From positions 832-64,831 of the IMG/VR virus record IMGVR_UViG_3300031998_000080: 64,000 nucleotides of DNA; one strand, given 5' to 3'. Below, one piece after another: positions 1-64,000 of the stretch. This DNA is from a virus. Its lineage: Duplodnaviria > Caudoviricetes. Under the pieces are notes generated by a model. That model had not been told where the DNA came from. It saw only the letters and a list, made by a program, of their open reading frames with translations, and searched no databases. The position numbers and the translations under genes were made by a program. Each line of letters starts with the position of its first letter. Within the stretch, counting starts at the first letter, position 1.

Positions 1-36
1 GGGGTAACCAAGTTCAGTAAATTCTTTGTAAGTCAT
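1..36 (-). CDS. Small cassette protein, 5' part only (MTYKEFTELGYP...), runs off the window
   Basis: ATG 9 nt after the CGGCCCTAA motif; frame open to the window edge. Confidence 0.5.
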   Translation of the reverse strand, partial: MTYKEFTELGYP

Positions 37-45
37 ATCAGTCAA

Positions 46-54
46 TTAGGGCCG
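46..54 (-). repeat. Cassette-junction motif CGGCCCTAA followed by TTGACTGAT-ATG
   Basis: Reads CGGCCC TAA T TGA C TGA T ATG on the minus strand. Confidence 0.9.
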
Positions 55-66
55 AAAGTAGATGAG

Positions 67-258
67 TTATTCCTTCGTTTCTACCTTTCTACGGGAAACA
101 CGGGTGACAACGCCACGCAGTTTGTTATCGTGAGGTTCAAGGGGTTCAAAGACCTTTTCAAGTTCTTCGGCTATGACTTCGGGAGTCATAAGGTCTTTTG
201 ATTTCACGGTGATGGTATAGACATACACCGGAAGCGGAAGAGAATTTTCTTTAATCAT
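67..258 (-). CDS. Small cassette protein, paralog of 56932..57090
   Basis: 63 aa; TPEVIAEELEKVFEP...KLRG aligns by eye with HPEVVAEELLNIFDP...KLHG. Confidence 0.75.
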   Translation of the reverse strand: MIKENSLPLPVYVYTITVKSKDLMTPEVIAEELEKVFEPLEPHDNKLRGVVTRVSRRKVETKE

Positions 259-406
259 AGTTCGTTATGCAAATAAATTGTTTGTCATCATCATAAGCGA
301 CGCATTTGGTCTCACCCCACACACCGTGATGAATATCATTGTCGATGAGGACTTCCATTTCCATTGGGAAGTCAAGAAGTTTCTTAATGAGTTCTTTGTT
401 TGTCAT
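251..406 (-). CDS. Small cassette protein (MTNKELIKKLLDFP..., 51 aa)
   Basis: Translated by hand; ATG 11 nt after motif; N-terminus resembles MKVKELIKIL of 2453..2635. Confidence 0.7.
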   Translation of the reverse strand: MTNKELIKKLLDFPMEMEVLIDNDIHHGVWGETKCVAYDDDKQFICITNYD

Positions 407-417
407 ATCTAATTTAA

Positions 418-426
418 TTAGGGCCG
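418..426 (-). repeat. Cassette-junction motif CGGCCCTAA
   Basis: Exact match, 11 nt upstream of ATG at 406. Confidence 0.9.
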
Positions 427-541
427 AAGGTGCGTGTCTTTCTACTGCACTCCTGGGAAATTACTCCGTGGTCTGTCACCCGTAGGTTCAGGGATTCAGG
501 AAAAGACAACTACTATAATCCCTTTTTCGTTTTTCGCACCG
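427..541. ncRNA. Candidate structured non-coding cassette between two motifs
   Basis: No ATG-started ORF on the array strand; nested complementary segments GGTGCG/CGCACC, GTCTTT/AAAGAC, TCCTG/CAGGA and crossing AGGGATT/AATCCCT. Confidence 0.4.
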
Positions 542-550
542 TTAGGGCCG
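542..550 (-). repeat. Cassette-junction motif CGGCCCTAA
   Basis: Exact match; left boundary of the 255-bp near-duplication. Confidence 0.9.
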
Positions 551-558
551 GGAATGAC

Positions 559-738
559 TTACTTCTTCGTCCTCGGGCCGAGTGTTCTGCACATAATCTG
601 CGTAACGAGGCAATCGAACTTCCCTTCCTCATTCAGCACATCGCAAACTGCACAATTAATCTCGTTAAGATACTCCTCGTCTATGCGGAAATCGTCCGGG
701 ATAGACAAGTCGATGATGATTCGTTTGGCTTTACTCAT
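559..738 (-). CDS. Small cassette protein (MSKAKRIIIDLSIPDD..., 59 aa), copy 1
   Basis: Hand translation; 3 of the 5 coding differences from copy 2 are synonymous. Confidence 0.75.
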   Translation of the reverse strand: MSKAKRIIIDLSIPDDFRIDEEYLNEINCAVCDVLNEEGKFDCLVTQIMCRTLGPRTKK

Positions 739-804
739 AGCGGTAGCAAGTTTGGTGAATTTAGACTTTCATAAAGTTGGTATGGATTTATTCGTCAATA
801 TCTT

Positions 805-999
805 TCATATTCTTTTAATTGAAATTTCTACTGCGATGGGGTCATCGTCCCAAGACAGTTCTGGTAAAAACTCGTTCGGTTGTTTCATCCTTCCGTGACC
901 CACCCAATAATCATCTCCGTTCGGATTTGTGAATCTATGTGGGACACCTAAAAAGAAGTTTAGCCTCCCGTTTTCGTCTCTTGCGGCATATCCTTTCAT
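805..999 (-). CDS. Small hypothetical cassette protein
   Basis: 64-aa ORF, ATG 11 nt after motif. Confidence 0.75.
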   Translation of the reverse strand: MKGYAARDENGRLNFFLGVPHRFTNPNGDDYWVGHGRMKQPNEFLPELSWDDDPIAVEISIKRI

Positions 1000-1010
1000 A
1001 ACTCAATCAT

Positions 1011-1019
1011 TTAGGGCCG
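1011..1019 (-). repeat. Cassette-junction motif CGGCCCTAA followed by ATGATTGAGTT-ATG
   Basis: Directly abuts the stop codon of 1020..1349. Confidence 0.9.
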
Positions 1020-1349
1020 TTACTTACCACATTTCTTAAAAATATAAGTATAAGTAGTGTCCATATCTCTACCACTTCTAATAGTTATAGTGGTGTCAAT
1101 TTGAGGGGGAATAGATGTAACAATTTCTATTGGATGTGTCTTTTCGTATACCTCATGGCTATGTTCATTTATTCGTTTAATTAGAAAAATCCATAAACCA
1201 AGCATTGCTATTCCACATACTAATATCAAAACATTTTTGAACGAAAAGCCACAAACATCAGCGTCAATCCATCCATAACAAAAAACTGAAAATCCTAAAA
1301 TATAAAGAAGGACCAGACAAATTGCCAGTATGGTTCCTATGATTGTCAT
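1020..1349 (-). CDS. Hypothetical membrane protein (two predicted TM segments)
   Basis: Two hydrophobic N-terminal stretches. Confidence 0.7.
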   Translation of the reverse strand: MTIIGTILAICLVLLYILGFSVFCYGWIDADVCGFSFKNVLILVCGIAMLGLWIFLIKRINEHSHEVYEKTHPIEIVTSIPPQIDTTITIRSGRDMDTTYTYIFKKCGK

Positions 1350-1351
1350 AG

Positions 1352-1507
1352 CTATTTCGCTTGGTGAAACTTATCGGATATTTCTATCCCAACATTTAAC
1401 TCCGCTTCGTAGGCTTCACAGAGAAGAAGCGTCATTTTCTCAATGAGGGGACGGATGCTTTTCTCATTTTTGTCACGCATGAGTTCGCGTAATTCTTTCT
1501 GTGTCAT
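1352..1507 (-). CDS. Small hypothetical protein (MTQKELRELMRDK..., 51 aa)
   Basis: Hand translation; fills the gap in the operon. Confidence 0.6.
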   Translation of the reverse strand: MTQKELRELMRDKNEKSIRPLIEKMTLLLCEAYEAELNVGIEISDKFHQAK

Positions 1508-1528
1508 TTGTTTTCCTCCTTTCTTGCG

Positions 1529-1744
1529 TTAAGGGCAAGGAAATGAATTGATGTGTTTGATTAGTGTTTCAATAGCATAGGCGAAGTCCTCACTCACTCC
1601 AATCTTCTCCCAATTCTTCGCCCACTCCAAGAGATCGTCCTTGCGAATGTATTCGGTGGCCCCGGGAGAATCTTCCGTATCAAAGTGATTGCTCGGCACA
1701 TTCAGCCACTTGCCGGGAATGTAAATCTTGTCTGGGGTATTCAT
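1529..1744 (-). CDS. Hypothetical phage protein
   Basis: 71-aa ORF in the operon (PDKIYI...TEYIRKD). Confidence 0.7.
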   Translation of the reverse strand: MNTPDKIYIPGKWLNVPSNHFDTEDSPGATEYIRKDDLLEWAKNWEKIGVSEDFAYAIETLIKHINSFPCP

Positions 1745-1745
1745 T

Positions 1746-1907
1746 TCAGTTCTCGATTCTAATGTTAATCACCCACCCCGTGTCGTTACTTCCTGCTGGA
1801 TCAAAAGATATGTCCACATCCCGCCCTTCAAACTTCAGCGGAATATGTGCGGTGTTGAATTGACGCTGACATAAGTCTGCTTTCTGTATCAGTTCGGCGA
1901 GTGTCAT
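1746..1907 (-). CDS. Small hypothetical protein (MTLAELIQKADLCQRQFN..., 53 aa)
   Basis: Hand translation; tightly packed with neighbours. Confidence 0.6.
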   Translation of the reverse strand: MTLAELIQKADLCQRQFNTAHIPLKFEGRDVDISFDPAGSNDTGWVINIRIEN

Positions 1908-1909
1908 GG

Positions 1910-2450
1910 CTACGATTGCTTCAATTGTTCAAGACAGTAGTGGAGTTCTGCGACTTTATCTGCGATGGCAACATACTTATATTTCCGAAGTACATTCTCT
2001 GCGTTCATCAAGTCTTTCATCTGTTCCTCGCTCGGTTTCCAATGAGGCTGGGGGACGGAGGGATTTGAGCCTTTCTTCAAGCCACGCTGAAATGAAACTC
2101 GCGTCCCACTGGTCGGTTCGTTGATACTTTTGAAGGGCATTCTTACAAACAAGGAGATATTGTTCATCCTCCTCGCTCCACTCTGCGGGCTTCTGCTCTT
2201 TCTGCTTTTCGAGCCAAGTGAGCCACGGTTCGTAGATTGACAACATAACCTTGTCATCTTTGTTCATCCTAACAAGGTCTTTACAATGGCCAATCAACTC
2301 CTTCCTTATCCTCTCGTCCTCGCTCTCGCGGAGTTCGGGGAATACGGATTCAAGACAGATTTTCTCCTTATCGGTGCACCCGTCCTTTATCCACTGCGTC
2401 GCGGTTTGCAGGACCGCCTTGTATGATTTCTCGTAGTCAAAATTTTCCAT
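1910..2450 (-). pseudogene. QKPAEWSEEDE-type phage protein with an apparent single-base frameshift at a G5 run (2050-2054)
   Basis: ORF 1977..2450 (...LKSLRP) joins ORF 1910..2257 (QPHWKPSEEQM...) if one base is removed. Confidence 0.6.
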
Positions 2451-2452
2451 AA

Positions 2453-2635
2453 CTATTCCGCTATTGCTTTGATGATGATATCTCCGAAATCGACGGGGGT
2501 TGCGTTTGAGATATGTTCCTCTTTGGTGAGAGGGCGAATGTTGGTTGGTTTATAGAGGTCGTTGACCGCTTGGATGACCACCCTTTTCTCCTCGTCGAAC
2601 TGACCCAAAATCTTTATGAGTTCCTTTACTTTCAT
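2453..2635 (-). CDS. Small hypothetical protein
   Basis: 60-aa ORF, overlaps the upstream gene (ATGA). Confidence 0.7.
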   Translation of the reverse strand: MKVKELIKILGQFDEEKRVVIQAVNDLYKPTNIRPLTKEEHISNATPVDFGDIIIKAIAE

Positions 2636-3000
2636 AATTCGATCTCTTTGCTATATCGTTCGGGAATCTCGACGGTCTCCCCATTCATCGGTTCGGAATA
2701 GTAGTAGTCAAACACCTCGGCGTGTCCGTCCTCCTCATCATCTTTCACCTCCACCGTATCAGCATCGTAAAAGAGGCTGTCAAGAGTGTAGTCATACCTC
2801 GTGTTGTACTTCTCGAATACATCGCCAATCAGTTTCAGCGCCTCGTCAAGAGTGTCAGCCGCCACATCGAAAGTAGCCTCCTGGTAGCACTCATACTCCA
2901 CATCGTAGCATCCGCTACCTCTCCAGTACGGGGGGCAGTTGACATCCTTCACCCAGAAATGACCGAAGGCGCAAGTCTCAATCTTGTATATGTGTTTCAT
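2632..3000 (-). CDS. Acidic hypothetical protein
   Basis: 122-aa ORF in the operon. Confidence 0.75.
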   Translation of the reverse strand: MKHIYKIETCAFGHFWVKDVNCPPYWRGSGCYDVEYECYQEATFDVAADTLDEALKLIGDVFEKYNTRYDYTLDSLFYDADTVEVKDDEEDGHAEVFDYYYSEPMNGETVEIPERYSKEIEL

Positions 3001-3004
3001 TTAT

Positions 3005-3214
3005 TTAAGTTATCTGTAAAATGTCATTCTCTTCTTTTTCAAGCATTTGCTCGTAGAGGATGAATTCTTCATTTGGGTTGTAGTGGTCGTCGTAGTCAGG
3101 ATCAAACGGACTCTTTCCCAGGTTTTTGTTGTGTGGTCGTCGTGTCATTTGAAAACGCTTTAAATTGAACTCGGTAGTTCGGATATTTAACGAGCATGTC
3201 GGTGTAATGTTCAT
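3005..3214 (-). CDS. Small hypothetical protein (true start possibly later, MTRRPHNK)
   Basis: ORF track; DPDYD motif. Confidence 0.55.
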   Translation of the reverse strand: MNITPTCSLNIRTTEFNLKRFQMTRRPHNKNLGKSPFDPDYDDHYNPNEEFILYEQMLEKEENDILQIT

Positions 3215-3305
3215 AGGCTTTCTTTTCGTCGTGGAAGGTCTGCCATGATATAGTGTAATCCAGGTACGAGCCCGGTATGGAGACGATGACGTGGTATAAT
3301 ATCAT
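3102..3305 (-). CDS. Small hypothetical protein
   Basis: 67-aa ORF coupled to the upstream gene. Confidence 0.6.
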   Translation of the reverse strand: MILYHVIVSIPGSYLDYTISWQTFHDEKKAYEHYTDMLVKYPNYRVQFKAFSNDTTTTQQKPGKESV

Positions 3306-3565
3306 AGCCCTTTTGTTAAATTCTTTTCAAGCTCATAGAGAGAACTCATTGCTTTCTCGTAGAATCTATCTACCGAATCTGAATCAAGAACGGCGACATT
3401 CTGTGTCGCCAGAGCTGGATGCACATTTTTCACAACGGTTACTTCCATATCTTCTCTCATTTCATCTTGGATTCCAACGCTGATTACCTCGAAGTCTCGA
3501 GCTGTATCAACGTACTGCTTCATTGCCCAGGCGGGCCTCTCTTGGATTAAATTATTCTCTTTCAT
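3302..3565 (-). CDS. Hypothetical protein
   Basis: 87-aa ORF with ATGA overlaps. Confidence 0.7.
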   Translation of the reverse strand: MKENNLIQERPAWAMKQYVDTARDFEVISVGIQDEMREDMEVTVVKNVHPALATQNVAVLDSDSVDRFYEKAMSSLYELEKNLTKGL

Positions 3566-4152
3566 TTCTTTTCCTCCTCACCCTTGAAGTTGTACTTTGG
3601 CCCCCACGTCGGTACAAACATTCCCTTCTCCTTCTGCGCCTGAATCTCTTTCCACAGCCGTTCGTTCGCCTCCTTGTTCTCCTTCTCTATCTGCCGTGTC
3701 AAGATGCGGTGCGCCTCCAGTTTCTTCTCGGACGCCATGTACGATTTTAGGAAGCCGAGCAGGGTTTTCGGTGTCAGCCCTCGGAACTCCCCGTACACGC
3801 CCGTAACGCCAAGTCTCAACGCCTCTTGGATTTCGACCGAGGTAAGGTTGGAAATGGCGGGATCATCCATCATCGAAGCGTCGAGCACGTCGGTGTCAAT
3901 GGTCATCAGGTCCCATGAGGGAATGTTCTCTGGTCTTGTGTGGACGAGGACGTGGCACGCACCTATCTGTCGGAACAGCCACTGCTTCCGCTTATCCTCG
4001 TCGCCCTGCCGGTATCTCCGTGCGTTCGGGGAGAGAAGGTGCTGTGCGAGCAGTTCGGCAGAGCCGATTCTACTGTTCGTCCGCACCATCTTCCCCGCTT
4101 CCTGACGGAACTCCATAGGCACTTGGACCGCCATATCGGTATCGTTGTTCAT
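3562..4152 (-). CDS. Replication-module protein (possible helicase loader or initiator partner)
   Basis: Directly downstream of the initiator-like gene; function inferred from position only. Confidence 0.45.
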   Translation of the reverse strand: MNNDTDMAVQVPMEFRQEAGKMVRTNSRIGSAELLAQHLLSPNARRYRQGDEDKRKQWLFRQIGACHVLVHTRPENIPSWDLMTIDTDVLDASMMDDPAISNLTSVEIQEALRLGVTGVYGEFRGLTPKTLLGFLKSYMASEKKLEAHRILTRQIEKENKEANERLWKEIQAQKEKGMFVPTWGPKYNFKGEEEKK

Positions 4153-4696
4153 AATGAGCGTCTGCTTTTTCTATGTTCTCTTTGAGTATGTCTATGCTCG
4201 TTTTCGCCTTGCGGTTGTCGTAGTTCCCCTCGAGCACCTTCGTCCAGTTGGTGCCGTTGGAGAACAGCCAGTCGAACGTGGCGACCCACCTGCCGGATGC
4301 GCCCGTGCAGAAGTCCGACTCGTTAATCTTTCGGATGCACTCCCGTATCATGTCCTTCGCCTTGTCCCATCCTCCCATTTCCTTCACCCTCATGCGAATC
4401 TTCTCCTTCCTCGCTTTCGAGAGGTCCCGCACCTTCGGCACGTTCCCCTTCGCCGATGCGTTCCAGAGGAAAAGGACGCTCTGGTAGTCTATGTATTCCC
4501 GTTTTTCACGTTGTTCCTCGGTCTCCTTCTCGGTCTCGGCTGATTCGGATTCGGTTTCCGTTTCCTCTATCACGTTCCCGTAGGCCCATTCGACGAGCCG
4601 TTCTGCTTCCTCGAGGTCGTTCGTAGCGGCGTATGCGATGACACGGACGAGAGCCAGCGTGTCATCTTTGATTGTCAGTTTCGGTTCTTGTGGCAT
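4070..4696 (-). CDS. Phage replication initiator-like protein
   Basis: C-terminal ...RWVATFDWLF...NWTKVLEGNYDN motif typical of phage replisome organisers. Confidence 0.65.
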   Translation of the reverse strand: MPQEPKLTIKDDTLALVRVIAYAATNDLEEAERLVEWAYGNVIEETETESESAETEKETEEQREKREYIDYQSVLFLWNASAKGNVPKVRDLSKARKEKIRMRVKEMGGWDKAKDMIRECIRKINESDFCTGASGRWVATFDWLFSNGTNWTKVLEGNYDNRKAKTSIDILKENIEKADAHYEQRYRYGGPSAYGVPSGSGEDGADEQ

Positions 4697-4832
4697 TTCT
4701 TCTCAGTTTTTTGGTGAGCAGTGCCGCCTTCCTCGCGTTCTCCCTCTCCCTGACGGAATCGCCCCTTGTTCGGGACAGTGCGTCAAGGAGACGGAGAGCA
4801 AGCGAGAAATCGGCGTTGGATATTCTTTTCAT
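4662..4832 (-). CDS. Small basic protein (MKRISNADFSLALRLL..., 56 aa)
   Basis: Hand translation; ATG overlaps the upstream stop. Confidence 0.55.
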   Translation of the reverse strand: MKRISNADFSLALRLLDALSRTRGDSVRERENARKAALLTKKLRRNATRTETDNQR

Positions 4833-5269
4833 CAGAACGGGAGATCGGATTCATCATCCTCGGCGGTCGCCTGCGGTTGGTATGCCGGTGCGCTCGGAGG
4901 GAGTTCGGTCTGCTTCGGCTCGGAGGGTGTCTCTTCCTCCTTCTTGTCGGGGTCGTACACGCCCCACACGTTGTTCTTCCCGAACCACTTGCCATTGTAT
5001 TCACGGGCGGTGGGCGAGTAAGTAACCCGCAGTCTCGCACCAATCTCGGTGGCGAGTACCACGTTCACCTTGTCCACCCCGAAGGCGTTGAACATGATGT
5101 GGTCATCCTTGCCCGTTGCGGTGGTGTACTTGAGGACAAAGTCCACGGACAGCCATTCGTCCCCGTTCCTCGTTCGCCCCGACCTGGGGTCTCCCACCCA
5201 GACGAGCTCTCCCTCGAAGGGCGCTGTGTCATTCGTTTTCATCTTCTTCTTTGCTTTCATTGATTTCAT
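4832..5269 (-). CDS. DUF3127-like OB-fold ssDNA-binding protein
   Basis: GTRNGDEW, FNAFGVDKV, AREYNGKWF motifs and an acidic DDESDLPF tail. Confidence 0.8.
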   Translation of the reverse strand: MKSMKAKKKMKTNDTAPFEGELVWVGDPRSGRTRNGDEWLSVDFVLKYTTATGKDDHIMFNAFGVDKVNVVLATEIGARLRVTYSPTAREYNGKWFGKNNVWGVYDPDKKEEETPSEPKQTELPPSAPAYQPQATAEDDESDLPF

Positions 5270-6140
5270 CTATGTTCTTGTTTTTGAGCAGGAAGGTACG
5301 CCCACGGGCGCCGGACTTCCACGTTGCGAGAGTCTTTCCTTCGTAGATGAGGGACTCGGCTTCGCCCATGTAGAGTTTCAGCGAATCCTTCAATGCGTCC
5401 GCGTCGGTTTCGAGGGCCGCCTTCTGTGTGTTCAGGCTTACGAGGGAGAGCAGATTCGCAACCGCCTCGTCGTCCGCCTCTATGGTGGTGCCCGGGTCGC
5501 TTCCCTTCATCACGAAGTCTGCTACGGAAATGAGTTCCGGCTCTTTCCCGCCGAGGACACAATCGTTCCAGAAGGCGTCCACCTGCTCGCCGATGAAGTT
5601 TGCGAAGGTCTCGTCCCATTCGACGGGTGCGTGTCCGAAGTACCGCCCGTTGGTCAGCCAACAGAGTTCGCACTTATGTATGCCCGTTATGAGCATCTGA
5701 TATTCACATTGTGCGACGTAGTAGACGGGCAGATCGTCTGGGTCGAACTCCATTGAGGACGTCTTGATTTCGAGAAGCATCTTCTCCTTCTTCCCTGACC
5801 ACGGACTTACGCTGTATGCGATGCGGTCGGGCGTGCACTTTCTCCACGGCTTCTCTGCGTCTTGGTAGATGATATCCTTTGCGGACGCTTTGACCGCCCT
5901 GCCACCAGTCTCTTCTTCCCAAAGGGAGACAACTACGGGCTCGAGCAAATGACCCAGACGCATCGCAAGGTTTTCCTCGAGCGGGGGGACCTGCTTTGTC
6001 TTTCGCAGATAGAGACTGAATGGTGTCTCCCAGGGGCTCAGTCCTAAGATTGCGCTCACCTCGGAGGCACCGATTCCGTCCTCTCTCGCCTTGAGCCATT
6101 CGTCATGGCTCGCCGGCTTGATGATGTTGGGTTTCATCAC
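5229..6140 (-). CDS. YqaJ-like viral recombinase exonuclease
   Basis: EWLKAREDGIGASEVSAILGLSPWET, TPDR, EIKT, YYVAQCEYQM motifs. Confidence 0.9.
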   Translation of the reverse strand: MMKPNIIKPASHDEWLKAREDGIGASEVSAILGLSPWETPFSLYLRKTKQVPPLEENLAMRLGHLLEPVVVSLWEEETGGRAVKASAKDIIYQDAEKPWRKCTPDRIAYSVSPWSGKKEKMLLEIKTSSMEFDPDDLPVYYVAQCEYQMLITGIHKCELCWLTNGRYFGHAPVEWDETFANFIGEQVDAFWNDCVLGGKEPELISVADFVMKGSDPGTTIEADDEAVANLLSLVSLNTQKAALETDADALKDSLKLYMGEAESLIYEGKTLATWKSGARGRTFLLKNKNIDEINESKEEDENE

Positions 6141-7024
6141 TCCTGATTTCCGAAGATTTCACCCGTCTCTGTGTCTGCGCCCTCGTCCTCCTTCGCCACG
6201 CGGTTAGCGGAACGGCGGGCCTTCATCGCTTCGACCTGCTCTTTCACGGCGTTCGCCTTTTCCTGCGCCGATTCGGACTGCACCGGCTGTGGCTGTTCGT
6301 CGGGAGTGTTGTCCGCATAGGTGGAGACGTTGTTCGCATCTGTTACGGACTGGTCATCACGGATAGCCTTCTGGAGTTCTGCGGACTTGGGGCAGAATTT
6401 CACGATAAGATTCTTGAGGACGGTCTTGAGGCACATGGCATCAAAATTATCTTTCCATATCCCGTAGCCCTTTTTGAATGTTTGAGAATAGCGCAGGGCG
6501 TGGGCCTTGCACTCTTCCACCGTCCAGTACACGGTCTTTTCAAAGCCATTGACGAGCTTGATGTACGCCATGTAGCCGATTACCTTGTCGGAGGTCTTTG
6601 CGTCCTCGTCGAACACATACTCGCCGGTAAACTTGTTCTTCTTGACAAGTTCCCCTTCGTGCACGATCTCGTTTGCGATGAACTTGACCTGTCCCGTACG
6701 CATGGCGAGTTCGACCCACCCGTTACGCATGATTTGGAACGAGGCGTTCTCTCCGTAGGGGATGACCGCCGCGAATCCCATGTTGCTCTCAATCGGGAGA
6801 CCGAGAGGAACAGACTTGAGCGCCGCGTGGAACACGGACATCGGCTTGCATTTCTGGAGGTTGGTGTCGTTCGCAACGACAGAGATAAGGGAGGTCATAA
6901 AGTTCTCCCTCGATTTCGGCTCTGCGAGTACGTCTGCGATGTACTGCTGTGCGCCCGCCCCGTAGAGTTGGGACTTGAATTTTTGCATCGGTCCCTGCTG
7001 GACCTGCGTGATTTCGTTTGCCAT
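6137..7024 (-). CDS. recT: RecT-family single-strand annealing recombinase
   Basis: LQKCKPMSV, LGLPIESNMGFAAVIPY, MCLKTVLKNLI motifs; paired with YqaJ. Confidence 0.88.
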   Translation of the reverse strand: MANEITQVQQGPMQKFKSQLYGAGAQQYIADVLAEPKSRENFMTSLISVVANDTNLQKCKPMSVFHAALKSVPLGLPIESNMGFAAVIPYGENASFQIMRNGWVELAMRTGQVKFIANEIVHEGELVKKNKFTGEYVFDEDAKTSDKVIGYMAYIKLVNGFEKTVYWTVEECKAHALRYSQTFKKGYGIWKDNFDAMCLKTVLKNLIVKFCPKSAELQKAIRDDQSVTDANNVSTYADNTPDEQPQPVQSESAQEKANAVKEQVEAMKARRSANRVAKEDEGADTETGEIFGNQE

Positions 7025-7039
7025 ATTACATTGATTGAT

Positions 7040-7267
7040 TTAGAGCCAGTATGCTTTCACTCTCTTGCCCGACTCGGTGGTTACGAACTCGGACTTGACG
7101 GCGTAGCCCATTTCTTTGATATCGGCTATGCGGGCGCCGAGCCGGAAACTACCGAAGATTCGAAGGGCATCGAGGGGTGTGATTCGGTTTCCCTCTTTCA
7201 GGTACTCGAGAATCCGCTTCGCCTGGGATGCGGAACTCTTTTCATTGGGGTCAAAATTGTCTTTCAT
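7040..7267 (-). CDS. Winged HTH DNA-binding protein
   Basis: ITPLDALRIFGSFRLGARIADIK motif. Confidence 0.8.
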   Translation of the reverse strand: MKDNFDPNEKSSASQAKRILEYLKEGNRITPLDALRIFGSFRLGARIADIKEMGYAVKSEFVTTESGKRVKAYWL

Positions 7268-7425
7268 TTCCTATTGGTATTAAGGTTATCAGTTTTCGAC
7301 TTGTCGAGTATCATCTGCCTGCCGTTGTCCATGCGGACGAGCAGGACGGACGGGAGTTCCTTCTCCACGACTCCATGGCAGACGGCGTTCACGGACTGCC
7401 AGCTGATGCGTTCGCCCTCCCTCAT
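7264..7425 (-). CDS. Small hypothetical protein (MREGERISW...)
   Basis: C-terminal part of ORF 7264..7572, coupled ATG. Confidence 0.55.
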   Translation of the reverse strand: MREGERISWQSVNAVCHGVVEKELPSVLLVRMDNGRQMILDKSKTDNLNTNRK

Positions 7426-7589
7426 TTCGCTTCCTCCAGTTCTTTGTAGGCGAGAGCGCATATCACGGCTGAGAAAAGCCATTCGAGGGTCCAGATGACG
7501 TCGCAACTCCCGTCTGGATTCTCGCATCCTGCGAGGATAATCGAGGTGAAGCACATACACCCCGTAATACATTTGAGAATCTTTTTCAT
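7422..7589 (-). CDS. Small Cys-rich membrane protein (MKKILKCITGCMCF..., 55 aa)
   Basis: Hand translation; hydrophobic segments; A-rich leader. Confidence 0.6.
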   Translation of the reverse strand: MKKILKCITGCMCFTSIILAGCENPDGSCDVIWTLEWLFSAVICALAYKELEEAK

Positions 7590-7890
7590 ATAGTCGTAGT
7601 GTTTTTGTTTCCGTAGGAAAGGGGAGAGGCGTCGCGCCCGTCCCCTTGCGTGAAAGGAAAAGTAAGTGTATGGGTGATAAAGTAGCCGAGACCGGCTACG
7701 GAACCCGGGTCGGGTGTCGCCCCTCCCCGGATTTGGTTAGAGGATTCGATTCAAAACATACGAGGGACTTGCACCCCCTCGGAATCCTTTGGTTCCGCTT
7801 ATATGGTTAGACTTGGGTTTCAAAGAAGTACGGGATGAGCCGGAGACCCCGTACATGACTACACCTAAAACTTAAAAGCAATACACATTA
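7590..7890 (-). other. Intergenic cluster of about five GC-rich hairpins (candidate structured RNA or antitermination element)
   Basis: Stems GTACGGG/CCCGTAC, CGAGGG/CCCTCG, GTAGCCG/CGGCTAC, GGGGA/TCCCC, AGGATTC/GAATCCT. Confidence 0.45.
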
Positions 7891-7902
7891 TGGAAAAACT
7901 TT

Positions 7903-8280
7903 TCATGGCTGTCCGGCTCCACCGCATCCCTGCGGGTTTTCTCTTTCGAGGACGAGGCAGATGTGCCCCTTGTCCATTTCTGCCATTCCCACCTCTCGGA
8001 ATCCGTTTCGCTTGTACCATTCGGCCTGCCATGAGAACGGCTCTACGGCAATCCTCGTTATCCTCGCCCCCGTGTTCTCCGCCTCGGCTATGGCTTCCTT
8101 GAGGATTTTCCTGCCGAGACCCTTCCCCCTACGACTTTCGTGCACCATGAGGTCGTGGATTACTGCGGTGTCCTTCTCGTTTCGGAGGACGCTCACCATA
8201 GCCACTGCGAATCCGCCTGCGAGGACGATGACCGAGGAACTGCCCCAGAACGATTCGTTTCTGTGGACTACCTTGTTCAT
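7903..8280 (-). CDS. GNAT-family N-acetyltransferase
   Basis: Motif A LMVHESRRGKGLGRKIL and AEWYKRNGF. Confidence 0.85.
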   Translation of the reverse strand: MNKVVHRNESFWGSSSVIVLAGGFAVAMVSVLRNEKDTAVIHDLMVHESRRGKGLGRKILKEAIAEAENTGARITRIAVEPFSWQAEWYKRNGFREVGMAEMDKGHICLVLERENPQGCGGAGQP

Positions 8281-8480
8281 TAGCAAAGAGCGTCGAACGC
8301 CCTGATGATGTACTTGCCGAGGATATACGAACGGCGGTTTACACGTCTGGGCTTGGTCTCGGGGAGATACCCCTGCTTTCTCCATCGGTAGATGGTCTTG
8401 CGGTCCACCCCGAGCAGGGCTGCCGCCTCGGCGAACGAATAATGCCCGTCCGCTACTACGCGTGGTCTTGTGTTGGTCAT
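8280..8480 (-). CDS. Excisionase-like HTH protein
   Basis: YSFAEAAALLGVDRKTIYRW (MerR/Xis-type HTH). Confidence 0.8.
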   Translation of the reverse strand: MTNTRPRVVADGHYSFAEAAALLGVDRKTIYRWRKQGYLPETKPRRVNRRSYILGKYIIRAFDALC

Positions 8481-8782
8481 AGCATTTCTTTCTTGGTTAC
8501 TATTACTGTGGCGGTTTTCTTGTCGAAGTCGAGGTTTTTGACGGAGACCTTCAAGTCCCCGTTCTCCTTCGCATAGTCGGACGCCCTCGCACGGAGAGCG
8601 AGCAGATCGTTTGGATTCTTGACCCTGATTTCTACGGGTGTGTCGAGCGGGAGGAACGAAAGGGCGAGCTTCCACTTTCGTGTGTCAAAGAGTTTCTGGT
8701 ATTCGTTTCTTGTGGTCATATTATCAATTATGGTTTCTGCACTCTGCGTTATACGAGGACTTGTGACCTCCGTCGGTCGCAT
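8477..8782 (-). CDS. Hypothetical first gene of the lytic operon (start uncertain)
   Basis: ORF track; follows the leftward promoter. Confidence 0.55.
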   Translation of the reverse strand: MRPTEVTSPRITQSAETIIDNMTTRNEYQKLFDTRKWKLALSFLPLDTPVEIRVKNPNDLLALRARASDYAKENGDLKVSVKNLDFDKKTATVIVTKKEML

Positions 8783-9002
8783 TACAGATGCCGTCCGTTC
8801 CGCTATTTCTCCGAGACGCTTTCAGTTGCGTTCCCCCTCGGCACGTCGTTGTTTCCAGACTGCGGATTAGGAGTTTCGGCTACTCGGCTTTGTCTGCCGG
8901 TCCCAGGGCCTCTGCGCCCCTTGCCTATCTTGCCGTAGGCATTGGCTGGTGGCACACACCACCACGTTTCAGTTGTTACATGAGCAAATCCAAAACGATT
9001 TG

Positions 9003-9034
9003 TTTGGAAATAAGCGAGAGCCTTGCTATCTTTG
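9003..9034 (+). promoter_or_regulatory. Bacteroidota sigma70-type promoter for the repressor operon
   Basis: TTTG-N20-TATCTTTG. Confidence 0.75.
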
Positions 9035-9100
9035 CGGCAAATGCGTAAACCACCATTGATTATTGCTGGGTTTCCGCTTTGTATTGCTCATGTCCCGATG

Positions 9101-9131
9101 CAAATATAAAGCAATTCTCAGTAATAACAAA
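9101..9131 (-). promoter_or_regulatory. Bacteroidota sigma70-type leftward lytic promoter
   Basis: TTTG-N19-TATATTTG on the minus strand. Confidence 0.8.
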
Positions 9132-9136
9132 ACAAT

Positions 9137-9814
9137 TTGGGAAGAAAATCTCAAATAAAATTTTTTAGGAATTGCGTTATGGGAAATGAAGGTGTGAAGG
9201 AACGGCTTGTGTCGTTCCTCAAATACAAGGGTGTAAGTCAGGGAAAGTTCGAAAAATCGCTCGGAACGAGCACTGGATATGTAACGAACATCCGCAACTC
9301 CATACAGCCGGACAAGCTGGGAAGGATTGCTTCCCTTTTCCCCGACCTGAACATAGCATGGCTCTTGATTGGCGAAGCCGGAGGCCGGATGCTGAAAGAT
9401 TCGGACAGCTCGCCCGATATGTCGAACGCCCTGCCCCTGATTCCCTTCGAGGCGGTAGCCGGACACGGCTCTCCCGTCTATGAGGACGAGAGGGCGGAGG
9501 ACCGCTATTCCGTCTCGGAGTTCCGTGACTGCGATTTTATGATTCGCGTCAAGGGCGACAGCATGGCACCGCATTTCACGGGCGGTGATTTGCTGGCGTG
9601 CAAGAAGGTGTCGGACGCCTTCTTCTTCCAGTGGAATCGCTGTTATGTCATCTATACCCAGTCCCAGGGGTGCATGGTCAAGCGAATCCACCCTTCCGAG
9701 CGGGACGGCTGGATCAAGTGCGTCTCCGACAACCCCGACTACGCCCCGTTCGACGTGCCTCTGGACGATATCGTCTCGGTCGCCCTTGTGAACGGCTCTA
9801 TATCCCTCGAATAG
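9137..9814 (+). CDS. CI-like repressor (XRE HTH plus S24 autopeptidase)
   Basis: N-terminal HTH, AG cleavage site (EAVAG), VKGDSM serine motif, MVKR lysine motif. Confidence 0.9.
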   Translation: MGRKSQIKFFRNCVMGNEGVKERLVSFLKYKGVSQGKFEKSLGTSTGYVTNIRNSIQPDKLGRIASLFPDLNIAWLLIGEAGGRMLKDSDSSPDMSNALPLIPFEAVAGHGSPVYEDERAEDRYSVSEFRDCDFMIRVKGDSMAPHFTGGDLLACKKVSDAFFFQWNRCYVIYTQSQGCMVKRIHPSERDGWIKCVSDNPDYAPFDVPLDDIVSVALVNGSISLE

Positions 9815-9815
9815 A

Positions 9816-10121
9816 ATGGACGGGCAGAACGAAAGATTCAGTCTTGCCGTCGAGTTCCTGAAACGGAACGGCTACGCAAGGAACGGACGGGAAATGTCCG
9901 AACGCATGGGCGTAACGGAATCGGCTCTCTCAATGGCGAGGAAGGGGTCGAGAATCCCGAGCCTCGAAATCATGGCGAGAATGTGCGACGCATACCCGAT
10001 AGACTTCTGGTGGCTACGCACGGGTGAGGGTAGCATGGTCAGGGGAGAGAGGGAACATTTCCTTCTCAAACGGATTGACGAACTCGAAGCCGAAATAGGT
10101 CGGCTGAAAGGACTGTTATAA
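9816..10121 (+). CDS. XRE-type HTH regulator
   Basis: MSERMGVTESALSMARKG helix-turn-helix and WLRTGEG motif. Confidence 0.75.
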   Translation: MDGQNERFSLAVEFLKRNGYARNGREMSERMGVTESALSMARKGSRIPSLEIMARMCDAYPIDFWWLRTGEGSMVRGEREHFLLKRIDELEAEIGRLKGLL

Positions 10122-10144
10122 TAATATTATAGGAATAGGGGCGT

Positions 10145-10163
10145 GCTTGCAAATTGCTTGCAA
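10145..10163. promoter_or_regulatory. Direct repeat GCTTGCAA x2 (possible integrase arm or accessory site)
   Basis: Lies left of the att core and shares TTGCAA with the right-side palindrome. Confidence 0.45.
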
Positions 10164-10220
10164 GTGAAACCGACAACTTTGTAACTCACACGATGCCAAT
10201 GGTTTGCCGACGTGGGCAAA

Positions 10221-10266
10221 TGCTTGACAGGCAAGAGGTCGGCAGTTCAAATCTGCCAGTCCTCAC
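10221..10266 (+). other. attP core: 3' half of tRNA-Val(GAC)
   Basis: Anticodon arm TGC-TTGACAG-GCA, T-arm GGCAG-TTCAAAT-CTGCC, 3' acceptor half; no 5' half or D-arm; adjacent to integrase. Confidence 0.8.
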
Positions 10267-10397
10267 AACCACCTAACTTATTGGTATTAAGTGCATTACA
10301 AAGGCGGTATAGCCCCGATTCCCACAAAGAATCGGGGTTATTTTGTGCCCCGTTAGTAGGGCAGAATAGGGCATTGTAGGGCATTTGTTTGTCAGTT

Positions 10398-10415
10398 GTT
10401 TGCAAATTTGCAAAC
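10398..10415. promoter_or_regulatory. Perfect 18-bp palindrome GTTTGCAAATTTGCAAAC (possible arm or regulatory site)
   Basis: Seen directly, between the att core and the integrase. Confidence 0.5.
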
Positions 10416-10474
10416 ATGATTCCCTACCTTTGGAAAGAAGAAATTTGAAACAACAACTTAATACCAATAGTACT

Positions 10475-11770
10475 ATGGCAAACCTTTATCTTTATCTCGA
10501 CACGAGATATCCCGACCTCGAGGGTCGTGGCACTTTGAAAATGGCGATGACGCACAAGCGAAAGACCTCCTACGAGACGCTGGGCATCCGGCTACTCGCT
10601 GAGGAATGGAACAAGGAACATCAGCAGGTGGTCTCCCGTCCCGACAAGAAATTCCAGAACGTCCTTATCAGGAAACGCATGGCGGAGGCGACGCTCGCCC
10701 TGCAAAGGATAATGATGCGGGACGATTTCGAGAGGCTGGACGCAAAGCAGATTCTCCAGATGATTGTTCGTGGGACGGACACTGCGGACACGATCGAGAC
10801 GGCTGATTACGTCCTCCCCGTCTACAACGAGTACATAACCCTCGCAAAGAAACCGAACACGGCATCCTCCTACCGCTCGTCCCTCCGCAATCTCACGGAG
10901 TTCGAGAAGGACATCGACTCCCTGCGATTCAAGGATATCAGCGTGGCGTGGCTACGCAGGTATCAGAGGTGGCTCGAGGACGAGCGTGGTATGGGGACGA
11001 ACGGGGCGAACGTGTACCTCCGCAACCTCCGCACGGTGTTCAACTACGCCTTGCAGAACGAGTACACGAAGGCAAGATACCCGTTCAAGGATATCGACAT
11101 GAGCACCACCGAGCCGGACAAGCGTTTCGTTCCGTGGGACTTGTTCGTGGAATGGCTGTCTATCCCTATGGACAACGGACGCACCTACTACCGGGACCTT
11201 TTCATGCTGTCCTTCTACCTCTGCGGAATCCGTCCCGTGGATTTGCTGAAGGTCAAGAAGTCGCAGATTGAGCACGGACGGCTCGTCTACCACCCCGAGA
11301 AGCTGAACGGCAGGAAGAAACTCTCAATCAAGATTGAGCCCGAGGCATGGGCTATCATCCGCAAGTACGAGGGGAAGGAGTACATGCTGAACATAATGGA
11401 ACGCAGGACGGACTACAAGGCGTTCATGGCACACTGGAACAAGGCACTCCGAGCAATCGGGCATGACGAGCGGATTCCCCAGCTGTGCGGAAACGGACGC
11501 ACCTACAAGATTGTGAAGCATCACGGGGTGATTCCGTACATCACGGTCTACTATGCGAGGACTTGTTTCGCATCGTTCCTCTACAACGAAATGGACGTTT
11601 CAATGGACGTGATTTCTCAGGCACTCGGGCACAGCAACGGCTCATGCGTAACGAATTTCTACGTCAAGCGTGGCGAGTCGAAGGTGGACGAGGCAAACCG
11701 CTCGTTGATTGACCGGCTGAACGAGGCTCTCTCGCACAAGCACTCGACCCCTGCGTGGAAACCTGCGTAG
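10475..11770 (+). CDS. int: Tyrosine integrase (Bacteroidales type with arm-binding and SAM-like domains)
   Basis: CGIRPVDL, VYYARTCFAS, ALGHS, VTNFYV catalytic motifs. Confidence 0.93.
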   Translation: MANLYLYLDTRYPDLEGRGTLKMAMTHKRKTSYETLGIRLLAEEWNKEHQQVVSRPDKKFQNVLIRKRMAEATLALQRIMMRDDFERLDAKQILQMIVRGTDTADTIETADYVLPVYNEYITLAKKPNTASSYRSSLRNLTEFEKDIDSLRFKDISVAWLRRYQRWLEDERGMGTNGANVYLRNLRTVFNYALQNEYTKARYPFKDIDMSTTEPDKRFVPWDLFVEWLSIPMDNGRTYYRDLFMLSFYLCGIRPVDLLKVKKSQIEHGRLVYHPEKLNGRKKLSIKIEPEAWAIIRKYEGKEYMLNIMERRTDYKAFMAHWNKALRAIGHDERIPQLCGNGRTYKIVKHHGVIPYITVYYARTCFASFLYNEMDVSMDVISQALGHSNGSCVTNFYVKRGESKVDEANRSLIDRLNEALSHKHSTPAWKPA

Positions 11771-11790
11771 CCGGCTGTCTTGAACGCACG

Positions 11791-11827
11791 AAAAAAGGGC
11801 GACCACTTTCTATCGGTGGTCGCCCTT
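11791..11827. terminator. Intrinsic terminator between convergent genes
   Basis: 12-bp stem AAGGGCGACCAC/GTGGTCGCCCTT with an A-run (U-run on the minus strand). Confidence 0.8.
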
Positions 11828-11864
11828 CAAGTATGCAAGCGTCGGTGCGGACAATGTTCTGATG

Positions 11865-12146
11865 CTACTCAATCCCGTAGTCGGTTGCGAGTTCCTCGAC
11901 CCACGATTCGAGCATATCAACGAAGGTGGTTGCGTCGCCCTTCGTTACCTCACGCAGTTCCTTGATTCTCCGTGCGGTTTTCTCGGACACACGGAAGGGT
12001 AGCATCGTGTTCCTCGGATTCTCCTTGTAAGGTCCGACCTTCACGCCCGCTTTCCGTCCCGATCCAATCCGTTTACCGCCCCGACCGACTGGCTTTTTAG
12101 GTCTGCCTGGTTTCCTTTTCGCTGTCTTTTTCTTTTCTTCTTCCAT
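11865..12146 (-). CDS. Basic DNA-binding protein (AT-hook-like N-terminus plus RHH-like segment)
   Basis: KPGRPKK, RGGKRIGSGRK, TMLPFRVSEKTARRIKEL. Confidence 0.6.
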   Translation of the reverse strand: MEEEKKKTAKRKPGRPKKPVGRGGKRIGSGRKAGVKVGPYKENPRNTMLPFRVSEKTARRIKELREVTKGDATTFVDMLESWVEELATDYGIE

Positions 12147-12148
12147 AG

Positions 12149-12481
12149 TTAAAACGCAAGTCTAATGTCCTTGATATGTGCGAACGTGCCGTAACCGAGC
12201 ATCTTCGGGAAGATGATTCCCCGATAGATAGCAGGGTACGCACCCGTGAGGAATCCACCTTGCAGGACACGGAGGTAGGCGAGTTCCTTCCTTCCGTCCG
12301 TGTACTCGATTACCCTCCAATGGTAGTCCGAAGATGCAATCCTCTTTTCCATGTTGCCGTACCGCCTTGCCACCTCCGTCCAGTAGGACAATGGTTGCCC
12401 CTGCGGTGTCTTGTACCGCTTGGGGAATAGTTTGAGGTGGCGAATGTCCGCCAGATAGTTCCTGATGATTTCCTTATCCAT
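12149..12481 (-). CDS. Hypothetical protein (MDKEIIRNY...)
   Basis: ORF track; TATCTTTG -7 box about 15 nt upstream. Confidence 0.7.
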   Translation of the reverse strand: MDKEIIRNYLADIRHLKLFPKRYKTPQGQPLSYWTEVARRYGNMEKRIASSDYHWRVIEYTDGRKELAYLRVLQGGFLTGAYPAIYRGIIFPKMLGYGTFAHIKDIRLAF

Positions 12482-12506
12482 ACTGCTTGGTTGCCACAAA
12501 GATAGT

Positions 12507-12682
12507 CAAAAGTACGGAGAATACTCGTCCTCGGCAGGGAGAACGAAATGCGGTGCGATAGCGAGGGCGAGAGAAGGGGAGTTTTCCCCTTCCCTCTGCT
12601 CGTTGGTTGCCCTTGAGATAGTTGTCTGCTCTTGTTCCTTCGCCCTCTTACGCAGGGCGAGTAGTTCTTTCAGTCTGCTCAT
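12507..12682 (-). CDS. Small hypothetical protein (MSRLKELLALRKRAKEQ..., 58 aa)
   Basis: Hand translation; end coordinate approximate. Confidence 0.5.
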
Positions 12683-12684
12683 GG

Positions 12685-12855
12685 TTACTTGTACACATAG
12701 GTTTTCATGTAGTCTTTCTTGAAATACTCACGGGCGTACCTCGCCTTCGCTTTCTTCTTCGCCTCATAGAGCGAGTATGCTTCAACGTAGTAGGTTTCGA
12801 TTGGACCATAGTAGTAGTCCACGTCAATGCAGTAGGTCTTTTTCTCTTTTGCCAT
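12685..12855 (-). CDS. Small Tyr/Lys-rich protein (MAKEKKTYCIDVDYYY..., 56 aa)
   Basis: Hand translation. Confidence 0.65.
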   Translation of the reverse strand: MAKEKKTYCIDVDYYYGPIETYYVEAYSLYEAKKKAKARYAREYFKKDYMKTYVYK

Positions 12856-12866
12856 AGCGGTAGTTG

Positions 12867-13034
12867 TTAGATGTTGTAGGTTGTGTCGGGTTGGTACTCC
12901 CCGTTGGTTTCCCTTGTGAGTGCGGACTCCAAATCCATAACACGGAGTATGGTTTCACGGGAGTTGCGGTGAAAGTCCTTGAACGAGTGGAAAATATCGT
13001 TCATCAATTCAAGTTGTTCGTGCGTTAGTTTCAT
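12867..13034 (-). CDS. Small hypothetical protein (MKLTHEQLELMNDIF..., 55 aa)
   Basis: Hand translation. Confidence 0.6.
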   Translation of the reverse strand: MKLTHEQLELMNDIFHSFKDFHRNSRETILRVMDLESALTRETNGEYQPDTTYNI

Positions 13035-13045
13035 TTCGTTTGGTG

Positions 13046-13573
13046 TTAGATTGTTTCTTCAAGGATTCTCACGATAGCCATTAGGTCATCAGTTTCCATT
13101 TCATCGAACTCTATCGGCTCTCCCCCGTCATTGGGGTTGAAATAGAGCACCCCGTCATTGGTTTCAAAGATGCCGATGACTGACGGAAAGTCTAACGGGT
13201 GGTCGAACTCCATGGGGTTTTGCTCGTTGTGCTCATACCCGTTGTCCGTTGCGTGTTGTGCGAGGATTGCCGAAATCTTGTGGCGTATCGGCTCACGGAT
13301 AGTGTCCTCAAAGTAGAAATCATCGCCACACTCCTTGCAGTGGTAGCAGTCATCGTTGAGGATTTTGTGGGTGTATTCCGAGCCACAATAGGGGCACACG
13401 ATTGTACCGCTCTCGAACTTTGGCTCATCAAGGAGAATGGCTATGTCCGCACCAAATGCGTTCATGTCATCGTAGTCTTGTAGCATCACGTTGATGCCGT
13501 TGATTGCGTCCTGCGGAGAGTTAATGTCCGCACCGTCAATCGTGATTGTTGCTTTGATAGTGAATCTTGCCAT
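13046..13573 (-). CDS. Zn-ribbon-containing hypothetical protein
   Basis: CPYC...CKEC motif. Confidence 0.75.
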   Translation of the reverse strand: MARFTIKATITIDGADINSPQDAINGINVMLQDYDDMNAFGADIAILLDEPKFESGTIVCPYCGSEYTHKILNDDCYHCKECGDDFYFEDTIREPIRHKISAILAQHATDNGYEHNEQNPMEFDHPLDFPSVIGIFETNDGVLYFNPNDGGEPIEFDEMETDDLMAIVRILEETI

Positions 13574-13629
13574 AATGCTTTTGTGTTAATGGTTAATTGG
13601 CAAGCATAGGCAGGGTCAGCCGCCTATGC
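13574..13629 (-). promoter_or_regulatory. Hairpin-CCAAT leader module (loop class CTGACC)
   Basis: GCATAGGC-GGCTGACCCT-GCCTATGC, then CCAAT, then spacer to ATG. Confidence 0.7.
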
Positions 13630-13753
13630 CCGTAAAGAAGTTCCCCTATTATCTCCCGACAATGAATCGGGGAACTGAACGAATTGTGTAGCACCTCACG
13701 GAGAATCCGAAAGGACTGCGATTCGGAACGGCTCGCAGTCAGCCGTAAGAGTA

Positions 13754-15175
13754 TCAGCAAGCCACCGCAACCTTTCCCTGCCGTATCTCCTTGACCTGCC
13801 ACATATTGTCATTCATAGTCTTTACGATGCTATCGTGAAGGGGAGTGTGCGTATCGTGTTCCCCGTAGCATTGGAGTATCTTGAACGAACGAAGGTCAAT
13901 CTCAATCGTTTCAATGGGATTGTTCTCGGCATTACGGGCGGATAGGATAAGCGAATCCGCCTTGCTGTAATAGCCACAACGGAACACGCAGTGGCTCAAT
14001 GTGTCCCCTTCGTTCTTGAACTCATCTATGCTCTTTAAGCACACGATTGTAAACCCGACCCCTGCGATTGACAAGTCAAAGTATTTCTCTCTCCGTTTGA
14101 TGAACTCTTCCTCGGTCTTTTTCGCTTTCTTCATCTGTTCCTCTGCCTGCCTGCGGTTTTGCTCATCTATCGCCCTTCTCCTTCTGTCCTGCTCAATCGC
14201 AATCTTCCGATTCTGCTCGGCAAGCAACGCTTGGTGTGCATCGTGCAGATTGGCAGGGCAGAGGTACTTTGGATTGTGTATGTCCTTGTTCAAATACCGA
14301 AGCATACAAATCATATCACGCCACTCGTTAATGTTGTCCTCGTTGAAAACGAAGCCGTGTTTCAGTGCGATTCGGATTTGTTGCTGATAGTAACCCAAGT
14401 CCCTGCGGAAGAACTTTGCAACCGCCCAGTTCCCCTGCTTCCACAATGTTTCAAAGAAGGGGTTTTCAGCCATTGACTGAATAATCTGCGTGAGTTTCAT
14501 TCCGTGCAGTGCGTTGAGGTCAATCCCTCTCCGTGCGAGTTCCGCATCAAGGGAGAACTTTGGCATATCGTAATGCTCGGTGTACTCGAAGGTTTCTTCC
14601 ACGCTTACCCCTTCCCCTACGAAATGCCGTGTGTTGGATTTCCACCACCGACCATAGAACATTCCCGCCATTCGTGCGATATAGTGGAATGTCTTTCCAC
14701 CCCTCTCCCAAGTCGCACCGATATCCTCAATGAGAATGTCGGGTTGCTTCCCTGCCTTGTAGGTGGAGGTTATCGCAAAGTATCGTGTGATTTTCCAACT
14801 CCCCATAGTCGCATGGACTGCGACCTCATCTTTGAAAGTCCGTTTCTTGAAACGCCAAAGTTCAATCATCATCGGTCTGCCACAATGGGGGCAAGTCCCC
14901 AAGTGCGACCAACGGATATTCTCCTGCCCCCACTTGGTCTTAATGTAATCGGGATTCTTTCGGTAGTCCTTTACCTCGGAAAGCGGAAACTCCGCACCGC
15001 AGTCCCCACAAAAGTAGGTGTTGTTCTGCTCTGCCCGTTTCCCGTACTTTCCCATACAGACGGAATAACCGAATGGATCGGAAAGGAAAGATTGTGCATC
15101 GCTACCGACCTTTGGTAGCATCTTGTCGAGGAACATAATCTCTGCCCTCTCCATTTCTTTCGTTACCTTTTTCAT
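13754..15175 (-). CDS. PcfJ-like protein
   Basis: C-terminal WRDMICML...DLHDAH, LKSIDEFKNEGDTLSHCV, NPIETIEIDL, QCYGEHD motifs. Confidence 0.85.
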   Translation of the reverse strand: MKKVTKEMERAEIMFLDKMLPKVGSDAQSFLSDPFGYSVCMGKYGKRAEQNNTYFCGDCGAEFPLSEVKDYRKNPDYIKTKWGQENIRWSHLGTCPHCGRPMMIELWRFKKRTFKDEVAVHATMGSWKITRYFAITSTYKAGKQPDILIEDIGATWERGGKTFHYIARMAGMFYGRWWKSNTRHFVGEGVSVEETFEYTEHYDMPKFSLDAELARRGIDLNALHGMKLTQIIQSMAENPFFETLWKQGNWAVAKFFRRDLGYYQQQIRIALKHGFVFNEDNINEWRDMICMLRYLNKDIHNPKYLCPANLHDAHQALLAEQNRKIAIEQDRRRRAIDEQNRRQAEEQMKKAKKTEEEFIKRREKYFDLSIAGVGFTIVCLKSIDEFKNEGDTLSHCVFRCGYYSKADSLILSARNAENNPIETIEIDLRSFKILQCYGEHDTHTPLHDSIVKTMNDNMWQVKEIRQGKVAVAC

Positions 15176-15234
15176 AATGCGTAATGTTTTTAGTTGTTAA
15201 TTGGCACTCCCGTTCCGCAGTCAAGGGAACGGGA
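15176..15234 (-). promoter_or_regulatory. Hairpin-CCAAT leader module (loop class TTGAnTG)
   Basis: TCCCGTTCC-CTTGACTGC-GGAACGGGA, then CCAAT. Confidence 0.7.
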
Positions 15235-15245
15235 ATGAATGTGGG

Positions 15246-16217
15246 TCAGTCGAAGAATCCTGCGAACAAGTCCATTTGCTCTACGGACTTGGCTTGCTCT
15301 CGGCTACCCTTCTTCCCCTCTTTCTCATAGTTCTCCAAGTTAGGTCTTTCCATAGGGACAAACCCTGCGAGAAGGTTGTCCTTCTTTTTCTCCTTCTTGA
15401 CCTTCTTCCCTTCCTCGCTCTTGACCTTTGCCGTGATTGCTTTGGAAATGTCATGCACATTGTCCTTCGGCTTTGGCGGTTGCGGTTTCTCCTTCTTCGG
15501 CTTCGCAGGGGTGCTGGGTGTCTTTGCGACCTTCGCAACCGCACCCGTTACCTTGCGGATTTCGATGAACTCCTCATCGTAGTAGTGGCGAATCAGCGTG
15601 AACATTTCCTCATCGGGGAAGCCGGACAGTCCGAAATTTCCCTGCTGATGCGTCCGTGCGTATTCGTATGCTTCGCCCATAATGTAGTCCGCACACTCTT
15701 GAAGGGATTTCGGCTTCTCGGCTCGGCTCTCCCGTTCCTTTACCACATTGGCAAAGATTTCATCTTCGGCAATCAGTTTCTCATAGAACGGCTTGATTGC
15801 GATGACAAGCGGATTGAACGAGAATCCCTCGGGCAGATTCGGCTTGTAGGTGTCCTTCTTCTCCTTCGGCTTGTCCTTCCCGTCCTTCTTGTCCTCGGTC
15901 TTTTCCTCGGTTTCTTCCTCGGAATCGGTGGATTCCCCGTCAGTTTCCTCGCTGAGAATCTCGTTTTCGGCATCAGCCGTGTCCTCGGCTACGGATTCCT
16001 CGTTCTCGGCAGGGGATTCCTCGGTCTTTTCCTTCCCGATAGCGGAAAGTCCTTTCGACAGGCACTCGGCTACGGCATCTGCGTTGTTGTCGCAGTCGAA
16101 GAACTTGGCGAGGTCTGCGATAGAATCCTCGCCCCAAAGAGCCATAAGCGGAACAATCTCGCTTGTGGGTTTACCCTTGCAGACCGCAAGGATAGTGTAG
16201 ATTTGCTCGGTTTTCAT
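15246..16217 (-). CDS. PcfK-like protein with acidic linker
   Basis: KSLQECADYIMGEA...EEMFTLIRHYYDE and QMDLF tail; upstream of the PcfJ-like gene. Confidence 0.8.
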   Translation of the reverse strand: MKTEQIYTILAVCKGKPTSEIVPLMALWGEDSIADLAKFFDCDNNADAVAECLSKGLSAIGKEKTEESPAENEESVAEDTADAENEILSEETDGESTDSEEETEEKTEDKKDGKDKPKEKKDTYKPNLPEGFSFNPLVIAIKPFYEKLIAEDEIFANVVKERESRAEKPKSLQECADYIMGEAYEYARTHQQGNFGLSGFPDEEMFTLIRHYYDEEFIEIRKVTGAVAKVAKTPSTPAKPKKEKPQPPKPKDNVHDISKAITAKVKSEEGKKVKKEKKKDNLLAGFVPMERPNLENYEKEGKKGSREQAKSVEQMDLFAGFFD

Positions 16218-16274
16218 AAGGCATATTGTATTGGTTTGTATTGGCGAGTAGGGGGAACAATCAAGTCCCCCTAC
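16218..16274 (-). promoter_or_regulatory. Hairpin-CCAAT leader module (loop class TTGAnTG)
   Basis: GTAGGGGGA-CTTGATTGT-TCCCCCTAC, then CCAAT. Confidence 0.7.
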
Positions 16275-16292
16275 CCATAGGGAATCTGCGGA

Positions 16293-16766
16293 TTATCCGT
16301 AAATCAGTTCCCCGAAGAGGATAATTTGCATCAGTGCCTCGGCTTGCGGATTGTCCATTTCTCCGTGATTGTTATGAAAGTTGCGGTAGCACTCGGAAAT
16401 ATAGGCGAGGTCATTTTCCCCGTAGTGGTCATCGGAACGCTTGAAAGTCCCGTCAGCACACTTTTGTAACCCGTCCTTAATGTCTTGCAGGGTAACGAGG
16501 TATTCGGTGTGCCCGTCCTCATCAAATTCGTGTTCCAGAGTCCCGTAGACCTCGCCCTCATCAGCGTTGTAGTCGGTGCAGGTAAGCATCTTCCCTGCGA
16601 GTAGTGCTTTCGCCCATATATCTTCCATGCAGTCGGTTTCCTCAATCTTGAATCCCGTTCGGTTGGAAGCGAATACAGAGAGCCAATTAGAGCCGTAGGT
16701 GGCGGTGCACAACAAGTCCACAAGGTCCTCTTGTGTCAGTTCTTCAATGATAGTCTTTGTTTTCAT
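16293..16766 (-). CDS. Hypothetical early protein
   Basis: 157-aa ORF ending ...ALMQIILFGELIYG. Confidence 0.8.
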   Translation of the reverse strand: MKTKTIIEELTQEDLVDLLCTATYGSNWLSVFASNRTGFKIEETDCMEDIWAKALLAGKMLTCTDYNADEGEVYGTLEHEFDEDGHTEYLVTLQDIKDGLQKCADGTFKRSDDHYGENDLAYISECYRNFHNNHGEMDNPQAEALMQIILFGELIYG

Positions 16767-16778
16767 AATGGTAGGTGT

Positions 16779-17024
16779 TTATGCAGGTAAATCTTCAGTT
16801 TCAGATACCACCGACCTGGGGTGCAGTTCCAAATCGGCTTTGTTCAGAATCTCGTTGTAGAACTTGATGCAGTTACTCGCCTTCTCGCTCGTTATGCCCA
16901 ATTCCCAACGAATGTGGAACAACCCCTGCGGAATCAGCGAGGGGTGTCGCATCTTGATAAACTCGGCTTTGTCAGCCAAGACTTGCAGATAGTTTATCTG
17001 CTTGGTTGTCGCTAAAAGAGCCAT
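16779..17024 (-). CDS. Hypothetical early protein
   Basis: ATTKQINYL motif. Confidence 0.7.
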   Translation of the reverse strand: MALLATTKQINYLQVLADKAEFIKMRHPSLIPQGLFHIRWELGITSEKASNCIKFYNEILNKADLELHPRSVVSETEDLPA

Positions 17025-17083
17025 AATGTGTAGGTATTAAGTGTGTGTATTGGCAGACGGGTAAGGGGTCAGCCTATCCCGTC
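17025..17083 (-). promoter_or_regulatory. Hairpin-CCAAT leader module (loop class CTGACC)
   Basis: GACGGGATAGG-CTGACC-CCTTACCCGTC, then CCAAT. Confidence 0.7.
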
Positions 17084-17100
17084 CGTGATTGCTGATTAGG

Positions 17101-17373
17101 TCAGCAAGTCCAATCGGCAGGGGAAAACACTTGCTCGGTGTCTATATCCTCTCTATCGTAGTCTATCCCGTTGTCCTCGCAGAAATCCTTAATGCAGTCC
17201 GTCATTTCATCATAGAGCGAACTGTCCGCAGTGTGAAGGTCGCATCGTTCAAGGTCTATCCGTGTGAGTGCAAGTCCTTCCCGTTCGTTGAAATAGGGAA
17301 TCATAACCGCACAATAGTTGTAAAGTTCTTCCCGTAGTGTCGCAGTCATATCGAATGGTGTTTTAGAGTTCAA
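17101..17373 (-). CDS. Hypothetical early protein
   Basis: ORF track, operon context. Confidence 0.7.
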   Translation of the reverse strand: MNSKTPFDMTATLREELYNYCAVMIPYFNEREGLALTRIDLERCDLHTADSSLYDEMTDCIKDFCEDNGIDYDREDIDTEQVFSPADWTC

Positions 17374-17548
17374 AACCTATAATCTCGCAGGGTCGGCTAT
17401 CCTCTGCCGTGCTCATCGCAAGAATGTAATACACATTGACAAGGGTGCTTTCAAGTTGTTCCCTCGGAATCCCTTTCAGTCCGTTCGGATTCTCAATCCG
17501 TTCAATCTCGCTTATCGCTTTGCGGATTGCGTCATCTTTCCTATCCAT
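17363..17548 (-). CDS. Hypothetical early protein
   Basis: ORF track, operon context. Confidence 0.65.
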   Translation of the reverse strand: MDRKDDAIRKAISEIERIENPNGLKGIPREQLESTLVNVYYILAMSTAEDSRPCEIIGFEL

Positions 17549-17549
17549 A

Positions 17550-17762
17550 TCAAAACTCGCTTTGAAAAGGAATGTCGGTCAGCAGAACGATATCCTTCGG
17601 GTTTTTGATTGTTACCTTCCAAATGGGAATCAGTTCCGCTTCGTAGAACTGGGACTTGTCCTTGCAGGAGAAGGGGTATTTGTTCCCCACATTGAAAGAT
17701 AGGGTGTCTATCTGTTCATCAGTGAGGTAAAGGGTTATCGGGGTGGGTTTCTTCTGTTTCAT
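17550..17762 (-). CDS. Hypothetical early protein
   Basis: ORF track, operon context. Confidence 0.65.
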   Translation of the reverse strand: MKQKKPTPITLYLTDEQIDTLSFNVGNKYPFSCKDKSQFYEAELIPIWKVTIKNPKDIVLLTDIPFQSEF

Positions 17763-17774
17763 AATCGTATCGGT

Positions 17775-18056
17775 TTATTGTTCTTGGTCAAGGGTGTGTG
17801 CGGTAGTGAAAACCCACGCAATTTTACGCACCCCGTTCGTGTATTCCCGAATCTCATACTCGCCACCAAGTTTAGCAGTTTGGTTGTAACCGAGCCGAAA
17901 TCCGTTACTCAGCGTTCCGTCCTTTTCCCAATCACGGACAGACTTAACATAGAACAATCTTGCTTTGTCATAGTCCGTGAAATACCAACTCCATTGGTTG
18001 TTGTAGCCTTCATTCTCGTTCTTTGAGAATCTTTGATGAATGATAAAGAGTTTCAT
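17775..18056 (-). CDS. Hypothetical early protein
   Basis: ORF track, operon context. Confidence 0.7.
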   Translation of the reverse strand: MKLFIIHQRFSKNENEGYNNQWSWYFTDYDKARLFYVKSVRDWEKDGTLSNGFRLGYNQTAKLGGEYEIREYTNGVRKIAWVFTTAHTLDQEQ

Positions 18057-18158
18057 ATCCGTATCGGTTTTTAGTTCTCGTTTTCGGTACAGATCCAGTC
18101 CAAAATGGCTGAAAAAATGATTGCAGGAATGATAAAGTAGAGCATAGCGGAAAAGGTG

Positions 18159-18392
18159 TTAATATGATTCACAGATGCAGTCCATAACCATACAAGGTTT
18201 CCCGAAAGCGGGAACGCTTGTAAAGTATTCGTGATAGTCGGTGGGACTGATTACGATAAGCCGATTCTTTGCGTACCAATCGGCAATAATGTCAATGTCC
18301 GCATCGGTTATGCCCGTCCAATCATCGTTGATTAACGCACAGAGGGCATAGGTGGGTATTTTTTCGATAGTCCGTTCCATAGCGTTACGCAA
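18159..18392 (-). CDS. Hypothetical early protein
   Basis: IPTYALCALINDDWTGITDAD motif. Confidence 0.7.
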   Translation of the reverse strand: MRNAMERTIEKIPTYALCALINDDWTGITDADIDIIADWYAKNRLIVISPTDYHEYFTSVPAFGKPCMVMDCICESY

Positions 18393-18546
18393 CTTGTCTT
18401 GGTACTGCGATTCTGAACTCCTGCGAAGGGTTGCAGGAATGACGGAGTATCATTTCGCTTTCCGCATCATCTTGCGTGGCGAAACTCCCGTACAAGTGCC
18501 ATTTCTTTTCCTCGGGGCACTTTCCGATTAGCCAAAAATCTTTCAT
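18385..18546 (-). CDS. Small early protein (MKDFWLIGK...)
   Basis: Start chosen at the ATG following the leader module. Confidence 0.65.
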   Translation of the reverse strand: MKDFWLIGKCPEEKKWHLYGSFATQDDAESEMILRHSCNPSQEFRIAVPRQVA

Positions 18547-18603
18547 AATGCGTAGTGTTTTAGTTGTTGATTGGGTAGCGGATAGGGGGTCAGCCCACAC
18601 CGC
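18547..18603 (-). promoter_or_regulatory. Hairpin-CCAAT leader module (loop class CTGACC)
   Basis: GCGGTGTGGG-CTGACC-CCCTATCCGC, then CCAAT. Confidence 0.65.
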
Positions 18604-18615
18604 CACAAAAAGGGG

Positions 18616-18924
18616 TTATCGCACATTTGCGGTAACCTCTAAATAGTGCGTGCGATTCAGTTCCGCACATTCCAAACTATCGAAGAACGATTTGTTAGGA
18701 ACGTATTTCCGTTCGGCTTTGCAAATGAATCGCTTTGCGGTTTCAAGGCACCAAACGGGTTGAAGGTGCTCATTCCCGTAGACAAGGGAAAAATGGCTCT
18801 CGTTGTTGTCCTGCTTTTCGTAGTTCCTTTCCGCTATTGCGAAAAGTCCCGACCAATCGGTAGTGAAATAATAGTGGCTACCCGTAAATAGAACATTCAT
18901 GTTCTTTGTCTTGTAGATTTCCAT
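18616..18924 (-). CDS. Hypothetical early protein
   Basis: ORF track. Confidence 0.7.
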   Translation of the reverse strand: MEIYKTKNMNVLFTGSHYYFTTDWSGLFAIAERNYEKQDNNESHFSLVYGNEHLQPVWCLETAKRFICKAERKYVPNKSFFDSLECAELNRTHYLEVTANVR

Positions 18925-18938
18925 AACGCAGTAGGTTT

Positions 18939-19190
18939 TTATTTATCCCAACAAGTGAAACTTTTTGCAGGTCGGAAGGTGCAAGTGTAACGGGAGGGAG
19001 TGAAATACGGCTTGTCATAAGACCAATTCACATTCTTGTAGGAAGAATCGTTCCCGAATCCGTTTAGCATCTTGTCCGCCTCCGTCCAATTCTCACAGAC
19101 AGCGACTTGTTTGTGAATCTTTCCTTCGGCTTTTCCCCAACCCGAAAGAAATTTGTCGGTTGCCCAAACATAAATGGTTTCTTTTTCCAT
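18939..19190 (-). CDS. First gene of the early operon, hypothetical
   Basis: YVWATDKFLSGWGKAEG motif. Confidence 0.75.
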   Translation of the reverse strand: MEKETIYVWATDKFLSGWGKAEGKIHKQVAVCENWTEADKMLNGFGNDSSYKNVNWSYDKPYFTPSRYTCTFRPAKSFTCWDK

Positions 19191-19251
19191 AACTGATAGG
19201 TATTAAGTGTTAAACATTGGAACAGAGCAGGGGAACATTCAACCCCTGCCC
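19191..19251 (-). promoter_or_regulatory. Hairpin-CCAAT leader module (loop class TTGAnTG)
   Basis: GGGCAGGGG-TTGAATGTT-CCCCTGCTC (one G-U pair on the coding strand), then CCAAT. Confidence 0.7.
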
Positions 19252-19487
19252 CATTTAAAAGTACATTGGGAGTGGTACATTCTCTTTCGCATCTAAAATT
19301 ATTGTCCGTCCCGTATCGTGGGGGTATTCACTTACAACTTGTCAATGTGCTTCGGAGGTGTCGCAAACTTGTTGCCCCGTTGTTTCCTCTTTCGCCAACT
19401 CCCTTTAATGAAAGGGGTGCTTTGTCCGTCCGAGTTCGGAATGCGTGTGAGAGGTCAAACCTTCACGCTGGGTGAACTCTTCAAGGG

Positions 19488-19519
19488 CAAAGGTATAACG
19501 TTTATTTTTAATATGCAAG
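19488..19519 (-). promoter_or_regulatory. Early-operon promoter
   Basis: TACCTTTG -7 box; imperfect CTTG -33 box at 20 bp spacing. Confidence 0.6.
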
Positions 19520-21578
19520 CATTTTAATCAAATATTTTTGGGAAATTTTTTCACATTTTTTGGAAAACGGCATTACAACGCACTGCAACGCAGATTTTAA
19601 CCCCTAAAAAAATTTCTTTAATAAGGGTATTTTTTACGGAAATAGGCAGGAATCAGAACAAATTAACCCAAAATCTGTGAATGTGCCAAAACAAAGCACA
19701 AGCACAAATCCACAGAGGAATCGGCAAACAAAACAACACCGAATAACCTATCAAATGAATGTACTAACACACCAACACACAAAGCGAATAACAACTTTCT
19801 CTCCCCTTTCTTTCTTTTGGTATTTTCTTTCTTTTGCCCTCTCTTTGCGTAGATGAATAGATATTTCCTTATTGCCCTTAAAATTCGTTTGGATATTATC
19901 TTTCATCTCTATTCAATGAGAATAAGTCCTGCAATACGCACATACATACGCATACGCATATACACGATATGCACGCACGCATTATGCACACAATCCCGAC
20001 AAATCAATCAACCCATTATCCATACAACTCAATCAAAAAAAAGGGAAAGCAAACCGAATCCAAACAGCACTAATCAAGCGTAAACTATTGGGAATCAATG
20101 GGGATTCGATACTCCAACAAAAATGTTGGGGTTTCGCCCTCGCACGGGGAATGGCAAATCTAATGTCCAATTTTCCATATCAAGAACGGAAAATCAAGAA
20201 TAAAAAGGGGAAAATAGTACACTGAACTACTGAAAGTATGCTCTTTGAGAATACGAAAATGTTTATTTGACTGCGTTGTATTGGTGTTTTTGTGTATGTT
20301 CGACAAACATTTTGCAAGCGTTCAGGGAAAAATGGTGTGGGAGTACGGGAGAATTGGAAGGTGTACGCATGGGGGAACACAGGGGTATGGGCAAGGCGAA
20401 AAGGAACTCCATATCCGGGGAGTCGGATAGTATCAAGCGCTAAATATGGACCTTTTTCAGTTTTTAGTTCCTGCTTTGTTTTTGTTTTGCTTTGTGATGA
20501 TGTTTCATCGAGCTGTCTGGTGCTGTCGTTTGTTTTGGATCGTGGAGTGTTTGGGTGTGTTGTTTGTTCCAGGATGGGTGGGGGTAGGCATGTTTTTCCT
20601 TGAGTTTCGGTGTTAGAACTGTACCCGGGGAATCTGGATATCACAGACGATGATTCGGGGGTGCGGTTTCACATGGTGTGAAGATTTGTTCGCTTTGGGG
20701 TCTGGTTTTGGCTGTGGCGTGATTTCTTTTGGAAGATGATAGATTTATCATTTCGGAGGATTGGAGTGATTGTAGGGGATTTGTGGAGGCTTGGTGTGTG
20801 AAAGAAAAACCCTCCGTACCTTCTCGGCAGGGAGGGAAACCACCAATAGTTTGGCTAAAACCTTTGAAATGAAGAAATGCGTTGTGTTGTTGGGGGGAGT
20901 TTGCTGTCCCCATGAATAGCGAAATGTGTTCCCCCGGATGCAAAGATAGTGAAAAAAGTTCACTTGGGGTGAAAAAGATTGTGTTTGCTTATTGGTCGGT
21001 AATTTCTTTGTAACGGATTGGGTTAGAGGATTTTACGAGGGGAAACGGGGCGAAAAGTAGGGCACAAATTGCGGTTGGATAGTTCTCTGGGTGTGAATAT
21101 TCTGGAAATTTTGTGGTATGTTTGTCATGTCGGAGTGGTGGCCGGCGCACAGTTTGGAAAGTTATGCCCCAGTATGGGGTGTTAGTACGCGCCTGTTCGT
21201 TGTCCGCCACATTAGACGAACAGGCGGTATTTTTTTGTCCGCCTGGAAATACGCCTGAGAAGCGGGAGGTCTTTCCACGGTTCCCTTCCCGAAAAAGAAA
21301 GAACGTCGTGAGTCCCGATCCGTGGCGCGGAACGGGGCCGCAGGAAATTAAAAGCAGTGCGGGCAACGAGCGACTCTCGACCCGCGACCTCATGACGCCT
21401 GCGGTTGCGCTACGGGGAGCCTTGAGAGGGGAGGATTGAGACACGGGGCAGACCGCCCGCCCCGACAACGTCTCTCTGGACGTAAGGGTTTTTCAGGATG
21501 CTTTCTTGGATGGAAAGAGAATATCCGCTTGTTCCGAAGGGTTCGGGTTATGAGGGATATAGAGGGGGCGGAGTGTGC
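19520..21578. other. About 2-kb non-coding region with a sharp strand-skew switch near 20250
   Basis: Left part A/C-rich and right part G/T-rich on the plus strand; no convincing ORFs. Confidence 0.7.
21190..21236 (+). terminator. Terminator-like hairpin
   Basis: CGCCTGTTCGT/ACGAACAGGCG stem followed by GTATTTTTTT. Confidence 0.55.
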
Positions 21579-21917
21579 TTATTTCTCCATGTGTTCAATC
21601 TTCACGCTGACGTACTCGAATCCTTTGGGCACGATGACCTTTCGGATGTGCGCCTCGTAGATTTCCTTGTCGTTGAATCCGTACTTGCGTTGGAGGATGT
21701 CCCCGAGCGGCTTGCAGGGGTTGTCGAAGTCCGCCTGGGAGTTGGAGAATCCGAACTCGTAGTACATGCGGTAGGGAGGGTCGGGTAGCCGTCCGGCGGG
21801 GAGGCGCACCAGCATTTCGGTCTGGTACGCCTTGTAAGCGTCGGACTTGTACCGCTTCCCCTTCCACGCGTCGTTCACGGAGAGGGGCTTTATGCGTATG
21901 CGGATTTCGTCTATCAT
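21579..21917 (-). CDS. rusA: RusA-like Holliday junction resolvase
   Basis: PLSVNDAW and DFDNPCKPLGDILQ (DxDNxxKxxxD) motifs. Confidence 0.8.
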   Translation of the reverse strand: MIDEIRIRIKPLSVNDAWKGKRYKSDAYKAYQTEMLVRLPAGRLPDPPYRMYYEFGFSNSQADFDNPCKPLGDILQRKYGFNDKEIYEAHIRKVIVPKGFEYVSVKIEHMEK

Positions 21918-21921
21918 CGGG

Positions 21922-24639
21922 CTATCCGAGCCTGCGCACCACGGCGTCATAGTCCACCACGAATGGTCCGACGTCCGTCTGGAAGTCGCCGGCCGAGGGG
22001 ACCTGCCCGGTGAGGCAGATGGTGTAGTAGCGCCACGACCTCGCCGCCGTCGGTGTGCGGAGTTGGGAGATGTAGAGCGGCACGTCCTGGATATTGTCCC
22101 CGCTGCCCGTCGTGCTTCCGCTTCTCTTCGCGTAGGCGAGCAGGGTCCAGTTCTGGAGGTCGTCGCTTCCGTAGAGGTGGAGGACGGCGACGTCCCCTTC
22201 CGTACCCGAGAGTTGGGCGCGTATCATGGAAATCGCCCTGTGGATATGCGCGTACTGATACCCCATGGAGAACGGACGGGTTTGCAGGTGGATTTTAACC
22301 GAGCCGTAGGTCGATTCCGTCTCGAGGTTCAGCACGTCCACGTACCCCGAGGTGGTCCCGGGTCTGGAGACGATGACGCTCGCCGGCTCGTCCTGCCAGA
22401 GACGCTGGCTCACCTTGAACCACTGGCGGTACTTGAGGGAGAGGACGTAGGTGTAGTCGTAGGACGGGTTGGAGACGAACACCTCCTGACGGAAGCGGTT
22501 GTAGGAGAGCCTGCCGCTTCCCGCGAAGGTCTCGAAGTCCACGGCCGAGACGTAGGACGACATGTCCACGAGGCCCGAGCTCCCCGCTATCTTCGTGTAC
22601 GCCCCGACACTGCTGACCGTGGGCCCCGCCGAGCGGACGTACTTGTGCGGCCCCGCCATGAGCGCGTCGCTGACGAGGGTGACGCGGTGTCCGGCGCAGA
22701 GGTAGAGGGCGCCGCCGGAGAGGAAGAAGATTCCCATTTCCGTCGGGACGGCGCGTCCGAAGGCCACCATCGGGTCGATGGGGTCGAACCATGCGTAGAG
22801 TATGTCCCCGCTTCCCTGAATCAGGGCGTAGATGCCGCGCTCGGTGAACACGTCCAAAGGCTCCCGTCCGTAGGTGGCGTCCGTCACCACGAAGTTCTGG
22901 GGCACGAGGTCGGTGATGCGCCCCGGGGCGAGGTAGGAGTGCTCGACGCGGAACACGAAGGGATTGTACTGCTCTGTGACGTTTATCGCCGCCTGCTCTT
23001 CGGTGGTGAACTTGTTTCCGTTGGATATTGCGTCCTCGTACTCGGTTATCGTCCCCGATCCCGTCTCGGGCGTATTGTAGTAACCGTCCGTGCAGATGCT
23101 GATGTTGTAGGTCTTTGACTCCTTCATCCTGAATCTGTACACGACGTATGTCCCCGTTATCTTTCGGTAGACGATGACCTCCTTGATATTGTAGGACGGC
23201 GCTATGACCACGTCGGAGTCCGTCTTGAACTTGCCGGTCATATCCCCGCCGTAGACAAGCCTCGTCTTGTTGTCGTCCGAGTACATGTAGATGGCGTAGA
23301 TTGCGCCCGTCGTCGCGGTCCCCTGATAGAGGAAGAACGGCTGTCCGACCTCGGTCTCGGCGACGGAGTCGTAGTAGTGGAAACGGGAGTTGTAGGAGAG
23401 TACGTGCCCGTACCGCTCGACTGCGCCGGCGTCCACCCTCAGCGTCTCGTTCGTGGTCTGTATGTTACCGCCGAATGTCAGTTTGACGGGATATGTCTCG
23501 TTCGTCCCGAGTTCGGCGAGGGCGTCCATAGGGACGGACGCCTGGTGGTAGAACAGGCAGTTCTCGAAGTTCATGTTCTCGTACTTCGACTGCGGAAGCA
23601 TGAGCTGGTACTCGACCGGGTTGCCGTAGGCGATGAGGCCGTCGTACGCACCAGTGGCGTCCACTGAGAGGAACGGCCTCGAGGAGTAGATTTCGACACT
23701 CTTGATTACCGAGGTCTCCTTGTTCCAGTAGTTCGCGTCTGTGGCGTCGTCGCTCAGGGCGCCGAGGGACACGGTTACCTCGGTCCCGTAGCCCACCACG
23801 TTGTCGAGGACGTTGCCGTATGTGTACCCGGACTCGTACCCGTACCCGTACTTGTTGAAGAAGTCCGCCCATTCGGGGCTCGGCTGGGTGGTCGCGTCCC
23901 GGTACGGGGTGTTCGACGCGGAATTGATTGTGCCGATTGGGTCGTACATGAGCCATTTCTTTGTCCAGAACGTGTTGCCGTCCCTCGTCTTGAAGGCTAT
24001 GGCTATGATGATGGGACCCATGCAGAGGTTGGGCTTGAGTTCCTGAATCGCGTTCAGCCCGTTCTCCACGGCGCTGATGACGTCGGCGGCGTTAGAGGTG
24101 TTCGAGAGGTGTGGTATCTCCTGCCATACGCCGACCATTCCGTCGTCGCTGACTCCGACGCTTATCTCCGGAACGTTCGCCTCGGTCACGTCGTACTCGG
24201 AGCCGTCCCATGTGAAGGTCCAGTTTCCGTAGATGTTGTCGGTCTTGTCGCAGACACTGAACAGCGCTATGTTGCCGGCCGACGCGAAGGATAGACCGGC
24301 GATGATCCGTTGCGCCATGGCCTCCTTCGCCGAAGCCGAGCTTCCCGTAACGGAAATTGACAGCAGTTCCTGGTCGGTGGGTCTCGCCGCCTCGTCTACC
24401 CTGTACACCTTGACCGAACTCGACGTGTGCTTGACGCAGATGTAGACATCCCGTCCTATCGCATGGTGTATGAACACCTTGTCGTAACCCCTGTTCAGGA
24501 ATTTAGCGTAGAAGTCCCTCACCGGCATCAGCCCGTCGGAGGTCGGGCGCAGGTTAATGAGTTCCTCGCAGGCCCTCGAGCCCGCGTAGTCTGTTATCGA
24601 GCGGTTGATTCCGCTGTATGAGAGGTGTTCCGCCGCCAT
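21922..24639 (-). CDS. Tail/stabilisation (nozzle-like) virion protein
   Basis: 905 aa, beta-rich, size and context typical of podoviral tail proteins. Confidence 0.55.
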   Translation of the reverse strand: MAAEHLSYSGINRSITDYAGSRACEELINLRPTSDGLMPVRDFYAKFLNRGYDKVFIHHAIGRDVYICVKHTSSSVKVYRVDEAARPTDQELLSISVTGSSASAKEAMAQRIIAGLSFASAGNIALFSVCDKTDNIYGNWTFTWDGSEYDVTEANVPEISVGVSDDGMVGVWQEIPHLSNTSNAADVISAVENGLNAIQELKPNLCMGPIIIAIAFKTRDGNTFWTKKWLMYDPIGTINSASNTPYRDATTQPSPEWADFFNKYGYGYESGYTYGNVLDNVVGYGTEVTVSLGALSDDATDANYWNKETSVIKSVEIYSSRPFLSVDATGAYDGLIAYGNPVEYQLMLPQSKYENMNFENCLFYHQASVPMDALAELGTNETYPVKLTFGGNIQTTNETLRVDAGAVERYGHVLSYNSRFHYYDSVAETEVGQPFFLYQGTATTGAIYAIYMYSDDNKTRLVYGGDMTGKFKTDSDVVIAPSYNIKEVIVYRKITGTYVVYRFRMKESKTYNISICTDGYYNTPETGSGTITEYEDAISNGNKFTTEEQAAINVTEQYNPFVFRVEHSYLAPGRITDLVPQNFVVTDATYGREPLDVFTERGIYALIQGSGDILYAWFDPIDPMVAFGRAVPTEMGIFFLSGGALYLCAGHRVTLVSDALMAGPHKYVRSAGPTVSSVGAYTKIAGSSGLVDMSSYVSAVDFETFAGSGRLSYNRFRQEVFVSNPSYDYTYVLSLKYRQWFKVSQRLWQDEPASVIVSRPGTTSGYVDVLNLETESTYGSVKIHLQTRPFSMGYQYAHIHRAISMIRAQLSGTEGDVAVLHLYGSDDLQNWTLLAYAKRSGSTTGSGDNIQDVPLYISQLRTPTAARSWRYYTICLTGQVPSAGDFQTDVGPFVVDYDAVVRRLG

Positions 24640-24641
24640 GA

Positions 24642-25208
24642 CTATTCCTCCACGTTCTCTTCGTTCTCGCCGTACGCCCCGTCGGCCCTCGCCCTGTTCA
24701 GGTCCACGACGGCGCCGTTCTCCCGCATCTTGTCCAGCATGGTCTTTCTCTTCGCCTTCTGCCCGGCGGTGAGTGGCTTCACGGCCTCGTTTATCGCGTC
24801 GAGCACGCCCTTGTCCTTCTTCTCGTCCACCACCTCGAACTCCGACAGCACCTTGTACGCCGAGGCGAGACGGGCGGGGTCGGTCGTCTCGTTAATGACC
24901 TTCTCGGTCTGCCGGAGAATCTTCTCCTTGATGCTACGGATGGACGGGACGTCGCTGTTGGGGTCGCGCATTTCGACACCTTTGGCGTCCTCCTCGGCGA
25001 TGACCGCGTACACGGCCTCCTTGTAGTCGATGTCCCAGTCCTGGAGTTCGGCTATCGTCACGTTGGGCATCTTCATTATCTGTTGCATCTGCACGGGGCT
25101 TCCCCCGAACATGCGGTGCATCAGGTAGACGTAGGCGATTTTCCGCTTGTTCGTCCTGCTTTTCAGGTCTTTGTCCATGTCGGCGTACTTTACAATATCC
25201 GTTGGCAA
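24642..25208 (-). CDS. Hypothetical protein, possible terminase small subunit (likely start MDKDLK)
   Basis: Helical protein with an HTH-like N-terminus; function inferred only. Confidence 0.35.
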   Translation of the reverse strand: MPTDIVKYADMDKDLKSRTNKRKIAYVYLMHRMFGGSPVQMQQIMKMPNVTIAELQDWDIDYKEAVYAVIAEEDAKGVEMRDPNSDVPSIRSIKEKILRQTEKVINETTDPARLASAYKVLSEFEVVDEKKDKGVLDAINEAVKPLTAGQKAKRKTMLDKMRENGAVVDLNRARADGAYGENEENVEE

Positions 25209-25234
25209 ACATAACTATAAGTCCTCCCGATGTT

Positions 25235-25249
25235 TTCACAATTTGTGAA
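25235..25249. promoter_or_regulatory. Palindrome TTCACAA-T-TTGTGAA in a divergent late intergenic region
   Basis: Second copy at 48875..48889. Confidence 0.75.
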
Positions 25250-25304
25250 TACTTCCCGTTTCCGTATAGGTATCTTGGGCCCGTAAATCAAAACTCGCAA
25301 GGAA

Positions 25305-25493
25305 ATGAACCAGAGCATCAAATTCGTCAAGGACTCCAGCCGGGGCCTCTACGCAGAGGACGACACCGGGACGCTGGTGGCCTTCAGCCGTTCATATAAC
25401 GACGAGTCGGTCGGCATCGTCCTGATGGAGTCCGGCAAGTTCATCGAGGCCCCGCTCGCCGACTTCGAGGCGGTCTCTTCCGAGGAATCCTAA
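25305..25493 (+). CDS. Small hypothetical protein
   Basis: 62-aa ORF at the start of the rightward late operon. Confidence 0.7.
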   Translation: MNQSIKFVKDSSRGLYAEDDTGTLVAFSRSYNDESVGIVLMESGKFIEAPLADFEAVSSEES

Positions 25494-25505
25494 ACATTTC
25501 GCGCC

Positions 25506-26156
25506 ATGATATCCAGCACAGCGGCGCTTCTGATTTCCGCAGGTGTAGCCGCCGCCGGCGCCGCGGGAAGCGCATACAACAGGAACAAGGCGAAGAACGA
25601 AGAGTTGCGGTCCTATCAGGAGGCCCGCGACTTCCTCAACTCGCAGTACTACCGCGACCCGCTCACCACGGTGGGCAACCGCTCGCTTCTCAAGGCGGCC
25701 TCCGAGCGGTACGACAAGAACCTCGACGCAATCAACAACAGAATGGCGGCGGGCGGTGGCACCATGGAGAACGCCCTCGCGGCCCGTCAGTCCAACAACG
25801 AGGGCATGAGCCGGCTCTACGGACAGTTACTTCAGGGCGAGGACGCACGGCGGGACCGCATCAACGCCCAGAAACTCCAGCTCGACCAGAACCATTCCTC
25901 GGCGTTGCAGGCGAACTACAGGCAGGCGGCTCAGGACTGGCAGCAGTGGGGGGCTCAGACCTCCTCGGCGCTCATGTCCTACGGCTCTGCGTCCCTTCTC
26001 GGGAACGGTGCCGAGGTGGCCGGCGCGGGCGCTGTCGCAGACTCCGTACCACCGGACGGTCTCGTCGAAATGTACGCACCAATCAGGTCGCCGAAGGCAA
26101 TCAGCCAGGGCGTCACGGGTCTCGCAGGAGGTCTCCCGTGGGATAACAACAAGTAG
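25506..26156 (+). CDS. Putative ejection/pilot (internal virion) protein
   Basis: Gly/Ala-rich hydrophobic N-terminus (ISAGVAAAGAAGS) and Gln-rich helical body. Confidence 0.65.
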   Translation: MISSTAALLISAGVAAAGAAGSAYNRNKAKNEELRSYQEARDFLNSQYYRDPLTTVGNRSLLKAASERYDKNLDAINNRMAAGGGTMENALAARQSNNEGMSRLYGQLLQGEDARRDRINAQKLQLDQNHSSALQANYRQAAQDWQQWGAQTSSALMSYGSASLLGNGAEVAGAGAVADSVPPDGLVEMYAPIRSPKAISQGVTGLAGGLPWDNNK

Positions 26157-26161
26157 ACACT

Positions 26162-27205
26162 ATGAGCAATCCATACGCATCAATCTACGGCGAGAGCGAA
26201 GCCACGAAGCAGGCGAGGCAGACGCGGAACAACATGTTCCAGTCCTTCCTCGACACCCGCAAGAAGGCCGCCGAACAGCAGAGGACCGACGACGTGAAGA
26301 TGGCGAAGTACAACGCCCTCGGCAACGTCCTGACCTCTATGGTGCAACCCCTCGGCTGGCGTGCGGGTGGCGGTTCCACCGGCGGTGTGCAACCCTATGA
26401 CAACCGCCAGTACCTCGAGGCGTTCAACCGCGCCGTGAAGGCGTCGGACAACCTCCGCAACATCGGAACCGCCGAAGATGAGTACAAGTTCAAAATCGCG
26501 GATGAGGACTACCGCCGTATGCTCGCGCTCGACGATGAGGCGAGACGCCGTCGGCAGAAGCTCGAGGACGAGGAAATCCGTCGCAGGCAGAACAACGAGG
26601 ACTACTTCGCAAGGCTCGACCGGCAGAACGAGATCGCAAAGTCCGACTCGATGGACGACCTCTATCAGGCGAGGCGCACCGCCGCCGTCAAGGCGTACCA
26701 CGAACTGATGCGTAGCAACAGCATCCACAAGACCGGCCTCCCTTCCTTCTCCGACTTCATCAACATGGGCGGTTACGGAAGCGGGTACTACGGCGACTGG
26801 TCCCCGACCGACGCCGAAATCATGGAGTCCGGCGGTGTGGCTACCCCTGCGCCCGCCACTGCGACGGCACCCGCCACGCAGACGGCGAGACGCACCGGCT
26901 CTGGCACACGTTCGGCATCGCAGACACAGACCACTACCGAAGCGCCGAAACCCACCGAGGGTCTCACGCAGGAGGAACAGAACATCGTCTCCGTCTACTC
27001 TAAGTACGACACGAACGGGGACGGAGTCATCGACAAGAACGAGCGGAAGGTGCTGAACAGCAACAGAAGGGGGAAGGGAATCACCAAGAGGGACGCACGG
27101 AACATCAGCGCCGCCCTCACCAAGAACAGGGACCTCAAGGGTTCCGTCACCGCGCCCGCAACCGGCGGACTGAGCGCGAGAAGCATAATGAATCAGAATC
27201 AGTAG
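26162..27205 (+). CDS. Putative internal virion protein
   Basis: Charged coiled-coil; located between the pilot gene and the giant gene. Confidence 0.55.
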   Translation: MSNPYASIYGESEATKQARQTRNNMFQSFLDTRKKAAEQQRTDDVKMAKYNALGNVLTSMVQPLGWRAGGGSTGGVQPYDNRQYLEAFNRAVKASDNLRNIGTAEDEYKFKIADEDYRRMLALDDEARRRRQKLEDEEIRRRQNNEDYFARLDRQNEIAKSDSMDDLYQARRTAAVKAYHELMRSNSIHKTGLPSFSDFINMGGYGSGYYGDWSPTDAEIMESGGVATPAPATATAPATQTARRTGSGTRSASQTQTTTEAPKPTEGLTQEEQNIVSVYSKYDTNGDGVIDKNERKVLNSNRRGKGITKRDARNISAALTKNRDLKGSVTAPATGGLSARSIMNQNQ

Positions 27206-27217
27206 CAGGAAATCGAC

Positions 27218-30200
27218 ATGCCTTCGGATAAGAAAGGGAGTATCTTTCTCCAGTACCAGAACGGGACGAGCAAGTCCTTGTCACCCGACGAGTTCGAGAA
27301 AAAGAGAAGCCAGATATACGACAGCGACCCCGGAGTTCGGGCGTCGCATATCTCCCTGTACGACCGCGGGGACGAGGATATAGCGGATGACGACCGCTTC
27401 ATCATCGCGTCCGAGAACGACGAGCCGTTCGAGGTGGACGCAAAGACCTTCAAGGCCAACCGTGACGCACTATACGGCGCCGGATTCAAGAAGCTCAACG
27501 TCCAGAAGGTCCGCCCCGTCAAGTATTTCAGCGAGCAGGGGGACGAGCAGAAGGCTGTCATCAACAACCGAATCAAGGCGATTGAAGAGGCAGAGAGGGA
27601 AACCGACAAGGCCGCACGCGGTGCGTACAAGGAACGGCAGAAGGAAATGGATAAGCGTCCCTGGTGGCAGAAGGCGCTCGGTGCGCTCTCGCAGGCCGAA
27701 CGTGAGTCCAACCCCTATGTCGCAGACTTGAAGAACGCCGGCTCTCCCGACACCTATGAGGGGTGGCTGAACACGGAAGAGCGTGATTCATACGGCGCCG
27801 ACCTGAAGAACTATCAGGCGGCGAAGCGGATGCTCAAGGATGCTCAGGACCTTCAGGGCTCGCTCACGAAGGGCGAGGCGAAGAAGAACGCCGACGCGAA
27901 GGGTTTTGCCGGAAAGGTGCAGAACTTCATCAAGGGTTCCTTGCAGGGGCAGAAGCAGTATGTGATGAACGAGGAGAACTGGAGTGCCCTTCTCGGAATG
28001 GAGAACGCCGGCGCCATGTACGGACTCCAGCAGAAGATAGAGGATATCCTCGGCGACGTCCCCGAGAACGCTTCTGGAGACGACGTGGAGAAGGCTATCA
28101 AGGAAGGTCTCTCTGAGTCCGAGCGTGCGCTGTTCGATTCCGTGCAGGCGAGCGGTGCCGTCTCGGCGGCGCTTGAGGGAGAAATCGCCCCGAGCGTCAA
28201 GGCGGGACAGACGATGGCCATGTCCGAGCGGATGGGGCTTGAGTTCCTTCTGCTCAACGGCGCCGCCGGCGCTGGCGGTCGCACCGCGAAGCGTGCCGTT
28301 ACAAGATACCTCGAGAAGCGTCTCGTCAAGGACGGCCTCGGCAAGTTCGCCACGGGCGTCGCTAAGGGCGCTTCCCGTCTCGTAGGCGAGGAAGCCGGCG
28401 CACTCGTCGGTGGCGCACTCCAGACCGCCCTCGGTCCTTCCAACTATTCCGAGGTTGCGAAGAGCACACAGGAGGCGATGAAGGCGTTTATGTCCTCTCC
28501 CGCCGCCTTCATGGACCCCGAGACGAGAATCAAGTACGGCATCGAAGGCCCGCAGAAGATGGGCGAAATGGTGTGGGACGGCGCCCTTAACATGCTGTTT
28601 GAGAACGCAACCGAGTTTGGTCTCGGTCCCGTGAACAAACTGACGGGCGCAATCGGCAAGGCCGGTTACAAGGGATTCAAGAAACTCGGCTGGGACACCC
28701 TCGCCAACCTCATGTCCCCGCAGGTCAGCGCCTTCCTCAACAGAATGGGCATCCAGTCCCTCGCCGAGGAAACTGGCGAAGAGGTGAACGGCGCAATCAT
28801 CGACTATCTGCGCGGTAACAAGGAAGCAATCAAGGACTTCGCCGACTTGGAGAACATGGGCGTCCTCATGGCGTCCTTCATCCCGACCATCGGCGTCGGC
28901 GCGGGCGTCTCCGCAGTCCAGCGCGGTGTCGTGAACAACAGATACAACAAAGCGTACGAGGCGTACAAGGACTACCTCATCGACGAGAGGGGCATGTCCG
29001 AGGAAGATGCGGACAAGATTGCGTCCTCCGTCAAGGGAGAGAATCCCGAGGAACTCGGACGCAAGGCGGCCGTCCTTCTCAACGCCGTCGGCAACGGAAA
29101 CTCGCAGGGCAAGGACGTGGAGGGTCAGCTCATCCTCGACCTTCTCACCGCCGCGAGAGACCGCAACGCCGCACACGGCGCGGACCAGATCCGCCGTGAG
29201 GACGAACACGAGAAGGAGAGGGAGGAACTCTACGACAGGACCGGCAGAAAGCAGTTCTGGAGAACGAGGGAGGCCGAGCTCACCGACGAGGGCGGCACCC
29301 CGTACACGGGCGAGGAGGAATATGTGGACTACCTCACCACGGGCGGGGAGAACAACCTCTTCATCCGCAAGGAGAACTCCGACGGAAGCCTCGACACCGT
29401 GGACGAGAACGGGAACGAACGCACTCTCTCCGCTCAGGAAGTAGAGCAGGGACTGAAGGACGGGACCTTCGGCGCACGCAGAAGCATGTCCGTGGAGGAC
29501 TACCTCGACCTCCGCAACGGGGTGAAGAAAGACGCCGAGTGGAATGTTTCAAGAGAGCGCGTCTCCGCTATGGGCGCATACGAGGAAGGTCTCCAGTTCG
29601 GGGACGGTGCGTCGCACGATGACGTGTACATGACCAACCTTAACGCCAACGAAGCGCGGAACAACGCCGTCGCCCTCGGCGTGGACGAGGCGGCGCTCGA
29701 CTCCTCTCCCGAGGAAATAGCGAGAATGGCCTTCGACGAGAGGCAGGAGGGGAACCTCGAACTGGCAGACGCACTCTCCGCATACGCCAACGCAAAGGGC
29801 GCACAGCAGGGTCTGTACGACGGTTATATGGAGACCGCCACCAACCGCGCCACCGTGGCTACCGACGCCGCCATGAACGGGGCGGTCCTCAACGACGGAA
29901 CGGTCATCACCGCCAACCTCGGCGACTCTCCCGTGTATATCACCTCGGACGACGTGAACGTGGCGAGGGACGGAAGCGTGTCCGTCATCGGCGGTACACC
30001 GAAGTCTATGGTCATGGTCCGGCTCATGGACGGCACGTCCGTCCCCGTGCCGGCGTCAGACCTCTCCCGCGCGACCAAGACGCAGGCCGAGTCTTTCCGG
30101 CGCGACATGATAGACTGGTCGGTGTTCCAGGCCGAGGACCAGTACTACCAGATGGCGAACACCGTCAGCCCCGAGGGTAAGACGGCGGCGCTCGCCCCGT

Positions 30201-33200
30201 ACGTCAATCACACCATCCTCATCGAGGACCCCGAGACGGGGGACGTCAGTTCCGTAACCGTCCTCGGGGTGAACAGAAACACGGGAATGGTCACTGTGAA
30301 GGACGCAACCGGCAACGGCCCTTCCCGCTCTATCTCGGCAGAACTGCTCTACGACACGGCGCAGAAGGACGAGCAGGGCAACATTTCCCTCGACGTCACC
30401 TCTGCCGATAACAAGGTACAGCAGGCGCCGCAGGGACAGCAGGCACCCGCACCGCAGACACAGCAACCCGTTCAGGGAACGCAGGCGCAGAATCCCGCGG
30501 ACATTCAGGGCACCACGCAGACCATCATCATTGACGGAGAGCCCGTGGACGTGTTCGTCGAGCAGGCGGACAACGATTCCGTCCTATTCTCCTACGAGAA
30601 CATGAACGGGGAGACTGTGAACGGGAACATGAGCCCAGACGAGTTCCGTCAGGCGATGCAGGGAACGCAGACTCCTACACCGGCACCTGCCCCTGCGCCC
30701 ACCCCCACTCCCGAGCCGGCACCGGCCCAGGAACCCGTAGCGGAAACCGCGCCCGCCGCCACCGAAAGCGGAATCCCCCTCGACGAGAAAACTGGAGAAC
30801 CCATTTACGATGCGGAAGGAATCACTCCCGAACAGGCATACGACGACATTTACGGACGCTTCGGCGAGGACACGTCCGACGCCGACTCCTTTGTCGTGGA
30901 ACAGTCCGAGGCGGCAGACAAGGCGCTTGCGAGGGCGCAGAGGGCGGTCCTCAAGGCTGACGCCGAGAAGGCAGAGATAGACAAGTGGAAGCGCAATCCG
31001 GGCGAGGGTCTCAACGCCTTTGCCAAACGGAAGGAGGACGCCAAAGCAGAGGTGGACAAGAAAACGGCCAAGTACCGCGACGAACTACCCGAACTCCAGC
31101 GCAAGTCCGACTTCTGGAAGGAGATCAAGGAGGTCGCCGACGAGAACATAGCCGAAGCCAAGAAGGAAGCCGAACGGCAGAAACTCATCGAGCAGTACGG
31201 CGTGGACCCCCGCGGATTCAACCTCACACCGCAGACTATGGAGGAGGCGCTTGCGAACGACCTCGCAGGACTGTTCCGCTCGGGACAGAAACTCAAGCTC
31301 GGCTCGGTGCTCGACCTCGTCGGCTGGGACAAGCGGAAGGACCTCCGCAAGAACGGCTACGGCTTCGTGCTGTCGAACAAGACCGATGCCGTCCCCGTGG
31401 ACAAGTTCGTCATGGGCGTGGCCGATGACTGGCCCGGGTATATCTCCGACGAGCAGGATGCCATCAACATGGTCGGCGACCTGCTGATGAGCCACACCCG
31501 CGGAGAACTCGGTCAGCTCATCTTCAACAACCGGCTCGAAGCGGCGAGACGGCAGGCAGAGAACGAGGAAACGCCGGCAGAAGCACCCGCCACTCCCGAG
31601 GTGCCCGTGGCTGAAACACCTGAAACTCCCGTGGAGGAAACCACCGAAGTCCCCGTCGCCGAGACTCAGACCGAAGAGACCGCCGAGGAACCCGCAACCG
31701 AAGAAGCGCTCGAGGACCTGCCGGAGGACCTTCCCGAAGCAGAAGAGGAAGCTGAGACTGAAACCGAAACCGCAACGGAAGAAGAGCAGGAAGAAGAACA
31801 ACCCGAGCCCGAACAGCAGGCTCAAACCGAGGAAGAAGCACCCGAAAACAATGCCCCGAATCAGGAGGAAATGGGGCAGGAAAACGAGGCGCCCGCTTCC
31901 GAAACTCAAAAAGAATCAGTAACTTCGCAGAAGGAGGGGGAGAACGAGGCCGAGCAGGAACTGACCGAGGAAGAAATACGTAACTCCGGCTATCCCGACC
32001 CCGACATCATAGATTCCGCAGTAGACTATATCAACGGAGAAAAGGGGTTTGCGGAGACCCTTGCCTATCAACAAGTAAAGGACTATGTTAGAACTAACGG
32101 TAGAACAACTGAACAAACTGGCAGAAATGCCGGTGAAGCACAGCTGGATGGCAGACCTGTTCAAACTCCCGGGATGGGCGCAGAACGAAGTGGAGGAGAA
32201 ACTGTGTCAGTGGGTGGAGAAGGAAACGGGGAAGGGACTCCTGGCACAATGGGCGCTTCGGACAGCGGGGTACTTTCTGGAGAGACCGGGGCTCAAGCAA
32301 CTGGCGAAAACGGACAGCGTACTCGCAAGGGCGCTGTCGGAAGTCGGGACGCCGGACGACGCGGTGGAACTGATGAATCAGGACTACAACTGGCTGATGA
32401 CGCCGGCGGACAAAGCGTCGATGAAGGACGTACTGGAGAGACTGATAAGCGGGGAACTGAAGCCGGATCAATTGACATTGACGCCCTCGGAGGAGAGTTA
32501 GAAGGTCTCCTTGACGAGTTCAACAGCACCCTTCCGTCCGTCACCCGTCAGGTGAACGGAGTCGGAAGGACGCTGTATGCGAACGCACCCGAAGGAATCG
32601 CGGAAAGAGACAGGAACAGCGGAAAGCTCTCCCGAAAGAGACCCAAGAAGCAGACCGCGTCCATTTCGCTCGACGGCATGACGCCGAAACAGCAGGCGCT
32701 GGCGGCGAAGATTCTCTTCTCTTCCGCAAAACTCGGCTACGCATACGCAAAGACCGAGGGACTTACCACCTTCAACGATTTCCGCAGGTGGTTCAAGTCC
32801 AAGTTCGGCGACGCCGTGATGAAGGGGCTCAACTATGACGAGAGTTCCCTCGACGCCTTCATCGGAGAGGTCTGGAATACAAAACTGAACATCGAGGGGA
32901 AGCGCCTTCCCCTCTCTGGACATTCTTCCGAAATCCACGACCTTGAAATCAGGGATGAGCGGGATATCTCGGTAGAGGAACGTATTGCAAGACAGCAGAG
33001 GGCGAACAAGAAGGGTGTCGCCGTAATCCGCGGAAGCCGTAAGAACATAGCGGAAAGCGTACCAATCCTCACTCCCGGACAATGGGACGACCTCGTAGCC
33101 ATCGAGCGTCAGTTCTTCGACGAATCCCATAACGATTACGACCACGCATACGGAAAGGGTATGCTCGTCACGAACGGAACGGGAACGGGTAAGACCTTCA

Positions 33201-36200
33201 CGGGCCTCGGGACAATCAAGCGTTTCATCGACGAGGGCAAGGGACGCATCCTCGTTGTCGCACCTGCTTCCATGAAGAAGGAGTGGTCCGACAAGGCGAA
33301 GATGCTCGGCATCAAACTCAGCGTCCTTGAGAACACGAAGGATAAGGGAGAGGGTGCTATCGTCACCTCCTACGAGAATTTCCGAATGAACAAGGCCCTC
33401 TACGAGGACACGTTCGACCTCGTTGTCTACGACGAGTGCCAGAACATCATCGAGAACCAGCAGGGCGAGGAGACATTGGCTTTCACGGCGCACAAGCGCA
33501 TCGCCAATAAGGACATCGAAAATGCGGAGGAACGCCTTGCGAGCAACACCGAACTCGGGAAGCGGCGTTCTGAACTCGAAGCAAGGGTGCGTAGCCTGAA
33601 CACAGAGCGCAAGAAACCCAAGCCGAACAAGGCGAAGGGACAGACAAAGGACGAGCGCATCGCGGAAATCGACATAGAGAAGTCCATGCTTGAAGCGGAA
33701 ATCCAAAGCCTCACGGCTCAGATTGACGCTATCAAGCCGCAGTTCCGAGACGAAGCCGAGAAGGCCGTCAAGCGCACGAAGGTCCTGATGCTCTCTGCGA
33801 CCCCGTTCAACACCATAGCGAATCTGCGATACGGCGCCGGATTCGTGTTCAACTACCCGCAGGTGTTCAAGTCCGACGGCACAGAAGTCACCGACGAGGG
33901 ACAGAAGGAAAGCGCGTTCTGGACGGAGTGGTTCCGTGGCGATCAGCCGATGGAACAGCTGGAGGTGGAGTTCGGCGACCATCTGCTCGACGAGCTCGAG
34001 ACCTGCTACTTCCGCGAACTGGAGAACGGCTACGACTATTCCCGTGAACACCCCGACGTGTCTGGAATGATAATGGCCACTCGGTTCAATCAGGCTATGG
34101 ATGCACTGCACGGGCAGAAATACAAGCCCCTGCTCGATAATGCGGGATTCATTGACAAGCCTCAGTGGACCAGCCTTCTCTATGAGACGATGAAGGTCTC
34201 CGCCATGCGTGACCGGCTCAAGGAACACCTTGCCGCCGGACGCAAGATTGTCATCTTCCATGACCGTCTGCACCCCACGCAGTCCTCGAAGGAGAATCTT
34301 CCGCCCGTTGGCCCGCCGTTCCAGACGGTCCTCGACGTAAACCTCATGGCGAAGAACGCGCCGATAGCGCTCATCGCAGACTTCAAGCGGGATTTCGCCG
34401 ACGTCCTCAAGTGGGAGGCCGGTCTCGACTACCGTCCCGTGAACGAGCAGGTCATCGACTTCTTTGCAACCGATGAGGACCGTGCGAAATATGCCGCCGA
34501 ACGGCAGAAGCACGCTAAGGAAATCGAGGAATGGCAGAAGGAGTTGGAGACGTATCTCCGCAACCATCCCGACATGACCGACGAGGAACTGGAGGACGAC
34601 AATGACTTCCAGAAGATTCTCAAGAAACGCCCGAAGGGAACACAGCTCGAAGCGGAGTCCGTAGCCGTCTACAACGGCGAATGCACCCCGAAAGAGAAGG
34701 AGACCGCGAAGGCGCAGTTCAACGATGACAACAGTAAGGTCAAGATTATCTGCGTCACCACCCGTTCCGGCGGTGCGGGACTATCCCTGCACGACACGAC
34801 GGGCGTACATCAGAGGGTTATGATACAGACGGCCCTCCCGTTCTCTCCGATAGGATTCATCCAGGCGGAGGGTCGTACGTTCCGCTGGGGTAACAGAAGT
34901 AATGCAATCTTCGAGTACCCCCGTCTCGGTATCGAACATGAAGTGCGTGTGTTCGCCATGTCGTTCAATGCGAAGGCGGAGACCGTGGAGAACATCGCGC
35001 ACGGATTCCGTGGAAGGGGTCTCAAGGATTCCATTATGACGGGATTCTATGAGAACTCCGGCAACGTGCCGATTGACGGCGAGGGCATCGGCGGTGTGGA
35101 GAGAGACAGGCGCGGAAGCACCCTCACGGGAATGGCGAAGGCGAAGCATGATTACGAGGTCGCCCAGCGCAAGGGATTCAAGCCCGGCGATAAGTCTATC
35201 CCCGAGCCGATAGGTTTCAGCATCGCAACGTGGGCGCAGGCTACGAGCGGTGATACCGCACTTGTTCCGTTCGCGGGACGTGGAAGTATCGCACGTTACG
35301 TCCCCACCGGCATCACGCTCGGTGTAATGGAGACCGACCCGTCCTTGCAGACAGACCTGCTGTGCACCGCCGGACGCCCCGAACTGAAACTCCGCGAAGG
35401 TTTGTTCGGAGAACTGAATCCAATCAATAAGGCCGACGTGGTCCTGCTTGACGGCAACTACGACGAAATGACGGTAGACCCTATCGGTTCCATGAGAAAG
35501 GGCTTTTCTCACCTCTCCGAGGGTGGCCGTATGATTGCGATTATCCCCGACAAGTACAATGCGACCGCGGAACTCGGTGCGCTCGCTAAGGACGGCGCCC
35601 TGACACGCATGATTATCGGTGTCGGGAAGGGTGTCCTGGACGGTAACAACGAGCCGATGGACATTGTCATCGTGGACAAGGTCACGCGCAAGGAACTCCG
35701 AAACAACGCGCCGGCCGCTATAATCAACGACCTTACGAATCTCACGAAGGAACAGCTGTTCGACCAGCTCGAGAACATCAAGGTCCCCGAGCGAATCGTG
35801 GACGTTCAAGCTATCAAGTCAAAGAAGGTCAAGGCCGTTCTGACGGAACTGAGAAAGAACAAACTCATCGGTAAAGCCGAACTCCAGCGCGAGGAAACCG
35901 ATAACCCGCAGGTCTATATCTATATGACCGAAAGGTTCGGAAAGGGCATGAACCAGTCGAGATTCAGCCTCGAGTCATGCGATAACTCCTATTGGATTGA
36001 CACCTCCAAGTGGCAGTACATCCGCTTCTCGAAAGCGGAAAAGGTCAATCAGGATAATCCGCTCATCCAGAACTATCAATGGCTGAAGGAGACCCTTGCC
36101 CTCACGGACGGCGAGTTCCGCAAAAAGACAAGGACGTACGATGCAAGGCAGGAGGACGTGGAGGCTCTGAAGGACCTCTACCGCTCGTACATGAAACTCA

Positions 36201-39200
36201 TCCGCGGTTTGTTCAATCTGACTGAAGCGCAGATTAACCGAGTGGCGCAGGGTCTCAACCCGAACATCAGCGCGTCCGACATTGAGACTCTCGACGGGTA
36301 CGGTCAGTTGCGCGAGAAGTTCGAAGCCGCCAACCACGGCGACGAGGAACGTCAGGACATGTACGACCGTGTTGCGGACGTCGCCGAGAAGATTGGACTT
36401 GTCATCGGTGTGGAGTCGATGGGCAGGGGTTTCGCCGGCGGTTACAACAACCGTTCCAACTCGTTGAAGATTAACCGGCTCACCTGGGGACCGATGAACG
36501 ACGACGAGCGTGCTACAACCCTGCTTCACGAGTTCATCCACTCTGTTACCAACTATGCGCTGAAGAGTGCTGAGGAGGGCGTCCCTAACGCAAAGGACGG
36601 GCTGTACGATTCCGCCAACCTTGCGAGGGATATCTTCCGGCAGATTACTAAGGGCACTCCAGAGGACGTCGCCCCCCTGCGTGGTTACAGCCTCGAGAAC
36701 GTGGACGAAATGATGGCCGAAATGGCCAATCCGAAAATCCGCGACCGCTACAAGAACCGCCGCATGTGGGTGGATCACTCTGGTTCCAGTCCGAAGGTGT
36801 ACGGATTCCAAGTGGACGGTGCCGAGGAAACTACCGCGTGGGCTTTGCTCAACGAGGCTCTTGACGGCATTCTCAAGAACTTTGACAAGTCTCTCTTCGA
36901 CCGCTTCATCGGGCGTAGCAACGACTTTATGTGGGATTTGTCCAAGCCCTACGTCCGCGAGGCAGACAAGCCGAAGGGCAGGGTTTGGGTGAGCGAGGAC
37001 GGAGACGTTCTCGGAAACGAGGTTGTTCCAGAGACCGACACTGTTGATGACGACTTGTCGGACGAGGAAAAAACAATTAAGGAGAACGCAATCGCCGAAG
37101 GGACCTTTATGAAGGCCCCGAACGGGAATCCGACAAACCTGAGCGAGAAGCAGTGGCTTCAGGTCAGGACCGCCGCGTTCAAGAATTGGTTTGGTAATTG
37201 GGACATCGCCGCCATGACCACTCCAATCCTTAAAAGCGAGGGAACTTTCACGAATCTTTCCGAAGCGGAGGATTGGGCAAAGAAGAACTTGCAGGGTAAG
37301 GGAAGGACTAACCGTTTCACGGGGGATTATATCTCGATAGGCAGGCGTTCCGTCAAGGAAATGCTCAACGAGAAAGCCCTGAAGAACAGTGACTCTATCA
37401 ACGCTCATCTGTCCGCACTCCGCTCTGTCCTCGACTTCATTGAGACGGGAATCCCCGCGGAAACGCACAGAGACGTACACGGTAGGGACTTCGATGTAAT
37501 GAGGCTCTATAACGCCATCGAAATTGACGGCGAGCTGTATCGGGTCAAATCAACTGTGAAGAAGGTCCGCTCGGGAGACAGATACTATACCTACGAGGTA
37601 CAAGAAATGGAACTGATGGAAGAACGCCGGGCGAACCGGGAGTCGGAGGGGCAGAGCCCAGTCACGACCAATAGTCCCATCAATTCCATTACTGGTGCAA
37701 AGTTACTAAAAGGCGTCAAAAAAACAAACTCTTCCGAGGAAATTCTTGATTATTCCAAGATTGTGGACGAGAACGGCGAGCCGAGAGTCCTTTATCATGG
37801 GACGAAGCGCCAGTTCTGGTCGTTCGACCCGTCTCAGGCGAGAAAATACACTGACGGGATGAACTTCTTTTCTCTCGACAGAGAGTTCTCCGAGTCGTGG
37901 ATTAATCGTGATGATGACAGACAGCGTTCGCCCGAAGATAACAAGCGTCTTGAGGATGCCTGGCAGAAGTCAAGAGAGCACAAGGCGGAAATAGCAAGAC
38001 AGCTTGCAAAGACATATGGCAGGGACTACATTGACTCGGAAGAGTGGAAGGAAGCCGAGAAGGGATTTGAGCAATGGGAACGGGACAATCTCGGACTTGA
38101 CGGAATGACCGTCAGGGAGGCGAGGATGGATCTCGGGAAACGACTCCTTCCTGTCTTTATCAATTCACGAAACCCGTATATCCCCACCGAGCGATACGAT
38201 ATCGACGGGAAGCAGATGCTAATCGACCTCGGCGTCATGGAGAATCCAGACGCTATGGCTGACATGTACGCAAGGGGCGGTGCGTATATCTACTACGAGA
38301 GAAAGAGGGTTACTGACGAACTGAAGCGCAGGGGTTATGACTCCATCTACCTCTCTGAGGACGTTTGGTCAGACCCGTCAAAGAATCTGCGTACGCTCGG
38401 CGTGTGGGATGCAAACAGAATCAAGTCCGCTACCGATAACAATGGTGAGTTCAATCCAGAGAACAACGATATCCGCTACCGTGAGGAAACCGACGCCGAT
38501 ACCATCGAGCGTCTTGATTCCGAGCCGACCGTCACCGCCTACCGTGCGATGCAGTTCGTCCCGAATCCGAACGGAGACGTGGAATACGACCTCGGGGACG
38601 GCAGGGGAGTACAGAGGGGATATCTCTATCCTCCCATGTCCGCAGTCGTGGAAGGCGAGTGGAGACCGCCCGTGCCGTTCAACAAGTGGGAACGTTCCGT
38701 CGAACGTCCCGACCTCGTGGACGAGAAGGGCAGATTCAAGCTCGACAAGGGTAACAAGAAGTCGCTGAACGCGGCGTACAACCCCTATTTCCATTCGTCC
38801 GGCACGATGCTGAACGACCAGTTCAGCGAGGCGCAGGACCGTGGCAACCTCGTCGTGGTGGAGGTGCAGATTCCAGAACGGGAGGTGTCCGAGCGGAACA
38901 TGAATCCGTACAAGGCCGAGAAGGCGAAGGACGCCGTCGGCAAGCTCGAATGGAAGGCCGGCCCGATTCAGGGACAGCTGACCGGCACCCGTCCCGTCTA
39001 TCTCTCCCGCTGGGACAAGCCCGTCCGTATCGTTCCCGTAAGCGAGGTTGCGGACAACGTGGCGGCGCAGATCGCCGGCCAGGTCGAAACGATGCCCACC
39101 AACGTGGTGTGGCCGCAACTCCGTTCCGAACTCAAGAAGCGGGGCGTCAAGTTCGTGGAGACCGACAATCAGGGCTATCTCGTCGGCGGGGAGAACGAAG

Positions 39201-42200
39201 GCAAGTCTTATTCCTCCGTGTACGGCAAGAAAAAGACCTCGAAGGAACAGAGGGAAGCGAAGAAGGCCCGGGACGAGAGGGAAGCCGCAAAGGAACGCAT
39301 CCGTCTCGCCGAGGTGAAAGCCACGAACGAGACCCTCGACCGCATGGGTCAGGAACTCGGAGTCAAGATTAACAAGGTCGGGCGTTCCGAAATGCCCGCC
39401 GGACACAAGACCGCGAAGGGCTACTACAACCCCAAGACGGGCGAAATGACCATCTGCATGGACAACGTGACCGACGAGCGGGACGCCATCGCAACCGTCA
39501 TCCACGAGACCGTAGGCCACAAGGGACTGCGCGAGCTCTTCGGTCCCCGTTTCCGTGAGGCTATGGTCAATATCTACGCATCCCTCGACGCGAAGGGCAG
39601 GGCGTGGGTGAACGGGTATATCGCCCGCCACGGCCTCGGCTTCGGAGACGAGGGCATCGCTCACGGCATGGAGGAATACATGGCGCACCTCGCCGAGAAC
39701 GGGGACTTCCGCAACAAGACCGTCTGGGAGAAGATTAAGGAAATCCTCGGACGCATCGTGGACGCCGTGTTCGGCACCGACGGCTTCGTGTTCACGGACA
39801 ACGAGTTGAACTACATTCTCCGTGCGTCCTACGAGCACCTCAAGAATCCGAACTGGCTCGACACAATCCCCGGCTGGGCGAAGGACACCCTGATGAAGCG
39901 TGCGCTCGGCATCAACGAGACCGGCCCGAACAGACCCACCGACCCCGAAGGTCCGGGGATGGGTCTCCGTTTCCGTGACGGGGAGACCGGCATCGCCAAC
40001 GAGGACTACAACGCCGACATGAAGCTCTCGAAGAACGCCGCCATCATGGAGAACCAGAACGCCGACCTCCCCGTGAAAATCGGATATGAGAAAATCCTGA
40101 AGGAGAAGTACGGAGACAAGTGGCTCGAGAAGATGAAGGACCTCCGTGACGACGAGGACTACCTCACCCGTCACAACCTCGCAAGCAGTCGCGCGGAGAC
40201 AGAGGCCCACAACTTCGAACTGTTCAGGTTCACCCCGCTCATGGAACAGGTGCGGGCCGTCCAGAAGAAACTGGTCGGTGACAAGTCCAACAAGCAGTCC
40301 CGCGAGGACGCATACGAGCGAATCCTCGACTATATCTACGCCGTCTCCGGCCTCGAGAGAAACGAGTACAAGAACAACGAGATAGAAGCGGAGAAGCAGG
40401 ACGCCCTGAAGGCTCTCGATGACGCCCTCGCACAGAAGATTGACGAGATCAACAACAGCGGAAAGACCGAGGGCGAGAAGGCTGACGCCATCGACCGCGC
40501 GAAGAAGTCCTATGACAAGAAACGTGCGGACACCGTAGTGCGCTACGACGCCATGAAGAAGGACTGGTCTGGTCTGACCTCGCTCACGGGACACCCGTCT
40601 AACGAATGGATGTTCGCCGAAGCGGACGCCCGCGCCCTCGTCGATTCGTTCAAGAAGGCGGTCGGGGATGACGCCATGCTCGACGCCCTCTGGGACCGCA
40701 TCCGCGACTGCACCGACTTCTCGCTTGAGCACGCATACAAGTACGGACTGCTCACACGGGAGGAATTCGAGAGACTGCACGGCACTGCGACCCAGCCGAG
40801 AATGTGGCAGTACTACGTCCCTCTGCGTGGCTTCAATGAGGAAACCGCCGAGGAAACCTTCGACTATTCCCGATTCCTCAGCCCGTCCAATGGCGGTGCG
40901 GTCGTGAAGGAAATGAAGGGACGTTGGACCGAAGCCGACAACCCGCTCGCCAACATACTGAACATAGCCGAGAGCGAAATCGTCCAGGGCAACGACAACT
41001 GGGCGAAGCAGGCCCTCTACCGCTTCGTGCTGAACGCCGGCGAGAACAGTCTGCTCACGCAGGTAGAGCCGTGGTACACCAAGAATCCCGCAACTGGCGA
41101 GTGGTCGCTCACGGAACCCTATGAGGGCGAGACCCTCGAGGACTTCGAGAAGCGTATGCAGATGCTTCGCGCCCTCGACGAGCCTCTCGCAAAGAAGGGA
41201 CGCAGGGGACTGAAGCTCGACAAGATAATGGCGAACAAGGCCCACCGCAACGAGCACATGATCCGTCTCAAGGTGGGCGGCATGGACAAGATGATTTGGG
41301 TGAACGGCAACCCCGCTCTCGCAAAGGCGGTGTCGGGCATGAGCAGGGCGCAGAACATGAAGTGGTTGCGCCGCGCCAGCCGTGTCCTCTCCAACCTCTT
41401 CACGACCTACTCGCTCGACTTCTCCGTCAAGAACCTAATCCGAGACACCATCTATTCGAGGTCGGCCCTTCTCGTCAAGGAGGACCGCGCATACCGACGT
41501 CAGTACGAGAAGAACTGGTGGAACAACTTTGGCTACGGCGCCTTCGCCTTCCCGATGATTCGGCTGGCGGCGCAGTGGGAGAGCGGTAAACTCCAGAGCA
41601 AGCCGGAAAATCTCCGCACCAAGAAGGAACAGCAGTTCATCGACTTTATGACCGACGGCGGACAGACGGGCTACACCATCATCAACTCCGTCAATGAAAT
41701 CAAGAAGTCACTCGAGCGTTCGATGCGCCGTGCGGGAGAAAAGACCGGCAAGGTCACGATTCCGATTCTCGGTTGGTACGCCGAGGGCGTCAAGACGCTC
41801 AACGAGGCGTTCGAACTCCTGACCCGATTCACGGCGTACCAGACCTCCCGCGACATGGGACGCTCGGGACAGCGGTCCGCTTCCGACGCGAAGGAAATCT
41901 CCGTGAACTTCAACCGCCGTGGCGCTCAGTCCGGCGAGGGCGTGTGGGGTAACATAGCCGCCTACCTCGGTGCGACGCATTACTTCTACAATGCGGGCGT
42001 GCAGGGCTTCGACAACTTCCTCCGTCTGTTCAAGACCAACCCCGTCAAGATGGGGACCATCACCGGCGGGCTCGTCGTAATGGGTATGGTAACGCCGTTG
42101 CTCAACTCCATGCTCGCCGGCGCCTTCGGTGGCGGAGACGGAGGGGACGACGACTGGTACTGGAACCTGCCCGAATGGGTGAGACGGAACAATATCGTCA

Positions 42201-43297
42201 TCGGAACGGGACGCTGGTATCTCGCAATCCCTCTCGCAGTGGAGTTCCGCGCACCCTACGGTCTCGGAGACATAGCGAGCTCGGCGTTCTGTTACCACAA
42301 GACCCCGACCAGAGGCTCGGGCGACGTCCCGTTCGGCGACCTCGCGCTTGACTTCATCAACACGGCGGCGAACATTCTCCCCGTCAATCCAGTCGAAGGT
42401 TACACCCCGTCGAACAGCAACATCGGCGACGCACTCATCCGCGCCGTGGCGCCCGACGCAGGCATGTTCTTCGTGGACTGGGCGACCAACAGAGACTACA
42501 CGGGACGCCCGCTCTGGAAGGAAAACCCGTTCAACGAGACCGTTCCGAAGTCCCAGGGCGCATACGCGAGCACTCCGAAGGGGATCGTGGCCGCATGCCA
42601 GAAGATAGCCGAGGTCACGGGCGGACGGATAGATATCGCCCCGGGCCTCGTCCGCGACGCCATGAACAACTACGGAGGCGGTTTCTTCCGTGTGGCCGAG
42701 GACGCATCGAAGGTGCTCACGGGCATCTTCGACAACGACCCCGAGCGTCCGTTCCGCTGGGACAACGTCCCGTTCTTCAGCGGATTCACGGGACATATCG
42801 ACGAGGATCGCATGAACTCCTACGCCGTGAACGCACTGAGGGAGTACGAGGAACTCTCCGAGGAGAACGTGAAACGCCTGAACGCAGTCTGCAACACAAG
42901 CGACCTCACCGCCGCTATGGTCTACGGCGACACCCCCGTCCCCGAGCAGTACGAGTCGAAGGTGAACGTGTGGAAAACCCTGCACCCGAAGGCTTACGAA
43001 CTCGGGCGCATGTACCGCGAGGGCATGAACAACACCTATAAGATGAAGCAGTACGTCCGCGGTGCGAAGGCCGGCCAGTGGCACAAGTCCAACGAGGTCG
43101 AGCAGTACGGCGTCACAGCGCTCAAGAAGCAGTGGAAAACCCTGCGGGACGAGTGGGCGGCCATGCCGGAGAACACCCTCGGCGAGAGGTCTCTCAAGGC
43201 CGAGAAACTGCTCGAGGTACAGCAGGCGTGGCACACCTACTACGACGCCGAGGGCAACCTCGCCGACCGGCTGATGAAATATGAATATGGCAAGTAG
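27218..43297 (+). CDS. Giant polyvalent internal virion protein (SF2/strawberry-notch-like helicase, degenerate adenine MTase, two HExxH metallopeptidase-like, LPD3-like, ART-like, LPD38-like domains)
   Basis: GTGTGKT (~33180), YDECQN (~33430), GLSLHDTT...QAEGRTFR (~34780), LVPFAGRG (~35260), HEFIH (36527), FKNWFGNW (~37180), NGEPRVLYHGT (~37775), HETVGH (39503). Confidence 0.85.
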   Translation: MPSDKKGSIFLQYQNGTSKSLSPDEFEKKRSQIYDSDPGVRASHISLYDRGDEDIADDDRFIIASENDEPFEVDAKTFKANRDALYGAGFKKLNVQKVRPVKYFSEQGDEQKAVINNRIKAIEEAERETDKAARGAYKERQKEMDKRPWWQKALGALSQAERESNPYVADLKNAGSPDTYEGWLNTEERDSYGADLKNYQAAKRMLKDAQDLQGSLTKGEAKKNADAKGFAGKVQNFIKGSLQGQKQYVMNEENWSALLGMENAGAMYGLQQKIEDILGDVPENASGDDVEKAIKEGLSESERALFDSVQASGAVSAALEGEIAPSVKAGQTMAMSERMGLEFLLLNGAAGAGGRTAKRAVTRYLEKRLVKDGLGKFATGVAKGASRLVGEEAGALVGGALQTALGPSNYSEVAKSTQEAMKAFMSSPAAFMDPETRIKYGIEGPQKMGEMVWDGALNMLFENATEFGLGPVNKLTGAIGKAGYKGFKKLGWDTLANLMSPQVSAFLNRMGIQSLAEETGEEVNGAIIDYLRGNKEAIKDFADLENMGVLMASFIPTIGVGAGVSAVQRGVVNNRYNKAYEAYKDYLIDERGMSEEDADKIASSVKGENPEELGRKAAVLLNAVGNGNSQGKDVEGQLILDLLTAARDRNAAHGADQIRREDEHEKEREELYDRTGRKQFWRTREAELTDEGGTPYTGEEEYVDYLTTGGENNLFIRKENSDGSLDTVDENGNERTLSAQEVEQGLKDGTFGARRSMSVEDYLDLRNGVKKDAEWNVSRERVSAMGAYEEGLQFGDGASHDDVYMTNLNANEARNNAVALGVDEAALDSSPEEIARMAFDERQEGNLELADALSAYANAKGAQQGLYDGYMETATNRATVATDAAMNGAVLNDGTVITANLGDSPVYITSDDVNVARDGSVSVIGGTPKSMVMVRLMDGTSVPVPASDLSRATKTQAESFRRDMIDWSVFQAEDQYYQMANTVSPEGKTAALAPYVNHTILIEDPETGDVSSVTVLGVNRNTGMVTVKDATGNGPSRSISAELLYDTAQKDEQGNISLDVTSADNKVQQAPQGQQAPAPQTQQPVQGTQAQNPADIQGTTQTIIIDGEPVDVFVEQADNDSVLFSYENMNGETVNGNMSPDEFRQAMQGTQTPTPAPAPAPTPTPEPAPAQEPVAETAPAATESGIPLDEKTGEPIYDAEGITPEQAYDDIYGRFGEDTSDADSFVVEQSEAADKALARAQRAVLKADAEKAEIDKWKRNPGEGLNAFAKRKEDAKAEVDKKTAKYRDELPELQRKSDFWKEIKEVADENIAEAKKEAERQKLIEQYGVDPRGFNLTPQTMEEALANDLAGLFRSGQKLKLGSVLDLVGWDKRKDLRKNGYGFVLSNKTDAVPVDKFVMGVADDWPGYISDEQDAINMVGDLLMSHTRGELGQLIFNNRLEAARRQAENEETPAEAPATPEVPVAETPETPVEETTEVPVAETQTEETAEEPATEEALEDLPEDLPEAEEEAETETETATEEEQEEEQPEPEQQAQTEEEAPENNAPNQEEMGQENEAPASETQKESVTSQKEGENEAEQELTEEEIRNSGYPDPDIIDSAVDYINGEKGFAETLAYQQVKDYVRTNGRTTEQTGRNAGEAQLDGRPVQTPGMGAERSGGETVSVGGEGNGEGTPGTMGASDSGVLSGETGAQATGENGQRTRKGAVGSRDAGRRGGTDESGLQLADDAGGQSVDEGRTGETDKRGTEAGSIDIDALGGELEGLLDEFNSTLPSVTRQVNGVGRTLYANAPEGIAERDRNSGKLSRKRPKKQTASISLDGMTPKQQALAAKILFSSAKLGYAYAKTEGLTTFNDFRRWFKSKFGDAVMKGLNYDESSLDAFIGEVWNTKLNIEGKRLPLSGHSSEIHDLEIRDERDISVEERIARQQRANKKGVAVIRGSRKNIAESVPILTPGQWDDLVAIERQFFDESHNDYDHAYGKGMLVTNGTGTGKTFTGLGTIKRFIDEGKGRILVVAPASMKKEWSDKAKMLGIKLSVLENTKDKGEGAIVTSYENFRMNKALYEDTFDLVVYDECQNIIENQQGEETLAFTAHKRIANKDIENAEERLASNTELGKRRSELEARVRSLNTERKKPKPNKAKGQTKDERIAEIDIEKSMLEAEIQSLTAQIDAIKPQFRDEAEKAVKRTKVLMLSATPFNTIANLRYGAGFVFNYPQVFKSDGTEVTDEGQKESAFWTEWFRGDQPMEQLEVEFGDHLLDELETCYFRELENGYDYSREHPDVSGMIMATRFNQAMDALHGQKYKPLLDNAGFIDKPQWTSLLYETMKVSAMRDRLKEHLAAGRKIVIFHDRLHPTQSSKENLPPVGPPFQTVLDVNLMAKNAPIALIADFKRDFADVLKWEAGLDYRPVNEQVIDFFATDEDRAKYAAERQKHAKEIEEWQKELETYLRNHPDMTDEELEDDNDFQKILKKRPKGTQLEAESVAVYNGECTPKEKETAKAQFNDDNSKVKIICVTTRSGGAGLSLHDTTGVHQRVMIQTALPFSPIGFIQAEGRTFRWGNRSNAIFEYPRLGIEHEVRVFAMSFNAKAETVENIAHGFRGRGLKDSIMTGFYENSGNVPIDGEGIGGVERDRRGSTLTGMAKAKHDYEVAQRKGFKPGDKSIPEPIGFSIATWAQATSGDTALVPFAGRGSIARYVPTGITLGVMETDPSLQTDLLCTAGRPELKLREGLFGELNPINKADVVLLDGNYDEMTVDPIGSMRKGFSHLSEGGRMIAIIPDKYNATAELGALAKDGALTRMIIGVGKGVLDGNNEPMDIVIVDKVTRKELRNNAPAAIINDLTNLTKEQLFDQLENIKVPERIVDVQAIKSKKVKAVLTELRKNKLIGKAELQREETDNPQVYIYMTERFGKGMNQSRFSLESCDNSYWIDTSKWQYIRFSKAEKVNQDNPLIQNYQWLKETLALTDGEFRKKTRTYDARQEDVEALKDLYRSYMKLIRGLFNLTEAQINRVAQGLNPNISASDIETLDGYGQLREKFEAANHGDEERQDMYDRVADVAEKIGLVIGVESMGRGFAGGYNNRSNSLKINRLTWGPMNDDERATTLLHEFIHSVTNYALKSAEEGVPNAKDGLYDSANLARDIFRQITKGTPEDVAPLRGYSLENVDEMMAEMANPKIRDRYKNRRMWVDHSGSSPKVYGFQVDGAEETTAWALLNEALDGILKNFDKSLFDRFIGRSNDFMWDLSKPYVREADKPKGRVWVSEDGDVLGNEVVPETDTVDDDLSDEEKTIKENAIAEGTFMKAPNGNPTNLSEKQWLQVRTAAFKNWFGNWDIAAMTTPILKSEGTFTNLSEAEDWAKKNLQGKGRTNRFTGDYISIGRRSVKEMLNEKALKNSDSINAHLSALRSVLDFIETGIPAETHRDVHGRDFDVMRLYNAIEIDGELYRVKSTVKKVRSGDRYYTYEVQEMELMEERRANRESEGQSPVTTNSPINSITGAKLLKGVKKTNSSEEILDYSKIVDENGEPRVLYHGTKRQFWSFDPSQARKYTDGMNFFSLDREFSESWINRDDDRQRSPEDNKRLEDAWQKSREHKAEIARQLAKTYGRDYIDSEEWKEAEKGFEQWERDNLGLDGMTVREARMDLGKRLLPVFINSRNPYIPTERYDIDGKQMLIDLGVMENPDAMADMYARGGAYIYYERKRVTDELKRRGYDSIYLSEDVWSDPSKNLRTLGVWDANRIKSATDNNGEFNPENNDIRYREETDADTIERLDSEPTVTAYRAMQFVPNPNGDVEYDLGDGRGVQRGYLYPPMSAVVEGEWRPPVPFNKWERSVERPDLVDEKGRFKLDKGNKKSLNAAYNPYFHSSGTMLNDQFSEAQDRGNLVVVEVQIPEREVSERNMNPYKAEKAKDAVGKLEWKAGPIQGQLTGTRPVYLSRWDKPVRIVPVSEVADNVAAQIAGQVETMPTNVVWPQLRSELKKRGVKFVETDNQGYLVGGENEGKSYSSVYGKKKTSKEQREAKKARDEREAAKERIRLAEVKATNETLDRMGQELGVKINKVGRSEMPAGHKTAKGYYNPKTGEMTICMDNVTDERDAIATVIHETVGHKGLRELFGPRFREAMVNIYASLDAKGRAWVNGYIARHGLGFGDEGIAHGMEEYMAHLAENGDFRNKTVWEKIKEILGRIVDAVFGTDGFVFTDNELNYILRASYEHLKNPNWLDTIPGWAKDTLMKRALGINETGPNRPTDPEGPGMGLRFRDGETGIANEDYNADMKLSKNAAIMENQNADLPVKIGYEKILKEKYGDKWLEKMKDLRDDEDYLTRHNLASSRAETEAHNFELFRFTPLMEQVRAVQKKLVGDKSNKQSREDAYERILDYIYAVSGLERNEYKNNEIEAEKQDALKALDDALAQKIDEINNSGKTEGEKADAIDRAKKSYDKKRADTVVRYDAMKKDWSGLTSLTGHPSNEWMFAEADARALVDSFKKAVGDDAMLDALWDRIRDCTDFSLEHAYKYGLLTREEFERLHGTATQPRMWQYYVPLRGFNEETAEETFDYSRFLSPSNGGAVVKEMKGRWTEADNPLANILNIAESEIVQGNDNWAKQALYRFVLNAGENSLLTQVEPWYTKNPATGEWSLTEPYEGETLEDFEKRMQMLRALDEPLAKKGRRGLKLDKIMANKAHRNEHMIRLKVGGMDKMIWVNGNPALAKAVSGMSRAQNMKWLRRASRVLSNLFTTYSLDFSVKNLIRDTIYSRSALLVKEDRAYRRQYEKNWWNNFGYGAFAFPMIRLAAQWESGKLQSKPENLRTKKEQQFIDFMTDGGQTGYTIINSVNEIKKSLERSMRRAGEKTGKVTIPILGWYAEGVKTLNEAFELLTRFTAYQTSRDMGRSGQRSASDAKEISVNFNRRGAQSGEGVWGNIAAYLGATHYFYNAGVQGFDNFLRLFKTNPVKMGTITGGLVVMGMVTPLLNSMLAGAFGGGDGGDDDWYWNLPEWVRRNNIVIGTGRWYLAIPLAVEFRAPYGLGDIASSAFCYHKTPTRGSGDVPFGDLALDFINTAANILPVNPVEGYTPSNSNIGDALIRAVAPDAGMFFVDWATNRDYTGRPLWKENPFNETVPKSQGAYASTPKGIVAACQKIAEVTGGRIDIAPGLVRDAMNNYGGGFFRVAEDASKVLTGIFDNDPERPFRWDNVPFFSGFTGHIDEDRMNSYAVNALREYEELSEENVKRLNAVCNTSDLTAAMVYGDTPVPEQYESKVNVWKTLHPKAYELGRMYREGMNNTYKMKQYVRGAKAGQWHKSNEVEQYGVTALKKQWKTLRDEWAAMPENTLGERSLKAEKLLEVQQAWHTYYDAEGNLADRLMKYEYGK
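32085..32501 (+). CDS. Candidate overprinted gene (138 aa) in the +1 frame inside the giant gene
   Basis: Amphipathic-helix-like, Trp-containing sequence, while the host frame is a G/E/R/T-rich disordered linker; A-rich sequence before the ATG. Confidence 0.55.
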   Translation: MLELTVEQLNKLAEMPVKHSWMADLFKLPGWAQNEVEEKLCQWVEKETGKGLLAQWALRTAGYFLERPGLKQLAKTDSVLARALSEVGTPDDAVELMNQDYNWLMTPADKASMKDVLERLISGELKPDQLTLTPSEES

Positions 43298-43302
43298 AAG
43301 AT

Positions 43303-45312
43303 ATGAAACGAGTAACTGAAACAGACATAAGGGTCCTGCGGTCGAGAGCCGGCAGGACTCCCAAGCCGAAGTCGAAGGTCGGCATCGACGGAATGGTCCA
43401 GCTCACTGGCAAGGAGTTCGTCTGCACGAAGGATTCCCTCGACATCCTCACCTACGCGGGGCAGTGCAAGGACGCCATGCTTTCCTATTGCAGGCAGGCG
43501 GACCGAAGCGCACGCTACTACAAGGGCGAGCAGTGGGGAGACCCCGTGGAGATAAGGGACCGTTGCGGGTGCGTCAAGACCATCACCGAGGAGGAGTACA
43601 TCAAGAGCCAGGGACGTCCCGCCCTCAAGCACAACCTCATCCGTCCGATTGTCCGCAACGTCATCGGACAGTACCGCAACGCCCCGTACAAGTCTATGGT
43701 CTATTCCTCCGACGAGGGCGGTCAGGACGCCGCCGACCAGATGAGCGTCAAACTAAACGACGTACTCCGCTACAACGATTCCGTCGAACGGGACGCCCGC
43801 GAGTACGAGTCCTTCCTCGTCACGGGCGCGGGACTGTTCATCACCGGCTACGCCTTCGACCCGACCCTCGGTCAGCCGATGCCGTTCTTCCGCGCGATTG
43901 ACTACCACCGCTACTTCCAGAATCCCGACGCGGTGGATATCGCCGGCAAGGACGTCCATTTCTGCGGTGACTTCATCGACATTCCCATCGACGAGGCGAA
44001 GAGCATCTACGCGCACAACAAGGCGCAGGAACAGGCGCTCGAGGATATCTACACACGGGGGTCCTACACCCTGCCCGTCATGTATAACGCCTTCGTGCAG
44101 TCCAACCCCGCCGCAAAGGTGTTCCTCGGCTCTCCGTACGATGACAACTGCCGTGTGATTCGGGTGTGCAGAATGGAAGGCTTCTGGGACCTCACCGTGC
44201 ACGACTACGCGGACGCTTCCTTCGAGACCTACTCCACACGGGAGTTCCCCGACAAGGAGGCCGAGATCAACGCCGAAATCGCACGGAGAAGGAAGATGGC
44301 CGCCGAAATGGACGTGGACTACGACGACCCCGACAGTCAGCTCAAGATTGTCTACGAGAAGAAATACGTCCGGCGGTGGGTCTACTACCACCTCACCCCG
44401 TGGGGGCATATCCTCTGGGAAGCGGAGAATCCCTATCAGCACAACGGGCACTGCTACGTTGCGAAGTTCTACCCGCTGTTCCAGGGGCAGGCTTACGGCA
44501 TGGTGTACGACCTCATCGACCAGCAGAGGATGATTAACCGCATGCTCATCAACCTCGACTTCGCCATGAGCGCAAGCCAGCAGGGCGTCCTCATCGTGGA
44601 CGAATCGAGCATCCCCGACGACCTCGACCTCGAGGATATCGCGGAGGAATGGACCCGTTACCGCGGTGTCATCAAACTCAAACTGAAGGACGGGGCGCCC
44701 GTGCCCGTGCAACTCGCCGGCCATCAGGTGAACATCGGCCAGTTCGAAATGGTGAACCTGATGATGAAGCTGATGATGGATATCTCCGGCGTCCAGGGCG
44801 CCATGCAGGGCAAGTCCGCGCCGGCGGGAACTCCCGCTTCCCTTTACAGCCAGCAGGTCAGCAACTCGCAGATAAACGTCCTCGACTACTCCGAGGCGTA
44901 CGCATGGTTCATCGAGCAGAGGGACTACAAGCTGATTCAGATTACACAGCAGTTCATGCCGTCCGGCTACTCTCCCGCGCCCGAGGGTGGCTCGAAGTTC
45001 TACGACGCGGACGAGGTGCGGAAGTACAAACTCAAGAATCAGATTCGCAAGAGCATGGACACCGCCGTGGTGCGTCTGTTCCAGGAACAGTTAATCGCCA
45101 ACCTGCTCATGGGCGGCGCCGCCACCATACAGCAGTACGCGAACATGGGCGTCCCGTTCGGGAAGGACCTGCTCGCCAAACTCGGGCAGGCGCAGGAACA
45201 GTTGCAGAACGGCGGGGGAATCAGCGAACAGCAACTCGCCGACATTCAGGCTTCCCTGCCGGAGGTGGACCCTGCGAGGATGGCATCAACGACAAGATTC
45301 GCACAAAGATAA
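43303..45312 (+). CDS. Portal protein (P22-like)
   Basis: 669 aa; LKHNLIRPIVRNVIGQYRN and LIDQQRMINRMLI segments; structural context. Confidence 0.75.
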   Translation: MKRVTETDIRVLRSRAGRTPKPKSKVGIDGMVQLTGKEFVCTKDSLDILTYAGQCKDAMLSYCRQADRSARYYKGEQWGDPVEIRDRCGCVKTITEEEYIKSQGRPALKHNLIRPIVRNVIGQYRNAPYKSMVYSSDEGGQDAADQMSVKLNDVLRYNDSVERDAREYESFLVTGAGLFITGYAFDPTLGQPMPFFRAIDYHRYFQNPDAVDIAGKDVHFCGDFIDIPIDEAKSIYAHNKAQEQALEDIYTRGSYTLPVMYNAFVQSNPAAKVFLGSPYDDNCRVIRVCRMEGFWDLTVHDYADASFETYSTREFPDKEAEINAEIARRRKMAAEMDVDYDDPDSQLKIVYEKKYVRRWVYYHLTPWGHILWEAENPYQHNGHCYVAKFYPLFQGQAYGMVYDLIDQQRMINRMLINLDFAMSASQQGVLIVDESSIPDDLDLEDIAEEWTRYRGVIKLKLKDGAPVPVQLAGHQVNIGQFEMVNLMMKLMMDISGVQGAMQGKSAPAGTPASLYSQQVSNSQINVLDYSEAYAWFIEQRDYKLIQITQQFMPSGYSPAPEGGSKFYDADEVRKYKLKNQIRKSMDTAVVRLFQEQLIANLLMGGAATIQQYANMGVPFGKDLLAKLGQAQEQLQNGGGISEQQLADIQASLPEVDPARMASTTRFAQR

Positions 45313-45324
45313 AGGAGGACAGAC

Positions 45325-45813
45325 ATGGAAATCGACAGGACTATCACAAACATCTGGACCGTGGTCATCCACGAGCAGGAAGTGTTCCAGCGTGTCACGG
45401 ACGAGTCGCTGATGAACACCTACCAGCGGGCGCCCGAGGCACCGCACGGGGACGGGAACGTCATCACGGACGACGACCGCGCCTTCTTCGAGCGGTACTA
45501 CCGCGCCGCCCTCGCCGAGCTGTCACGCCTCCTTGCGAAGCGGACCTACCGCTACGGCGGAAGCATCGTGAACACGCACGACCCCGACACGGGGTACATC
45601 ACCACCGTCTACACCCTCGCCATGACCGAGAACCATGAGTCGGGCCTCAGCCAAGCCCTCGCCTCGCACTGCCTGGAGTTCATCGTGGCGAAGGTGAACG
45701 AGAAGTGGTACGGACGGGGAACCGATTTCGGAAGCGAGACCGAAAAGGGATTCATCCGCGAGATACTCAACCACCGCCGTTTCTGCATCGAACGGCCCTT
45801 GAGACCATTCTAA
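45325..45813 (+). CDS. Putative head-tail adaptor/virion protein
   Basis: Follows the portal gene; 162 aa. Confidence 0.45.
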   Translation: MEIDRTITNIWTVVIHEQEVFQRVTDESLMNTYQRAPEAPHGDGNVITDDDRAFFERYYRAALAELSRLLAKRTYRYGGSIVNTHDPDTGYITTVYTLAMTENHESGLSQALASHCLEFIVAKVNEKWYGRGTDFGSETEKGFIREILNHRRFCIERPLRPF

Positions 45814-45842
45814 AGTCAAACCATAAAAACACTTTCAGCACT

Positions 45843-46418
45843 ATGTACGCAAAGATTGCCGCGGCGGGCACCAATCCCGCGAAGATTGTTTTCTTCTACA
45901 ACCGGGACACCCTCTTCAACGACGTGTCCCTCATGTCCAACTACATGGCGAAGAACCTCGCCACGAAGGACGGCAACTCCCTCACCGACGACTACGCCAT
46001 CAGCGGTGACGAGCAGGACATCGTGGACGTGAGCATCCGCGCCGCCCTTCCCGACATCTACGAGGCGATGACCAAGATTACCACGGCCGTCATCCCCGCC
46101 TTCGACGACAAGCACAACTACGCCTCCAGCACCACCGTCGGAAAGGATATCGAGAACAACAACGTCACTGCCGCCGCCGGCGACTACGTGGAGTTCTATA
46201 TCCTCGACAACCAGGCGTACAACGCCAACGTCATCACGATGGTGGACGCGAGCCTCTACAACTGCCTGAAGCAGGGCGTTCTCAAGGAGTTCTACTCCAC
46301 GGTCCTCCAGCCGGAGTTCTTCAAGGTCTGCGCCGACCGCTTCGTGTCCGAACTGTTCAAGATGAAGAACCGGCTGTTCCAGCTCAAGAAGAAGAGCGTG
46401 GTCAGCAACCTCAATTAG
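45843..46418 (+). CDS. Putative head-tail adaptor/virion protein
   Basis: Resembles the previous gene in layout (LFNDVSLMS vs VFQRVTDES). Confidence 0.45.
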   Translation: MYAKIAAAGTNPAKIVFFYNRDTLFNDVSLMSNYMAKNLATKDGNSLTDDYAISGDEQDIVDVSIRAALPDIYEAMTKITTAVIPAFDDKHNYASSTTVGKDIENNNVTAAAGDYVEFYILDNQAYNANVITMVDASLYNCLKQGVLKEFYSTVLQPEFFKVCADRFVSELFKMKNRLFQLKKKSVVSNLN

Positions 46419-48490
46419 AAGGTGGATTCACCGCCCGTCTGGGTGTGTCTCACGGAGGGCGTCCTGCGAGGGGCGTCCTCTATTATTTTGACGGGGTCCA
46501 TGCCTCCGAAGGCTATGTAGCACCCGACGGCGGTGGTGTCCTGTATATCGTCGTGCGTCCCTTCCATGGCCTCAATCTTCCCGCCCGGTGCGTTCATCAG
46601 CCACATGGCCTCGTCGGCGGCGTCCTGCGAGTACTCCATGTAGTCCCCCTCTCGGATGCGGACGGTGTAATCGTCGTAGGCGAGGTACTTGGTCTGCTTG
46701 TTCATGTGCCAGCCGATGTGGCGGGTCGGCTTGTCCTTCGTGTTGTCGGGTGCGGTGCGACGGCGGTAGAGGTTTTCGTAGATGCCGGCGAGGGTGTCGA
46801 GAACGGTGTAGGTGTGGTCGCCCTCGGAGACGGCGGCGTCATCGGATTTCTTGTTCTTGGTCTCGTAGGTGTTGGACTCTATGACGAGCAGGGCGTCATC
46901 GTAGTAGTGGGCGATCTGCGCCGCCTTGTATGCGAGAAGGTCGGGGTCCACATGCCCCCGCCACAGCGCCGCCCTCTCCAATGCGCCGAACTCGCCGGCC
47001 ATCGAAATCCTGTCGAACACGGAGATAACGGACCAGTCGGCGCGGTGTCCCCGACCGCCGACGTCCACCGTCACCACGAAGCGGTTTTTGACCTTCTTGC
47101 CCTCTATGTTGTTGTCGGTCGGATGAATCCAAATCTTGAGCACCTCGGTCTGCAAGGCGTCGTTCGGGTAGAGGCGCACGTTCTCCATTATCTTCTCGCC
47201 CACGGTTGCGTCGCCCCTTATGTCCCCGATGAACTTCGGTTCCTTCACGTTCTTGTGTAGCCACGCGAGAAGGTCGTCCGTGAAGTAGCGTCCGCTCTTG
47301 GTCTGGAACGCCTCCTCGGCCGAGCCCGGGTACTCGGATTTCATCTGGAAGTCCGTCCAATGGTGGGACTTCTTGAAATGGTTGTACCAGAAGATGCCGT
47401 CGAGCGTCGCCCCCTGCTCGTTCCACTGGTGCCAGTTGTAGTCGGTCCACGTCTCCACGAAGGCGGCGGTGCTCGGGTATCGGTCGAGGTAGTGGCGGGT
47501 GTAGCGGGCGTCCACGAACCACGCCACGAACACGGGACGGATTCCTATGGTGCCGGATTTCTTGTTGTCAAGTGCGGCGAGGTACTGCCGGTGGAAGTAG
47601 TTGCCCACGCCCTTCGCCGTGGACTCCATTACAATCATGGTGCCCTGCACGTCGGGGACGGTGGAGTAGAGAGCCATGGCCACGTCGTCGCCACGGGCTT
47701 CCTTCGTGTCCTTCCACAGACCGACCTCGGACATGTGGACGAGGGAGAAGTCGAAGGAACGGAGGGCGTCAGGCTTCTGCGCCGAGCCAATCTGCACACG
47801 GCAACCACGCTCGGGCATTATCCGAATCAGCTCTGTGCCCTCGAAGCGCTTGAACGAGACGGGGTCACTCCAGCGGGGGAGTTTGGCGATGAGGTTCTTG
47901 TACATGGTGCGTATGTTCACCGCCTGCGTCTGGTCGAGGGCCACGATGCAGGAGTGCCAGTTCTCGAACCAGTATCTCTGCAACCAGTACATGTAGCACT
48001 GCGTGGCGGTCGAGCCGCCCCACTGACGGGCCTTCACCAGAAGCACCCGTATCGGCACTCCCGAGAGCCTCTGCCGTTCGTACTCCCCGACGAGGATGCG
48101 CTGTCCCTCGTTCAGTATCAGCGGTATCGCCCGCTTGGTCTCCTTGTCCTGAATCTTTATCGTGACCGCCGCCGTGAACTCGAAGTCGTACTTGAGCCGG
48201 AGATTCATCAGGTTCTCCGTGACGAGGTGCCTGTTCTCCTCGGTGTCGTACTGCCCCGTCGCCCTCAGCAGTCCGCTCGCCCCCTTGTATCTCACGAACG
48301 CCTTTACGAACGGGTCTGAGAGCATTTCGGTCGGGACGTTGTACTCCACCCCGTCTATCTCGAACTTGGAACGGGGGACCACCTCGCCCTGCGGGTCTCC
48401 GCGCACGGGGTCGTAGACGCGGAAGTACTTTCTCCTGCGTTCCCGGTCCTCACGGATCATGGCCTTTATGGTCTCCCTATCTGTCGGCAT
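46415..48490 (-). CDS. terL: Terminase large subunit
   Basis: KARQWGGST Walker A, VHMSEVG Walker B, MESTAKG coupling motif, VDVGG and DDIQD nuclease motifs. Confidence 0.93.
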   Translation of the reverse strand: MPTDRETIKAMIREDRERRRKYFRVYDPVRGDPQGEVVPRSKFEIDGVEYNVPTEMLSDPFVKAFVRYKGASGLLRATGQYDTEENRHLVTENLMNLRLKYDFEFTAAVTIKIQDKETKRAIPLILNEGQRILVGEYERQRLSGVPIRVLLVKARQWGGSTATQCYMYWLQRYWFENWHSCIVALDQTQAVNIRTMYKNLIAKLPRWSDPVSFKRFEGTELIRIMPERGCRVQIGSAQKPDALRSFDFSLVHMSEVGLWKDTKEARGDDVAMALYSTVPDVQGTMIVMESTAKGVGNYFHRQYLAALDNKKSGTIGIRPVFVAWFVDARYTRHYLDRYPSTAAFVETWTDYNWHQWNEQGATLDGIFWYNHFKKSHHWTDFQMKSEYPGSAEEAFQTKSGRYFTDDLLAWLHKNVKEPKFIGDIRGDATVGEKIMENVRLYPNDALQTEVLKIWIHPTDNNIEGKKVKNRFVVTVDVGGRGHRADWSVISVFDRISMAGEFGALERAALWRGHVDPDLLAYKAAQIAHYYDDALLVIESNTYETKNKKSDDAAVSEGDHTYTVLDTLAGIYENLYRRRTAPDNTKDKPTRHIGWHMNKQTKYLAYDDYTVRIREGDYMEYSQDAADEAMWLMNAPGGKIEAMEGTHDDIQDTTAVGCYIAFGGMDPVKIIEDAPRRTPSVRHTQTGGESTF
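46455..46490 (+). terminator. Probable terminator of the rightward portal operon
   Basis: GAGGGCGTCCT/AGGGGCGTCCTC stem plus a T-rich tail; overlaps the 3' end of terL. Confidence 0.5.
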
Positions 48491-48818
48491 CTTCGAGGCA
48501 GTCCTTCAAGAGTGATATGAGCTTTCTGTTCCTTTCCATGACGGCGCCTATCTCCGCGTTCGCCGAGCCGAGGTCGTCTATCAGCGAGAGGATGTTCTGC
48601 CGGAAAGCGGAAAAGTTCACTTTATGTGAATTATTCTTCTCGGAAATGATGTTCAGCAGTCGGCCCCTGCTGACACCGTATCGGAGTGAGACGGCGTCGC
48701 ACGCCTCCTTCTTCGCCTGCCGTTGTTCGACGCCCTGATGAATCCTGTGGCCGAATATGGCGTAGAAGAAGGTCACTATCTCGTCGTTGCGTCCAGTGCG
48801 TTTGGTGTATTCCGCCAT
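48477..48818 (-). CDS. HTH-like protein with C-terminal coiled coil (candidate late regulator)
   Basis: AVSLRYGVSRGRLLNII helix-turn-helix-like segment. Confidence 0.45.
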   Translation of the reverse strand: MAEYTKRTGRNDEIVTFFYAIFGHRIHQGVEQRQAKKEACDAVSLRYGVSRGRLLNIISEKNNSHKVNFSAFRQNILSLIDDLGSANAEIGAVMERNRKLISLLKDCLEDADR

Positions 48819-48850
48819 AGGGACGAGAGACCGATTCCGACTAACCGAAA

Positions 48851-48882
48851 CAAATATAAATGTTTTAATCGGTTTTCACAAA
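48851..48882 (-). promoter_or_regulatory. Leftward promoter of the terminase operon
   Basis: TTTG-N20-TATATTTG; -33 box lies inside the palindrome. Confidence 0.65.
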
Positions 48883-48889
48883 TTGTGAA
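48875..48889. promoter_or_regulatory. Palindrome TTCACAA-A-TTGTGAA in a divergent late intergenic region
   Basis: Matches 25235..25249. Confidence 0.75.
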
Positions 48890-48941
48890 GATATTATTTG
48901 CCATAGTATCTATTTTCGGACCGTAATTTAAGTTACGTGTT

Positions 48942-49703
48942 ATGCCCGAGAACGATATGAAAACCCAGGCAGCCTCCCTTCCGAAGTATCGGGAGAGACT
49001 GCGCGGCCGTTATCCCGACGTCAATCCGCAGTCCGATGAGGAGTGGAACGACCTCGCGGAGAGGGCCTACGGCGAGGACGAGGCGAGACTCAAGGGCTTC
49101 GAGGACAACAACAAAGTCATCGAGGACCTGCTTGACTCCGACAAGGACCTCGCGTCGGTCGTTTCCGAAATGATTGTCAATGGCACCCCGTTCCGCGCCG
49201 CCGTCGCAAAGTTCCTCGACCCCGAGTCCCTCGTGGCGAAGGAGGGCGACGAGGACTACGAGTACTACCAGAAGTCCGCCGACGAGAGGAAGGCCATGGG
49301 CCGAGCGCACCGCGAGAGAATCGCCCGCAAGCGTGCCAACGAGAAGGACGCCTACGACAACATCGACAAGTTCGCCGAGAAGCATGCGCTGGAGTCTGCC
49401 GAGAAGGACGCCTTCATCGCCTTCGTGAACGAACTCTACAACGACCTTTCCGACCTCAAGCTCTCCATGAAAACGCTGGAGAAGCTCTACAAGGCGATGA
49501 CCTTCGACGAAGCCGTGGCAGAGGCCGCGGAGGCGGCGGGCATCGACGCGAAGAACCAGGCAATCGAAGCCGCCCGTGTCAAGAAGGCCGATGCGGTTGC
49601 CGGAGACGGCGTCCCGACCCCCGTCGGAGGAAGTTCCCCCGCACCCGAGAAACCCAAGTCGAAGCCGACAATCTTCGACGACTTACCGAAACGTAAATTC
49701 TAA
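48942..49703 (+). CDS. Capsid scaffolding protein
   Basis: Acidic helical protein directly upstream of the capsid gene. Confidence 0.65.
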   Translation: MPENDMKTQAASLPKYRERLRGRYPDVNPQSDEEWNDLAERAYGEDEARLKGFEDNNKVIEDLLDSDKDLASVVSEMIVNGTPFRAAVAKFLDPESLVAKEGDEDYEYYQKSADERKAMGRAHRERIARKRANEKDAYDNIDKFAEKHALESAEKDAFIAFVNELYNDLSDLKLSMKTLEKLYKAMTFDEAVAEAAEAAGIDAKNQAIEAARVKKADAVAGDGVPTPVGGSSPAPEKPKSKPTIFDDLPKRKF

Positions 49704-49721
49704 ACAAACTAACAAAAAGCC

Positions 49722-51050
49722 ATGAAGTTCCCTTCTTACGCACCCAGATTTTCGCGTTTCATCGTCGGCCCCGGCTCCGCCGAGGTCACTGAAACCACCA
49801 CTTCCCAGTCCAGCGAGTTCGCCGCTGTGGACGGCACCACCGTCGTCGGCGAGAACGCCCCCTCCACCACCGTCGTCAAGGCGGGTTACATGGACGACGA
49901 TCTTGACAAGAAACTTGTCCTCGTCCGTCCGCAGGACACCCCTATCGACACCTTCACCCGCACCATCGCCAACAACGTGAAGAGCGAGGCGTGGGAGGCC
50001 GGCGGTTGGGAAATCGGCACCCGTGAGGTTTGGGACCGCCTCGACAGCGCCTACTCCTCCGGCACGACCATCACCGTCAAGAACCCCGACATGTGGAAGC
50101 CGGGCGACACCATGATTGTCCACACCATCGGCAACTCCCCGGACTACGCCGACACGGGCATCAAGTTCGACAGCGCTTCCCCCGCACAGCCCGTCGCCCT
50201 CATCGTCAAGAGCATCAGCTCTGCCAACCTGACCGTCCAGCGCGTCGGCGCCCTCACCGCGAGCATCCCCGCCCTCGACGACGAGTCCATCCTCCAGCGT
50301 CTCTCCCCGGCCGTGTCCGAACTCGAGGCTTCCGTGGAAGGCTTCGCCATCCAGCCGAGCGACCGCAAGTACTACAACCAGACCCACATGACCCAGGTCG
50401 AAGAGTCCGTCATCCACAGCCTGCTCAAGAAGAAGGTCGCCATGGACTTCTCCGTGTACAAGGAGCAGACCCTCTGGGACTTCAAGCGTGGCATGGAACT
50501 CTGCAACCTCTTCGGCGTCGGCGGTCTCTCCAAGAACGCGAAGGGCGAGCTCGTCCACCACTCCACCGGCCTCTGGTGGCAGGCTAACAAGCAGACCTCC
50601 GTGGACTACTCCGCCGCCATGACCGACCAGGACTGGAACGCCATCGGCCGCTACATCTTCGAGGGTAACAACGGCGCCGACCGCCGTCTGCTGTTCGCCG
50701 GTAACGGCCTGCTCGAGCAGATCGCCAACGTCAAGTCCTACCAGAAACAGCTGGAGGCGAAGAACACCGAAATGGTCCTCGGCCTGCGCGTTTTCCGCAT
50801 CGAGACCCCGTTCGGCGAACTCCTTGTAAAGCCGATGAACTCCCTGTTCGAGGGCTACTTCAGCAAGTGCGGTCTCGTCATCGACCCGAACTTCGTCAAG
50901 AAGTACGTCATGGAGCCTCTGACCACCACCCAGCTCGACCTCAACAAGACTGGTCAGCGCCGTGTGGACAACGCGGTCCGCATCCACGAGACCTACTCCC
51001 TGTTCCTCGAGAACCTGCCTTGCCACTGCAAGATTGTTCCTTCCGCCTAA
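49722..51050 (+). CDS. Major capsid protein (SU10/DUF5309-like HK97 fold)
   Basis: 442 aa, strong codon bias, PQDTPIDT, YNQTHMTQ, ETPFG motifs; followed by a terminator. Confidence 0.8.
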   Translation: MKFPSYAPRFSRFIVGPGSAEVTETTTSQSSEFAAVDGTTVVGENAPSTTVVKAGYMDDDLDKKLVLVRPQDTPIDTFTRTIANNVKSEAWEAGGWEIGTREVWDRLDSAYSSGTTITVKNPDMWKPGDTMIVHTIGNSPDYADTGIKFDSASPAQPVALIVKSISSANLTVQRVGALTASIPALDDESILQRLSPAVSELEASVEGFAIQPSDRKYYNQTHMTQVEESVIHSLLKKKVAMDFSVYKEQTLWDFKRGMELCNLFGVGGLSKNAKGELVHHSTGLWWQANKQTSVDYSAAMTDQDWNAIGRYIFEGNNGADRRLLFAGNGLLEQIANVKSYQKQLEAKNTEMVLGLRVFRIETPFGELLVKPMNSLFEGYFSKCGLVIDPNFVKKYVMEPLTTTQLDLNKTGQRRVDNAVRIHETYSLFLENLPCHCKIVPSA

Positions 51051-51069
51051 TCGGAGAAACCCTCATAGA

Positions 51070-51107
51070 CGGGCGGTGGTGTGAGACAGTCACCGCCGCC
51101 CGTTTTT
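51070..51107 (+). terminator. Intrinsic terminator after the capsid gene
   Basis: 12-bp GC stem plus TTTTT. Confidence 0.85.
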
Positions 51108-51120
51108 AATTCCAAAAAGT

Positions 51121-51570
51121 ATGGCAAAAAAGACTTATAGGACCCATTCGCTCAAGAGCCTCCTCCTCATGTTGAAGGACGAGGACGGCAACCGCGTCGA
51201 GGTCAAGTTCTACGGAGGAATCCAGATTGACTCGACCGCGAAGTTCACCACGAAGAACGAGAAGATTCAGGCCCTGCTGGAGAAGTCCAGCGGTTTCGGC
51301 AGGGATTACTACATCGAATCCGTGGTGGAGGACGCCCCCGTCGCAGTGACCGCACCCGCCCCGAAGGAGGAGAAGAAGTACGAGCAGGTTCCCGCGCAGA
51401 AGGAGAAGCCCATCATGCCCGAGGTCAAGGGCAGTGAGCGTTTCCGCAACCTCGTGGAAATGAAGAACCGCATGAAGGAACTCGGCATCGAAATCGAGAA
51501 GGACGCGAACTACGCAAAGACGAAGGCGACTGCTGTCGCCGCCGGCTACGACTTTCAAATCAAGAGATAA
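51121..51570 (+). CDS. Hypothetical virion-associated protein
   Basis: 149-aa ORF after the capsid gene. Confidence 0.6.
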   Translation: MAKKTYRTHSLKSLLLMLKDEDGNRVEVKFYGGIQIDSTAKFTTKNEKIQALLEKSSGFGRDYYIESVVEDAPVAVTAPAPKEEKKYEQVPAQKEKPIMPEVKGSERFRNLVEMKNRMKELGIEIEKDANYAKTKATAVAAGYDFQIKR

Positions 51571-52329
51571 ATGACAAGAGCAGAACTCATACAGCAGGTT
51601 GCCCTGCGGATGGACGAGGTGTCCCCGGACATCACCATTGCCAACCTCTCCGTGGACGGGTCGGACAACAACCCGCTCTACACCCTCATAGACGGTCTCG
51701 TTGATGGAGGGATGCTTGAGCTGTTCTCCGTGGCCCAGTACTGGCGCCTGCCGCAGAAGGCGTTTGCGTACAGTTCCACGGCATCTTCGAACCAAATCAT
51801 CGTCGAGGCTCTCCCGGACGCCCTCGGCGACAGGGAGTCTGCCGGCAACGGGGCTGCGGAGACCGTAACGGCGAGGAAGGTTATCCGCCTGAAGGTGCCC
51901 GATGATTTCCTCCGCGTTGCCGAGATCAACTGCGACGATTTCCTCCGTCCCATCACGGAGGTCGCCACGGAAATCTCCGAGGCGGGGAAGCGCCAGCACA
52001 ACCGCGCCCTCATGGGCAAGGAGGCCAGGCCCGTCGGCGTCATTTCGCACGGAATCTGGAACGGCGAGCAGAAACGTGAAATCGACTGCTATTCGCTGTC
52101 CGGCGGCACGTCCGTCACGGCGTCGAGCGGAATCGCGGCGTCATACATCGCAAAGCCCGCGACCATTTCCGATTCCTCTCCCGCCGTCACCGTGGAAACG
52201 GCGCTCGGCGGGTCGTCCGTCCTTATCCCAGCCCTCGAGTGGCTCATAGCCGCCCGCACGTTCGGGGCGAGGGGAGACGCAAACCATTCGGCGATCTGTC
52301 AGCAGAACGCCCAGAACGTACTTGTGTAA
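51571..52329 (+). CDS. Putative tail tube/adaptor protein
   Basis: MTRAELIQQV...LKVPDDFLR pattern typical of podoviral adaptor proteins. Confidence 0.55.
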   Translation: MTRAELIQQVALRMDEVSPDITIANLSVDGSDNNPLYTLIDGLVDGGMLELFSVAQYWRLPQKAFAYSSTASSNQIIVEALPDALGDRESAGNGAAETVTARKVIRLKVPDDFLRVAEINCDDFLRPITEVATEISEAGKRQHNRALMGKEARPVGVISHGIWNGEQKREIDCYSLSGGTSVTASSGIAASYIAKPATISDSSPAVTVETALGGSSVLIPALEWLIAARTFGARGDANHSAICQQNAQNVLV

Positions 52330-52357
52330 CAGAAAACAAAAGAAACACGATACAGCC

Positions 52358-52717
52358 ATGATGAACAGACAAGAAATCATAAAAGCCGTCAATAACTTCC
52401 GCGGTGCGAACAGAGAGTTCTCGCAGGAAATGGGCCCCATCTTCGAGTCCCTTCTCGCGCTCATCACCCCCGTGGAGGCTTCGGATATCACGGCCCTTAC
52501 CAACGAACAGCTCGACGCTCTCCAGCCCGGCGACGTCGTGGCGAAAAAGACGGGCAACCAGTACCACACCTACATGGTGTCCTACAAGGGCGAGGGTTCA
52601 GGCGAGGGCATCTGCCTGACCTATGTCGCCGCCGGTCTCATCGAGACTGTCTCCTACGACCGCACCGATTCCGGCTGGGCGTACAACTCCACCGACGTGT
52701 GCCCCATTGAGTACTAA
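52358..52717 (+). CDS. Hypothetical structural protein
   Basis: ORF track; start taken at MMNRQEI. Confidence 0.55.
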   Translation: MMNRQEIIKAVNNFRGANREFSQEMGPIFESLLALITPVEASDITALTNEQLDALQPGDVVAKKTGNQYHTYMVSYKGEGSGEGICLTYVAAGLIETVSYDRTDSGWAYNSTDVCPIEY

Positions 52718-52739
52718 CGACCGATAACCCGAACGAGCC

Positions 52740-53213
52740 ATGTCAGCAGTACATTCAAACCTCATGTTCGTACAGAACGGAAGCGGCGGGCAGGGATGCG
52801 GTTGCGGATGCGACGGAAGGGGACAGGCAATCGTGTTCCGTTCCGTCTGGGACCGCCTCGTCCATCAGCTGTTCGGCTCGATTCCCGTCGGCATGGTAGC
52901 CGAGGGTCAGTTGCCGGACATTCACATTTACACGAACGTGGTCCTTCTCAACGACGAGGAGCCCTATTCCTTCGCCGTAATCACGGACGACGGCTCCGCG
53001 CCCCAGCCGCATGACGTGATCCAGTACAAGGACAAGTTCTATATCATCGGGGCAGTGACACAGCAGGGGAGTTCCTCCTCATCCGGCTCGAACTCGGGTC
53101 AGGCAGAGTATCAGGGGAACACAGACCCCGGCAACTCGGGCTCCGAGGGGAATCAGGGGACGAGCAATCCGATTAACCCGAGCGGACCTGGACAGCAGGT
53201 CGTAAATCCTTAA
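52740..53213 (+). CDS. Hypothetical structural protein with Gly/Ser-rich tail
   Basis: ORF track. Confidence 0.55.
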   Translation: MSAVHSNLMFVQNGSGGQGCGCGCDGRGQAIVFRSVWDRLVHQLFGSIPVGMVAEGQLPDIHIYTNVVLLNDEEPYSFAVITDDGSAPQPHDVIQYKDKFYIIGAVTQQGSSSSSGSNSGQAEYQGNTDPGNSGSEGNQGTSNPINPSGPGQQVVNP

Positions 53214-53227
53214 AACAACCGATAACA

Positions 53228-56200
53228 ATGGCAACGGTAACATACAACTGCACGGGATGCGTGGTCATCGACCGCGCTGTCATCGACGCATACAACATAC
53301 TCACATCAACGGAGGAATACGTCTCTTCCGCAGAAAGCGACCGCGCTACTGCGGAGGAGGCCAGAGTCCTTGCCGAGCAGGGGCGTGTCCAGCAGGCTTC
53401 CGACGACCACGGCGTCGCGCAGGAGGACCACCGAATCGCGGTCGCCGACCACGGTACTGCCGGTGATGACCACACCACGGCGACGGGAGACCACCGCACG
53501 GCATCCGACGACCACACCACAGCAGTGGCCGACCACGGCACGGCGAGTGACGACCATGTGGCGAGCACCTCCGCGACCGACCGTGCCAATGATGCGGCGG
53601 CGGCCGCCGAGCACATGGTGGACATTCATCAGGGCCCTCCCGGACCAGAGGGCAAACCCGCCGTCCTCGGGAACAACGGGAACTGGTGGACATGGGACGA
53701 GGACACCGAGCAGTACGTCGATACGGGTCAGCGGGCGCAAGGTCCGACTGGCGCGACGCCTAACTTCGCCATTGGCACGGTCAGCACCGGCGCCGCAGGA
53801 TCGCAAGCGGCGGCCACTATCACGGGCACTACCGACAACCCCCTGCTGAATCTCACAATCCCGCAGGGTCTCAAGGGCGACCAGGGCAACACGGGTAGTT
53901 CTGTGGACTATCCGTACGAGCTTGTGAACAACGAGACGACGGACGATGCCACGAAGGGTGCGACCGCCGCGAGCGCCAAAAGACTGAAGGACGAACTCAG
54001 TCAGTTAGAGGCCGATTTGACTGAATACGAATACGAACGAGGACAGATTGACGAGGAAAACGATGCGAAGGTTTTTGGCGGCTCTCCCGTTATTATGCCA
54101 TACGGCCTCACCAAACTGAATTGGGAACAGGCGAATCATTCCCGCAAGGTAGCATTTGAAAACGGGGAAATCGTTTTCTATGCGAGTGGGGTTGCGGGGT
54201 GTTTGGCATCACAGGCAGACGCAAACATATTCAACGAATCGAAGGCATTTCTTCAAATAGACACATCTTCCGACTTTTGGACGAACGATGCTCGGCAACT
54301 GAAACTCGATGTCGAGTATAGTTGTGGTTATGCGGCAAATCTTCGCATCTATTATCGCAAAGAAAACAATACGAATTTGGGATATACGGATGCCGCGATA
54401 CCATCGGGGACGGGAACCACAACGGTAGATGTTAGGTCTTTATTGATGACCGCCCAACCATCTTCGTATTCACACATCAACCAAATAACCGTAGGTGGAT
54501 TCTATCACCAGGGAGAAACCTACGGAACGATACAGGCAAAGACTGCCGGATTCTATTCTACCTATGTCGGTGCAATTCCGGGAGTGGAATCGGCATTGGG
54601 TGGCATCGAAGACAAGGGGAAATGGTTGGAAGAAACGAATCTTGTTTCTATCGCCACAAAGACCACCGGGAAATACGCAAAGTATGAGGATGGATATATC
54701 TATTCAACTTCTGCTTCACTTGAAACATACGAAGTTGCGGTGGATAATTATGACCAAATTATTGTGCGTGTTGCGGGAAACGGCACAACGGCGGCGGCTA
54801 TCGCTTTTTATGGGGATAATGCACCGGACAATTATTCTTATCTTGGTGGTGTTCAATCCGAATCAACAACGGGGAAATGGTTTGTCGCATCCGTTCCTGT
54901 TGGTGCGAAAACGATGGTTGTAACGAACTATTATGCGGATGTTCCTACTCCGAAAATTCTTGGACAAAGTTCCAAAGAATTTCGAGCATTGAAGGATGCG
55001 GACAATACCCCGTGGATTGACGGGACGAATCTCCTTTCCGGTGCAACGAGAACGACGCAGAAATACGCAAGATATTCCGATGGCGTATTACCGACATCGG
55101 GGGCAGCAAACGAAATCGAGGCCATCCAATTCTCCGTAGTCGGTTATGATATTATTTGGGTATATGTGGCATCCTCGGATGCAGTCCCGGCAGCGATTGC
55201 CTTCTATACTTCCGCAACTCCGGGGAGTGGTTCGTATATTAAGGGCCGTAGTGTTCAAATCAAAGCGGGATTCCATTGGTATTCCGCAATCGTTCCATCG
55301 TCTGCCGTTTGTGCGGTTGTGTCGAATAAATACGGCTATCTAATTAACCCGGTAATTATGGGGGGCAAGGCAGAACCGATGAAACTTCTTTCGGAAACAG
55401 GAGAAGGGATGGCAAAAAAGACATCCTATTCCGGTCTTGCTCTCAATAAATTATTCTACCACCACATCAATGTGGAAGTGGAGAGTGCCTATACAACCAT
55501 CCCTTCGCAGTCCTTAATGGATATTCGATATGCAAAGGAACTTGGTTTCGATTTCATCGAGGCGAATGTGCAGAAGTGTTCGGACGATGTATATGTAGTT
55601 AAGCACGGAAACAACGGGACATTGGGTGCGGGTGTGAAACTGATTGGCGGTGGCGATTGTTCTACGGTGCGTTTTGACGAAGTGACGAGCACCTGGCTAC
55701 GGGAAAATGTAGTTTACGATTCCACGATTGCGAAGGACTGCGTTTCTATTCCTACATTGGAGGAGTTCTGCAAGGAAGCAAAAAACCTCAATATAGGTAT
55801 CCTTGTCGCCGGATATACGAACGCAGACGATGTTCTTCCCATCGTTCGTAAGTATCTCCCGGACGAAAAGACGGTCTTTCTTGGACTGACCGAACGAGGG
55901 GACTATAAGGGTATGATTTCGGTATGGGAAAGTATCTCGTCCGTGGATGATGCGGTGGCATTTGTCGAACGGTATGGATTGCCGTTTGAACTTGGATGGA
56001 ATATAAGTTCATACCTCGGTGCGACACAAACCCTCATAGATTCCGTGGTCGCAAAGATGCACGAAATGGGTGCGTTGGTTGGTACTGCGTATGTAAATGC
56101 GACAAACGCAAAGAAGGCAAAGGAAGATGGACTCGATTTCCTCGGCTCTACTTATAAGGTGACGAATCCTTCCTTGATTGGAAATCTACACAACATCAAG

Positions 56201-56542
56201 AAGATGAACGATTCGGCATTGGTGTTGAGTTCCGGGGCCTCATACGATTCCGCGGCGGACAAGATAACAATGTCGAACGGTGCGACCATCACCCTTCCCA
56301 ATACGGGACACGATTCCGACTTCGTGAAAATGAGTCTGTCAGTCCGGCACACGGGAACCATCAACATCTTGGTCGCAGGGTTGGATATGGTGAGTTATTC
56401 CCTCTATAACCAAACTGGTGATGGAATGGGTACAATTGACCTTTCAAGTGTTATCGAAATGAGCCCTACGATTGTGCAGATTGTGGCGGTTGGCTCTGCC
56501 GAAATTTTGGAGTTATCCATCGTTACTTCTTTGGTTATGTAA
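53228..56542 (+). CDS. Tail fibre/spike with His-heptad coiled coil, collagen-like hinge, two internal repeats and a GDPD-like domain
   Basis: xxAxxDH x8; QGPPGPEGK; repeats near 54620 and 55010; AKELGFDFIEANVQKCSDDVYVVKH and IPTLEEFC. Confidence 0.8.
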   Translation: MATVTYNCTGCVVIDRAVIDAYNILTSTEEYVSSAESDRATAEEARVLAEQGRVQQASDDHGVAQEDHRIAVADHGTAGDDHTTATGDHRTASDDHTTAVADHGTASDDHVASTSATDRANDAAAAAEHMVDIHQGPPGPEGKPAVLGNNGNWWTWDEDTEQYVDTGQRAQGPTGATPNFAIGTVSTGAAGSQAAATITGTTDNPLLNLTIPQGLKGDQGNTGSSVDYPYELVNNETTDDATKGATAASAKRLKDELSQLEADLTEYEYERGQIDEENDAKVFGGSPVIMPYGLTKLNWEQANHSRKVAFENGEIVFYASGVAGCLASQADANIFNESKAFLQIDTSSDFWTNDARQLKLDVEYSCGYAANLRIYYRKENNTNLGYTDAAIPSGTGTTTVDVRSLLMTAQPSSYSHINQITVGGFYHQGETYGTIQAKTAGFYSTYVGAIPGVESALGGIEDKGKWLEETNLVSIATKTTGKYAKYEDGYIYSTSASLETYEVAVDNYDQIIVRVAGNGTTAAAIAFYGDNAPDNYSYLGGVQSESTTGKWFVASVPVGAKTMVVTNYYADVPTPKILGQSSKEFRALKDADNTPWIDGTNLLSGATRTTQKYARYSDGVLPTSGAANEIEAIQFSVVGYDIIWVYVASSDAVPAAIAFYTSATPGSGSYIKGRSVQIKAGFHWYSAIVPSSAVCAVVSNKYGYLINPVIMGGKAEPMKLLSETGEGMAKKTSYSGLALNKLFYHHINVEVESAYTTIPSQSLMDIRYAKELGFDFIEANVQKCSDDVYVVKHGNNGTLGAGVKLIGGGDCSTVRFDEVTSTWLRENVVYDSTIAKDCVSIPTLEEFCKEAKNLNIGILVAGYTNADDVLPIVRKYLPDEKTVFLGLTERGDYKGMISVWESISSVDDAVAFVERYGLPFELGWNISSYLGATQTLIDSVVAKMHEMGALVGTAYVNATNAKKAKEDGLDFLGSTYKVTNPSLIGNLHNIKKMNDSALVLSSGASYDSAADKITMSNGATITLPNTGHDSDFVKMSLSVRHTGTINILVAGLDMVSYSLYNQTGDGMGTIDLSSVIEMSPTIVQIVAVGSAEILELSIVTSLVM

Positions 56543-56544
56543 TA

Positions 56545-56553
56545 CGGCCCTAA
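56545..56553 (+). repeat. Cassette-junction motif CGGCCCTAA
   Basis: Begins 2 nt after the tail fibre stop codon. Confidence 0.9.
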
Positions 56554-56565
56554 TTAATAGAAATT

Positions 56566-56706
56566 ATGACATTACAAGTAATAAAAGCCAAAGCCAAAGC
56601 CATTCTTTTAAGTGACAATCTCGACTTCCGGGATTACTATGATTTCGTGGAAGAACTTGCTGAAATGGACATCGAAACCGAGCTAAATCCGGCCCTAATT
56701 GATTGA
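56566..56706 (+). CDS. Small cassette protein (MTLQVIKAKAKAILL..., 46 aa) ending inside the next motif
   Basis: Hand translation; reads through CCG GCC CTA ATT GAT and stops at the motif's last TGA. Confidence 0.6.
   Translation: MTLQVIKAKAKAILLSDNLDFRDYYDFVEELAEMDIETELNPALID
56690..56698 (+). repeat. Cassette-junction motif CGGCCCTAA followed by TTGATTGAGAT-ATG
   Basis: Exact match. Confidence 0.9.
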
Positions 56707-56709
56707 GAT

Positions 56710-56916
56710 ATGACTGAAAAAGAAACAAAGATTTTGACGGACTTGGTGGAAAAGTTCGGATTGTATGAGGATGAATGTAGCAACGAAATACATTTCCTCG
56801 CAGAACATAACTTCAATATCCAAAAGGAAGTTGTGGACTTCAAAAGACAGGCATTTCACACCTGTTATCGTGAGTTGCGGAATGTGGTGGAACACCTACA
56901 AAGTAAACAAGAATAA
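56710..56916 (+). CDS. Small cassette protein
   Basis: 68 aa, ATG 11 nt after motif. Confidence 0.7.
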   Translation: MTEKETKILTDLVEKFGLYEDECSNEIHFLAEHNFNIQKEVVDFKRQAFHTCYRELRNVVEHLQSKQE

Positions 56917-56931
56917 TTCTATACCAACTTT

Positions 56932-57090
56932 ATGAAAGTCGTTCATTTTACCTTCGCCATCGAAACGCCAGATGCCATCCACCCGGAGGTGGTGGCAGAA
57001 GAACTGCTGAACATCTTCGACCCGTTCGGGGAAGATGGGAAACTGCACGGAACAATTATCGAAGTTAAGTCCGAAGATTGGAACAAGTAA
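56932..57090 (+). CDS. Small cassette protein (MKVVHFTFAIETP..., 52 aa), paralog of 67..258
   Basis: Hand translation and alignment by eye. Confidence 0.7.
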   Translation: MKVVHFTFAIETPDAIHPEVVAEELLNIFDPFGEDGKLHGTIIEVKSEDWNK

Positions 57091-57098
57091 GCCACTCT

Positions 57099-57119
57099 CT
57101 GCCCTAATCGACTGACTTG
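57099..57119 (+). repeat. Variant terminal motif CTGCCCTAATCGACTGACTT
   Basis: Shares GCCCTAAT.GACTGACTT with 63528..63547. Confidence 0.7.
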
Positions 57120-57197
57120 GGAACGCCGAAAACCGCGGGTGTACGGCGCGGCGAGTAGGCTTCCCTCTTAATAAACACACATAAAAGGCAAAGGAAT

Positions 57198-57752
57198 ATG
57201 CAACGCATTTTGCAGAGCATCTGGCTCAAACAAATGGACATCGTGCAGAGTCCGGGCGGGTGGTTTGCCGGCCTCGGCCTGTTCGTGTTGGAAGCGCTGA
57301 CGGGTGGGAAGCTCGTCATCTACACGGTGGTCATTGCGTCCATCATCGACCTGGCCTGCGGCATCGCGGTAAGCCAGAAGAAGAAGCAGTTCACCTTGTC
57401 GGAACTGATGCGGAACACGGTAGAGAAACTCGCCGTGTACGGAGCCGTACTCCTCGCGTTCCTGTGCCTCGACAAGGTCATCTCGGCAGACACCACGCTC
57501 GACATAGCCATCACATCCGGCCTCGTCGGAGCCGTGATTACCATGTCGGAGGCGTGGTCGTTCTCGGCGTCTCTCCTTATCTTGTTCCCGAAGAACTCGT
57601 TCCTGCGCCTAATGCAGAAGGCGCTGACCGGCGAGATCGCGAAGAAACTCGGTTGCGAGCCGGAGGAGGTGGAGGCAATCCTCAAGACCTACCGCGACAA
57701 GAAGCCTCAGCCCCGCAACGAGAAGGGGCAGTTCGTTAGCAAGAAGAAATGA
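57198..57752 (+). CDS. Holin (phage holin 4-like)
   Basis: Several TM segments, IIDLACGIAVS, EAWSFSASL; precedes the endolysin. Confidence 0.75.
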   Translation: MQRILQSIWLKQMDIVQSPGGWFAGLGLFVLEALTGGKLVIYTVVIASIIDLACGIAVSQKKKQFTLSELMRNTVEKLAVYGAVLLAFLCLDKVISADTTLDIAITSGLVGAVITMSEAWSFSASLLILFPKNSFLRLMQKALTGEIAKKLGCEPEEVEAILKTYRDKKPQPRNEKGQFVSKKK

Positions 57753-58339
57753 GAATCCTCGTAGACAACGGCCACGGGACCAGAAACTTCACGGCTGGGA
57801 AGCGTGCCCCCGACAACTCGCTGTACGAAGGCGAATGGGCGAGGGAGGTCGCTTGCATGATATGCGACCTTCTCCAAGCCGAGGGGTACGACGCAAGACT
57901 GCTCGTCCCGGAGGAAAGGGATATCCCACTCTCCACACGGGTCGCCCGTGCGAACAAGCACGACAAGAAGTCCACCATTCTCATTTCAATCCATATCAAC
58001 GCCGCCGGAAGCGACGGGAAATGGAGGAAGGCACGCGGGTGGAGGATATTCACCACCCGTGGAATTACGGAGGCGGACACACTCGCCGAACAGATATGGC
58101 AGTCCGCCAAGTCTACGTTCAAGTCTCCGCTGACCGTCGGATCGTATTCCAACCAGGAGTACGGGCACGACTGGGAGAACGACTTTTACATCATCAAGAA
58201 GTCCTACATGCCGGCAGTCCTGATTGAAAATTTCTTCATGGATAACAAGGAGGACTGCGAGTACCTGAAAACCCCTCTTGCAAAGGCTACCTGCGCCGAG
58301 GTTGTCGTCGCCGGCGTGAAGAATTATTTGAGAGGATAA
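57749..58339 (+). CDS. Endolysin, N-acetylmuramoyl-L-alanine amidase (Amidase_3)
   Basis: ILVDNGHG, YEGEWAR, ISIHINAA, PAVLIENFFMDN. Confidence 0.93.
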   Translation: MRILVDNGHGTRNFTAGKRAPDNSLYEGEWAREVACMICDLLQAEGYDARLLVPEERDIPLSTRVARANKHDKKSTILISIHINAAGSDGKWRKARGWRIFTTRGITEADTLAEQIWQSAKSTFKSPLTVGSYSNQEYGHDWENDFYIIKKSYMPAVLIENFFMDNKEDCEYLKTPLAKATCAEVVVAGVKNYLRG

Positions 58340-58362
58340 TCTCTTAACTCTATACCAACGCC

Positions 58363-58752
58363 ATGAAGGTCTTTATATCGGTTCTTCTCTACCTCTGGCA
58401 ACTCCCGCAGAATCTGCTGGGGCTGTTCCTCGTCCTCTTCCTGCGTCCCGAGTTCCACATTGACTTCCGCACCTCCCGCATCTACTACTCGACGGAAATG
58501 CGTGGCGGTATCTCCCTCGGAAGGTACATCATACTGCGGGACACATACTGGGAGAAGGAAGGGGATTCCGAACTGCACGAATACGGGCACGGCAGGCAGT
58601 CCCTTTTCCTCGGCCCGCTCTATCTGTTCGTGATAGGGATTCCGTCAATCCTATGGGCGGCGTGGTGGAACGAGGACAGGGGCGTGTCCTACTATTCGTT
58701 CTACACCGAACGCTGGGCCGACCTTCTGGGCGGAGTGAACAGATGCGAGTAA
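58363..58752 (+). CDS. Membrane protein with HEYGH zincin-like motif
   Basis: WQLPQNLLG, GGISLGRYI, LHEYGHGRQS, FYTERWAD. Confidence 0.7.
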   Translation: MKVFISVLLYLWQLPQNLLGLFLVLFLRPEFHIDFRTSRIYYSTEMRGGISLGRYIILRDTYWEKEGDSELHEYGHGRQSLFLGPLYLFVIGIPSILWAAWWNEDRGVSYYSFYTERWADLLGGVNRCE

Positions 58753-58753
58753 G

Positions 58754-59164
58754 ATGAAGCGGATCGTGCTCATACTCGCAGTCCTCATCCTCTCGCTGAC
58801 GGGGTGTTCCCGCAAGATTATCGAGAAGGTTGTGTACCAGCACGACACCACTTTCGTAAACCGCAGGGACTCCCTTTATTTCCGCGACTCCATTTACGTC
58901 AAGGAATACGTCAAGGGCGACACAGTGTACATAGAGAAATTCAAGGACCGCTACGTCTATAAGGACCGTTGGCGTGACAGCATCGTTACGAAGGTGGATT
59001 CCGTGGCCGTGGAACGTATAAAGGAAGTCAAGGTAGATAAACCCTTGTCTTTTTGGCAGAGGCTCAAAATCGGCTCATTCTGGTGGCTTCTCATAGGGCT
59101 CGCCGGCTGTCTCGCATGGATATTCCGCAAGCCGATTCTTGCTTTGATACGGAAATTCATTTAA
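58754..59164 (+). CDS. Spanin-like lipoprotein with C-terminal TM (u-spanin topology)
   Basis: Lipobox LTGC, beta-rich middle, C-terminal hydrophobic helix. Confidence 0.7.
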   Translation: MKRIVLILAVLILSLTGCSRKIIEKVVYQHDTTFVNRRDSLYFRDSIYVKEYVKGDTVYIEKFKDRYVYKDRWRDSIVTKVDSVAVERIKEVKVDKPLSFWQRLKIGSFWWLLIGLAGCLAWIFRKPILALIRKFI

Positions 59165-59365
59165 ACTATACCCGCCGGCGTCCGATGATTATGTCGGAAG
59201 TATGATTCTGACAAAGGCGGGGTCCTCATACGGGGGTATGAAAAAGCCCTCGGACCAATATTGTAATGTAGCACCACCCACATTTACAACGATTCCCGCA
59301 AGCGAGAGTCCAAGGGCAAGAGTCCTTACTCGTTTGCGGGTAAGTTGTATGTGGATGGTGCATTA

Positions 59366-59396
59366 CAAATATACGAAATCATGCCTGAAAATCAAA
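59366..59396 (-). promoter_or_regulatory. Antisense Bacteroidota promoter pointing toward the lysis genes
   Basis: TTTG-N19-TATATTTG on the minus strand. Confidence 0.55.
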
Positions 59397-59626
59397 ACTT
59401 TGCGAAACAAATTATTCTTGAGTTCCTCGATTTTATCCGATACAAGATAGAGAACGACAAACTTACGTTGGAGGAAGCGGAGTCCATAGCGAAAACCATC
59501 CAGTGCAACATGTCGCTAACTGGCACCGCCGGAGACGTGATAGCGTCCCCGACCAACCTCAAGGACTGCTGCTCAATCACAAACGCAGTGTCCCTCGTCG
59601 GATCGTTCAACCTCGCCACCGCGTAA
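59381..59626 (+). CDS. Hypothetical protein (MPENQNFAKQII...)
   Basis: ORF track; start at MPENQ. Confidence 0.6.
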   Translation: MPENQNFAKQIILEFLDFIRYKIENDKLTLEEAESIAKTIQCNMSLTGTAGDVIASPTNLKDCCSITNAVSLVGSFNLATA

Positions 59627-59979
59627 TGATTACGGAGGCCGCGCTCATCACGGCGAGCTGTGTCCTTTTCGTGCAAATGGGTCTATCCGGCGCGATACAG
59701 GACGTGGTCGGATTCCGTTCGGAGATTCTCTCATGCCCGAAATGCAGTACATTCTGGTCCGTTTTGGTGTACCTGCTCGTCACGGGGAGCGGAATCGTCG
59801 TATCGGTTGCGGTCTCCTTCCTTTCATCCTATTCCGCATTGTGGCTTTCGTTACTGTATGACGCCCTTGCGAAACTATACAACGACTGCTATGAAGCAAT
59901 ATACGAAACCGATGACGCCTCCGCGGATGCCGAAGCCGGTGCCGATGGTTCCGAGACCGCAACCGATGAGGTGTCCTAA
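59626..59979 (+). CDS. Membrane protein with CPKC motif
   Basis: TAATG-coupled start; hydrophobic segments. Confidence 0.65.
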   Translation: MITEAALITASCVLFVQMGLSGAIQDVVGFRSEILSCPKCSTFWSVLVYLLVTGSGIVVSVAVSFLSSYSALWLSLLYDALAKLYNDCYEAIYETDDASADAEAGADGSETATDEVS

Positions 59980-60489
59980 ATGCAGATGAACATGAATCTC
60001 TATGAATTAACCAAGAAGTACGGGGACGGGAAAGGGGAGGACACCATGTGGGCCACCCTCGCCATTGTCTCCGACGCCGTCGAGGCCGTTATGACCGAGC
60101 CGGAGAAGGACTCCCTCGCCCGAAAGGTTTACGGCGTCATGTCCGGCAAGCACTACAACGAGGAATTCGCCCGTCAGGATGTCTCCAAGATGTACTACGT
60201 GGACAGGAAGGGCGAGAGGCATTTCGGACCGTATTGGTCGGACGACGCCATCCGCTCTCTCTACAAGCAGTACAAGGACGAGATACCCAAGTACAACTGC
60301 TGGGACTTCGCGGTCGTGATGAACATGATAAAGTCCGACTACTGCCCGCTTCTTTCCGAGTGGTTCCCTGACGACAACGAGGAAATGAAAAACGAAAGGA
60401 TCGTCCGCCTTGCACTCAACTGGCTCAAGGACGAGGATAACCCTTTCGGTTACACGAAGGCGTGGAGTTATTTCAATTCGAAGGACTGA
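59980..60489 (+). CDS. Hypothetical protein
   Basis: 169 aa; YNCWDFAVVMNMIKSDY motif. Confidence 0.75.
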   Translation: MQMNMNLYELTKKYGDGKGEDTMWATLAIVSDAVEAVMTEPEKDSLARKVYGVMSGKHYNEEFARQDVSKMYYVDRKGERHFGPYWSDDAIRSLYKQYKDEIPKYNCWDFAVVMNMIKSDYCPLLSEWFPDDNEEMKNERIVRLALNWLKDEDNPFGYTKAWSYFNSKD

Positions 60490-60955
60490 GCGCCCCGAGA
60501 ATCTCCTCGAATTTCCTGAACATCTCCGTCTCTGCCTTGTATGCGCCAGGGACGGAGAGCGCGTTCTCCTTCCTCTCTACGAGGTGCATGACGGATGCGT
60601 GGTTGCGTCCCATCATCCGTCCTATGTCGGTGTAGGAGTATTCCTCCTTGTGCAGTTGGTACGCCACGAAGGAACGTATGGTGGTGGCGACTGAATCCCG
60701 TCCTTCGTTGAGCTTGACACCGACAGCCTGCTCGGCGGCGGCGAGCACCTCGGCGTATCTCTCGGCTATCGGGGTCGGGCAGTTGTATCTCTCCCGCAGT
60801 CGGCGGAGTACCTCCCTGAAGCAGTCCTTCGTGCTTGACGACCATTCGGGGAACGTACCGTCCCCTCTGTCGAGTTCTGATAACACACGGCTGGAGTCAA
60901 TGTATATCTCCTGCACCTCGTCCCATGTCAGCAGGGTCAGCACGCATTGTTTCAT
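60473..60955 (-). CDS. Protein with N-terminal LTW domain and C-terminal DnaA-domain-IV-like HTH
   Basis: YSYTDIGRMMGRNHASVMHLV. Confidence 0.65.
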   Translation of the reverse strand: MKQCVLTLLTWDEVQEIYIDSSRVLSELDRGDGTFPEWSSSTKDCFREVLRRLRERYNCPTPIAERYAEVLAAAEQAVGVKLNEGRDSVATTIRSFVAYQLHKEEYSYTDIGRMMGRNHASVMHLVERKENALSVPGAYKAETEMFRKFEEILGALSPSN

Positions 60956-61191
60956 AGCTGGCCCTCCCGTTCCTTCTCTATGGATTCCTTCGCCCGACGG
61001 AGTTCCGCCCACTGCATCTTGAGGGTTTCTTCTTCGGCGGCGATGCGGTTGGCACGCCCGTCAAGGTGGATGGTCATCTTGTCCAGTTCTTCCTCCCACT
61101 CGTCGAGCTCTTCCGAGCGGTAGAACACCCATGCGATTCCGAGGATGACAATTATTGCTATGATTGCGAGCATTGCGTAAATGATAATCAT
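60952..61191 (-). CDS. Small membrane-anchored coiled-coil protein
   Basis: N-terminal TM plus acidic coiled coil. Confidence 0.7.
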   Translation of the reverse strand: MIIIYAMLAIIAIIVILGIAWVFYRSEELDEWEEELDKMTIHLDGRANRIAAEEETLKMQWAELRRAKESIEKEREGQL

Positions 61192-61193
61192 GG

Positions 61194-61604
61194 CTATTTG
61201 CGGAGATAGAAGTTAGACAGCAGTTGCTCGTCCACGATTCCGTCTGCCGGCTGTTCGCGGACGAACTTGAAGATTTTATCAACGACCTCCTGGTCTACGG
61301 ATCGGTCGGCAAACAGAAGTATCAGCCGTGCGAGTTCATTCGCTTCCTCCTGCCATATCTGGATGTTCTTGTAGTTGTGAGCGGAGTCTACCTCGAAGAT
61401 ATCTTGCATCAGCATGTCTTGAAGGTAGCACGCATCACGGACGGCTTTGGTGTACCGCGTGAACACCTGCTTCTTCTCACGTTTGAACGCTTCCCGATTC
61501 TTTGCCATGAGCCACTCGTTGTTGCGGAGGATGAGGTCCATTGCGATGCTCATCATATAGAGTGCATTCACCTCAAGTGAACATTGCTTTAAGGTCTTTT
61601 CCAT
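61194..61604 (-). CDS. Hypothetical protein
   Basis: ORF track. Confidence 0.7.
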   Translation of the reverse strand: MEKTLKQCSLEVNALYMMSIAMDLILRNNEWLMAKNREAFKREKKQVFTRYTKAVRDACYLQDMLMQDIFEVDSAHNYKNIQIWQEEANELARLILLFADRSVDQEVVDKIFKFVREQPADGIVDEQLLSNFYLRK

Positions 61605-62266
61605 GGGTTAGTCTTTCTGTGGCATTTAACATTGACGGGAGTTGATACGGCCTTTTCCGGCGTCCATCCGTAGGCGAAGATTCGGTAATAGATTGTTCTA
61701 TATGGCAGACCAACAATATCGGAAACCTCGGAAATCGTTTTCATTTCTCCGTTGTACTCTATCCGAACATTTCTCCGAGTGTTGTTCCCCTGCTCTTTTG
61801 CCGTTGCCCATCTACAATTCGACGGCTCGTAATTACCATTGATATCGATACGGTCTATCGAATGATTCTTCGACGGACATTCTCCCATGTCCTCAAGGAA
61901 ATTCTCGAAAGAGTGCACCCATCTGTCGCATACAATGATACCGCGACCGCCATAGTTTTTATACTCGACATAAGACGGAGTATTGCACCTCTGCTTCATG
62001 GCGCACCAAATGTTGTACGTCCTCGTTTTGGAACGTCCGTGTGTGATATTCCTATCCATGAGAACGTCCATTTTGAGACAGCCGCATGACTTTGTCTGCC
62101 CGCATGACAGCAAAGAGCCACATACGTCTTTTTCTGTTCCACAATCGCACAGACAGCGGTAGCTCTTCCTTTTGTGTTCATCTTTTGCAGGCCCGATGAC
62201 GACAAGCCTTCCGAAACGATCTCCGAGTTTAATCTTCCGTCTCGGCTTCAGTGCTTTCTCATTCAT
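61589..62266 (-). CDS. Free-standing HNH homing endonuclease
   Basis: GDRFGRLVV, CLCDCG, KSCGC, YGGRGI, SIDRIDINGNYEPSNCRWAT motifs. Confidence 0.9.
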   Translation of the reverse strand: MNEKALKPRRKIKLGDRFGRLVVIGPAKDEHKRKSYRCLCDCGTEKDVCGSLLSCGQTKSCGCLKMDVLMDRNITHGRSKTRTYNIWCAMKQRCNTPSYVEYKNYGGRGIIVCDRWVHSFENFLEDMGECPSKNHSIDRIDINGNYEPSNCRWATAKEQGNNTRRNVRIEYNGEMKTISEVSDIVGLPYRTIYYRIFAYGWTPEKAVSTPVNVKCHRKTNPWKRP

Positions 62267-62669
62267 GGTTTTTCAGTTGCTCTATCAGTTCATCGGCGAG
62301 GGCTATGGCATCTTTCACCGCTATCTTGCGGTCATTGTCGAATACGGAGTAGCAGGATTTGCTTTCGTTCACGAGGCCGGCGAGGATGCGGCCGGAGACC
62401 TCGGCCCGGAATGTTTCCCAATAGGTGTCATCGAAGCGGAGTTTCCCAATAATCTGGGCGGTTGGTATGTCCGTCCGATGTTCATTCATCCACTTTTCAA
62501 TCCTCTTCACGGTGCTCTTGCCAGAGCTCTTGCCGTTCTCAACAGCGGAGAGGGTGGCCCTATGAACGCCGACGAGTTCGGCGAACTCTCCCTTCGTCTT
62601 GCAGATTCCTTTCAGTCTCGCCCAGTTGAAGGTGTCCCTCACATAGTTTCCGTACTCAGTGTTGCCCAT
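62259..62669 (-). CDS. XRE HTH-containing protein
   Basis: KGEFAELVGVHRATLSAVENGK. Confidence 0.75.
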   Translation of the reverse strand: MGNTEYGNYVRDTFNWARLKGICKTKGEFAELVGVHRATLSAVENGKSSGKSTVKRIEKWMNEHRTDIPTAQIIGKLRFDDTYWETFRAEVSGRILAGLVNESKSCYSVFDNDRKIAVKDAIALADELIEQLKNHE

Positions 62670-62988
62670 TTCTTTTCTCTTTAAAGCGTTTCAGTATCTC
62701 TTGGTAGAATGATTCCTCGGACTGGAACTCGGAGAGCATCTGGTCGGTGCCGTGCATCGGATTCAGGTCGATTGCTATTTTCACAATGTCCCGAATGTCA
62801 AACCATGTCAGCACCCCGACCACCAATACTTCTTTGGCGAGGGATATTGACGGAACTCCGTGAAGCGTGTAGATTTTTGGCGCGTGTCCGTCCCATTCAA
62901 TCTCCCACCTCGACCACCAGTGTTTCTTGGTGAGCTTGACGTAGTGGAGTATTCCGTCGGCGTTGCAGAGTTGGTATTTCTGTTTCAT
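62656..62988 (-). CDS. Hypothetical protein with C-terminal LTW domain
   Basis: Start at MKQKYQL; VLTWFDIRDIV...FYQEILKRF. Confidence 0.65.
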   Translation of the reverse strand: MKQKYQLCNADGILHYVKLTKKHWWSRWEIEWDGHAPKIYTLHGVPSISLAKEVLVVGVLTWFDIRDIVKIAIDLNPMHGTDQMLSEFQSEESFYQEILKRFKEKRNGQH

Positions 62989-62990
62989 GG

Positions 62991-63302
62991 TTACTTGTCG
63001 TTGTTTCTGTTTCCCATCAGCGTACCGACTGCGTTCCCGATGAGAAGCCACGACTGGGCAGTGTGCGTCTCCACGGTTTCGATCAGGGCCATACCTCGGC
63101 AGAGTCTGAGGATGGCGGGGTCGTTGCGGTATTGCTCGGGTTGTTTTGTGAGGATTCGGCAGATGACGATGAAGGCCCTGTTTCCTCCGATTGCCTTTGG
63201 TCTCCCGATGATCTCGTAGACATAGTATTTGCAGGGGTCTCCGTTGTTGGTGACGCTTTTCCATCGGATTGACCTGCGTGAAAGGTGTGATTTCTTTACC
63301 AT
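62991..63302 (-). CDS. Hypothetical protein
   Basis: ORF track; first gene after an A/C-rich leader. Confidence 0.65.
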   Translation of the reverse strand: MVKKSHLSRRSIRWKSVTNNGDPCKYYVYEIIGRPKAIGGNRAFIVICRILTKQPEQYRNDPAILRLCRGMALIETVETHTAQSWLLIGNAVGTLMGNRNNDK

Positions 63303-63527
63303 GATTTATAAATGGTTATTGGTATTTATAGGTTTTTATAAAAGGGCGTGGTCTTTATTCATGGCTGATAGGAAAGTGTGTTCATTGAAAAAAGGTTGTC
63401 ACGCCCTATGAGAAGGGTGCGGTGGGGTGAAGTGTATTACGTTTTGGTCAATTTGAAGAAGTATGCTATGCAGTATGAAAAAACTGAAAGACCCTGCCAA
63501 CCTCACGGCGGGCTTTTCCGCACCCGT

Positions 63528-63547
63528 AAGTCAGTCAATTAGGGCCG
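63528..63547 (-). repeat. Terminal cassette motif CGGCCCTAATTGACTGACTT
   Basis: Exact core; followed by a GC-rich segment and a U-run instead of an ATG. Confidence 0.9.
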
Positions 63548-63552
63548 GAAAA

Positions 63553-63735
63553 TTATCCAATATAATTTGGATGAGTGCATATAACGAAGTTTAATCCCGT
63601 TCCGTGGTTATGTCCACACTTCCTGCAAGAAGAAGTACCGACAAATCTATCTTCGTAGAATGGACATTTCGTTAATGAATGTTTACCTTCGGTTTCATAA
63701 GGCATTTTGCCTGTATAAGTCCCATTATCTTTCAT
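63553..63735 (-). CDS. Small Cys-rich cassette protein (MKDNGT...)
   Basis: CPF...VGTSSCRKCGH motif; flanked by motifs on both sides. Confidence 0.75.
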   Translation of the reverse strand: MKDNGTYTGKMPYETEGKHSLTKCPFYEDRFVGTSSCRKCGHNHGTGLNFVICTHPNYIG

Positions 63736-63745
63736 ATTCGTTCAA

Positions 63746-63754
63746 TTAGGACCG
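63746..63754 (-). repeat. Variant cassette motif CGGTCCTAA
   Basis: One mismatch; left boundary of duplicate copy 2. Confidence 0.85.
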
Positions 63755-63762
63755 GGAATGAC

Positions 63763-63942
63763 TTACTTCTTCGTCTTCGGGCCGAGTGTTCTGCACATAA
63801 TCTGCGTAACGAGGCAATCGAACTTCCCTTCCTCGTTCAGCACATCGCAAACTGCACAATTAATCTCGTTAAGGTACTCCTCGTCTATGCAAAAATCGTC
63901 CGGGATAGACAAGTCGATGATGATTCGTTTGGCTTTACTCAT
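63763..63942 (-). CDS. Small cassette protein (MSKAKRIIIDLSIPDD...), copy 2
   Basis: Differs from copy 1 by R>C, R>K and three synonymous changes. Confidence 0.75.
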   Translation of the reverse strand: MSKAKRIIIDLSIPDDFCIDEEYLNEINCAVCDVLNEEGKFDCLVTQIMCRTLGPKTKK

Positions 63943-64000
63943 AGCGGTAGCAAGTTTGGTGAATTTAGACTTTCATAAAGTTGGTATGGATTTATTCGTC

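Follow-up and report, generated by a model that had tools for sequence, protein, structure and literature searches.

A short repeated junction sequence in small-gene arrays of Bacteroidales phages, a probable translational linker and exchange boundary

The origin of phage genome mosaicism is a long-standing question, and one view explains it by illegitimate recombination followed by selection. We know of no clear natural examples of the boundary-sequence idea besides the PeSLs of T4 phages. The latter are repeated intergenic elements flanking ORFans in hyperplastic or hypervariable regions, where one copy in one phage corresponds to a gene with two copies in a close relative; exchange proceeds from copy to copy with no dedicated recombinase, and expression signals for the cassette are part of the element (PMC2839356, PMC4122927). 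The element described here appears alike in all these points. It differs from PeSLs in build: these are about 100 bp long and combine a strong sigma-70 promoter with a terminator stem-loop and a Shine-Dalgarno (SD) sequence (PMC2839356, PMC4122927), a composite that we did not find around our element, which has about 24 nt, no promoter, a hairpin only at its terminal copies and a three-frame stop with a restart codon. Mini-circles arising by recombination between PeSL copies have been shown (PMC2839356, PMC4122927). Our element was characterised by sequence comparison, in temperate Bacteroidales phages instead of T4-type ones.

In lambdoid phages, boundary linkers have been proposed as short homologies at gene boundaries which let general recombination shuffle modules, and such sequences could not be found at the mosaic joints of most phages (PMC3029335). 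Our case is alike in this, with the difference that here one explicit and strongly conserved sequence stands at many joints and across unrelated backbones. Start-associated sequences (SASs) of cluster K mycobacteriophages are also short, asymmetric repeats in one orientation, located a few nucleotides upstream of the ATG of different gene families, phage-specific and missing from the host genome (PMC3203893), as is the element here. A SAS contains the SD core and always precedes a start, and SASs have not been reported as recombination joints (PMC3203893); in contrast, our element has no SD, is linked to the stop of the preceding ORF no less than to the start, and has no downstream gene at half of its copies. 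Integrons, finally, share with our arrays the mostly single, promoterless small ORFs, the repeated site in one copy more than the cassettes, and the unrelated, exchangeable cargo. They differ in the length of the site (57-141 nt, compared with 9-24 nt here), and our arrays have neither IntI nor an attC hairpin or any inverted repeat, while their joints are frequently imprecise.

The window, i.e. the whole stretch of 64,000 nt that was analysed, corresponds to positions 832-64831 of a 64,831-bp contig. Exact copies of the 9-nt core CGGCCCTAA start at 46, 418, 542, 1011 and 63539 on the minus strand and at 56545 and 56690 on the plus strand. Against these seven, shuffled windows gave 0.43 +/- 0.64 copies, and none of 100 shuffles reached seven. 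Two one-off members, at 63746 and 57099, have the same 3' half as the exact copies; the other one-mismatch matches (16687, 36580, 39922, 52491, 55240 and 63776) are devoid of this 3' context, and the one-mismatch class as a whole is at chance level (15 found, 12 expected). All nine copies lie on the coding strand, at an ORF end or just past it, and are confined to two small-gene arrays; the full contig holds no further ones. An ATG follows six of them, after 9 nt (46), 11 nt (418, 1011 and 56690), 10 nt (63746) or 12 nt (56545), and the copies at 542, 57099 and 63539 are without it. The count, positions, strands and spacing given in a sequence-only reading of this DNA were thus all reproduced, as was its observation that the motif is not common elsewhere in the genome. 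Features of both arrays are collected in Table 1.

Table 1. Elements and genes of the two arrays and the encoded recombination functions (window coordinates)
Position	Strand	Feature
1..36	-	134-aa cassette gene, 5' end; continues past window start into contig
34..54	-	a-type junction: CGGCCCTAA + TTGACTGAT + ATG of 134-aa gene; TAA/TGA/TGA close all frames
67..258	-	63-aa cassette gene, paralogue of 56932-57090
251..406	-	51-aa cassette gene
404..426	-	a-type junction: core + TTAAATTAGAT + ATG of 51-aa gene
427..541	-	ORF-less 115-nt unit between two cores; fold z -1.06, unremarkable
542..550	-	core only, 8 nt past stop of 59-aa gene, without 3' half; homology of the duplicate ends here
559..738	-	59-aa cassette gene, copy 1
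764..793	-	second junction type (B): GAATAA..ATACCAACTTTATGAAAGTC; gives only MKV*, scar of a gene start
805..999	-	64-aa cassette gene; 98% aa identity in phage G001
997..1019	-	a-type junction directly after stop of 109-aa gene, ahead of ATG of 64-aa gene
1020..1349	-	109-aa predicted membrane protein, last gene before first motif junction of array 1
5229..7024	-	YqaJ exonuclease (5229-6137) and RecT annealase (6137-7024)
56545..56568	+	a-type junction, 2 nt past stop of 1104-aa GDPD-domain tail-fibre-like gene, ahead of ATG of 46-aa gene
56566..56706	+	46-aa cassette gene
56690..56712	+	a-type junction; 46-aa ORF reads through core and ends at third stop (TGA, 56704-56706); next ATG 56710
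56710..56916	+	68-aa cassette gene
56911..56940	+	type-B junction ahead of 52-aa gene
56932..57090	+	52-aa cassette gene, paralogue of 67-258
57099..57118	+	terminal b-type element, one-off core CTGCCCTAA + TCGACTGACTT
57119..57165	+	hairpin (GGGAAC...GGCTTCCC) after terminal copy, upstream of holin gene
63528..63547	-	terminal b-type element CGGCCCTAATTGACTGACTT, no ATG; then GC-rich foldable stretch + T run
63553..63735	-	60-aa cassette gene
63733..63754	-	a-type junction, one-off core CGGTCCTAA + ATG of 60-aa gene
63763..63942	-	59-aa cassette gene, copy 2; 96.6% aa identity to copy 1
63968-63997	-	type-B junction, further copy

The cargo consists of ORFs of 46-109 aa, for which no Pfam family or PHROG of known function was found. 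The duplicate, the paralogue pair and the non-coding insert described earlier were all recovered: the duplicated gene lies within a repeat (533-796 and 63737-64000) that is 96% identical, and the paralogues share 39% identity over 41 aa (pairwise E 2e-10). A match of about 13/15 nt, seen by eye, had suggested that the 115-nt insert might derive from a terminal module by decay; alignment did not recover this match, and the suggestion was dropped as too weak. Scans of the window for tRNA and Rfam families, as well as a search of GenBank phages with window positions 1-4000, gave no match.

Across the family, the full element reads (T)TyCGGCCCTAA-TTGAyTGA-nTT-ATG, a junction sequence of about 24 bases, with the fuller consensus tAA..A...A.TTy-CGGCCCTAA-TTGAyTGA-nTT-ATG. 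Its TAA, TGA and TGA are stops in all three frames, and the ATG comes 11 nt after the TAA. Conservation is lowest at the spacers +9, +13 and +17, and none was seen upstream of -15. The element occurs in two forms, the a-type directly ahead of a cassette ATG and the b-type as a terminal copy followed by a hairpin. Among family instances, the upstream ORF, where it has at least 30 aa, stops between -15 and +16 of the core in 53 of 55 cases, and 20 of these ORFs use the element's own stops (8, 5 and 7 per frame). Downstream, 37 of 70 copies have an ORF ATG within 13 nt, exactly 11 nt away in 25 of these, and all copies are co-oriented with their genes. The remaining 33 have no ATG-linked gene and are mostly followed by a hairpin within about 10-25 nt, with a mean fold z of -1.33 as against +0.31 for ATG-linked copies; this signal is informative only as a family-wide contrast, as neither the two terminal tails of the window (fold z -1.2 and -1.4) nor the 115-nt insert (about -1.1) folds better than shuffles by itself.

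Closure of all three frames was found in 15 of 28 copies collected by core alone (1.4 expected), and where the triplet at +10 varies it is still a stop codon in 5 of 7 cases (p 3e-4), at +14 in 4 of 15 (p 0.08). Such a pattern makes the three-frame stops look selected, so that a translational role probably coexists with a role in recombination. Neither covarying nor complementary positions flank the core among the 70 instances; the element is asymmetric and not an inverted repeat, and a stem of AATCA/TGATT enclosing the core was rejected for want of covariation. Each unit lies between direct copies of the motif, with no inverted repeats, which sets the units apart from MITEs and IS-derived elements with their terminal inverted repeats and target-site duplications.

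The cassettes appear promoterless. A scan for sigma-70-type promoters and T-tailed terminators showed no enrichment, the latter missing the hairpins of the element because they have no T runs. The Bacteroidetes -7 box (TAnnTTTG) is absent from the arrays except for one inside the 60-aa ORF, which has no -33 partner, and no -33/-7 consensus was found in or around the element. Its consensus also lacks GGAG/AGGA, the SD core which occupies the ribosome-binding position in SASs, and in this genome SD-like cores are rare altogether (10 of 77 ORFs). Translation in Bacteroidetes is SD-independent (PMC6847099).

Comparison of relatives revealed gene gain, loss and replacement which break at the motif to the base, as the sequence-only reading had anticipated. 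Relatives L003 and L024 have 100% identical flanks (3444 and 123 nt), between which L003 carries a 238-nt insertion with one ORF, bounded by a 23-nt repeat of the motif, CCCTAATTGATTGAGATATGAAA. G005 and L030 differ by the replacement of a 56-aa gene with a 98-aa gene unrelated to it, enclosed by two motif copies, and the flanks are 99% and 95% identical. The tail-fibre/holin locus contains 0, 1 or 3 units in different relatives, together with 1, 2 or 4 motif copies, respectively, i.e. copies equal units plus one, and the empty site in some relatives is a single copy. This series and the L003/L024 indel reproduce the PeSL pattern of ORFan-flanking elements with one copy opposite a gene and two copies. 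In the window itself, homology to L063 and L021 resumes at the terminal element 57099..57118, and this element together with its hairpin is found in L063, L021, L033 and L031. The two-gene block 542-1019 is 97% identical in nucleotides to phage G001, and both ends of the match coincide with the outer edge of a core, with junction 997..1019 as its left edge; for the conserved 691-aa virion-module protein beside the portal gene (no Pfam family), identity between the two phages is only 31-33%.

Homology breakpoints fall within 25 nt of the motif in 49 of 299 cases (4.1 expected) and at 30 of 40 motif junctions (75%) versus 78 of 274 other gene ends (28%; OR 7.5, p 3e-8), in loci which are non-independent and were collected for containing the motif. 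Over the neighbouring small-gene junctions without motif, of which 36 of 71 (51%) are breakpoints, the excess is modest (OR 2.9, p 0.016). The block ends cluster at +8..+26 for upstream-side blocks and at -13..+5 for downstream-side ones, and variable bases on either side of a 9-13-nt core travel with the adjacent gene. Of the 13 module replacements in the data set, 11 lack the motif at both edges.

Taken together, we favour, with a probability of roughly 55%, a translational stop/restart linker that doubles as a portable recombination boundary for swappable small genes. Its first role would be played in mRNA, where TAA-N-TGA-N-TGA would end translation of any upstream ORF, whatever its frame, and release the ribosome 3-14 nt ahead of the next ATG; a promoterless gene could thus be translated by termination-reinitiation within a long operon. 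Such a restart would suit a host whose ribosomes disregard SD sequences, and a copy at the array end would stop ribosomes just ahead of a likely terminator hairpin. The second role is played in DNA. The comparison of relatives shows an exchange boundary, with 13-24 identical bases lying between unrelated genes. These bases would provide portable homology; recombination of copy with copy, within a genome or among co-resident phages and prophages, could delete, insert or replace units of gene plus linker and leave reading frames and expression intact. Host general recombination, an annealase such as RecT/YqaJ where present, or microhomology events followed by selection may supply the enzyme. Of the two arrays, one closes the early-left operon at its distal end and the other separates the tail-fibre gene from the lysis genes; their content turns over far faster than the phage backbone, and the motif past the tail-fibre gene would also act as the right-hand boundary for swapping the receptor-binding end.

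One explicit 24-nt boundary sequence is present in phages with almost no other common genes, and its base-exact insertion, deletion and replacement joints open the boundary-sequence model to direct testing in Bacteroidales phages of gut and rumen. The all-frame stop with restart would be a natural way to express foreign promoterless genes without SD recognition and could become a part for operon engineering in Bacteroides. The cassettes also provide an inventory of small, functionally uncharacterised accessory proteins of phages, encoded at classical positions of morons and lysogenic conversion genes.

Unlikely, in our opinion, is a pure expression signal (translation coupling, RNA processing or a regulator site), where breakpoints fall at the motif only as a mark of gene boundaries, incoming genes arrive pre-equipped with it, and it would not promote recombination itself. 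It would agree with the fixed ATG spacing, the selected stops and their use in every frame, with the many breakpoints at non-motif junctions of the same arrays, and with the precedent of SASs, whose function is also unknown (PMC3203893). The length of homology speaks for it as well: exact identity between copies has a median of 13 nt and reaches 23 nt in only 4% of pairs, while minimal segments for efficient pairing are 23-27 bp for Red-beta and 31-34 bp for RecA (PMC3945230), so general recombination there should be rare, barring copies of the same subclass (23-24 nt identical). On the other hand, selection of boundaries alone does not predict the base-exact, repeat-flanked joints expected from copy recombination, such as the perfect 23-nt repeat ending the L003/L024 indel, nor a core-to-core block common to phages as diverged as the window phage and G001. 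Apart from the integrase considered below, the phages carrying the motif encode no factor that all of them share. Almost half of the family copies lack a downstream gene, which also argues against a pure expression signal; the three ATG-less copies of the window, which the sequence-only reading had used in this sense, carry less weight, since two of them are array-terminal with hairpins, the form seen in 33 of 70.

The invariant GC-rich half CGGCCC has no part in the stop/restart model. A quite improbable reading takes the element as the recombination site of an undescribed phage-borne cassette platform, in which some host or integrase-family enzyme, or a specialised short-homology pathway, acts on the 9-nt GC-rich core. 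The three-frame stop/restart would then make each cassette plug-and-play, and the accessory genes, including receptor-binding modules, would form a communal pool across unrelated Bacteroidales phages.

About as improbable is a true site-specific, integron-like system, with a phage, host or other recombinase or nuclease recognising the 9-nt core. The crossovers mapping to the core and the exchange of flanking bases with the adjacent gene would fit, as would a core near-invariant despite homology too short for standard recombination, the rule of units plus one with a single copy at empty sites, and a tyrosine integrase that is the only protein common to all six motif-bearing phages. These integrases, however, are diverged (22-66% identity). 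The sole tyrosine recombinase of the window (10475-11770; Arm-DNA-bind_5, SAM_5 and Phage_integrase domains) is phage-type, lies 9.5 kb from array 1 and adjoins an attP of the tRNA-3'-end type that contains no motif, which speaks against its earlier nomination as a candidate recombinase. Nor is the integrase adjacent to the arrays in G001-G005, and no recombinase adjoining the arrays was found. The earlier integron-like description holds for promoterless, exchangeable units bounded by the motif, and fails for IntI with attI beside the array and for the folding inverted repeats of attC. Scars, the truncated copy at 542 and degenerate cores (AACCCC, TTACCC) point instead to imprecise, homology-driven events. 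RecT/YqaJ, also nominated earlier, is encoded here and remains a candidate helper of short-homology exchange in the window phage; as a universal driver RecT was rejected, its homologue being absent from four of five complete motif-bearing relatives.

A repressor or silencer site like the L5 stoperators, blocking read-through into accessory genes, or a promoter used by an unusual polymerase or sigma factor, is very improbable: the asymmetric element is always co-oriented with transcription in short intergenic spaces, and TTGAYTG is also found in hairpin loops upstream of genes of the 13.5-19.2-kb operon, but the copies occupy two arrays and are not spread through both genome arms like the many repressor-bound stoperators, variants retain stop codons and not sequence, hairpins lie directly 3' of terminal copies, the promoter consensus and any conservation upstream of -15 are lacking, and an identical 17-mer recurs in phages with unrelated repressors and backbones.

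This 17-mer was found in 41 IMG/VR loci, some 34 of which show the family context, and the reversed-pattern control gave 0. Seven loci (L002, L004, L012, L015, L019, L039 and L040), where it lies in a palindromic GGAACAA/poly-C region of an SD-using phage, were treated as unrelated and left out of the family. A search of genome contigs gave 21 matches, 19 of which were single chance ones in unrelated taxa without family context. In a 2.1-Mb Ca. Cryptobacteroides MAG the motif occurs just twice, each time on a small contig with phage-family context, and a general host signal was rejected on these grounds; the motif is absent from the chromosome of the presumed host. Relatives found via a 157-aa gene were too distant to be useful, and a full-text literature search for the 9-mer returned unrelated primers and constructs only. 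The carriers probably form a pool of temperate Bacteroidales phages of the rumen. In the same arrays, type B junctions and MKV* scars of gene starts indicate recombination beyond this motif.

The 9-nt core of the junction element, CGGCCCTAA, occurs in seven exact copies in the window, compared with 0.43 expected from dinucleotide shuffles, and the whole 64,831-bp contig, a single IMG/VR virus contig of which the window takes up bases 832-64831, contains none beyond these. Two copies with one mismatch (63746 and 57099) share their downstream bases with the exact copies and belong to the set; the remaining one-mismatch matches occur in chance-level number and do not have this context. As the sequence-only reading described, all nine copies lie on the coding strand, where an ORF ends or shortly after it, six with an ATG 9-12 nt after the copy and three with no such ATG. 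The element is a genuine, non-random feature that belongs specifically to these phages.

Alignment of the window copies, and then of 70 non-redundant copies from related contigs, gave the consensus tAA..A...A.TTy-CGGCCCTAA-TTGAyTGA-nTT-ATG-A, about 24 nt in length and without a promoter. The spacing of TAA, TGA and TGA shuts all three frames within 11 nt, and conservation is weakest at +9, +13 and +17, the single-base spacers separating these stops. When copies were collected by TAATTGAYTGA alone, 49 of 63 non-redundant ones were preceded by CGGCCC, and the others carried near variants in its place (e.g. CGGTCC, CGGCTC, AACCCC, TTACCC); among 28 copies collected by the core alone, 15 closed all frames, compared with 1.4 expected. 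Variant triplets were still stops, with TAA or TAG replacing TGA, in 5 of 7 cases at +10 (p 3e-4) and in 4 of 15 at +14 (p 0.08). No covarying stem was found around the core.

The 17-mer CGGCCCTAATTGAYTGA was found in 41 IMG/VR loci and its reversed pattern in none. Seven of these loci amount to a single, unrelated palindromic element in a phage that uses SD sequences, while the others show the family context, frequently with multiple copies, as in the 59.8-kb contig G001 (nine copies on a single strand in two clusters); a relaxed pattern returned additional loci. A scan of 596 Gb of prokaryote genomes gave 21 matches. Of these, 19 are isolated chance matches, and the two with the family context come from a Candidatus Cryptobacteroides MAG (Bacteroidales) of ruminal origin, where they lie on small contigs. 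Since no other copy is present in this 2.1-Mb MAG, the element is phage-borne and not a general host signal. In an unrelated phage group with AGGAGG ribosome-binding sites, L002 (8560-8680; also L004, L012, L015, L019, L039 and L040) has two divergent 17-mer copies within a palindromic region where GGAACAA repeats and poly-C/G runs abound; this could be an origin or operator region, and its match to the motif may be a coincidence.

Family-wide, of the 55 upstream ORFs that are 30 aa or longer, 53 have their end at -15 to +16 of the core. The stops of the element itself end 20 upstream ORFs, roughly evenly among the frames (8, 5 and 7). In 37 of 70 copies (a-type) the ATG of a 34-225-aa ORF comes next, with a spacing of exactly 11 nt in 25 of them. 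The other 33 are terminal (b-type) copies, usually reading ...TTGACTGACTT, with no ORF after; most have a hairpin within about 10-25 nt downstream, several of the hairpin types being shared among contigs, and the mean fold z is -1.33 for their tails versus +0.31 for a-type copies. Two facing terminal copies in contig L026 (about 505-560; TAATTGACTGA...TCAGTCAATTA) jointly form a hairpin and may be a bidirectional terminator made from the element itself. The variant tcGGCCTCTAATTGACTGA, with one extra T in the core, is followed by a hairpin-like stretch at each of its sites and might represent a terminal copy that has diverged at the ends of convergent operons.

Array 1, the first small-gene cluster of the window, lies downstream of RecT/YqaJ, where the leftward early operon has its distal end; it leaves the contig at the contig start and resumes at the contig end. 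The contig end falls within a 96% duplicate (63737-64000) of 533-796; this repeat is probably where the assembly broke, so that array 1 likely runs on from one contig end to the other in a genome that is circular or permuted. Array 2 has a 1104-aa tail-fibre-like gene with a GDPD domain on one side and the holin/amidase genes on the other. The Bacteroidetes -7 promoter box is absent from the arrays except for one inside a 60-aa ORF, which has no -33 partner, and no cargo protein matched a Pfam family or a PHROG of known function. A second junction type, GAATAA..ATACCAACTTTATGAAAGTC, is also present; the gene that is complete at 56932 is reduced to a 3-codon remnant, MKV*, at 764-793, which suggests deletion scars and exchange between both arrays.

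Coordinates of junctions, genes and variant copies (window positions unless a contig is named)
Feature	Position	Strand	Remark
Second junction type GAATAA..ATACCAACTTTATGAAAGTC	764-793, 63968-63997	-	both arrays together with next row
Second junction type GAATAA..ATACCAACTTTATGAAAGTC	56911-56940	+	
Second junction type GAATAA..ATACCAACTTTATGAAAGTC	L028 about 6600		other contig
ORF ending in the element's stop	56566-56706		window example
tcGGCCTCTAATTGACTGA copies	L007 3094, L020 4623, L027 7985, L034 7152	opposite to main arrays	
5,359-aa ORF	27218-43297		one quarter of the genome
Hairpin-led genes, ATGs	13573, 15175, 16217, 17024, 18546, 19190	-	

The proposal of modular gene exchange at the motif was borne out by several kinds of evidence. 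The segment 542-1019, with its 64-aa and 59-aa genes, matches G001 at 97% identity, the match runs from the outer edge of one core to that of another, and its neighbours on either side differ. The backbones of the two phages are distant: a conserved 691-aa virion-module protein without a Pfam family, which adjoins the portal gene, shows 31-33% identity between them. Contigs L003 and L024, from different metagenomes, have 100% identical flanks of 3444 and 123 nt around a 238-nt one-ORF unit present only in L003; the element borders this unit as a 23-nt direct repeat, and its third stop is also the stop of the ORF. A comparison of G005 with L030 shows a 56-aa gene swapped for an unrelated 98-aa gene between two copies, with flanks of 99% and 95% identity. 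The tail-fibre/holin locus holds no unit and one copy in L066, L067 and L068, one unit and two copies in L063, three units and four copies in G001, and three genes, three copies and one different junction in the window. Homology of the window to its close relatives L063/L021 is lost at about 54,021, within the 1104-aa gene, and is back at 57,085, the terminal copy; in this comparison, the receptor-binding end and the cassettes act together as a single replaceable module. With counts that are phylogenetically non-independent and loci collected for carrying the motif, 49 of 299 homology breakpoints lie at most 25 nt from a copy (4.1 expected), and breakpoints were found at 75% of motif junctions; for all other gene ends the share was 28% (OR 7.5, p 3e-8), and for small-gene junctions nearby it was 51% (OR 2.9, p 0.016). 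Block ends are concentrated at +8..+26 and -13..+5.

A translational role, offered earlier as an alternative to exchange, is probably true too, given stops usable in all frames and variant triplets that stay stops; the two roles probably exist side by side, each reinforcing the other. As to what drives exchange, exact identity between copies has a median of 13 nt and reaches at least 23 nt in 4% of pairs, although same-subclass copies have 23-24 nt in common, e.g. the L003 repeat. The typical value is below the minimal pairing segments of Red-beta (23-27 bp) and RecA (31-34 bp), as quoted in PMC3945230. Truncated cores, degenerate cores and gene-start scars, such as the MKV* remnant, point to imprecise homology- or microhomology-driven events and not to a precise site-specific reaction. 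On balance, rare general or annealase-assisted recombination, acting at a functionally conserved linker, is favoured. A dedicated enzyme recombining at the element is a minority possibility. The only protein family common to six complete or near-complete motif-bearing phages is the integrase (22-66% identity), which in the window phage is an ordinary phage type beside a probable tRNA-type attP. RecT, previously named as a candidate recombinase, fits poorly, being encoded, among the motif-bearing phages compared, only by the window phage and its closest relative G002, which has one terminal copy and no array 1. Integron-type machinery is unsupported, with neither an attC-like fold nor a recombinase adjoining the arrays, and the likeness to an integron array is in layout alone.

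Among described systems, the PeSL of T4-type phages comes closest: these repeated regulatory cassettes surround ORFans, bring about their insertion, deletion and replacement, and produce mini-circles with no dedicated recombinase involved (PMC2839356); PeSL, however, comprise a promoter and terminator of roughly 100 bp, while the present element is much shorter and promoterless. The element is also a concrete example of the short conserved boundary sequences that have long been suggested for lambdoid mosaicism but are rarely found (PMC3029335). The start-associated sequences of cluster K (PMC3203893) are similar in position and phage specificity, but our element is without an SD core and is tied equally to stops and starts.

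SD use is poor in the window phage; SD-poor genomes are expected in Bacteroidota (PMC6847099). The phage is temperate, encoding an S24 repressor and a tyrosine integrase, as well as RecT and YqaJ. Beside the integrase, 10225-10275 resembles a tRNA T-arm and acceptor 3' end (GGCAGTTCAAATCTGCC...ACAACCA) and is probably the attP core, in which case the phage would integrate into a tRNA gene. Homologues of the 5,359-aa ORF in G001, G003 and G004 are only 26-27% identical. In the region 13574-19300, a GC-rich hairpin precedes each of six genes; the stems are all different, the loops are CTGACC or TTGA(C/T/A)TG, and (G)CCAAT follows, then about 25 nt ending in ..cattATG. These hairpins have the look of a further repeated leader system of the window phage, and their TTGAYTG loop agrees with the junction element in its 3' half.

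Follow-up and report, generated by a model that had tools for sequence, protein, structure and literature searches.

A near-duplicate in a rumen phage contig and the probable exchange of small-gene modules at a short junction motif

A segment of 255 bases occurs twice, in nearly identical form, in the contig of a temperate tailed phage, and the similarity between the two copies stops inside a short motif that recurs at gene junctions. This stop at the motif is real and is replicated across independent phages. The stretch of DNA analysed here (64,000 nucleotides, called the window) corresponds to bases 832-64831 of a single-contig IMG/VR record of 64,831 bp (IMGVR_UViG_3300031998_000080). We consider it likely that the two copies represent one locus seen twice in the 63.2-kb circular or permuted genome of a temperate rumen phage of Bacteroidales type, and that modules of small genes are exchanged through copies of the motif. 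The contig would run once round a genome of about 63.2 kb and overlap itself inside a 59-aa gene, its two ends would come from co-occurring variants, and the switch from near-identity to no similarity falls inside the motif. Since this short motif is common to numerous gene junctions in otherwise diverse rumen phages, its copies could recombine, either by homology or through microhomology, and the intervening DNA would thereby be reassorted. The phage YqaJ/RecT pair or host RecA could be the agents of this recombination, selection would afterwards retain intact junctions, and a module made of a 64-aa and a 59-aa gene would be one such exchangeable unit. We infer both this recombination mechanism and the primary role of the motif from sequence comparisons.

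The record encodes a P22-like portal, a large terminase and a SU10-type capsid protein, together with an amidase, a tail fibre with a GDPD domain, an ORF of 5,359 aa and an S24 repressor. The G+C content is 56-62% over the structural genes and the giant gene (22000-54000) and 41-48% over the accessory arrays and the distal tail fibre (1-4000, 18000-20000 and 54000-56000). In relatives, motif copies located at array ends (L025, L033, L034 and L067:930-986) are followed by canonical Bacteroidetes promoters (TTTG, then TAnnTTTG), and a contig of a rumen Ca. Cryptobacteroides MAG (L062) carries the motif in phage-like DNA; the promoters and this contig point to rumen Bacteroidales as the hosts. 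When an isolated-phage collection was searched with both window ends and the 115-nt insert described below, no relative was retrieved, the sole match being to the HNH gene.

The near-duplicate and the junction motif

The two copies are located as follows:

542-796, minus strand: copy 1, made of the motif, the 59-aa gene and part of the upstream spacer; allele joined to flank A (from sequence and blastn)
63746-64000, minus strand: copy 2, allele joined to flank B, cut by the contig end (from sequence, record coordinates and blastn)

In a gapless blastn alignment, 249 of the 255 bases were identical (E = 3e-123), and a blastn self-comparison of the record returned this pair as its sole sizeable repeat. 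The repeated segment contains the junction motif, the minus-strand 59-aa gene and 58 bases upstream of this gene. The six differences between the copies lie at window positions 547, 572, 631, 670, 687 and 688. The first falls in the motif, which reads CGGCCC in copy 1 and CGGTCC in copy 2; the five others are inside the gene, three of them being synonymous and two replacing an amino acid (R18C and R56K). Read in the sense of the gene, identity between the copies ends at the last A of the TAA in CGGCCCTAA. Beyond this TAA, copy 1 continues with CGGTGCG and then a 115-nt stretch devoid of ORFs, whereas copy 2 continues with TTGAACGAATATG and then the 60-aa MKDNGT gene. An earlier note on this DNA had claimed the 249-base match, its end at the TAA with these two continuations, and three synonymous changes among five coding differences, all of which were borne out by the alignment and the sequence.

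The core CGGCCCTAA is present in eight copies in the record, one of which reads CGGTCCTAA, with a degenerate ninth copy, CTGCCCTAA, and the copies are always in the sense of the neighbouring genes. They belong to two arrays of small genes, one on the minus strand (46-1019 and 63539-63754) and one on the plus strand behind the tail fibre (56545-57107):

46-54, minus strand: motif in flank A, ahead of a 134-aa gene that runs past the window start
418-426, minus strand: motif in flank A, ahead of a 51-aa gene
542-550, minus strand: motif CGGCCCTAA downstream of the 59-aa gene; point of divergence between flanks A and B
1011-1019, minus strand: motif bounding the module upstream; start of the homology with L002, L048 and L049
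56545-56553, plus strand: motif immediately after the tail-fibre gene, opening the plus-strand array
56690-56698, plus strand: motif in the plus-strand array; ENA contig Sl381ZIu ends here by coordinate arithmetic
57099-57107, plus strand: degenerate motif CTGCCCTAA at the end of the plus-strand array, then a GC-rich hairpin region
63539-63547, minus strand: motif of the array-end class (TTGACTGACTTA, then non-coding), conserved in L004
63746-63754, minus strand: variant motif CGGTCCTAA downstream of the copy-2 allele, then TTGAACGAATATG and the MKDNGT gene

The full motif, (TCACTTT)CGGCCCTAA(TTGAYTGAnTT ATG), lies between a stop codon and the next start codon. A scan of IMG/VR with a 17-nt version yielded 43 loci, many of which have multiple co-oriented copies, and 81 distinct contexts gave the consensus TTY CGGCCCTAA TTGAYTGA nTT ATG, the most common arrangement placing the ATG 11 nt past the core. 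Conservation extends over about 26 nt around the 9-nt core. The motif is asymmetric and its core has no inverted partner; by our own reading, the consensus contains a weak dyad around the core (TCAnTTnnGG / CCnnAAnTGA). A second class of the motif (TTGACTGACTT...) is located at array ends and is followed by GC-rich hairpins or promoters. The end region found after CTGCCCTAA in the window also follows the two-gene module in L048 and L065.

The fixed orientation of the motif, its position between stop and start codons and its 11-nt distance to the ATG indicate a role in expressing the downstream gene of the operon, and its primary role is probably that of an intercistronic expression signal, as judged from these sequence features. 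It should be noted that recombination alone does not account for the strictness with which the 9-mer is conserved in very different phages. Scans with sigma-70-like promoter consensus sequences found no site at any motif copy, and no terminator-like site was found at the motif copies, hairpins following the array-end class only. Rfam gave no match over the whole window, and a literature search for the motif string returned unrelated primers and constructs only. In 185,579 bacterial and archaeal species genomes, the 20-mer motif occurred three times, which is about the chance expectation; one of the three matches is real and lies on a phage-like contig of the rumen Ca. Cryptobacteroides MAG. 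Because of this near-absence, the motif is regarded as a phage feature, and a general bacterial host signal was rejected.

Several variations on the motif were observed. In the IMG/VR loci that were fetched, seven copies of TTGAYTGA are preceded by the variant core GGCCTCTAA; L067 (598-745) contains the variant cores CGGCCCAAA and CGGCCCTAC, in which the left part ACTTTCGGCCC is retained. Certain upstream genes lack a stop codon and are terminated by one of three staggered stops that the motif supplies (TAA-TTGA-TTGA). In L048, the 106-aa gene (4219-4539) terminates at the third of these, and window 56566-56706 is also of this kind. In six IMG/VR loci (L006, L008, L017, L020, L024 and L045), two motif copies face apart with 35 nt between them. 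These divergent pairs (e.g. L006:8588-8648) are flanked by repeated GGAACAATG words and look like a divergent control or origin region.

The two-gene module and its possible exchange

The 59-aa gene belongs to a module bounded by a motif copy on each side:

542-1019, minus strand: module of 479 bp, motif to motif, with the 64-aa and 59-aa genes; recurs in L002/L050, L048/L065, L049 and L066
805-999, minus strand: 64-aa ORFan, first gene of the module
559-738, minus strand: 59-aa ORFan, allele P0003; no Pfam or PHROG family match
63763-63942, minus strand: 59-aa ORFan, allele P0004, differing from P0003 by R18C and R56K
764-793, minus strand: 30-nt junction sequence shared with window 56911-56940; crossover point in L067

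Small accessory genes of phages often serve host takeover or anti-defence. Pfam gave no match for the cassette proteins of 59, 64, 60, 51, 63, 134, 103 and 46 aa, and the PHROG matches of cassette proteins were limited to weak ones (51 and 109 aa) with families of unknown function.

The module was found, with 95-97% identity, in at least six contexts. Contexts A and B are those of the window itself, with flanks A and B. In context C (L002/L050, a 59.8-kb phage), a 108-aa gene precedes the module and a 91-aa gene follows it. In context D (L048 and L065), the module follows tail-fibre genes and leads into the end region of the plus-strand array of the window. The unit 56545-56713 of the window comes after the module in context E (L049), and in context F (L066) the module, covered over window 818-542 only because the locus ends there, stands ahead of a 482-aa tail gene. 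Contexts C, D and F were found again in the gene tables of further ENA and Logan contigs. In an alignment of the module across contexts, relatedness ended at the core on either side, the flanks beyond it being unrelated. The joins at the module edges are seamless inside the shared core, without a single extra or missing base in the six contexts, and differing flanks share the 9-nt core plus at most TTGA, i.e. 9-13 nt. Comparison of context D with the window further shows that the module has moved between two arrays located at different genomic places.

The 30-nt sequence (ATACCAACTTTATGAAAGTC and its neighbours) is present both in the internal spacer of the module and where the 52-aa gene of the plus-strand array begins. 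In the Logan contig L067 (365-395), the 59-aa gene is fused to the 68-aa gene of the window (56710-56916) exactly through this sequence; 764-793 and 56911-56940 thus constitute a second exchange point, without the motif.

The phage encodes two sets of enzymes that bear on the mechanism:

5229-7024, minus strand: YqaJ-like exonuclease and RecT single-strand annealing protein, candidate recombination machinery
10475-11770, plus strand: arm-type tyrosine integrase with Arm-DNA-bind_5, Phage_int_SAM_5 and Phage_integrase domains; unlike an integron integrase both by its place and by its domains

Exchange via the shared motif sequence followed by selection for intact junctions is favoured, because of the seamless joins, the 30-nt junction of L067 and the presence of the YqaJ/RecT pair. 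The L067 join, made through another shared sequence, fits recombination at any short shared sequence. YqaJ/RecT-type proteins recombine short, diverged homologies, and the minimal pairing segment of Red-beta is 23-27 bp (PMC3945230). The extended motif is close to this length and the 9-13-nt shared stretch is below it. Only 4 of the 33 virus records that bear the motif contain RecT, which weakens it as a candidate for the general agent.

Alternatively, the motif could be the core site of a dedicated recombinase, the tyrosine integrase or another enzyme, in a site-specific, integron-like cassette system. We regard this as quite improbable. Breakpoints exact to the 9-13-nt core in every context, a core invariant across very different phages, the weak dyad around it and the movement of the module between two arrays would all suit such a system, as would the tyrosine integrase present in 11 of 14 near-complete motif-bearing records. 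However, this frequency matches the expectation for temperate phages generally; the integrase, which is the sole tyrosine recombinase of the phage, is an ordinary arm-type enzyme encoded about 10 kb away from the arrays, and 3 of the 14 complete records lack it. In addition, the co-orientation of the motif with the genes and its position 11 nt before the ATG suggest an expression signal, no attC-like hairpin was found, and the L067 exchange took place at a different shared sequence. In a broader form, in which the CGGCCCTAA junction is a recognition element of some dedicated machinery, either a recombinase or a recombination-coupled factor acting at the RNA level, the proposal is still unlikely. 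If true, the small-gene arrays of rumen Bacteroidales phages would be a cassette-exchange system common to phages that are otherwise unrelated, a counterpart of integrons with another site and another enzyme.

To our knowledge, the swapping of small accessory genes is mostly ascribed to random illegitimate recombination and selection, with PeSL as the clear exception. PeSL (promoter-early stem-loops) are repeated intergenic elements of T4-type phages, for which a like logic of exchange between copies has been proposed (Arbiol et al. 2010, PMC2839356; Comeau et al. 2014, PMC4122927). Neighbouring PeSL recombine to give mini-circles. Both PeSL and the motif are repeated, intergenic and placed just upstream of small ORFans in variable regions; in both, the ends of indels or replacements between related phages fall on the elements, which move together with the genes that they flank. 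By contrast, PeSL are about 100 bp long with a sigma-70-like promoter and a stem-loop terminator, whereas the motif has a 9-nt core and about 26 nt in its extended form, matches neither promoter nor terminator and is located inside operons, 11 nt before the ATG; the hosts here are Bacteroidales, as far as the sequences indicate, and the phages are temperate and not T4-like. Membership of the PeSL was consequently rejected, the ORFan-adjacent breakpoints being present and both the promoter and the stem-loop being missing.

The arrays resemble integrons in being co-oriented, in containing mostly single small ORFs with a recurring site, and in that the same unit occurs in different arrays. In integrons, IntI is encoded adjacent to the array, together with attI and Pc, and the attC sites, of about 55-140 bp, are imperfect inverted repeats able to fold into hairpins. 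Here, no IntI-type integrase lies beside the array and there is no attI or Pc; the site is short, asymmetric and tied to the next start codon, and has no foldable repeat of attC type. Membership of the integrons was rejected on IntI/attI and on attC, although the cassette was found in different arrays.

For lambdoid phages, an older idea holds that linker or boundary sequences serve in exchange. Relaxed homologous recombination by Rad52-like phage annealing proteins is described as a source of mosaicism (De Paepe et al. 2014, PMC3945230). In line with both, short gene-boundary sequences are the exchange points between unrelated DNA in the phages studied here, and YqaJ and RecT are present in the window; the shared sequence is however shorter than the 23-27 bp of Red-beta and RecT is absent from most relatives. 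By analogy, the arrays of these uncultured rumen phages may represent another form of module exchange guided by a motif, working like PeSL shuffling. It would be a second, independent case of such shuffling besides PeSL, in which the ends of a module that moved from phage to phage, and from one array to the other within one genome type, fall exactly on a concrete sequence of 9-26 nt.

Layout of the contig and its two flanks

The window reaches the last base of the record, and copy 2, which forms the final 255 bases of the contig, is therefore truncated at the contig end; copy 1 begins 1,372 bases inside the contig. The two copies lead into different flanks:

1-541, plus 831 bases to the contig start, minus strand: flank A, with the 115-nt non-coding insert and the 51-, 63- and 134-aa genes; no match to flank B
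62994-63745, minus strand: start of flank B, with the 60-aa MKDNGT gene (63553-63735), a motif, a non-coding stretch and a 103-aa gene

Blastn of the first 1,372 contig bases against the 1,372 bases preceding copy 2 gave no match. Flanks A and B are unrelated over at least 1.4 kb, and the versions of the downstream region found in ENA also differ.

In ENA assembly ERZ27257204, the 8,358-bp contig Sl381ZIu, compared like the other ENA contigs through gene tables and exact-protein look-ups rather than DNA, encodes the exact 71-aa protein of window 1532-1744. The exact copy-2 allele lies 791 nt downstream of this gene, a spacing equal to that of copy 1 in the window. After it come the flank-B genes of 103, 110, 136, 225, 115, 79 and 160 aa in the order and spacing of the window, collinearity extending down to about 56700. 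By coordinate arithmetic, Sl381ZIu corresponds to window 56700 to 64000 joined to 797 to 1853, that is, to a circle of 63,204 bp in which the gene occurs once. The flank-A genes of 63 and 134 aa were found on a separate contig of 5,638 bp in the same ENA sample; the start of this contig corresponds to about window 599, within the shared gene, and it continues into a DUF7841 region that differs. The flank-A and flank-B versions each end in a convergent DUF7841 gene (114 and 169 aa). Among the relatives, L004 has homologs of window 2342-1753 joined to flank B at the motif. In L003, a homolog of the flank-A 134-aa gene lies downstream of the 2342-1753 block, and this 71.9-kb record gave no nucleotide match with flank B.

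On the basis of the ENA contigs and of these two relatives, flanks A and B are considered to be alternative sequences of a single locus. The best reading of the contig is a single passage round a circular or permuted 63.2-kb genome, extended by the tail of a second variant, and the near-duplicate itself is most likely an ordinary assembly wrap-around across two variants. We infer this mixture of two variants from other assemblies. As in contigs of circular phages that overlap themselves, the end repeats a sequence near the start and the distance between the copies gives the unit of 63,204 bp; the difference is that the overlap is not at both termini and that the copies are not identical. The linear class assigned to the record by IMG/VR would result from the 1,372 bases of the second variant carried by the contig start. 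A direct terminal repeat was rejected, since copy 1 lies 1,372 bases inside the contig, 6 of the 255 bases differ and the record is classed as linear.

A true duplication, in which a longer genome would carry the module twice in one array, once before flank A and once before flank B, is very unlikely. The contig would end within the second copy on account of the repeat, at which assemblers do interrupt contigs; over its final 108 bases the contig shows no difference from copy 1, a divergence of 6 in 255 bases that is partly synonymous is as in paralogs, and relatives of about 72 kb exist. However, the copy-2 allele is preceded on an independent contig by the 71-aa gene at the identical 791-nt distance, so that a duplication would need to span at least 1.3 kb. 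Moreover, both flanks lead to a convergent DUF7841 gene, as expected of allelic regions, none of the records examined carries both flank types, and the 64.8-kb record is already 100% complete according to CheckV.

The earlier note had left two readings side by side and had proposed to inspect the sequence past both window edges, where copy 2 proved to be terminal in the record and flank A to continue for 831 bases. Its second reading, a unit of 63,204 bp with alternative alleles at the ends, is supported, and its first, duplication within an array, is disfavoured. It had also described the alleles as differing by cassettes inserted at the motif: the crossover at the motif stands, but insertion understates the difference between two flanks without relationship over such a distance. 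If the contig does hold one locus in two variants, virus records may exceed the genome in length and mix two variants, and near-duplicates at contig ends should therefore not be taken for paralogs.

Two further observations concern these regions. The 115-nt stretch of flank A (427-541, minus strand), which lies between two motif copies, has no ORF and no homolog in any fetched locus; a structured RNA was not supported (fold z-score -1.39, 16 of 200 shuffles folding as well), and the stretch may be a decayed cassette. Sl381ZIu ends at about window 56700, on a motif copy of the plus-strand array (56690-56712 region, by coordinate arithmetic), which suggests population variation there too.

Breakpoints among relatives

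When phages were compared with each other, 29 of the 326 ends of homology blocks lay at most 20 nt from a core, against 3.4 expected at random positions. Among same-strand gene junctions adjoining a homologous block, breakpoints were present at 14 of the 17 motif-bearing junctions and at 58 of the 160 motif-less ones (odds ratio 8.2, p = 4e-4), a count that is only indicative because the ORF calls are crude and the loci partly related. The earlier note had placed the crossover at the motif and had named breakpoints unrelated to it in relatives as evidence that would count against this. Those of the relatives are enriched at the motif, and the five further contexts of the same module strongly support the placement. 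That the motif has no part in recombination, illegitimate exchange occurring anywhere and only joins at gene boundaries surviving selection, is the least probable of the alternatives, for although motif-less junctions are breakpoints as well and the block shared with L016 covers only the 51-aa gene at window 1344-1509, motif junctions are breakpoints far more often and the joins are seamless in the core at every module edge, in six contexts.

Relatives also differ from the window within flank B. The 225-aa HNH endonuclease gene (PHROG 374; 61589-62266, minus strand) is absent at that place in L002 and L004, L002 being also devoid of the neighbouring 136-aa HTH gene, and it looks like a free-standing homing endonuclease insertion.

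Follow-up and report, generated by a model that had tools for sequence, protein, structure and literature searches.

A Bacteroidales phage carries, in the 64,000-nt stretch of DNA analysed here (the window), six copies of an undescribed RNA element, each ahead of a group of genes in its early operon. Each copy, or module, consists of a stem of 12–13 bp, a loop of 6–9 nt beginning with YUGA, the sequence CCA(AU), a G-poor leader (3% G) and the ATG of the following gene. The regularity of the six modules is far beyond chance. We tentatively favour, with somewhat less than even confidence, a role as intercistronic RNA processing and 5'-stabiliser cassettes, at which the early transcript would be cut.

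Structure of the modules

The six modules (Table 1) all lie on the minus strand, which is the coding strand; the fold spans 32–35 nt and the predicted folding energies of the hairpins range from -16 to -21 kcal/mol. They precede the six start codons named in an earlier note on this DNA, and are more regular than was first described. The loops are as that note gave them (CTGACC three times, and TTGACTG, TTGATTG and TTGAATG(TT)), as are the spacer of 22–25 nt between CCAAT and ATG and the likeness of the spacers of M2 and M5, and of M4 and M6, the latter two having ACACTTAATACCTA in common. The stems, put there at 8–11 bp, come to 12–13 bp if the G.U pairs and the -1:73 pair are included, and while CCAAT does follow each stem, the CCA is 0–1 nt from the helix rather than separated from it by a gap of 3–5 nt.

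Table 1. Modules and other features of the early operon (positions in the window)
Feature	Coordinates	Strand	Loop or sequence	CCA	ATG	Downstream gene	Covariance model score (bits)	Remarks
M1	13571..13632	-	CTGACC	13598-13600	13573	175-aa Zn-ribbon	48.2	E 3.5e-9; stem 13602-13631 plus -1:73 pair 13632/13601; CCA to ATG 27 nt
M2	15173..15237	-	TTGACTG	15202-15204	15175	PcfJ-like	37.2	Hairpin begins 9 nt past the PcfK stop codon
M3	16215..16277	-	TTGATTG	16242-16244	16217	PcfK-like	41.5	
M4	17022..17085	-	CTGACC	17051-17053	17024	81 aa	43.3	2x2 internal mismatch in mid-stem
M5	18544..18606	-	CTGACC	18572-18574	18546		44.9	Internal loop in mid-stem
M6	19188..19255	-	TTGAATGTT (9 nt)	19218-19220	19190		32.2	
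Promoter box	19488..19495	-	TACCTTTG (TAnnTTTG)					Bacteroidetes-type -7 box; TTG upstream
Nested hairpin	13640..13675	-	followed by UUCUUU					Downstream of the PcfJ stop codon; separate from the modules

An alignment of 38 distinct stems contains 363 Watson-Crick, 64 G.U, 3 A.C and 26 other cells. The excess of G.U over A.C, which quantifies the earlier remark that G-T pairs fall on the coding strand, has a one-sided binomial probability of about 3e-16, the copies not all being independent; it shows that selection acts on the fold of the sense RNA. Covariation is seen in 13 of 13 pairs, and 92.7% of cells are paired as against 46–50% when the partner columns are slid. Compensatory stem changes are also found in the orthologues of M2 in the related phages L068, L069, L070 and L158. 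Covariation and strand asymmetry thus bear out the proposal that structure and loop are selected in an element acting at the RNA level. Since position -1 pairs with N73 in 31 of the 38 copies, the helix is really 13 bp long.

The stems have diverged to saturation while the YUGA core of the loop is invariant; the loops found among the copies are CUGAUAC, CUGACC, UUGACUG and UUGAAUGUU. Across phages the loop class is conserved by position, the first gene being preceded by UUGAAUGUU and PcfJ by UUGACUG. M6, which is located within the 5' UTR of the operon, is of the first-gene class, and this class also stands ahead of the first gene in L067, L073 and L158. Position +1 is G in 28, and position +2 in 25, of the 38 copies; -1 is a pyrimidine in 29. 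About 90% of copies have a 3' arm of exactly 12 nt, followed by one nucleotide and CCA. The tail reads N-CCA-A-(U/A) and then becomes A/C-rich in 38/38 copies, and is never a U-tract; the CCA is absent in approximately 5 of 57 copies, some having GCAAAT or GCGAAT in place of GCCAAT. The distance from CCA to ATG is tightly held (median 28, sd 2.9, n=36) whereas that from the preceding stop codon to the hairpin varies from 1 to 299, and the modules are therefore anchored to the downstream gene.

Distribution

A covariance model (R1) recovers the six copies with E values of 4e-5 to 4e-9 and has no other match on either strand of the 64-kb window. Such a search had been proposed in the earlier note, and it finds further copies in related phages: in this phage and eight related phage loci together there are 54 matches, every one on the coding strand. 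The 2.09 Mb of control loci (other Bacteroidales elements) gave 0–1 weak matches, and no host-encoded copy was found in the other 150 Bacteroidales genomes searched. Among five Bacteroidales genomes checked for nucleases, one carries a module-bearing prophage. Rfam 15 returned nothing at gathering score over the whole window, and at E<=10 the region 13000-20300 gave chance-level matches only, none of them overlapping a module hairpin. The element thus belongs to no named family, as had been suspected.

Operon context

The TAnnTTTG box, some 225 nt upstream of M6 and shared by all six aligned relatives, is likely to drive the early operon as a whole. Since this single conserved promoter precedes the first module, all six fall within one polycistronic mRNA. 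The box is the only one of its kind near the operon: none occurs in or beside any of the six modules, where matches to sigma70-type promoters are at chance level. The hairpin after the PcfJ gene looks, by its sequence, like a terminator or attenuator, unlike the modules, and has a counterpart with a T-rich tail in L068 and L069. Elsewhere in the phage a terminator of the hairpin-plus-T-run type is found at 51070, after the capsid gene. Related operons encode ArdA and SSB. L068 has lost, by a deletion, the 5' arm of its first module and most of the long 5' UTR with it, which fits a role for the module that matters only where there is long upstream RNA.

Proposed function

In the scheme that we tentatively prefer, host RNA polymerase would make one polycistronic early mRNA from the promoter at 19495. 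Each cassette would supply a very stable 13-bp hairpin followed by CCA(AU) and an unstructured G-poor leader of about 28 nt, in the Bacteroidetes style for initiation independent of a Shine-Dalgarno sequence. An endonuclease, most probably a host enzyme of the RNase Y or RNase E/G type but possibly one of the phage, would cut the long transcript beside the hairpin, which would then cap the downstream translation unit, protecting its newly formed end, and shield its leader from upstream sequence. Each gene block would thereby gain a standard, context-independent 5' end and a stability of its own. As expected of maturation sites, stable hairpins sit inside a polycistronic transcript, 28 ± 3 nt before the ATG. 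Of the candidate nucleases, RNase Y and RNase E/G are encoded in 5/5 of the Bacteroidales genomes checked, and RNase J in 0/5.

Several features qualify this scheme. A plain stabiliser hairpin needs neither a conserved loop nor CCA, so a specific partner is indicated; the fixed length of the helix, together with its conserved YUGA loop and the CCA at its base, suggests that one factor touches both ends, using the helix as a ruler. Some copies, though, have no CCA. As the other 150 Bacteroidales genomes searched hold no host-encoded copy, a host enzyme would have to read the element by shape alone. The position-specific loop classes, moreover, look more like graded regulation than uniform processing.

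It is possible, if rather doubtful, that the hairpin is instead the operator of a loop-specific RNA-binding protein, phage-encoded or injected, which would bind the YUGA of every cassette and switch the early genes together, either by translational repression or shut-off (as with T4 RegA/RegB) or by antitermination of the boxB/N type. The invariance of YUGA on saturated stems, the positional loop classes, and the restriction of the element to one phage clade with none in the searched host-order genomes are what such a phage-specific partner would lead one to expect. The hairpin, however, lies about 28 nt upstream of the ATG and not over the initiation region, and recognition of the loop alone has no need of a constant 13-bp helix with CCA at its base. 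An Arg-rich N-like (ARM-type) protein is not obvious among the 18 ORFs of the operon, where the sole basic candidate is an AT-hook-like protein of 93 aa. In lambda and P22, boxB combines a 5-bp stem with a GNRA-like pentaloop, comes with an adjacent boxA and is present in a single copy per early operon; its loop context in P22 is CUGAC, which the module loops seem to resemble. Both elements are hairpins of phage early operons in which the loop sequence is conserved and the stem free to vary. The modules differ in their stem of 12–13 bp, their YUGA loops of 6–9 nt and their 5–6 copies per operon, and no boxA-like upstream motif is conserved in alignment A3 or its flanks; a strict reading of the boxB-like proposal in the earlier note does not survive this comparison.

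We consider it unlikely that the modules mimic a minihelix of tRNA acceptor and T arms (12 bp, a loop of about 7 nt, N73, CCA) and are processed by tRNA enzymes, namely RNase P at the 5' base and RNase Z, 3' trimming or the CCA enzyme at the 3' base. This would make them the phage equivalent of tRNA punctuation in mitochondria or of plant t-elements, and their hairpin-CCA ends might resist exonucleases. The arm length with its following nucleotide and CCA, the GG start with G.U pairs at the base, the pyrimidine at -1 and the concentration of mismatches at stem positions 7–9, where acceptor and T stems would join, all agree with this. RNase P needs a 3' RCCA motif to cleave non-tRNA substrates (PMC12710915), and t-elements serve as processing signals (PMC1920247). 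As in t-elements and organelle tRNA punctuation (PMC1920247), a helix of acceptor-plus-T-arm length followed by N-CCA stands between coding regions. On the other hand, the loops begin YUGA and do not conform to the T-loop consensus UUCRANY (host tRNAs have GTTCGAATC), N73 is mostly paired, which extends the helix to 13 bp, the GCAAAT and GCGAAT copies lack CCA, and ARAGORN finds nothing tRNA-like. Furthermore, CCA is not encoded in 15 of 18 Bacteroidales tRNA genes sampled, so host RNase P normally sees no CCA. Were the mimicry real, the phage would have co-opted the host tRNA-end machinery to divide up its first-expressed mRNA, the counterpart in a bacterial virus of tRNA punctuation in mitochondria, and freed hairpin-CCA ends might decoy defence toxins that attack tRNA 3' ends.

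That the hairpins are serial attenuators or terminators, giving the operon polarity and read through by a processive antiterminator, is quite improbable. Stable, GC-rich hairpins between gene blocks, the first of them in the 5' UTR ahead of any gene, would suit such a role; but CCAAU and an A/C-rich tract follow them in place of a U-tract, their position follows the downstream ATG and not the upstream stop codon, and a terminator scan called 0/6, while canonical hairpin-plus-T-run terminators are used elsewhere in the phage. From their sequence, then, the stems are unlikely to be the plain terminators that the earlier note had allowed for. Least probable is an element acting as DNA, whether a hairpin promoter used by a virion polymerase or by one dependent on ssDNA (N4-like or Frpo/ssi-like) or an attC-like structured recombination site. 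In its favour, the phage packages a polyvalent protein of 5,359 aa with large unannotated regions, the content of the operon resembles the leading regions of conjugative elements, and homology breakpoints fall at modules. The N4 hairpin promoter has a 5–7 bp stem and a 3-nt loop on the template strand and is read by the virion RNA polymerase; in Frpo, which is hundreds of nt in length, a long hairpin on the transferred (template) strand rebuilds a duplex promoter. The modules match neither in stem and loop dimensions: they are 32–35 nt long, carry no TAnnTTTG or TTTG boxes, and their 64:3 bias lies on the non-template strand, the opposite of what a template-strand hairpin promoter requires. 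Selection in the sense RNA rules out a template-strand promoter of the N4 or Frpo type. The suggestion of an ssDNA promoter for first-entering DNA finds no support, the fold being selected on the non-template strand and a conserved host-type promoter already driving the operon. Searches of the giant protein (Pfam, PHROGs, PDB sequence search) gave no RNA polymerase signal, and attC R'/R'' cores are lacking.

Comparison with known processing elements

For processing cassettes, the reading that we favour, there are partial precedents. In T7, RNase III processing of the early region yields stable monocistronic mRNAs, and there too intercistronic hairpins lie in a first-expressed podophage operon containing anti-restriction functions. 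The T7 helices are longer and irregular, are interrupted by internal loops and show no conservation of loop sequence. A helix of 13 bp, as in the module, is about the shortest on which RNase III acts.

In prophage operons, clustered hammerhead ribozymes are found on either side of single genes, ardA among them, and cleave the polycistronic RNA (Perreault et al. 2011, PMC3088659). They too are repeated structured RNAs at the gene junctions of a prophage operon with anti-restriction genes, and both they and the modules would divide a long transcript into mRNAs the length of a gene. The modules, however, have no ribozyme core and no Rfam ribozyme match; a 13-bp hairpin with a loop of 6–9 nt cannot be a hammerhead, and any cleavage would therefore call for a protein or RNP enzyme. 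Sites of operon maturation by RNase Y, known from cggR-gapA and glnRA of B. subtilis and saePQRS of S. aureus, give products stabilised by a 5' hairpin, and cutting is helped by an AU-rich tract immediately downstream of that hairpin (PMC11780869). These are likewise intercistronic, with a stable hairpin that the downstream product would carry at its 5' end and a conserved single-stranded A/U-rich tract directly 3' of it, and RNase Y is encoded by Bacteroidales. The known sites are nevertheless single, host-encoded and without a conserved loop or fixed helix length, unlike the 5–6 near-standardised copies per operon with their YUGA loop and CCA.

Possible exchange of gene blocks

As a by-product, shared cassettes could act as recombination points at which gene blocks are swapped among related phages. 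The PeSL (promoter-early stem-loop) of T4-type phages pairs a sigma70-type promoter with a stem-loop terminator whose sequence is conserved (Arbiol et al. 2010, PMC2839356). PeSLs and modules alike are short regulatory cassettes, repeated between small early genes, at which the homology of related phages breaks, but the modules have no host promoter box and no U-tract, and their stems vary in sequence and are kept by covariation. Of the earlier suggestion, the likeness to T4 elements is limited in these respects, and module exchange itself retains some support. Homology blocks with related phages start at query positions 2514 and 4365 (module starts 2517 and 4365), and one ends at 5986, inside M1; these few cases lend some support to a putative secondary role as exchange points. 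A gene of 190 aa, situated between two modules in L070, is missing from this phage.

Phage and operon

The source record is an IMG/VR virus of 64,831 bp which is rated complete, the window representing its bases 832–64831. Encoded within it are a P22-like portal, an SU10-type capsid protein, RecT, YqaJ, a tyrosine integrase and a 5,359 amino acid polyvalent protein with helicase, LPD3 and ART domains, a gene content which is that of a temperate podophage. No DNA-similarity match to the window was found among the INPHARED phages; its relatives come from metagenome bins of Bacteroidales. The minus-strand operon carrying the modules includes PcfK-like and PcfJ-like genes, to which the related phages add ArdA and SSB, and in these relatives modules precede such anti-defence-type genes (ArdA, SSB, PcfK and PcfJ). 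There the operon has the polyvalent-protein block on one side and an integrase/S24-repressor module on the other. From its content and position we infer that this is an early operon of the anti-defence type. Its features, and those of the related loci, are listed in the table.

Location of the modules and of other features in the window and in related phage loci (L numbers)
Feature	Locus	Position (strand)	Remarks
Modules M1–M6	window	upstream of ATGs 13573, 15175, 16217, 17024, 18546, 19190 (-)	M2 precedes the PcfJ-like gene; M6 is the first of the operon
-7 box	window	19495–19488 (-)	canonical Bacteroidetes TACCTTTG; kept in 6/6 aligned relatives
5' UTR, promoter to first module	window	19260–19487 (-)	75–80% conserved in L158 and L073; repeated ACGGACGGACA motif and GTAC...GTAC hairpin; no Rfam match; perhaps a structured leader, or a small RNA derived from the 5' UTR
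Low-complexity tract	window	19899–19990 (-)	alternating purine-pyrimidine, GCGTATG-rich; in the ~700 nt of non-coding DNA that precede the early promoter; weak likeness to Bacteroides-1 RNA (E 1.6, below threshold)
Gene after M5	window	18159–18546 (-)	two overlapping ORFs (53 aa, and 77 aa started by TTG), both matching, in order, a single homologous region of L158; a frameshift is possible, as is a pair of coupled genes
Nested hairpin and UUCUUU	window	13640–13675 (-)	directly 3' of the PcfJ stop codon, just before M1; hairpin and T-rich tail kept in L068 and L069; resembles an intra-operon terminator or attenuator
Last small gene of operon	window	11865–12146 (-)	93-aa protein, pI 10, AT-hook-like N-terminus (KRKPGRPKKP...GRGGKR); candidate DNA-binding regulator
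Terminator after capsid gene	window	51070	ordinary hairpin plus T-run
Deletion	L068	~5800–5882	removed most of the 5' UTR and the 5' arm of the first module; 3' arm, CCAAT and leader remain
Variant module	L073	15533–15573	second rightward operon, beyond the repressor
Variant module	L157	10992–11032	same
Variant module	L067	16083–16123	same
Variant module	L070	11485–11526	same

Structure of the modules

The earlier note had described a hairpin, CCAAT and a 22–25 nt A/C-rich spacer upstream of six ATGs, and when read on the minus strand all six are so arranged; the geometry is tighter than it had stated once G.U pairs are counted. In each hairpin two 12-nt arms enclose a loop of 6, 7 or 9 nt that starts with YTGA. 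Folding energies (RNAfold) are -16.3 to -21.4 kcal/mol, and in five of the six modules the sense strand gives a better fold than the antisense. A single nucleotide, usually paired with the base preceding the 5' arm, separates the 3' arm from CCA, the tail 3' of the stem reading N-CCA-A-(U/A). Loop classes are kept by position: for example, the first-gene modules have UUGAAUGUU and those of PcfJ UUGACUG.

The modules are about 65 nt in size and number five to six per operon; genes without one are tightly coupled to the preceding gene. The distance from CCA to ATG is 21–35 nt (median 28, sd 2.9, n=36), while the gap between the preceding stop codon and the hairpin runs from 1 to 299 nt. The leaders consist of 48% A, 28% C, 20% U and 3% G; unstructured leaders lacking a Shine-Dalgarno sequence are expected in the host phylum.

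Relatives and covariation

While a scan with the single PcfJ protein gave no matches, an alignment-based scan and protein look-ups led, through PcfJ homologues of 43–63% identity, to related phage loci (L067/L156, L068, L069, L070, L073/L074, L075, L076, L157 and L158), all of identical synteny. A listing of the 80-nt upstream regions of all called genes showed the same module, with different stems, in each of these loci. A module-bearing prophage is present in the Bacteroidales MAG to which L076 belongs. An alignment (A3) of 38 distinct hairpins (45 copies), made without manual editing, has both-sided changes at all 13 pairs. Paired cells amount to 92.7%, as against 46–50% with the 3' partner slid, a percentage partly built in since copies were chosen with a pairing criterion, which affects neither the diversity of pair types nor the controls of the covariance model. 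Double-change cells number 173, compared with 30–46 in the slid controls.

A covariance-model search of phages and conjugative elements had been proposed in the earlier note. The model (R1) gave 54 matches in the window and nine loci of the clade, all 54 on the coding strand and exactly six within the window. Bacteroidales genome loci carrying a distant PcfJ, for the most part conjugative elements, gave none in 1.04 Mb, and other phage loci a single weak one (E 0.36) in 1.06 Mb; among 151 Bacteroidales genomes the matches were three prophage copies, all in one genome. Given the covariation and these clade and control results, the element is real and specific to one phage clade, and is not copied from a host motif. 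Since modules are absent from the distant PcfJ loci (Bacteroides and Prevotella conjugative elements and other phages), it does not travel with PcfJ as such. Exact-pattern scans of IMG/VR with the two shared spacers returned chance matches only, lacking hairpins. Short public PcfJ contigs, examined as possible RNA-derived assemblies ending at modules, continue past them.

Weaker or variant modules occur in the second rightward operon of relatives, some with loops CCGACC or GGGTGACAC; that of the window has none.

RNA, promoter and terminator

The 12-bp stems contain 363 Watson-Crick, 64 G.U, 3 A.C and 26 other cells. A transition should convert a Watson-Crick pair to G.T or A.C with equal prior chance, and the 64:3 split thus indicates selection for the fold as it forms on the coding strand. 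Such a bias favours the proposed RNA-level selection, and makes a palindrome in duplex DNA, recognised by a dimer, less likely. It argues likewise against a hairpin promoter: the suggestion of an ssDNA promoter is not supported, since those of the N4 and Frpo types use a hairpin in the template strand. Reading TTGAC ... CCAAT as a -35/-10 promoter was rejected, since its spacing ranges from 18 to 21 nt, unlike the constant geometry of the helix, and since the fold is RNA-selected. Nor did Pfam, PHROGs and PDB sequence searches of the 5,359-aa protein show a hidden RNA polymerase; they found only helicase, LPD3, ART and families of unknown function. Because a conserved canonical -7 box lies upstream, host polymerase can make the operon RNA, and the first module falls within this RNA, about 225 nt downstream of the promoter.

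That the stems might be plain terminators was not upheld, a terminator scan calling none of the six terminator-like. Given the ATG-anchored distance, the type of leader and a U-run that is never present, the modules are 5' elements of translation units.

Homology limits at the modules

Against L070, homology begins at query 2514 and 4365, the modules starting at 2517 and 4365, and stops at 5986, within the M1 hairpin; between two of its modules L070 also carries a 190-aa gene which the window lacks there. M2 and its leader (65 nt) are 94% identical in L158, with no detectable similarity in the flanking coding DNA. The stem GGGCGGTAGTGG is shared by L070 and L073, but the genes that follow it are not the same in the two. 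The coincidence of homology limits with modules is as expected were they points of module exchange, and would fit recombination at cassettes as in PeSLs (PMC2839356), though the cases are few.

Novelty

No Rfam family matches the modules, in keeping with the earlier opinion that they belong to no named family, and a literature search found no description of such an element. Repeated intercistronic RNA elements in phage early operons are an already known kind; the family with a 13-bp helix, a YUGA loop and CCA is not known to have been described. Bacteroidales phages are abundant in the gut and rumen, and to our knowledge almost nothing has been established about the control of their first-expressed genes; we also know of neither Shine-Dalgarno-based initiation nor Hfq in their hosts. 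A compact, portable cassette would lend itself to use in Bacteroidota as an insulator and processing part, would offer a handle on an RNA-recognising factor, and would mark sites of early-gene swapping in these phages.

Possible function

Post-transcriptional punctuation is the best-supported class of explanation, and we propose cleavage: the operon transcript would be cut adjacent to the hairpin, which would then shield and insulate the downstream unit. A base-paired 5' end would shield the RNA from 5'-end-dependent attack by RNase E/G. The proposal is close to two precedents. One is the hammerhead ribozymes of prophage operons, which flank single genes, ardA included, and cut the polycistronic transcript (PMC3088659); the other is the RNase Y operon-maturation sites, where the new 5' end carries a stabilizing hairpin and cleavage is aided by an A/U-rich single-stranded tract immediately 3' of it (PMC11780869). 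RNase Y and an enzyme of the RNase E/G family are encoded in Bacteroidales genomes, including that with the module-bearing prophage; RNase J was not found in the same genomes. A hammerhead reading of CUGA was discarded, because stem II and a GA following N7 are both missing and Rfam gave no match, as was a loop-leader pseudoknot, the leaders by eye being nearly G-free and offering almost nothing to pair with the C residues of the loop.

Cutting and protection do not account for a loop core that is always YUGA, nor for a helix of fixed length that has CCA at the base. Taken together, these features hint at a partner able to gauge the distance between the loop and the foot of the helix; two rivals are kept for this reason. 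The hairpins may be recognised by a loop-specific RNA-binding protein, for which the position-conserved loop classes speak; a search of the RbpB literature gave no matching motif. Alternatively, they may mimic a tRNA minihelix, having the geometry of a 12-bp helix followed by N and CCA, G at +1 and +2, a pyrimidine at -1, and mismatches concentrated at positions 7–9; yet the loop is not a T-loop, -1 is paired with N73 in 31 of the 38 copies, five copies lack CCA, and CCA is not encoded in 15 of 18 sampled Bacteroidales tRNA genes. These 18 genes lie on host contigs (L086–L136), where they adjoin PcfJ-bearing integrated elements, many of which are next to tRNA-Ser genes.

Follow-up and report, generated by a model that had tools for sequence, protein, structure and literature searches.

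The question raised by this locus is whether a small open reading frame lying out of frame inside a giant phage gene encodes a protein of its own, and if so how one set of bases serves two products. The window, a viral DNA stretch of 64,000 nucleotides (positions 832 to 64,831 of record IMGVR_UViG_3300031998_000080), contains at 32085-32501 an ORF that an initial annotation, made from the letters alone, had described as a gene overprinted in the +1 frame of a 5,359-aa frame. The ORF is present as claimed. From the comparison of related loci we conclude that it is very probably a genuine selected gene nested in the +1 frame, with about 414 nt being dual-coding. To our knowledge, prokaryotic viruses have few long same-strand overlaps backed by solid evidence of selection on two frames, and gene callers are designed to leave out overlapping genes of this kind.

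The giant gene and the frame inside it

The features of the locus are as follows.

27218..43297, plus strand: giant host gene (from the ORF list), 5,359 aa, a polyvalent (DarB-like) protein
31961..32125, plus strand: small helical module of the giant protein just 5' of the tether (AlphaFold2 residues 21-75, pLDDT about 73-93)
32085..32501, plus strand: nested gene, ATG start, 138 aa, stop included, +1 frame of the giant gene
32135..32470, plus strand: giant-frame tether, disordered and rich in Gly, Ser, Arg and Asp (AlphaFold2 pLDDT <50, without secondary structure)
32960..33442, plus strand: first RecA-like domain of the helicase module, with Q motif, Walker A and motifs Ia and II

The product of 27218..43297 carries several conflict-related domains, LPD domains among them, on one giant polypeptide, as polyvalent proteins do. 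Pfam matches above cut-offs were obtained for ResIII/Helicase_C (an SF2 helicase), LPD3, ART-PolyVal and LPD38, and the helicase part resembled 'DarB-like antirestriction' proteins of GenBank phages by tblastn. The Walker A motif of the helicase, TNGTGTGKT, is encoded at 33170-33196. In the tether, Gly accounts for 19.6% and Ser for 11.3% of the residues, and hydrophobic residues are nearly absent. The nested ORF is offset by one from the giant frame ((32085-27218) mod 3 = 1), which stays open throughout it, and the nested ATG falls in the last residues (..K-D-Y-V-R) of the small helical module, itself conserved among closer relatives. The proposal that the ends of the ORF coincide with those of the linker was roughly right: pLDDT in the giant frame was below 50 at nt 32135-32470, while AlphaFold2 placed short helices in the first ~14 and the last ~8 giant-frame codons of the overlap.

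Relatives were sampled as 80 viral loci, picked only through the helicase-side domain of the giant frame downstream of the nested ORF. A member of the nested family lay directly upstream of the helicase module in 72 of them, and these 72 were all of the loci fused to upstream sequence; they fall into 32 clusters at 85% identity. The embedded, same-strand, out-of-frame layout of 32085-32501 was found in every one: the nested ORF was in +1 and started with ATG, and the giant frame was free of stops across it and ran in phase into the helicase. When these homologous linkers were checked for stops in the +1 frame, it was likewise open in 72 of 72. The remaining eight loci had a stand-alone helicase gene, with no upstream fusion and without the nested family. 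Whenever upstream modules are joined to this helicase module, the nested arrangement is present without variation.

The nested protein is acidic and all-alpha (pI 4.7, net charge -8) and belongs to a family of small proteins of about 120-190 aa with a median net charge of -11. AlphaFold2 gave pLDDT 94.8 and pTM 0.86 from a shallow alignment, in agreement with the suggestion that the product is folded and helical; it has five Trp, not the four first counted. An exhaustive phmmer search of 1.84 billion representatives returned 17 matches, each a small protein (120-184 aa) whose alignment begins at its own Met, and none an in-frame piece of a giant protein, and a profile search added 31 further members. 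The family is conserved to about 20-25% identity, with start and stop kept. It has no match in Pfam, PHROGs, NCBIfam or PADLOC, and in a Pfam profile search none of 18 members matched PF14198 (TnpV) at E <= 1. Nothing was obtained from a profile search of PDB sequences with the family, from tblastn of three members against GenBank phages, or from tblastn of one member against plasmids. Structure searches with the nested protein gave nothing clear by Foldseek (best E 1.6 in the PDB and 0.33 in BFVD) or by VIA-align wide (best Z 4.1), and no usable match in the ESM Atlas. These blank searches do not prove that the fold is new. An antisense ORF of 125 aa (32094..32471), codon-aligned to the nested frame and open in relative locus L001 too, was also observed and is taken as a by-product of nested-frame codon usage.

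Members of the family also occur outside giant genes. Free-standing copies were found near an integrase in Draconibacterium aestuarii, in a Bacteroidales MAG, and beside an XRE HTH gene and hsdM (HsdM_N) on a single 1.3-kb contig, and one subfamily (P0062) is fused to an XRE-type HTH. Such relatives, adjoining or fused to HTH regulators and also found with a type I restriction-modification gene, suggest that the protein may have another function of its own. A profile search of 400 further genomes of the Draconibacterium phylum did not recover the family.

Predicted docking on the helicase

The small protein had been suggested to be a partner of the adjacent helicase, nuclease or ART modules. 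The helicase part of this suggestion gained support from a controlled complex prediction, whereas nothing points to the nuclease or to ART. With the first RecA-like domain, the nested protein gave an ipSAE of 0.62 (runs 0.56, 0.64 and 0.62), the best control reaching 0.01. In the calibration, 58 of 80 solved complexes and 2 of 110 mismatched pairs came up to this mark, counts that are rough with our own alignments. At least 84% of the contacts were common to the three runs, and the pLDDT of the partner was at least 86. The predicted interface comprises, on the helicase side, the Q motif, Walker A and motifs Ia and II, that is, the ATP-binding face, and on the nested side E37, kept in 38 of the 44 members, and D100, which is D or E in every one of the 44. 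The docking was modelled with the first RecA-like domain alone, and because the second RecA-like domain is absent from the model, the conserved cleft is artificially exposed and could attract a helical partner.

According to this model, the helicase whose coding sequence follows directly downstream in the giant frame would be bound by the nested product at its first RecA-like domain, on the ATP-binding face. Inherited and transcribed together with the motor, the product would regulate it during synthesis of the giant protein and its loading into virions, either as an inhibitor (a 'safety catch') or as a chaperone. We put this role forward tentatively, as a possibility that the modelling suggests. 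Stand-alone helicases manage without the small protein, and so a role in the fusion or the tether fits at least as well as a role in helicase chemistry.

Alternatively, the nested protein could be an independent anti-defence or regulatory effector that rides in the giant gene and does not bind the helicase; examples would be an acidic mimic of DNA or protein, or a protein working with HTH regulators in the vicinity of restriction-modification systems. The strongly acidic character of the family (pI 4.7, median net charge -11), the free-standing copies that persist without any giant gene, the XRE-type HTH fusion in one subfamily, the member beside HTH and HsdM_N genes, and the stand-alone helicases lacking a nested protein would all suit such an effector. 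However, its position directly upstream of the helicase module is fixed in 72 of 72 loci, the predicted docking is specific (0.62, controls at most 0.01), the restriction-modification neighbourhood amounts to that single 1.3-kb contig, and no match to PADLOC, Pfam or NCBIfam was obtained. We consider an independent effector somewhat unlikely.

Initiation and selection in the overlap

One further feature concerns the start of the nested gene.

32060..32100, plus strand: putative internal initiation region, with an invariant ATG (32085-32087) in an A-rich, unstructured patch

The nested ATG was kept in all 33 dereplicated loci, including its T, which lies at a synonymous site of the giant frame. 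The fraction of A was 0.48 at positions -15 to -1 of this ATG against 0.33 further upstream, and GC in the start region was 0.31 against 0.50. The minimum free energy over 41 nt at the nested start averaged -2.2 kcal/mol against -6.2 +/- 1.3 kcal/mol, making it the least structured of 49 positions. Starts that are AT-rich, unstructured and free of a Shine-Dalgarno sequence are typical of Bacteroidota. The start patch here has these properties, and translation of the small protein probably starts independently, by internal initiation at this invariant ATG. A sigma-70 promoter scan gave no plus-strand site near the nested ORF, which says little, the host probably being a member of the Bacteroidota. 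Among the matches listed for sequencing runs that hold this sequence there were no RNA runs, the holders being bovine gut DNA metagenomes.

Phages also use frameshifting to obtain two products from one gene. Given this precedent, and the +1 position on the same strand at every locus, the nested domain could be imagined as the alternative C-terminus of a truncated N-terminal giant product arising by a programmed +1 frameshift. Several observations speak against this. The ATG is invariant in the 33 loci, with its T at a giant-synonymous site, and the region around it is AT-rich and unstructured. A stop in the nested frame lies at 32076-32078, two codons upstream of the ATG, and most of seven inspected loci have one within 2-4 codons, so that almost no room is left for a shift site. 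Free-standing copies open at the same Met as the nested ones, and all database homologues are small proteins. A frameshift is highly improbable, and independent internal initiation remains our preferred reading.

By length alone the nested ORF could have arisen by chance: the giant gene contains five more alternative-frame ORFs of 140-148 aa on the same strand. The coding signature, unlike the length, is beyond chance. At one place only in the 16-kb gene, 31838-32618, did the GC3 of the giant frame fall below 0.55; it was 0.37 there, with 0.72 in the nested frame, against 0.77 for the giant frame elsewhere. Substitutions were counted in 14 independent close pairs of loci. In 172 changes the nested codon stayed synonymous while the giant-frame residue was altered, against 38 of the reverse type, although sites of the reverse type were more numerous. 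Frame-specific dN/dS within the overlap was 0.22 for the nested frame (0.08 at giant-synonymous sites) and about 1.35 for the giant frame. In the helicase flank, used as a control, the giant frame had a dN/dS of 0.12, with differences of 0.028, 0.024 and 0.142 at codon positions 1, 2 and 3. Across the 33 loci, nucleotide variability was 0.552, 0.464 and 0.590 at nested positions 1, 2 and 3, and amino-acid identity was higher for the nested frame (28%) than for the giant frame (21%). What the nested frame encodes is a conserved family of acidic all-alpha proteins, about 125-180 aa long, under purifying selection.

The giant frame carries a different mark. T occupied 7% of third positions in the nested frame against 25% outside the overlap. 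When the synonymous codons of the nested frame were resampled, 3-14 giant-frame stops were expected, and none were observed; a stop-free giant frame arose in 0 of 2000 resamplings in 22 of 29 loci, and the probability was at most 0.035 in any of them. The residues of the tether drift neutrally, but selection keeps its frame open, chiefly through a shortage of T at the third positions of nested codons. Both frames are selected, as had been supposed from the sequence of this one locus, where selection on the nested frame with read-through of the giant frame preserved was proposed; dN/dS, stop avoidance and the 72 open loci now back that proposal. The layout recurs in every related phage examined that carries the fusion, and one stretch of DNA therefore appears to encode two proteins.

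The stand-alone helicase genes in eight relatives, together with tether residues under no detectable constraint, could also be accommodated by three separate genes (upstream modules, small gene and helicase), the upstream frame being open across the small gene by happenstance. However, in 72 of 72 loci the giant frame is stop-free against the 3-14 stops expected and runs on in phase to the helicase, and T at nested third positions is down to 7%; an arrangement of three genes is extremely improbable. That the ORF is a chance product of a hydrophilic low-complexity linker, naturally free of +1 stops and yielding no protein, would fit the five comparable ORFs and the rarity with which +1 stops arise from linkers poor in hydrophobic residues, but its probability is practically nil and the comparative data already contradict it, given the conserved family with its start and stop, the nested dN/dS of 0.22, the pLDDT of 94.8 from a shallow alignment, a codon-signature switch unique in the giant gene, annotated free-standing homologues, and loci that are not redundant copies (32 clusters at 85% identity).

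Origin of the overlap and related systems

The term overprinted implies that the small frame was added to the linker. The dual coding stands, but the direction may be reversed. De novo overprinting of the nested frame did not fit the data, as the GC3 of the nested frame is genome-like (0.72 against 0.77) and that of the giant frame atypical (0.37). Nor is the spread of the nested frame the narrower one, the family being present wherever the fusion exists and the helicase occurring unfused as well. Codon usage and this distribution together suggest that the tether reading is the secondary frame. The tether would then have arisen when the upstream modules were fused to the helicase by read-through of the small gene. 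We regard it as an even call that the small gene's frame is the older and that the tether was born in this way. In the Draconibacterium copy, T occupies 10% of third positions against 34.5% in neighbour genes and the -1 frame is stop-free (P < 1/5000), and in relative locus L091, 85% identical to this copy, the gene is nested. Given this avoidance of T and the nested relative, the free-standing copies do not show that the small gene came first. A fuller scenario, in which the tether was born by read-through and an acidic protein of new fold plugs the ATP cleft of the helicase, as an inseparable, co-transcribed 'safety catch' that silences the motor up to packaging or injection of the giant protein, is rather unlikely to hold as a whole.

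The nested family is deeply diverged, with 32 clusters at 85% identity and pairs of members as low as about 20% identical. Its fold is confidently predicted and has no detectable relative, and annotation misses the family since a 16-kb gene covers the same bases. The cost of the overlap is shared, in that one frame keeps its protein sequence and the other keeps only openness and flexibility; the price of this is a measurable codon bias in the nested frame. A small partner predicted on the ATP site of the helicase would offer a testable handle on the control of giant DarB-like polyvalent proteins. The linkers of giant phage and conjugative-element genes appear worth screening for hidden genes.

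In Iyer et al. 2017 (PMC5512222), polyvalent proteins, including P1 DarB-like anti-restriction proteins, are described as carrying many effector domains on linkers in one giant phage polypeptide. The host gene resembles the proteins treated there in its SF2 helicase, ART-PolyVal, LPD3 and LPD38, and a term search of that paper returned no mention of out-of-frame genes inside linkers. In the literature outside subscription journals, no description was found of genes nested in polyvalent-protein linkers. With no Pfam match, the nested family does not belong to the described LPD domains.

Two known overlaps invite comparison. In the spanin genes Rz/Rz1 of phage lambda, Rz1 is a lipoprotein of about 60 aa encoded within a gene of about 150 codons, both being functional proteins that act together. 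The small gene described here is likewise contained completely within a larger phage gene, read from the same strand with a +1 offset. It differs in being a 138-aa soluble acidic helical protein over the disordered tether of a 5,359-codon gene, with no relation in sequence or fold and with an interaction between the partners that is predicted only. In hepatitis B virus, the polymerase spacer, which tolerates nearly any residue, overlaps the surface gene in another frame. That overlap, although partial and found in an animal virus with an unrelated protein, whereas here the small gene is fully nested in a phage gene for a virion/anti-defence protein, is alike in that a flexible spacer shares its bases with a folded protein and selection acts mainly on the folded frame.

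A gene nested in the polyvalent frame

The virus record (IMG/VR, 64.8 kb) carries a giant ORF with Pfam matches to ResIII/Helicase_C, LPD3, ART-PolyVal and LPD38, which, judged by this domain content, is a polyvalent protein. Its helicase part matches GenBank phage proteins annotated 'DarB-like antirestriction'. The ORF listing confirmed the initial annotation's claim of a 138-aa ORF in the +1 frame inside this gene.

ORFs of the giant-gene region (window coordinates)
27218..43297, + strand: giant ORF, 5,359 codons
32085..32501, + strand: nested ORF, 138 codons, ATG start, one base out of step with the giant frame
32498-34567, - strand: antisense ORF, 689 aa, opposite the giant gene
35975-37480, - strand: antisense ORF, 501 aa, opposite the giant gene
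38378-41257, - strand: antisense ORF, 959 aa, opposite the giant gene
41708-43234, - strand: antisense ORF, 508 aa, opposite the giant gene

The length of the nested ORF alone is no evidence, because five further same-strand ORFs of 140-148 aa lie in alternative frames of the giant gene. For the long antisense ORFs (501-959 aa), the GC3-rich codon usage of the giant gene is the most likely explanation. In a sliding scan of the 16-kb gene, giant-frame GC3 fell below 0.55 only at 31838-32618; within the overlap it was 0.37 in the giant and 0.72 in the nested frame, versus 0.77 for the giant frame elsewhere. At 31634-31900, ahead of a small helical module, the giant protein also has a stretch of about 90 residues of extreme Glu/Thr/Pro content (acidic low complexity), a second linker of another type in which the coding signature is not switched.

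Searched exhaustively with phmmer and without a length filter, a set of 1.84 billion cluster representatives yielded 17 matches to the nested protein, with E-values down to 1e-31. All were small proteins (120-184 aa) aligned from their own N-terminal Met, and none was a giant protein containing the nested sequence in frame. The family is diverged, with the common motifs MP-x-HSW, W, LE-x-EA, PEV and D/E. The majority of members were found on short contigs that the giant ORF spans beyond both ends, which probably accounts for their having been called as genes in the first place. AlphaFold2 predicted nine helices (mean pLDDT 94.8, pTM 0.86, from an alignment of only 18 sequences), in line with the folded helical protein proposed earlier, and no sequence-library or fold search gave a functional lead.

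Fused, unfused and free-standing loci

For comparison, 80 viral loci were retrieved solely via the domain that the giant frame encodes downstream of the overlap, so that the nested frame was not selected for. The nested-family profile matched 72 of them, each time directly upstream of that domain, in the +1 frame and with an ATG start, and the giant frame was uninterrupted across the overlap in all 72. These loci form 32 clusters at 85% identity, with pairwise identities down to about 20%. The eight others (L074, L080, L082, L083, L084, L086, L087 and L088) carry the helicase as a gene of its own (about 850 codons, near position 2400-2465 of the contig), which begins where the fusion would be and has unrelated genes upstream. 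They are natural unfused controls, and with the family in 72/72 fused and 0/8 unfused loci, the nested gene therefore goes with the fused versions. Metagenomes added 21 family loci, and in 16 of these the gene is nested in a frame exceeding 2,000 codons. Downstream of the overlap, the giant frame stops inside the helicase region in three of the 72 loci, L018 (~3448), L042 (~3724) and L071 (~2923), which may reflect genuine truncation or faulty assembly. At L092:1348-2874 the host gene is truncated within the helicase-side domain by an opposite-strand serine recombinase (Resolvase + HTH_7), and the nested gene is intact.

Since the window's DNA is present in bovine gut metagenomes, and free-standing homologues occur in Draconibacterium and one Bacteroidales MAG, the phage host is probably a member of Bacteroidota. 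No family member turned up in 400 other sampled genomes of Draconibacterium's phylum, in plasmids or in GenBank phages, where tblastn, suggested as a check for relatives and run with three family members (one for plasmids), gave no match. The Draconibacterium aestuarii copy is a gene by itself, close to a phage integrase, with its giant-frame equivalent closed at both ends. It probably escaped from a giant gene, because it retains the nested signature (T at 10% of third codon positions vs 34.5% in neighbouring genes; a stop-free -1 frame, P < 1/5000) and has an 85%-identical relative nested in a 4,088-codon frame. At this locus (L089:9630-10500, strain Z1-6) the last 10 nt of a 128-aa ORF are shared with the copy, and from ~10399 there follows a reading whose N-terminal motif is similar (..DGEP..NVT..); the two may be small paralogues within an island linked to the integrase. 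The same Draconibacterium genome holds a second, truncated copy of 69 codons with one internal TAG (G001:C45:242132-242338, L113). A more diverged subfamily, with a C-terminal extension of about 50 aa, has normal T at third positions (0.25) and is truly free-standing. One member (L101:1-1355) is divergent from an adjoining XRE-type HTH gene and an hsdM (HsdM_N) fragment, and in another, protein P0062, the domain is fused to a C-terminal HTH_3/antidote-like domain.

Selection and translation start

In 33 dereplicated loci, nucleotide variability was 0.552/0.464/0.590 at nested codon positions 1/2/3, a coding signature for the nested frame and the inverse of one for the giant frame; amino-acid identity in the overlap was 28% in the nested versus 21% in the giant frame. 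Among 14 phylogenetically independent close pairs, 172 changes were silent in the nested frame and altered the giant one, versus only 38 of the opposite kind, despite the more numerous sites for the latter. With the other frame held constant, dN/dS was 0.22 (or 0.08) for the nested and 1.35 for the giant frame. In the helicase flank of the same pairs, which served as control, giant-frame dN/dS was 0.12 and differences clustered at third positions (0.028/0.024/0.142 at positions 1/2/3).

When synonymous codons were redrawn from local usage with the nested protein sequence fixed, 3-14 giant-frame stops per overlap were predicted; not one of 2000 draws was stop-free in 22 of 29 loci, and the stop-free fraction never exceeded 0.035. 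The mechanism is visible: the giant frame is kept open by depletion of T at nested third (giant first) positions, 7% vs 25% at third positions elsewhere. Because of this depletion the giant-frame tether is rich in Gly (19.6%) and Ser (11%); hydrophobic residues are almost absent, and AlphaFold2 left the reading of nt 32135-32470 unstructured (pLDDT < 50). Both the low-complexity linker and the selection on the nested frame with preserved giant read-through, as initially annotated, are thus upheld, and we consider it very probable that 32085..32501 is a real gene and the stretch dual-coding.

The nested ATG is invariant in 33/33 loci, although at the second base of this codon the giant frame could just as well have C in place of T, the change being synonymous there. 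A makes up 48% of the 15 nt upstream, and no Shine-Dalgarno consensus is seen in them in these loci. Folding predictions over 32 loci show RNA structure dipping sharply right at the ATG, where it is weaker than at any other of the 49 positions (mean MFE -2.2 vs -6.2 +/- 1.3 kcal/mol; GC 0.31 vs 0.50). A nested-frame stop two codons upstream in the window, together with free-standing copies starting at the same Met, favours independent internal initiation over frameshifting as the putative route to the protein.

Predicted function, origin and known systems

Because the nested gene keeps to the junction in front of the helicase, binding to that part was modelled, using the 356 residues encoded downstream; the second RecA-like lobe is absent from this construct, which artificially exposes the cleft. 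The complex scored 0.62 (runs 0.56, 0.64, 0.62) versus 0.01 for the best control, with at least 84% of contacts common to the runs and partner pLDDT of at least 86. In a calibration that is rough only, own alignments having been used, 58/80 solved complexes and 2/110 mismatched pairs reached 0.62. The predicted interface comprises the Q motif (L199, Q203), Walker A (T236-T241), motif Ia (P264-S266), Y300 and Q323 (the residue after DEC) of the helicase, and the loop around D100 (D or E in 44/44 members) and E37 (38/44) of the nested protein. The prediction supports binding to the helicase, and the earlier suggestion of a partner for this adjacent module gains to that extent, the binding itself being model-based. 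The best reading, concrete and testable but tentative, is that the product may be a co-inherited regulator of the helicase motor; the main rival, an autonomous acidic effector or regulator, is somewhat less likely.

As to origin, we infer that a small gene was already present and that read-through of it would have joined the upstream modules to the helicase; that a folded protein arose de novo within a linker seems less likely. The fusion scenario is suggested since the codon usage of the nested frame, unlike that of the giant frame, is typical of the genome, the tether sequence is unconstrained, and the helicase also exists unfused. A locus with upstream-module gene, small gene and helicase as three separate genes was not found among those compared.

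Within the reach of a term search, the founding polyvalent-protein paper (Iyer et al. 2017, PMC5512222) makes no mention of genes inside polyvalent linkers. Other literature searches returned no description of genes nested in such linkers. Architecturally, the nested gene matches embedded phage genes, for example Rz1 within Rz. The way the two frames divide the work resembles that in the overlap of the HBV polymerase spacer with S.
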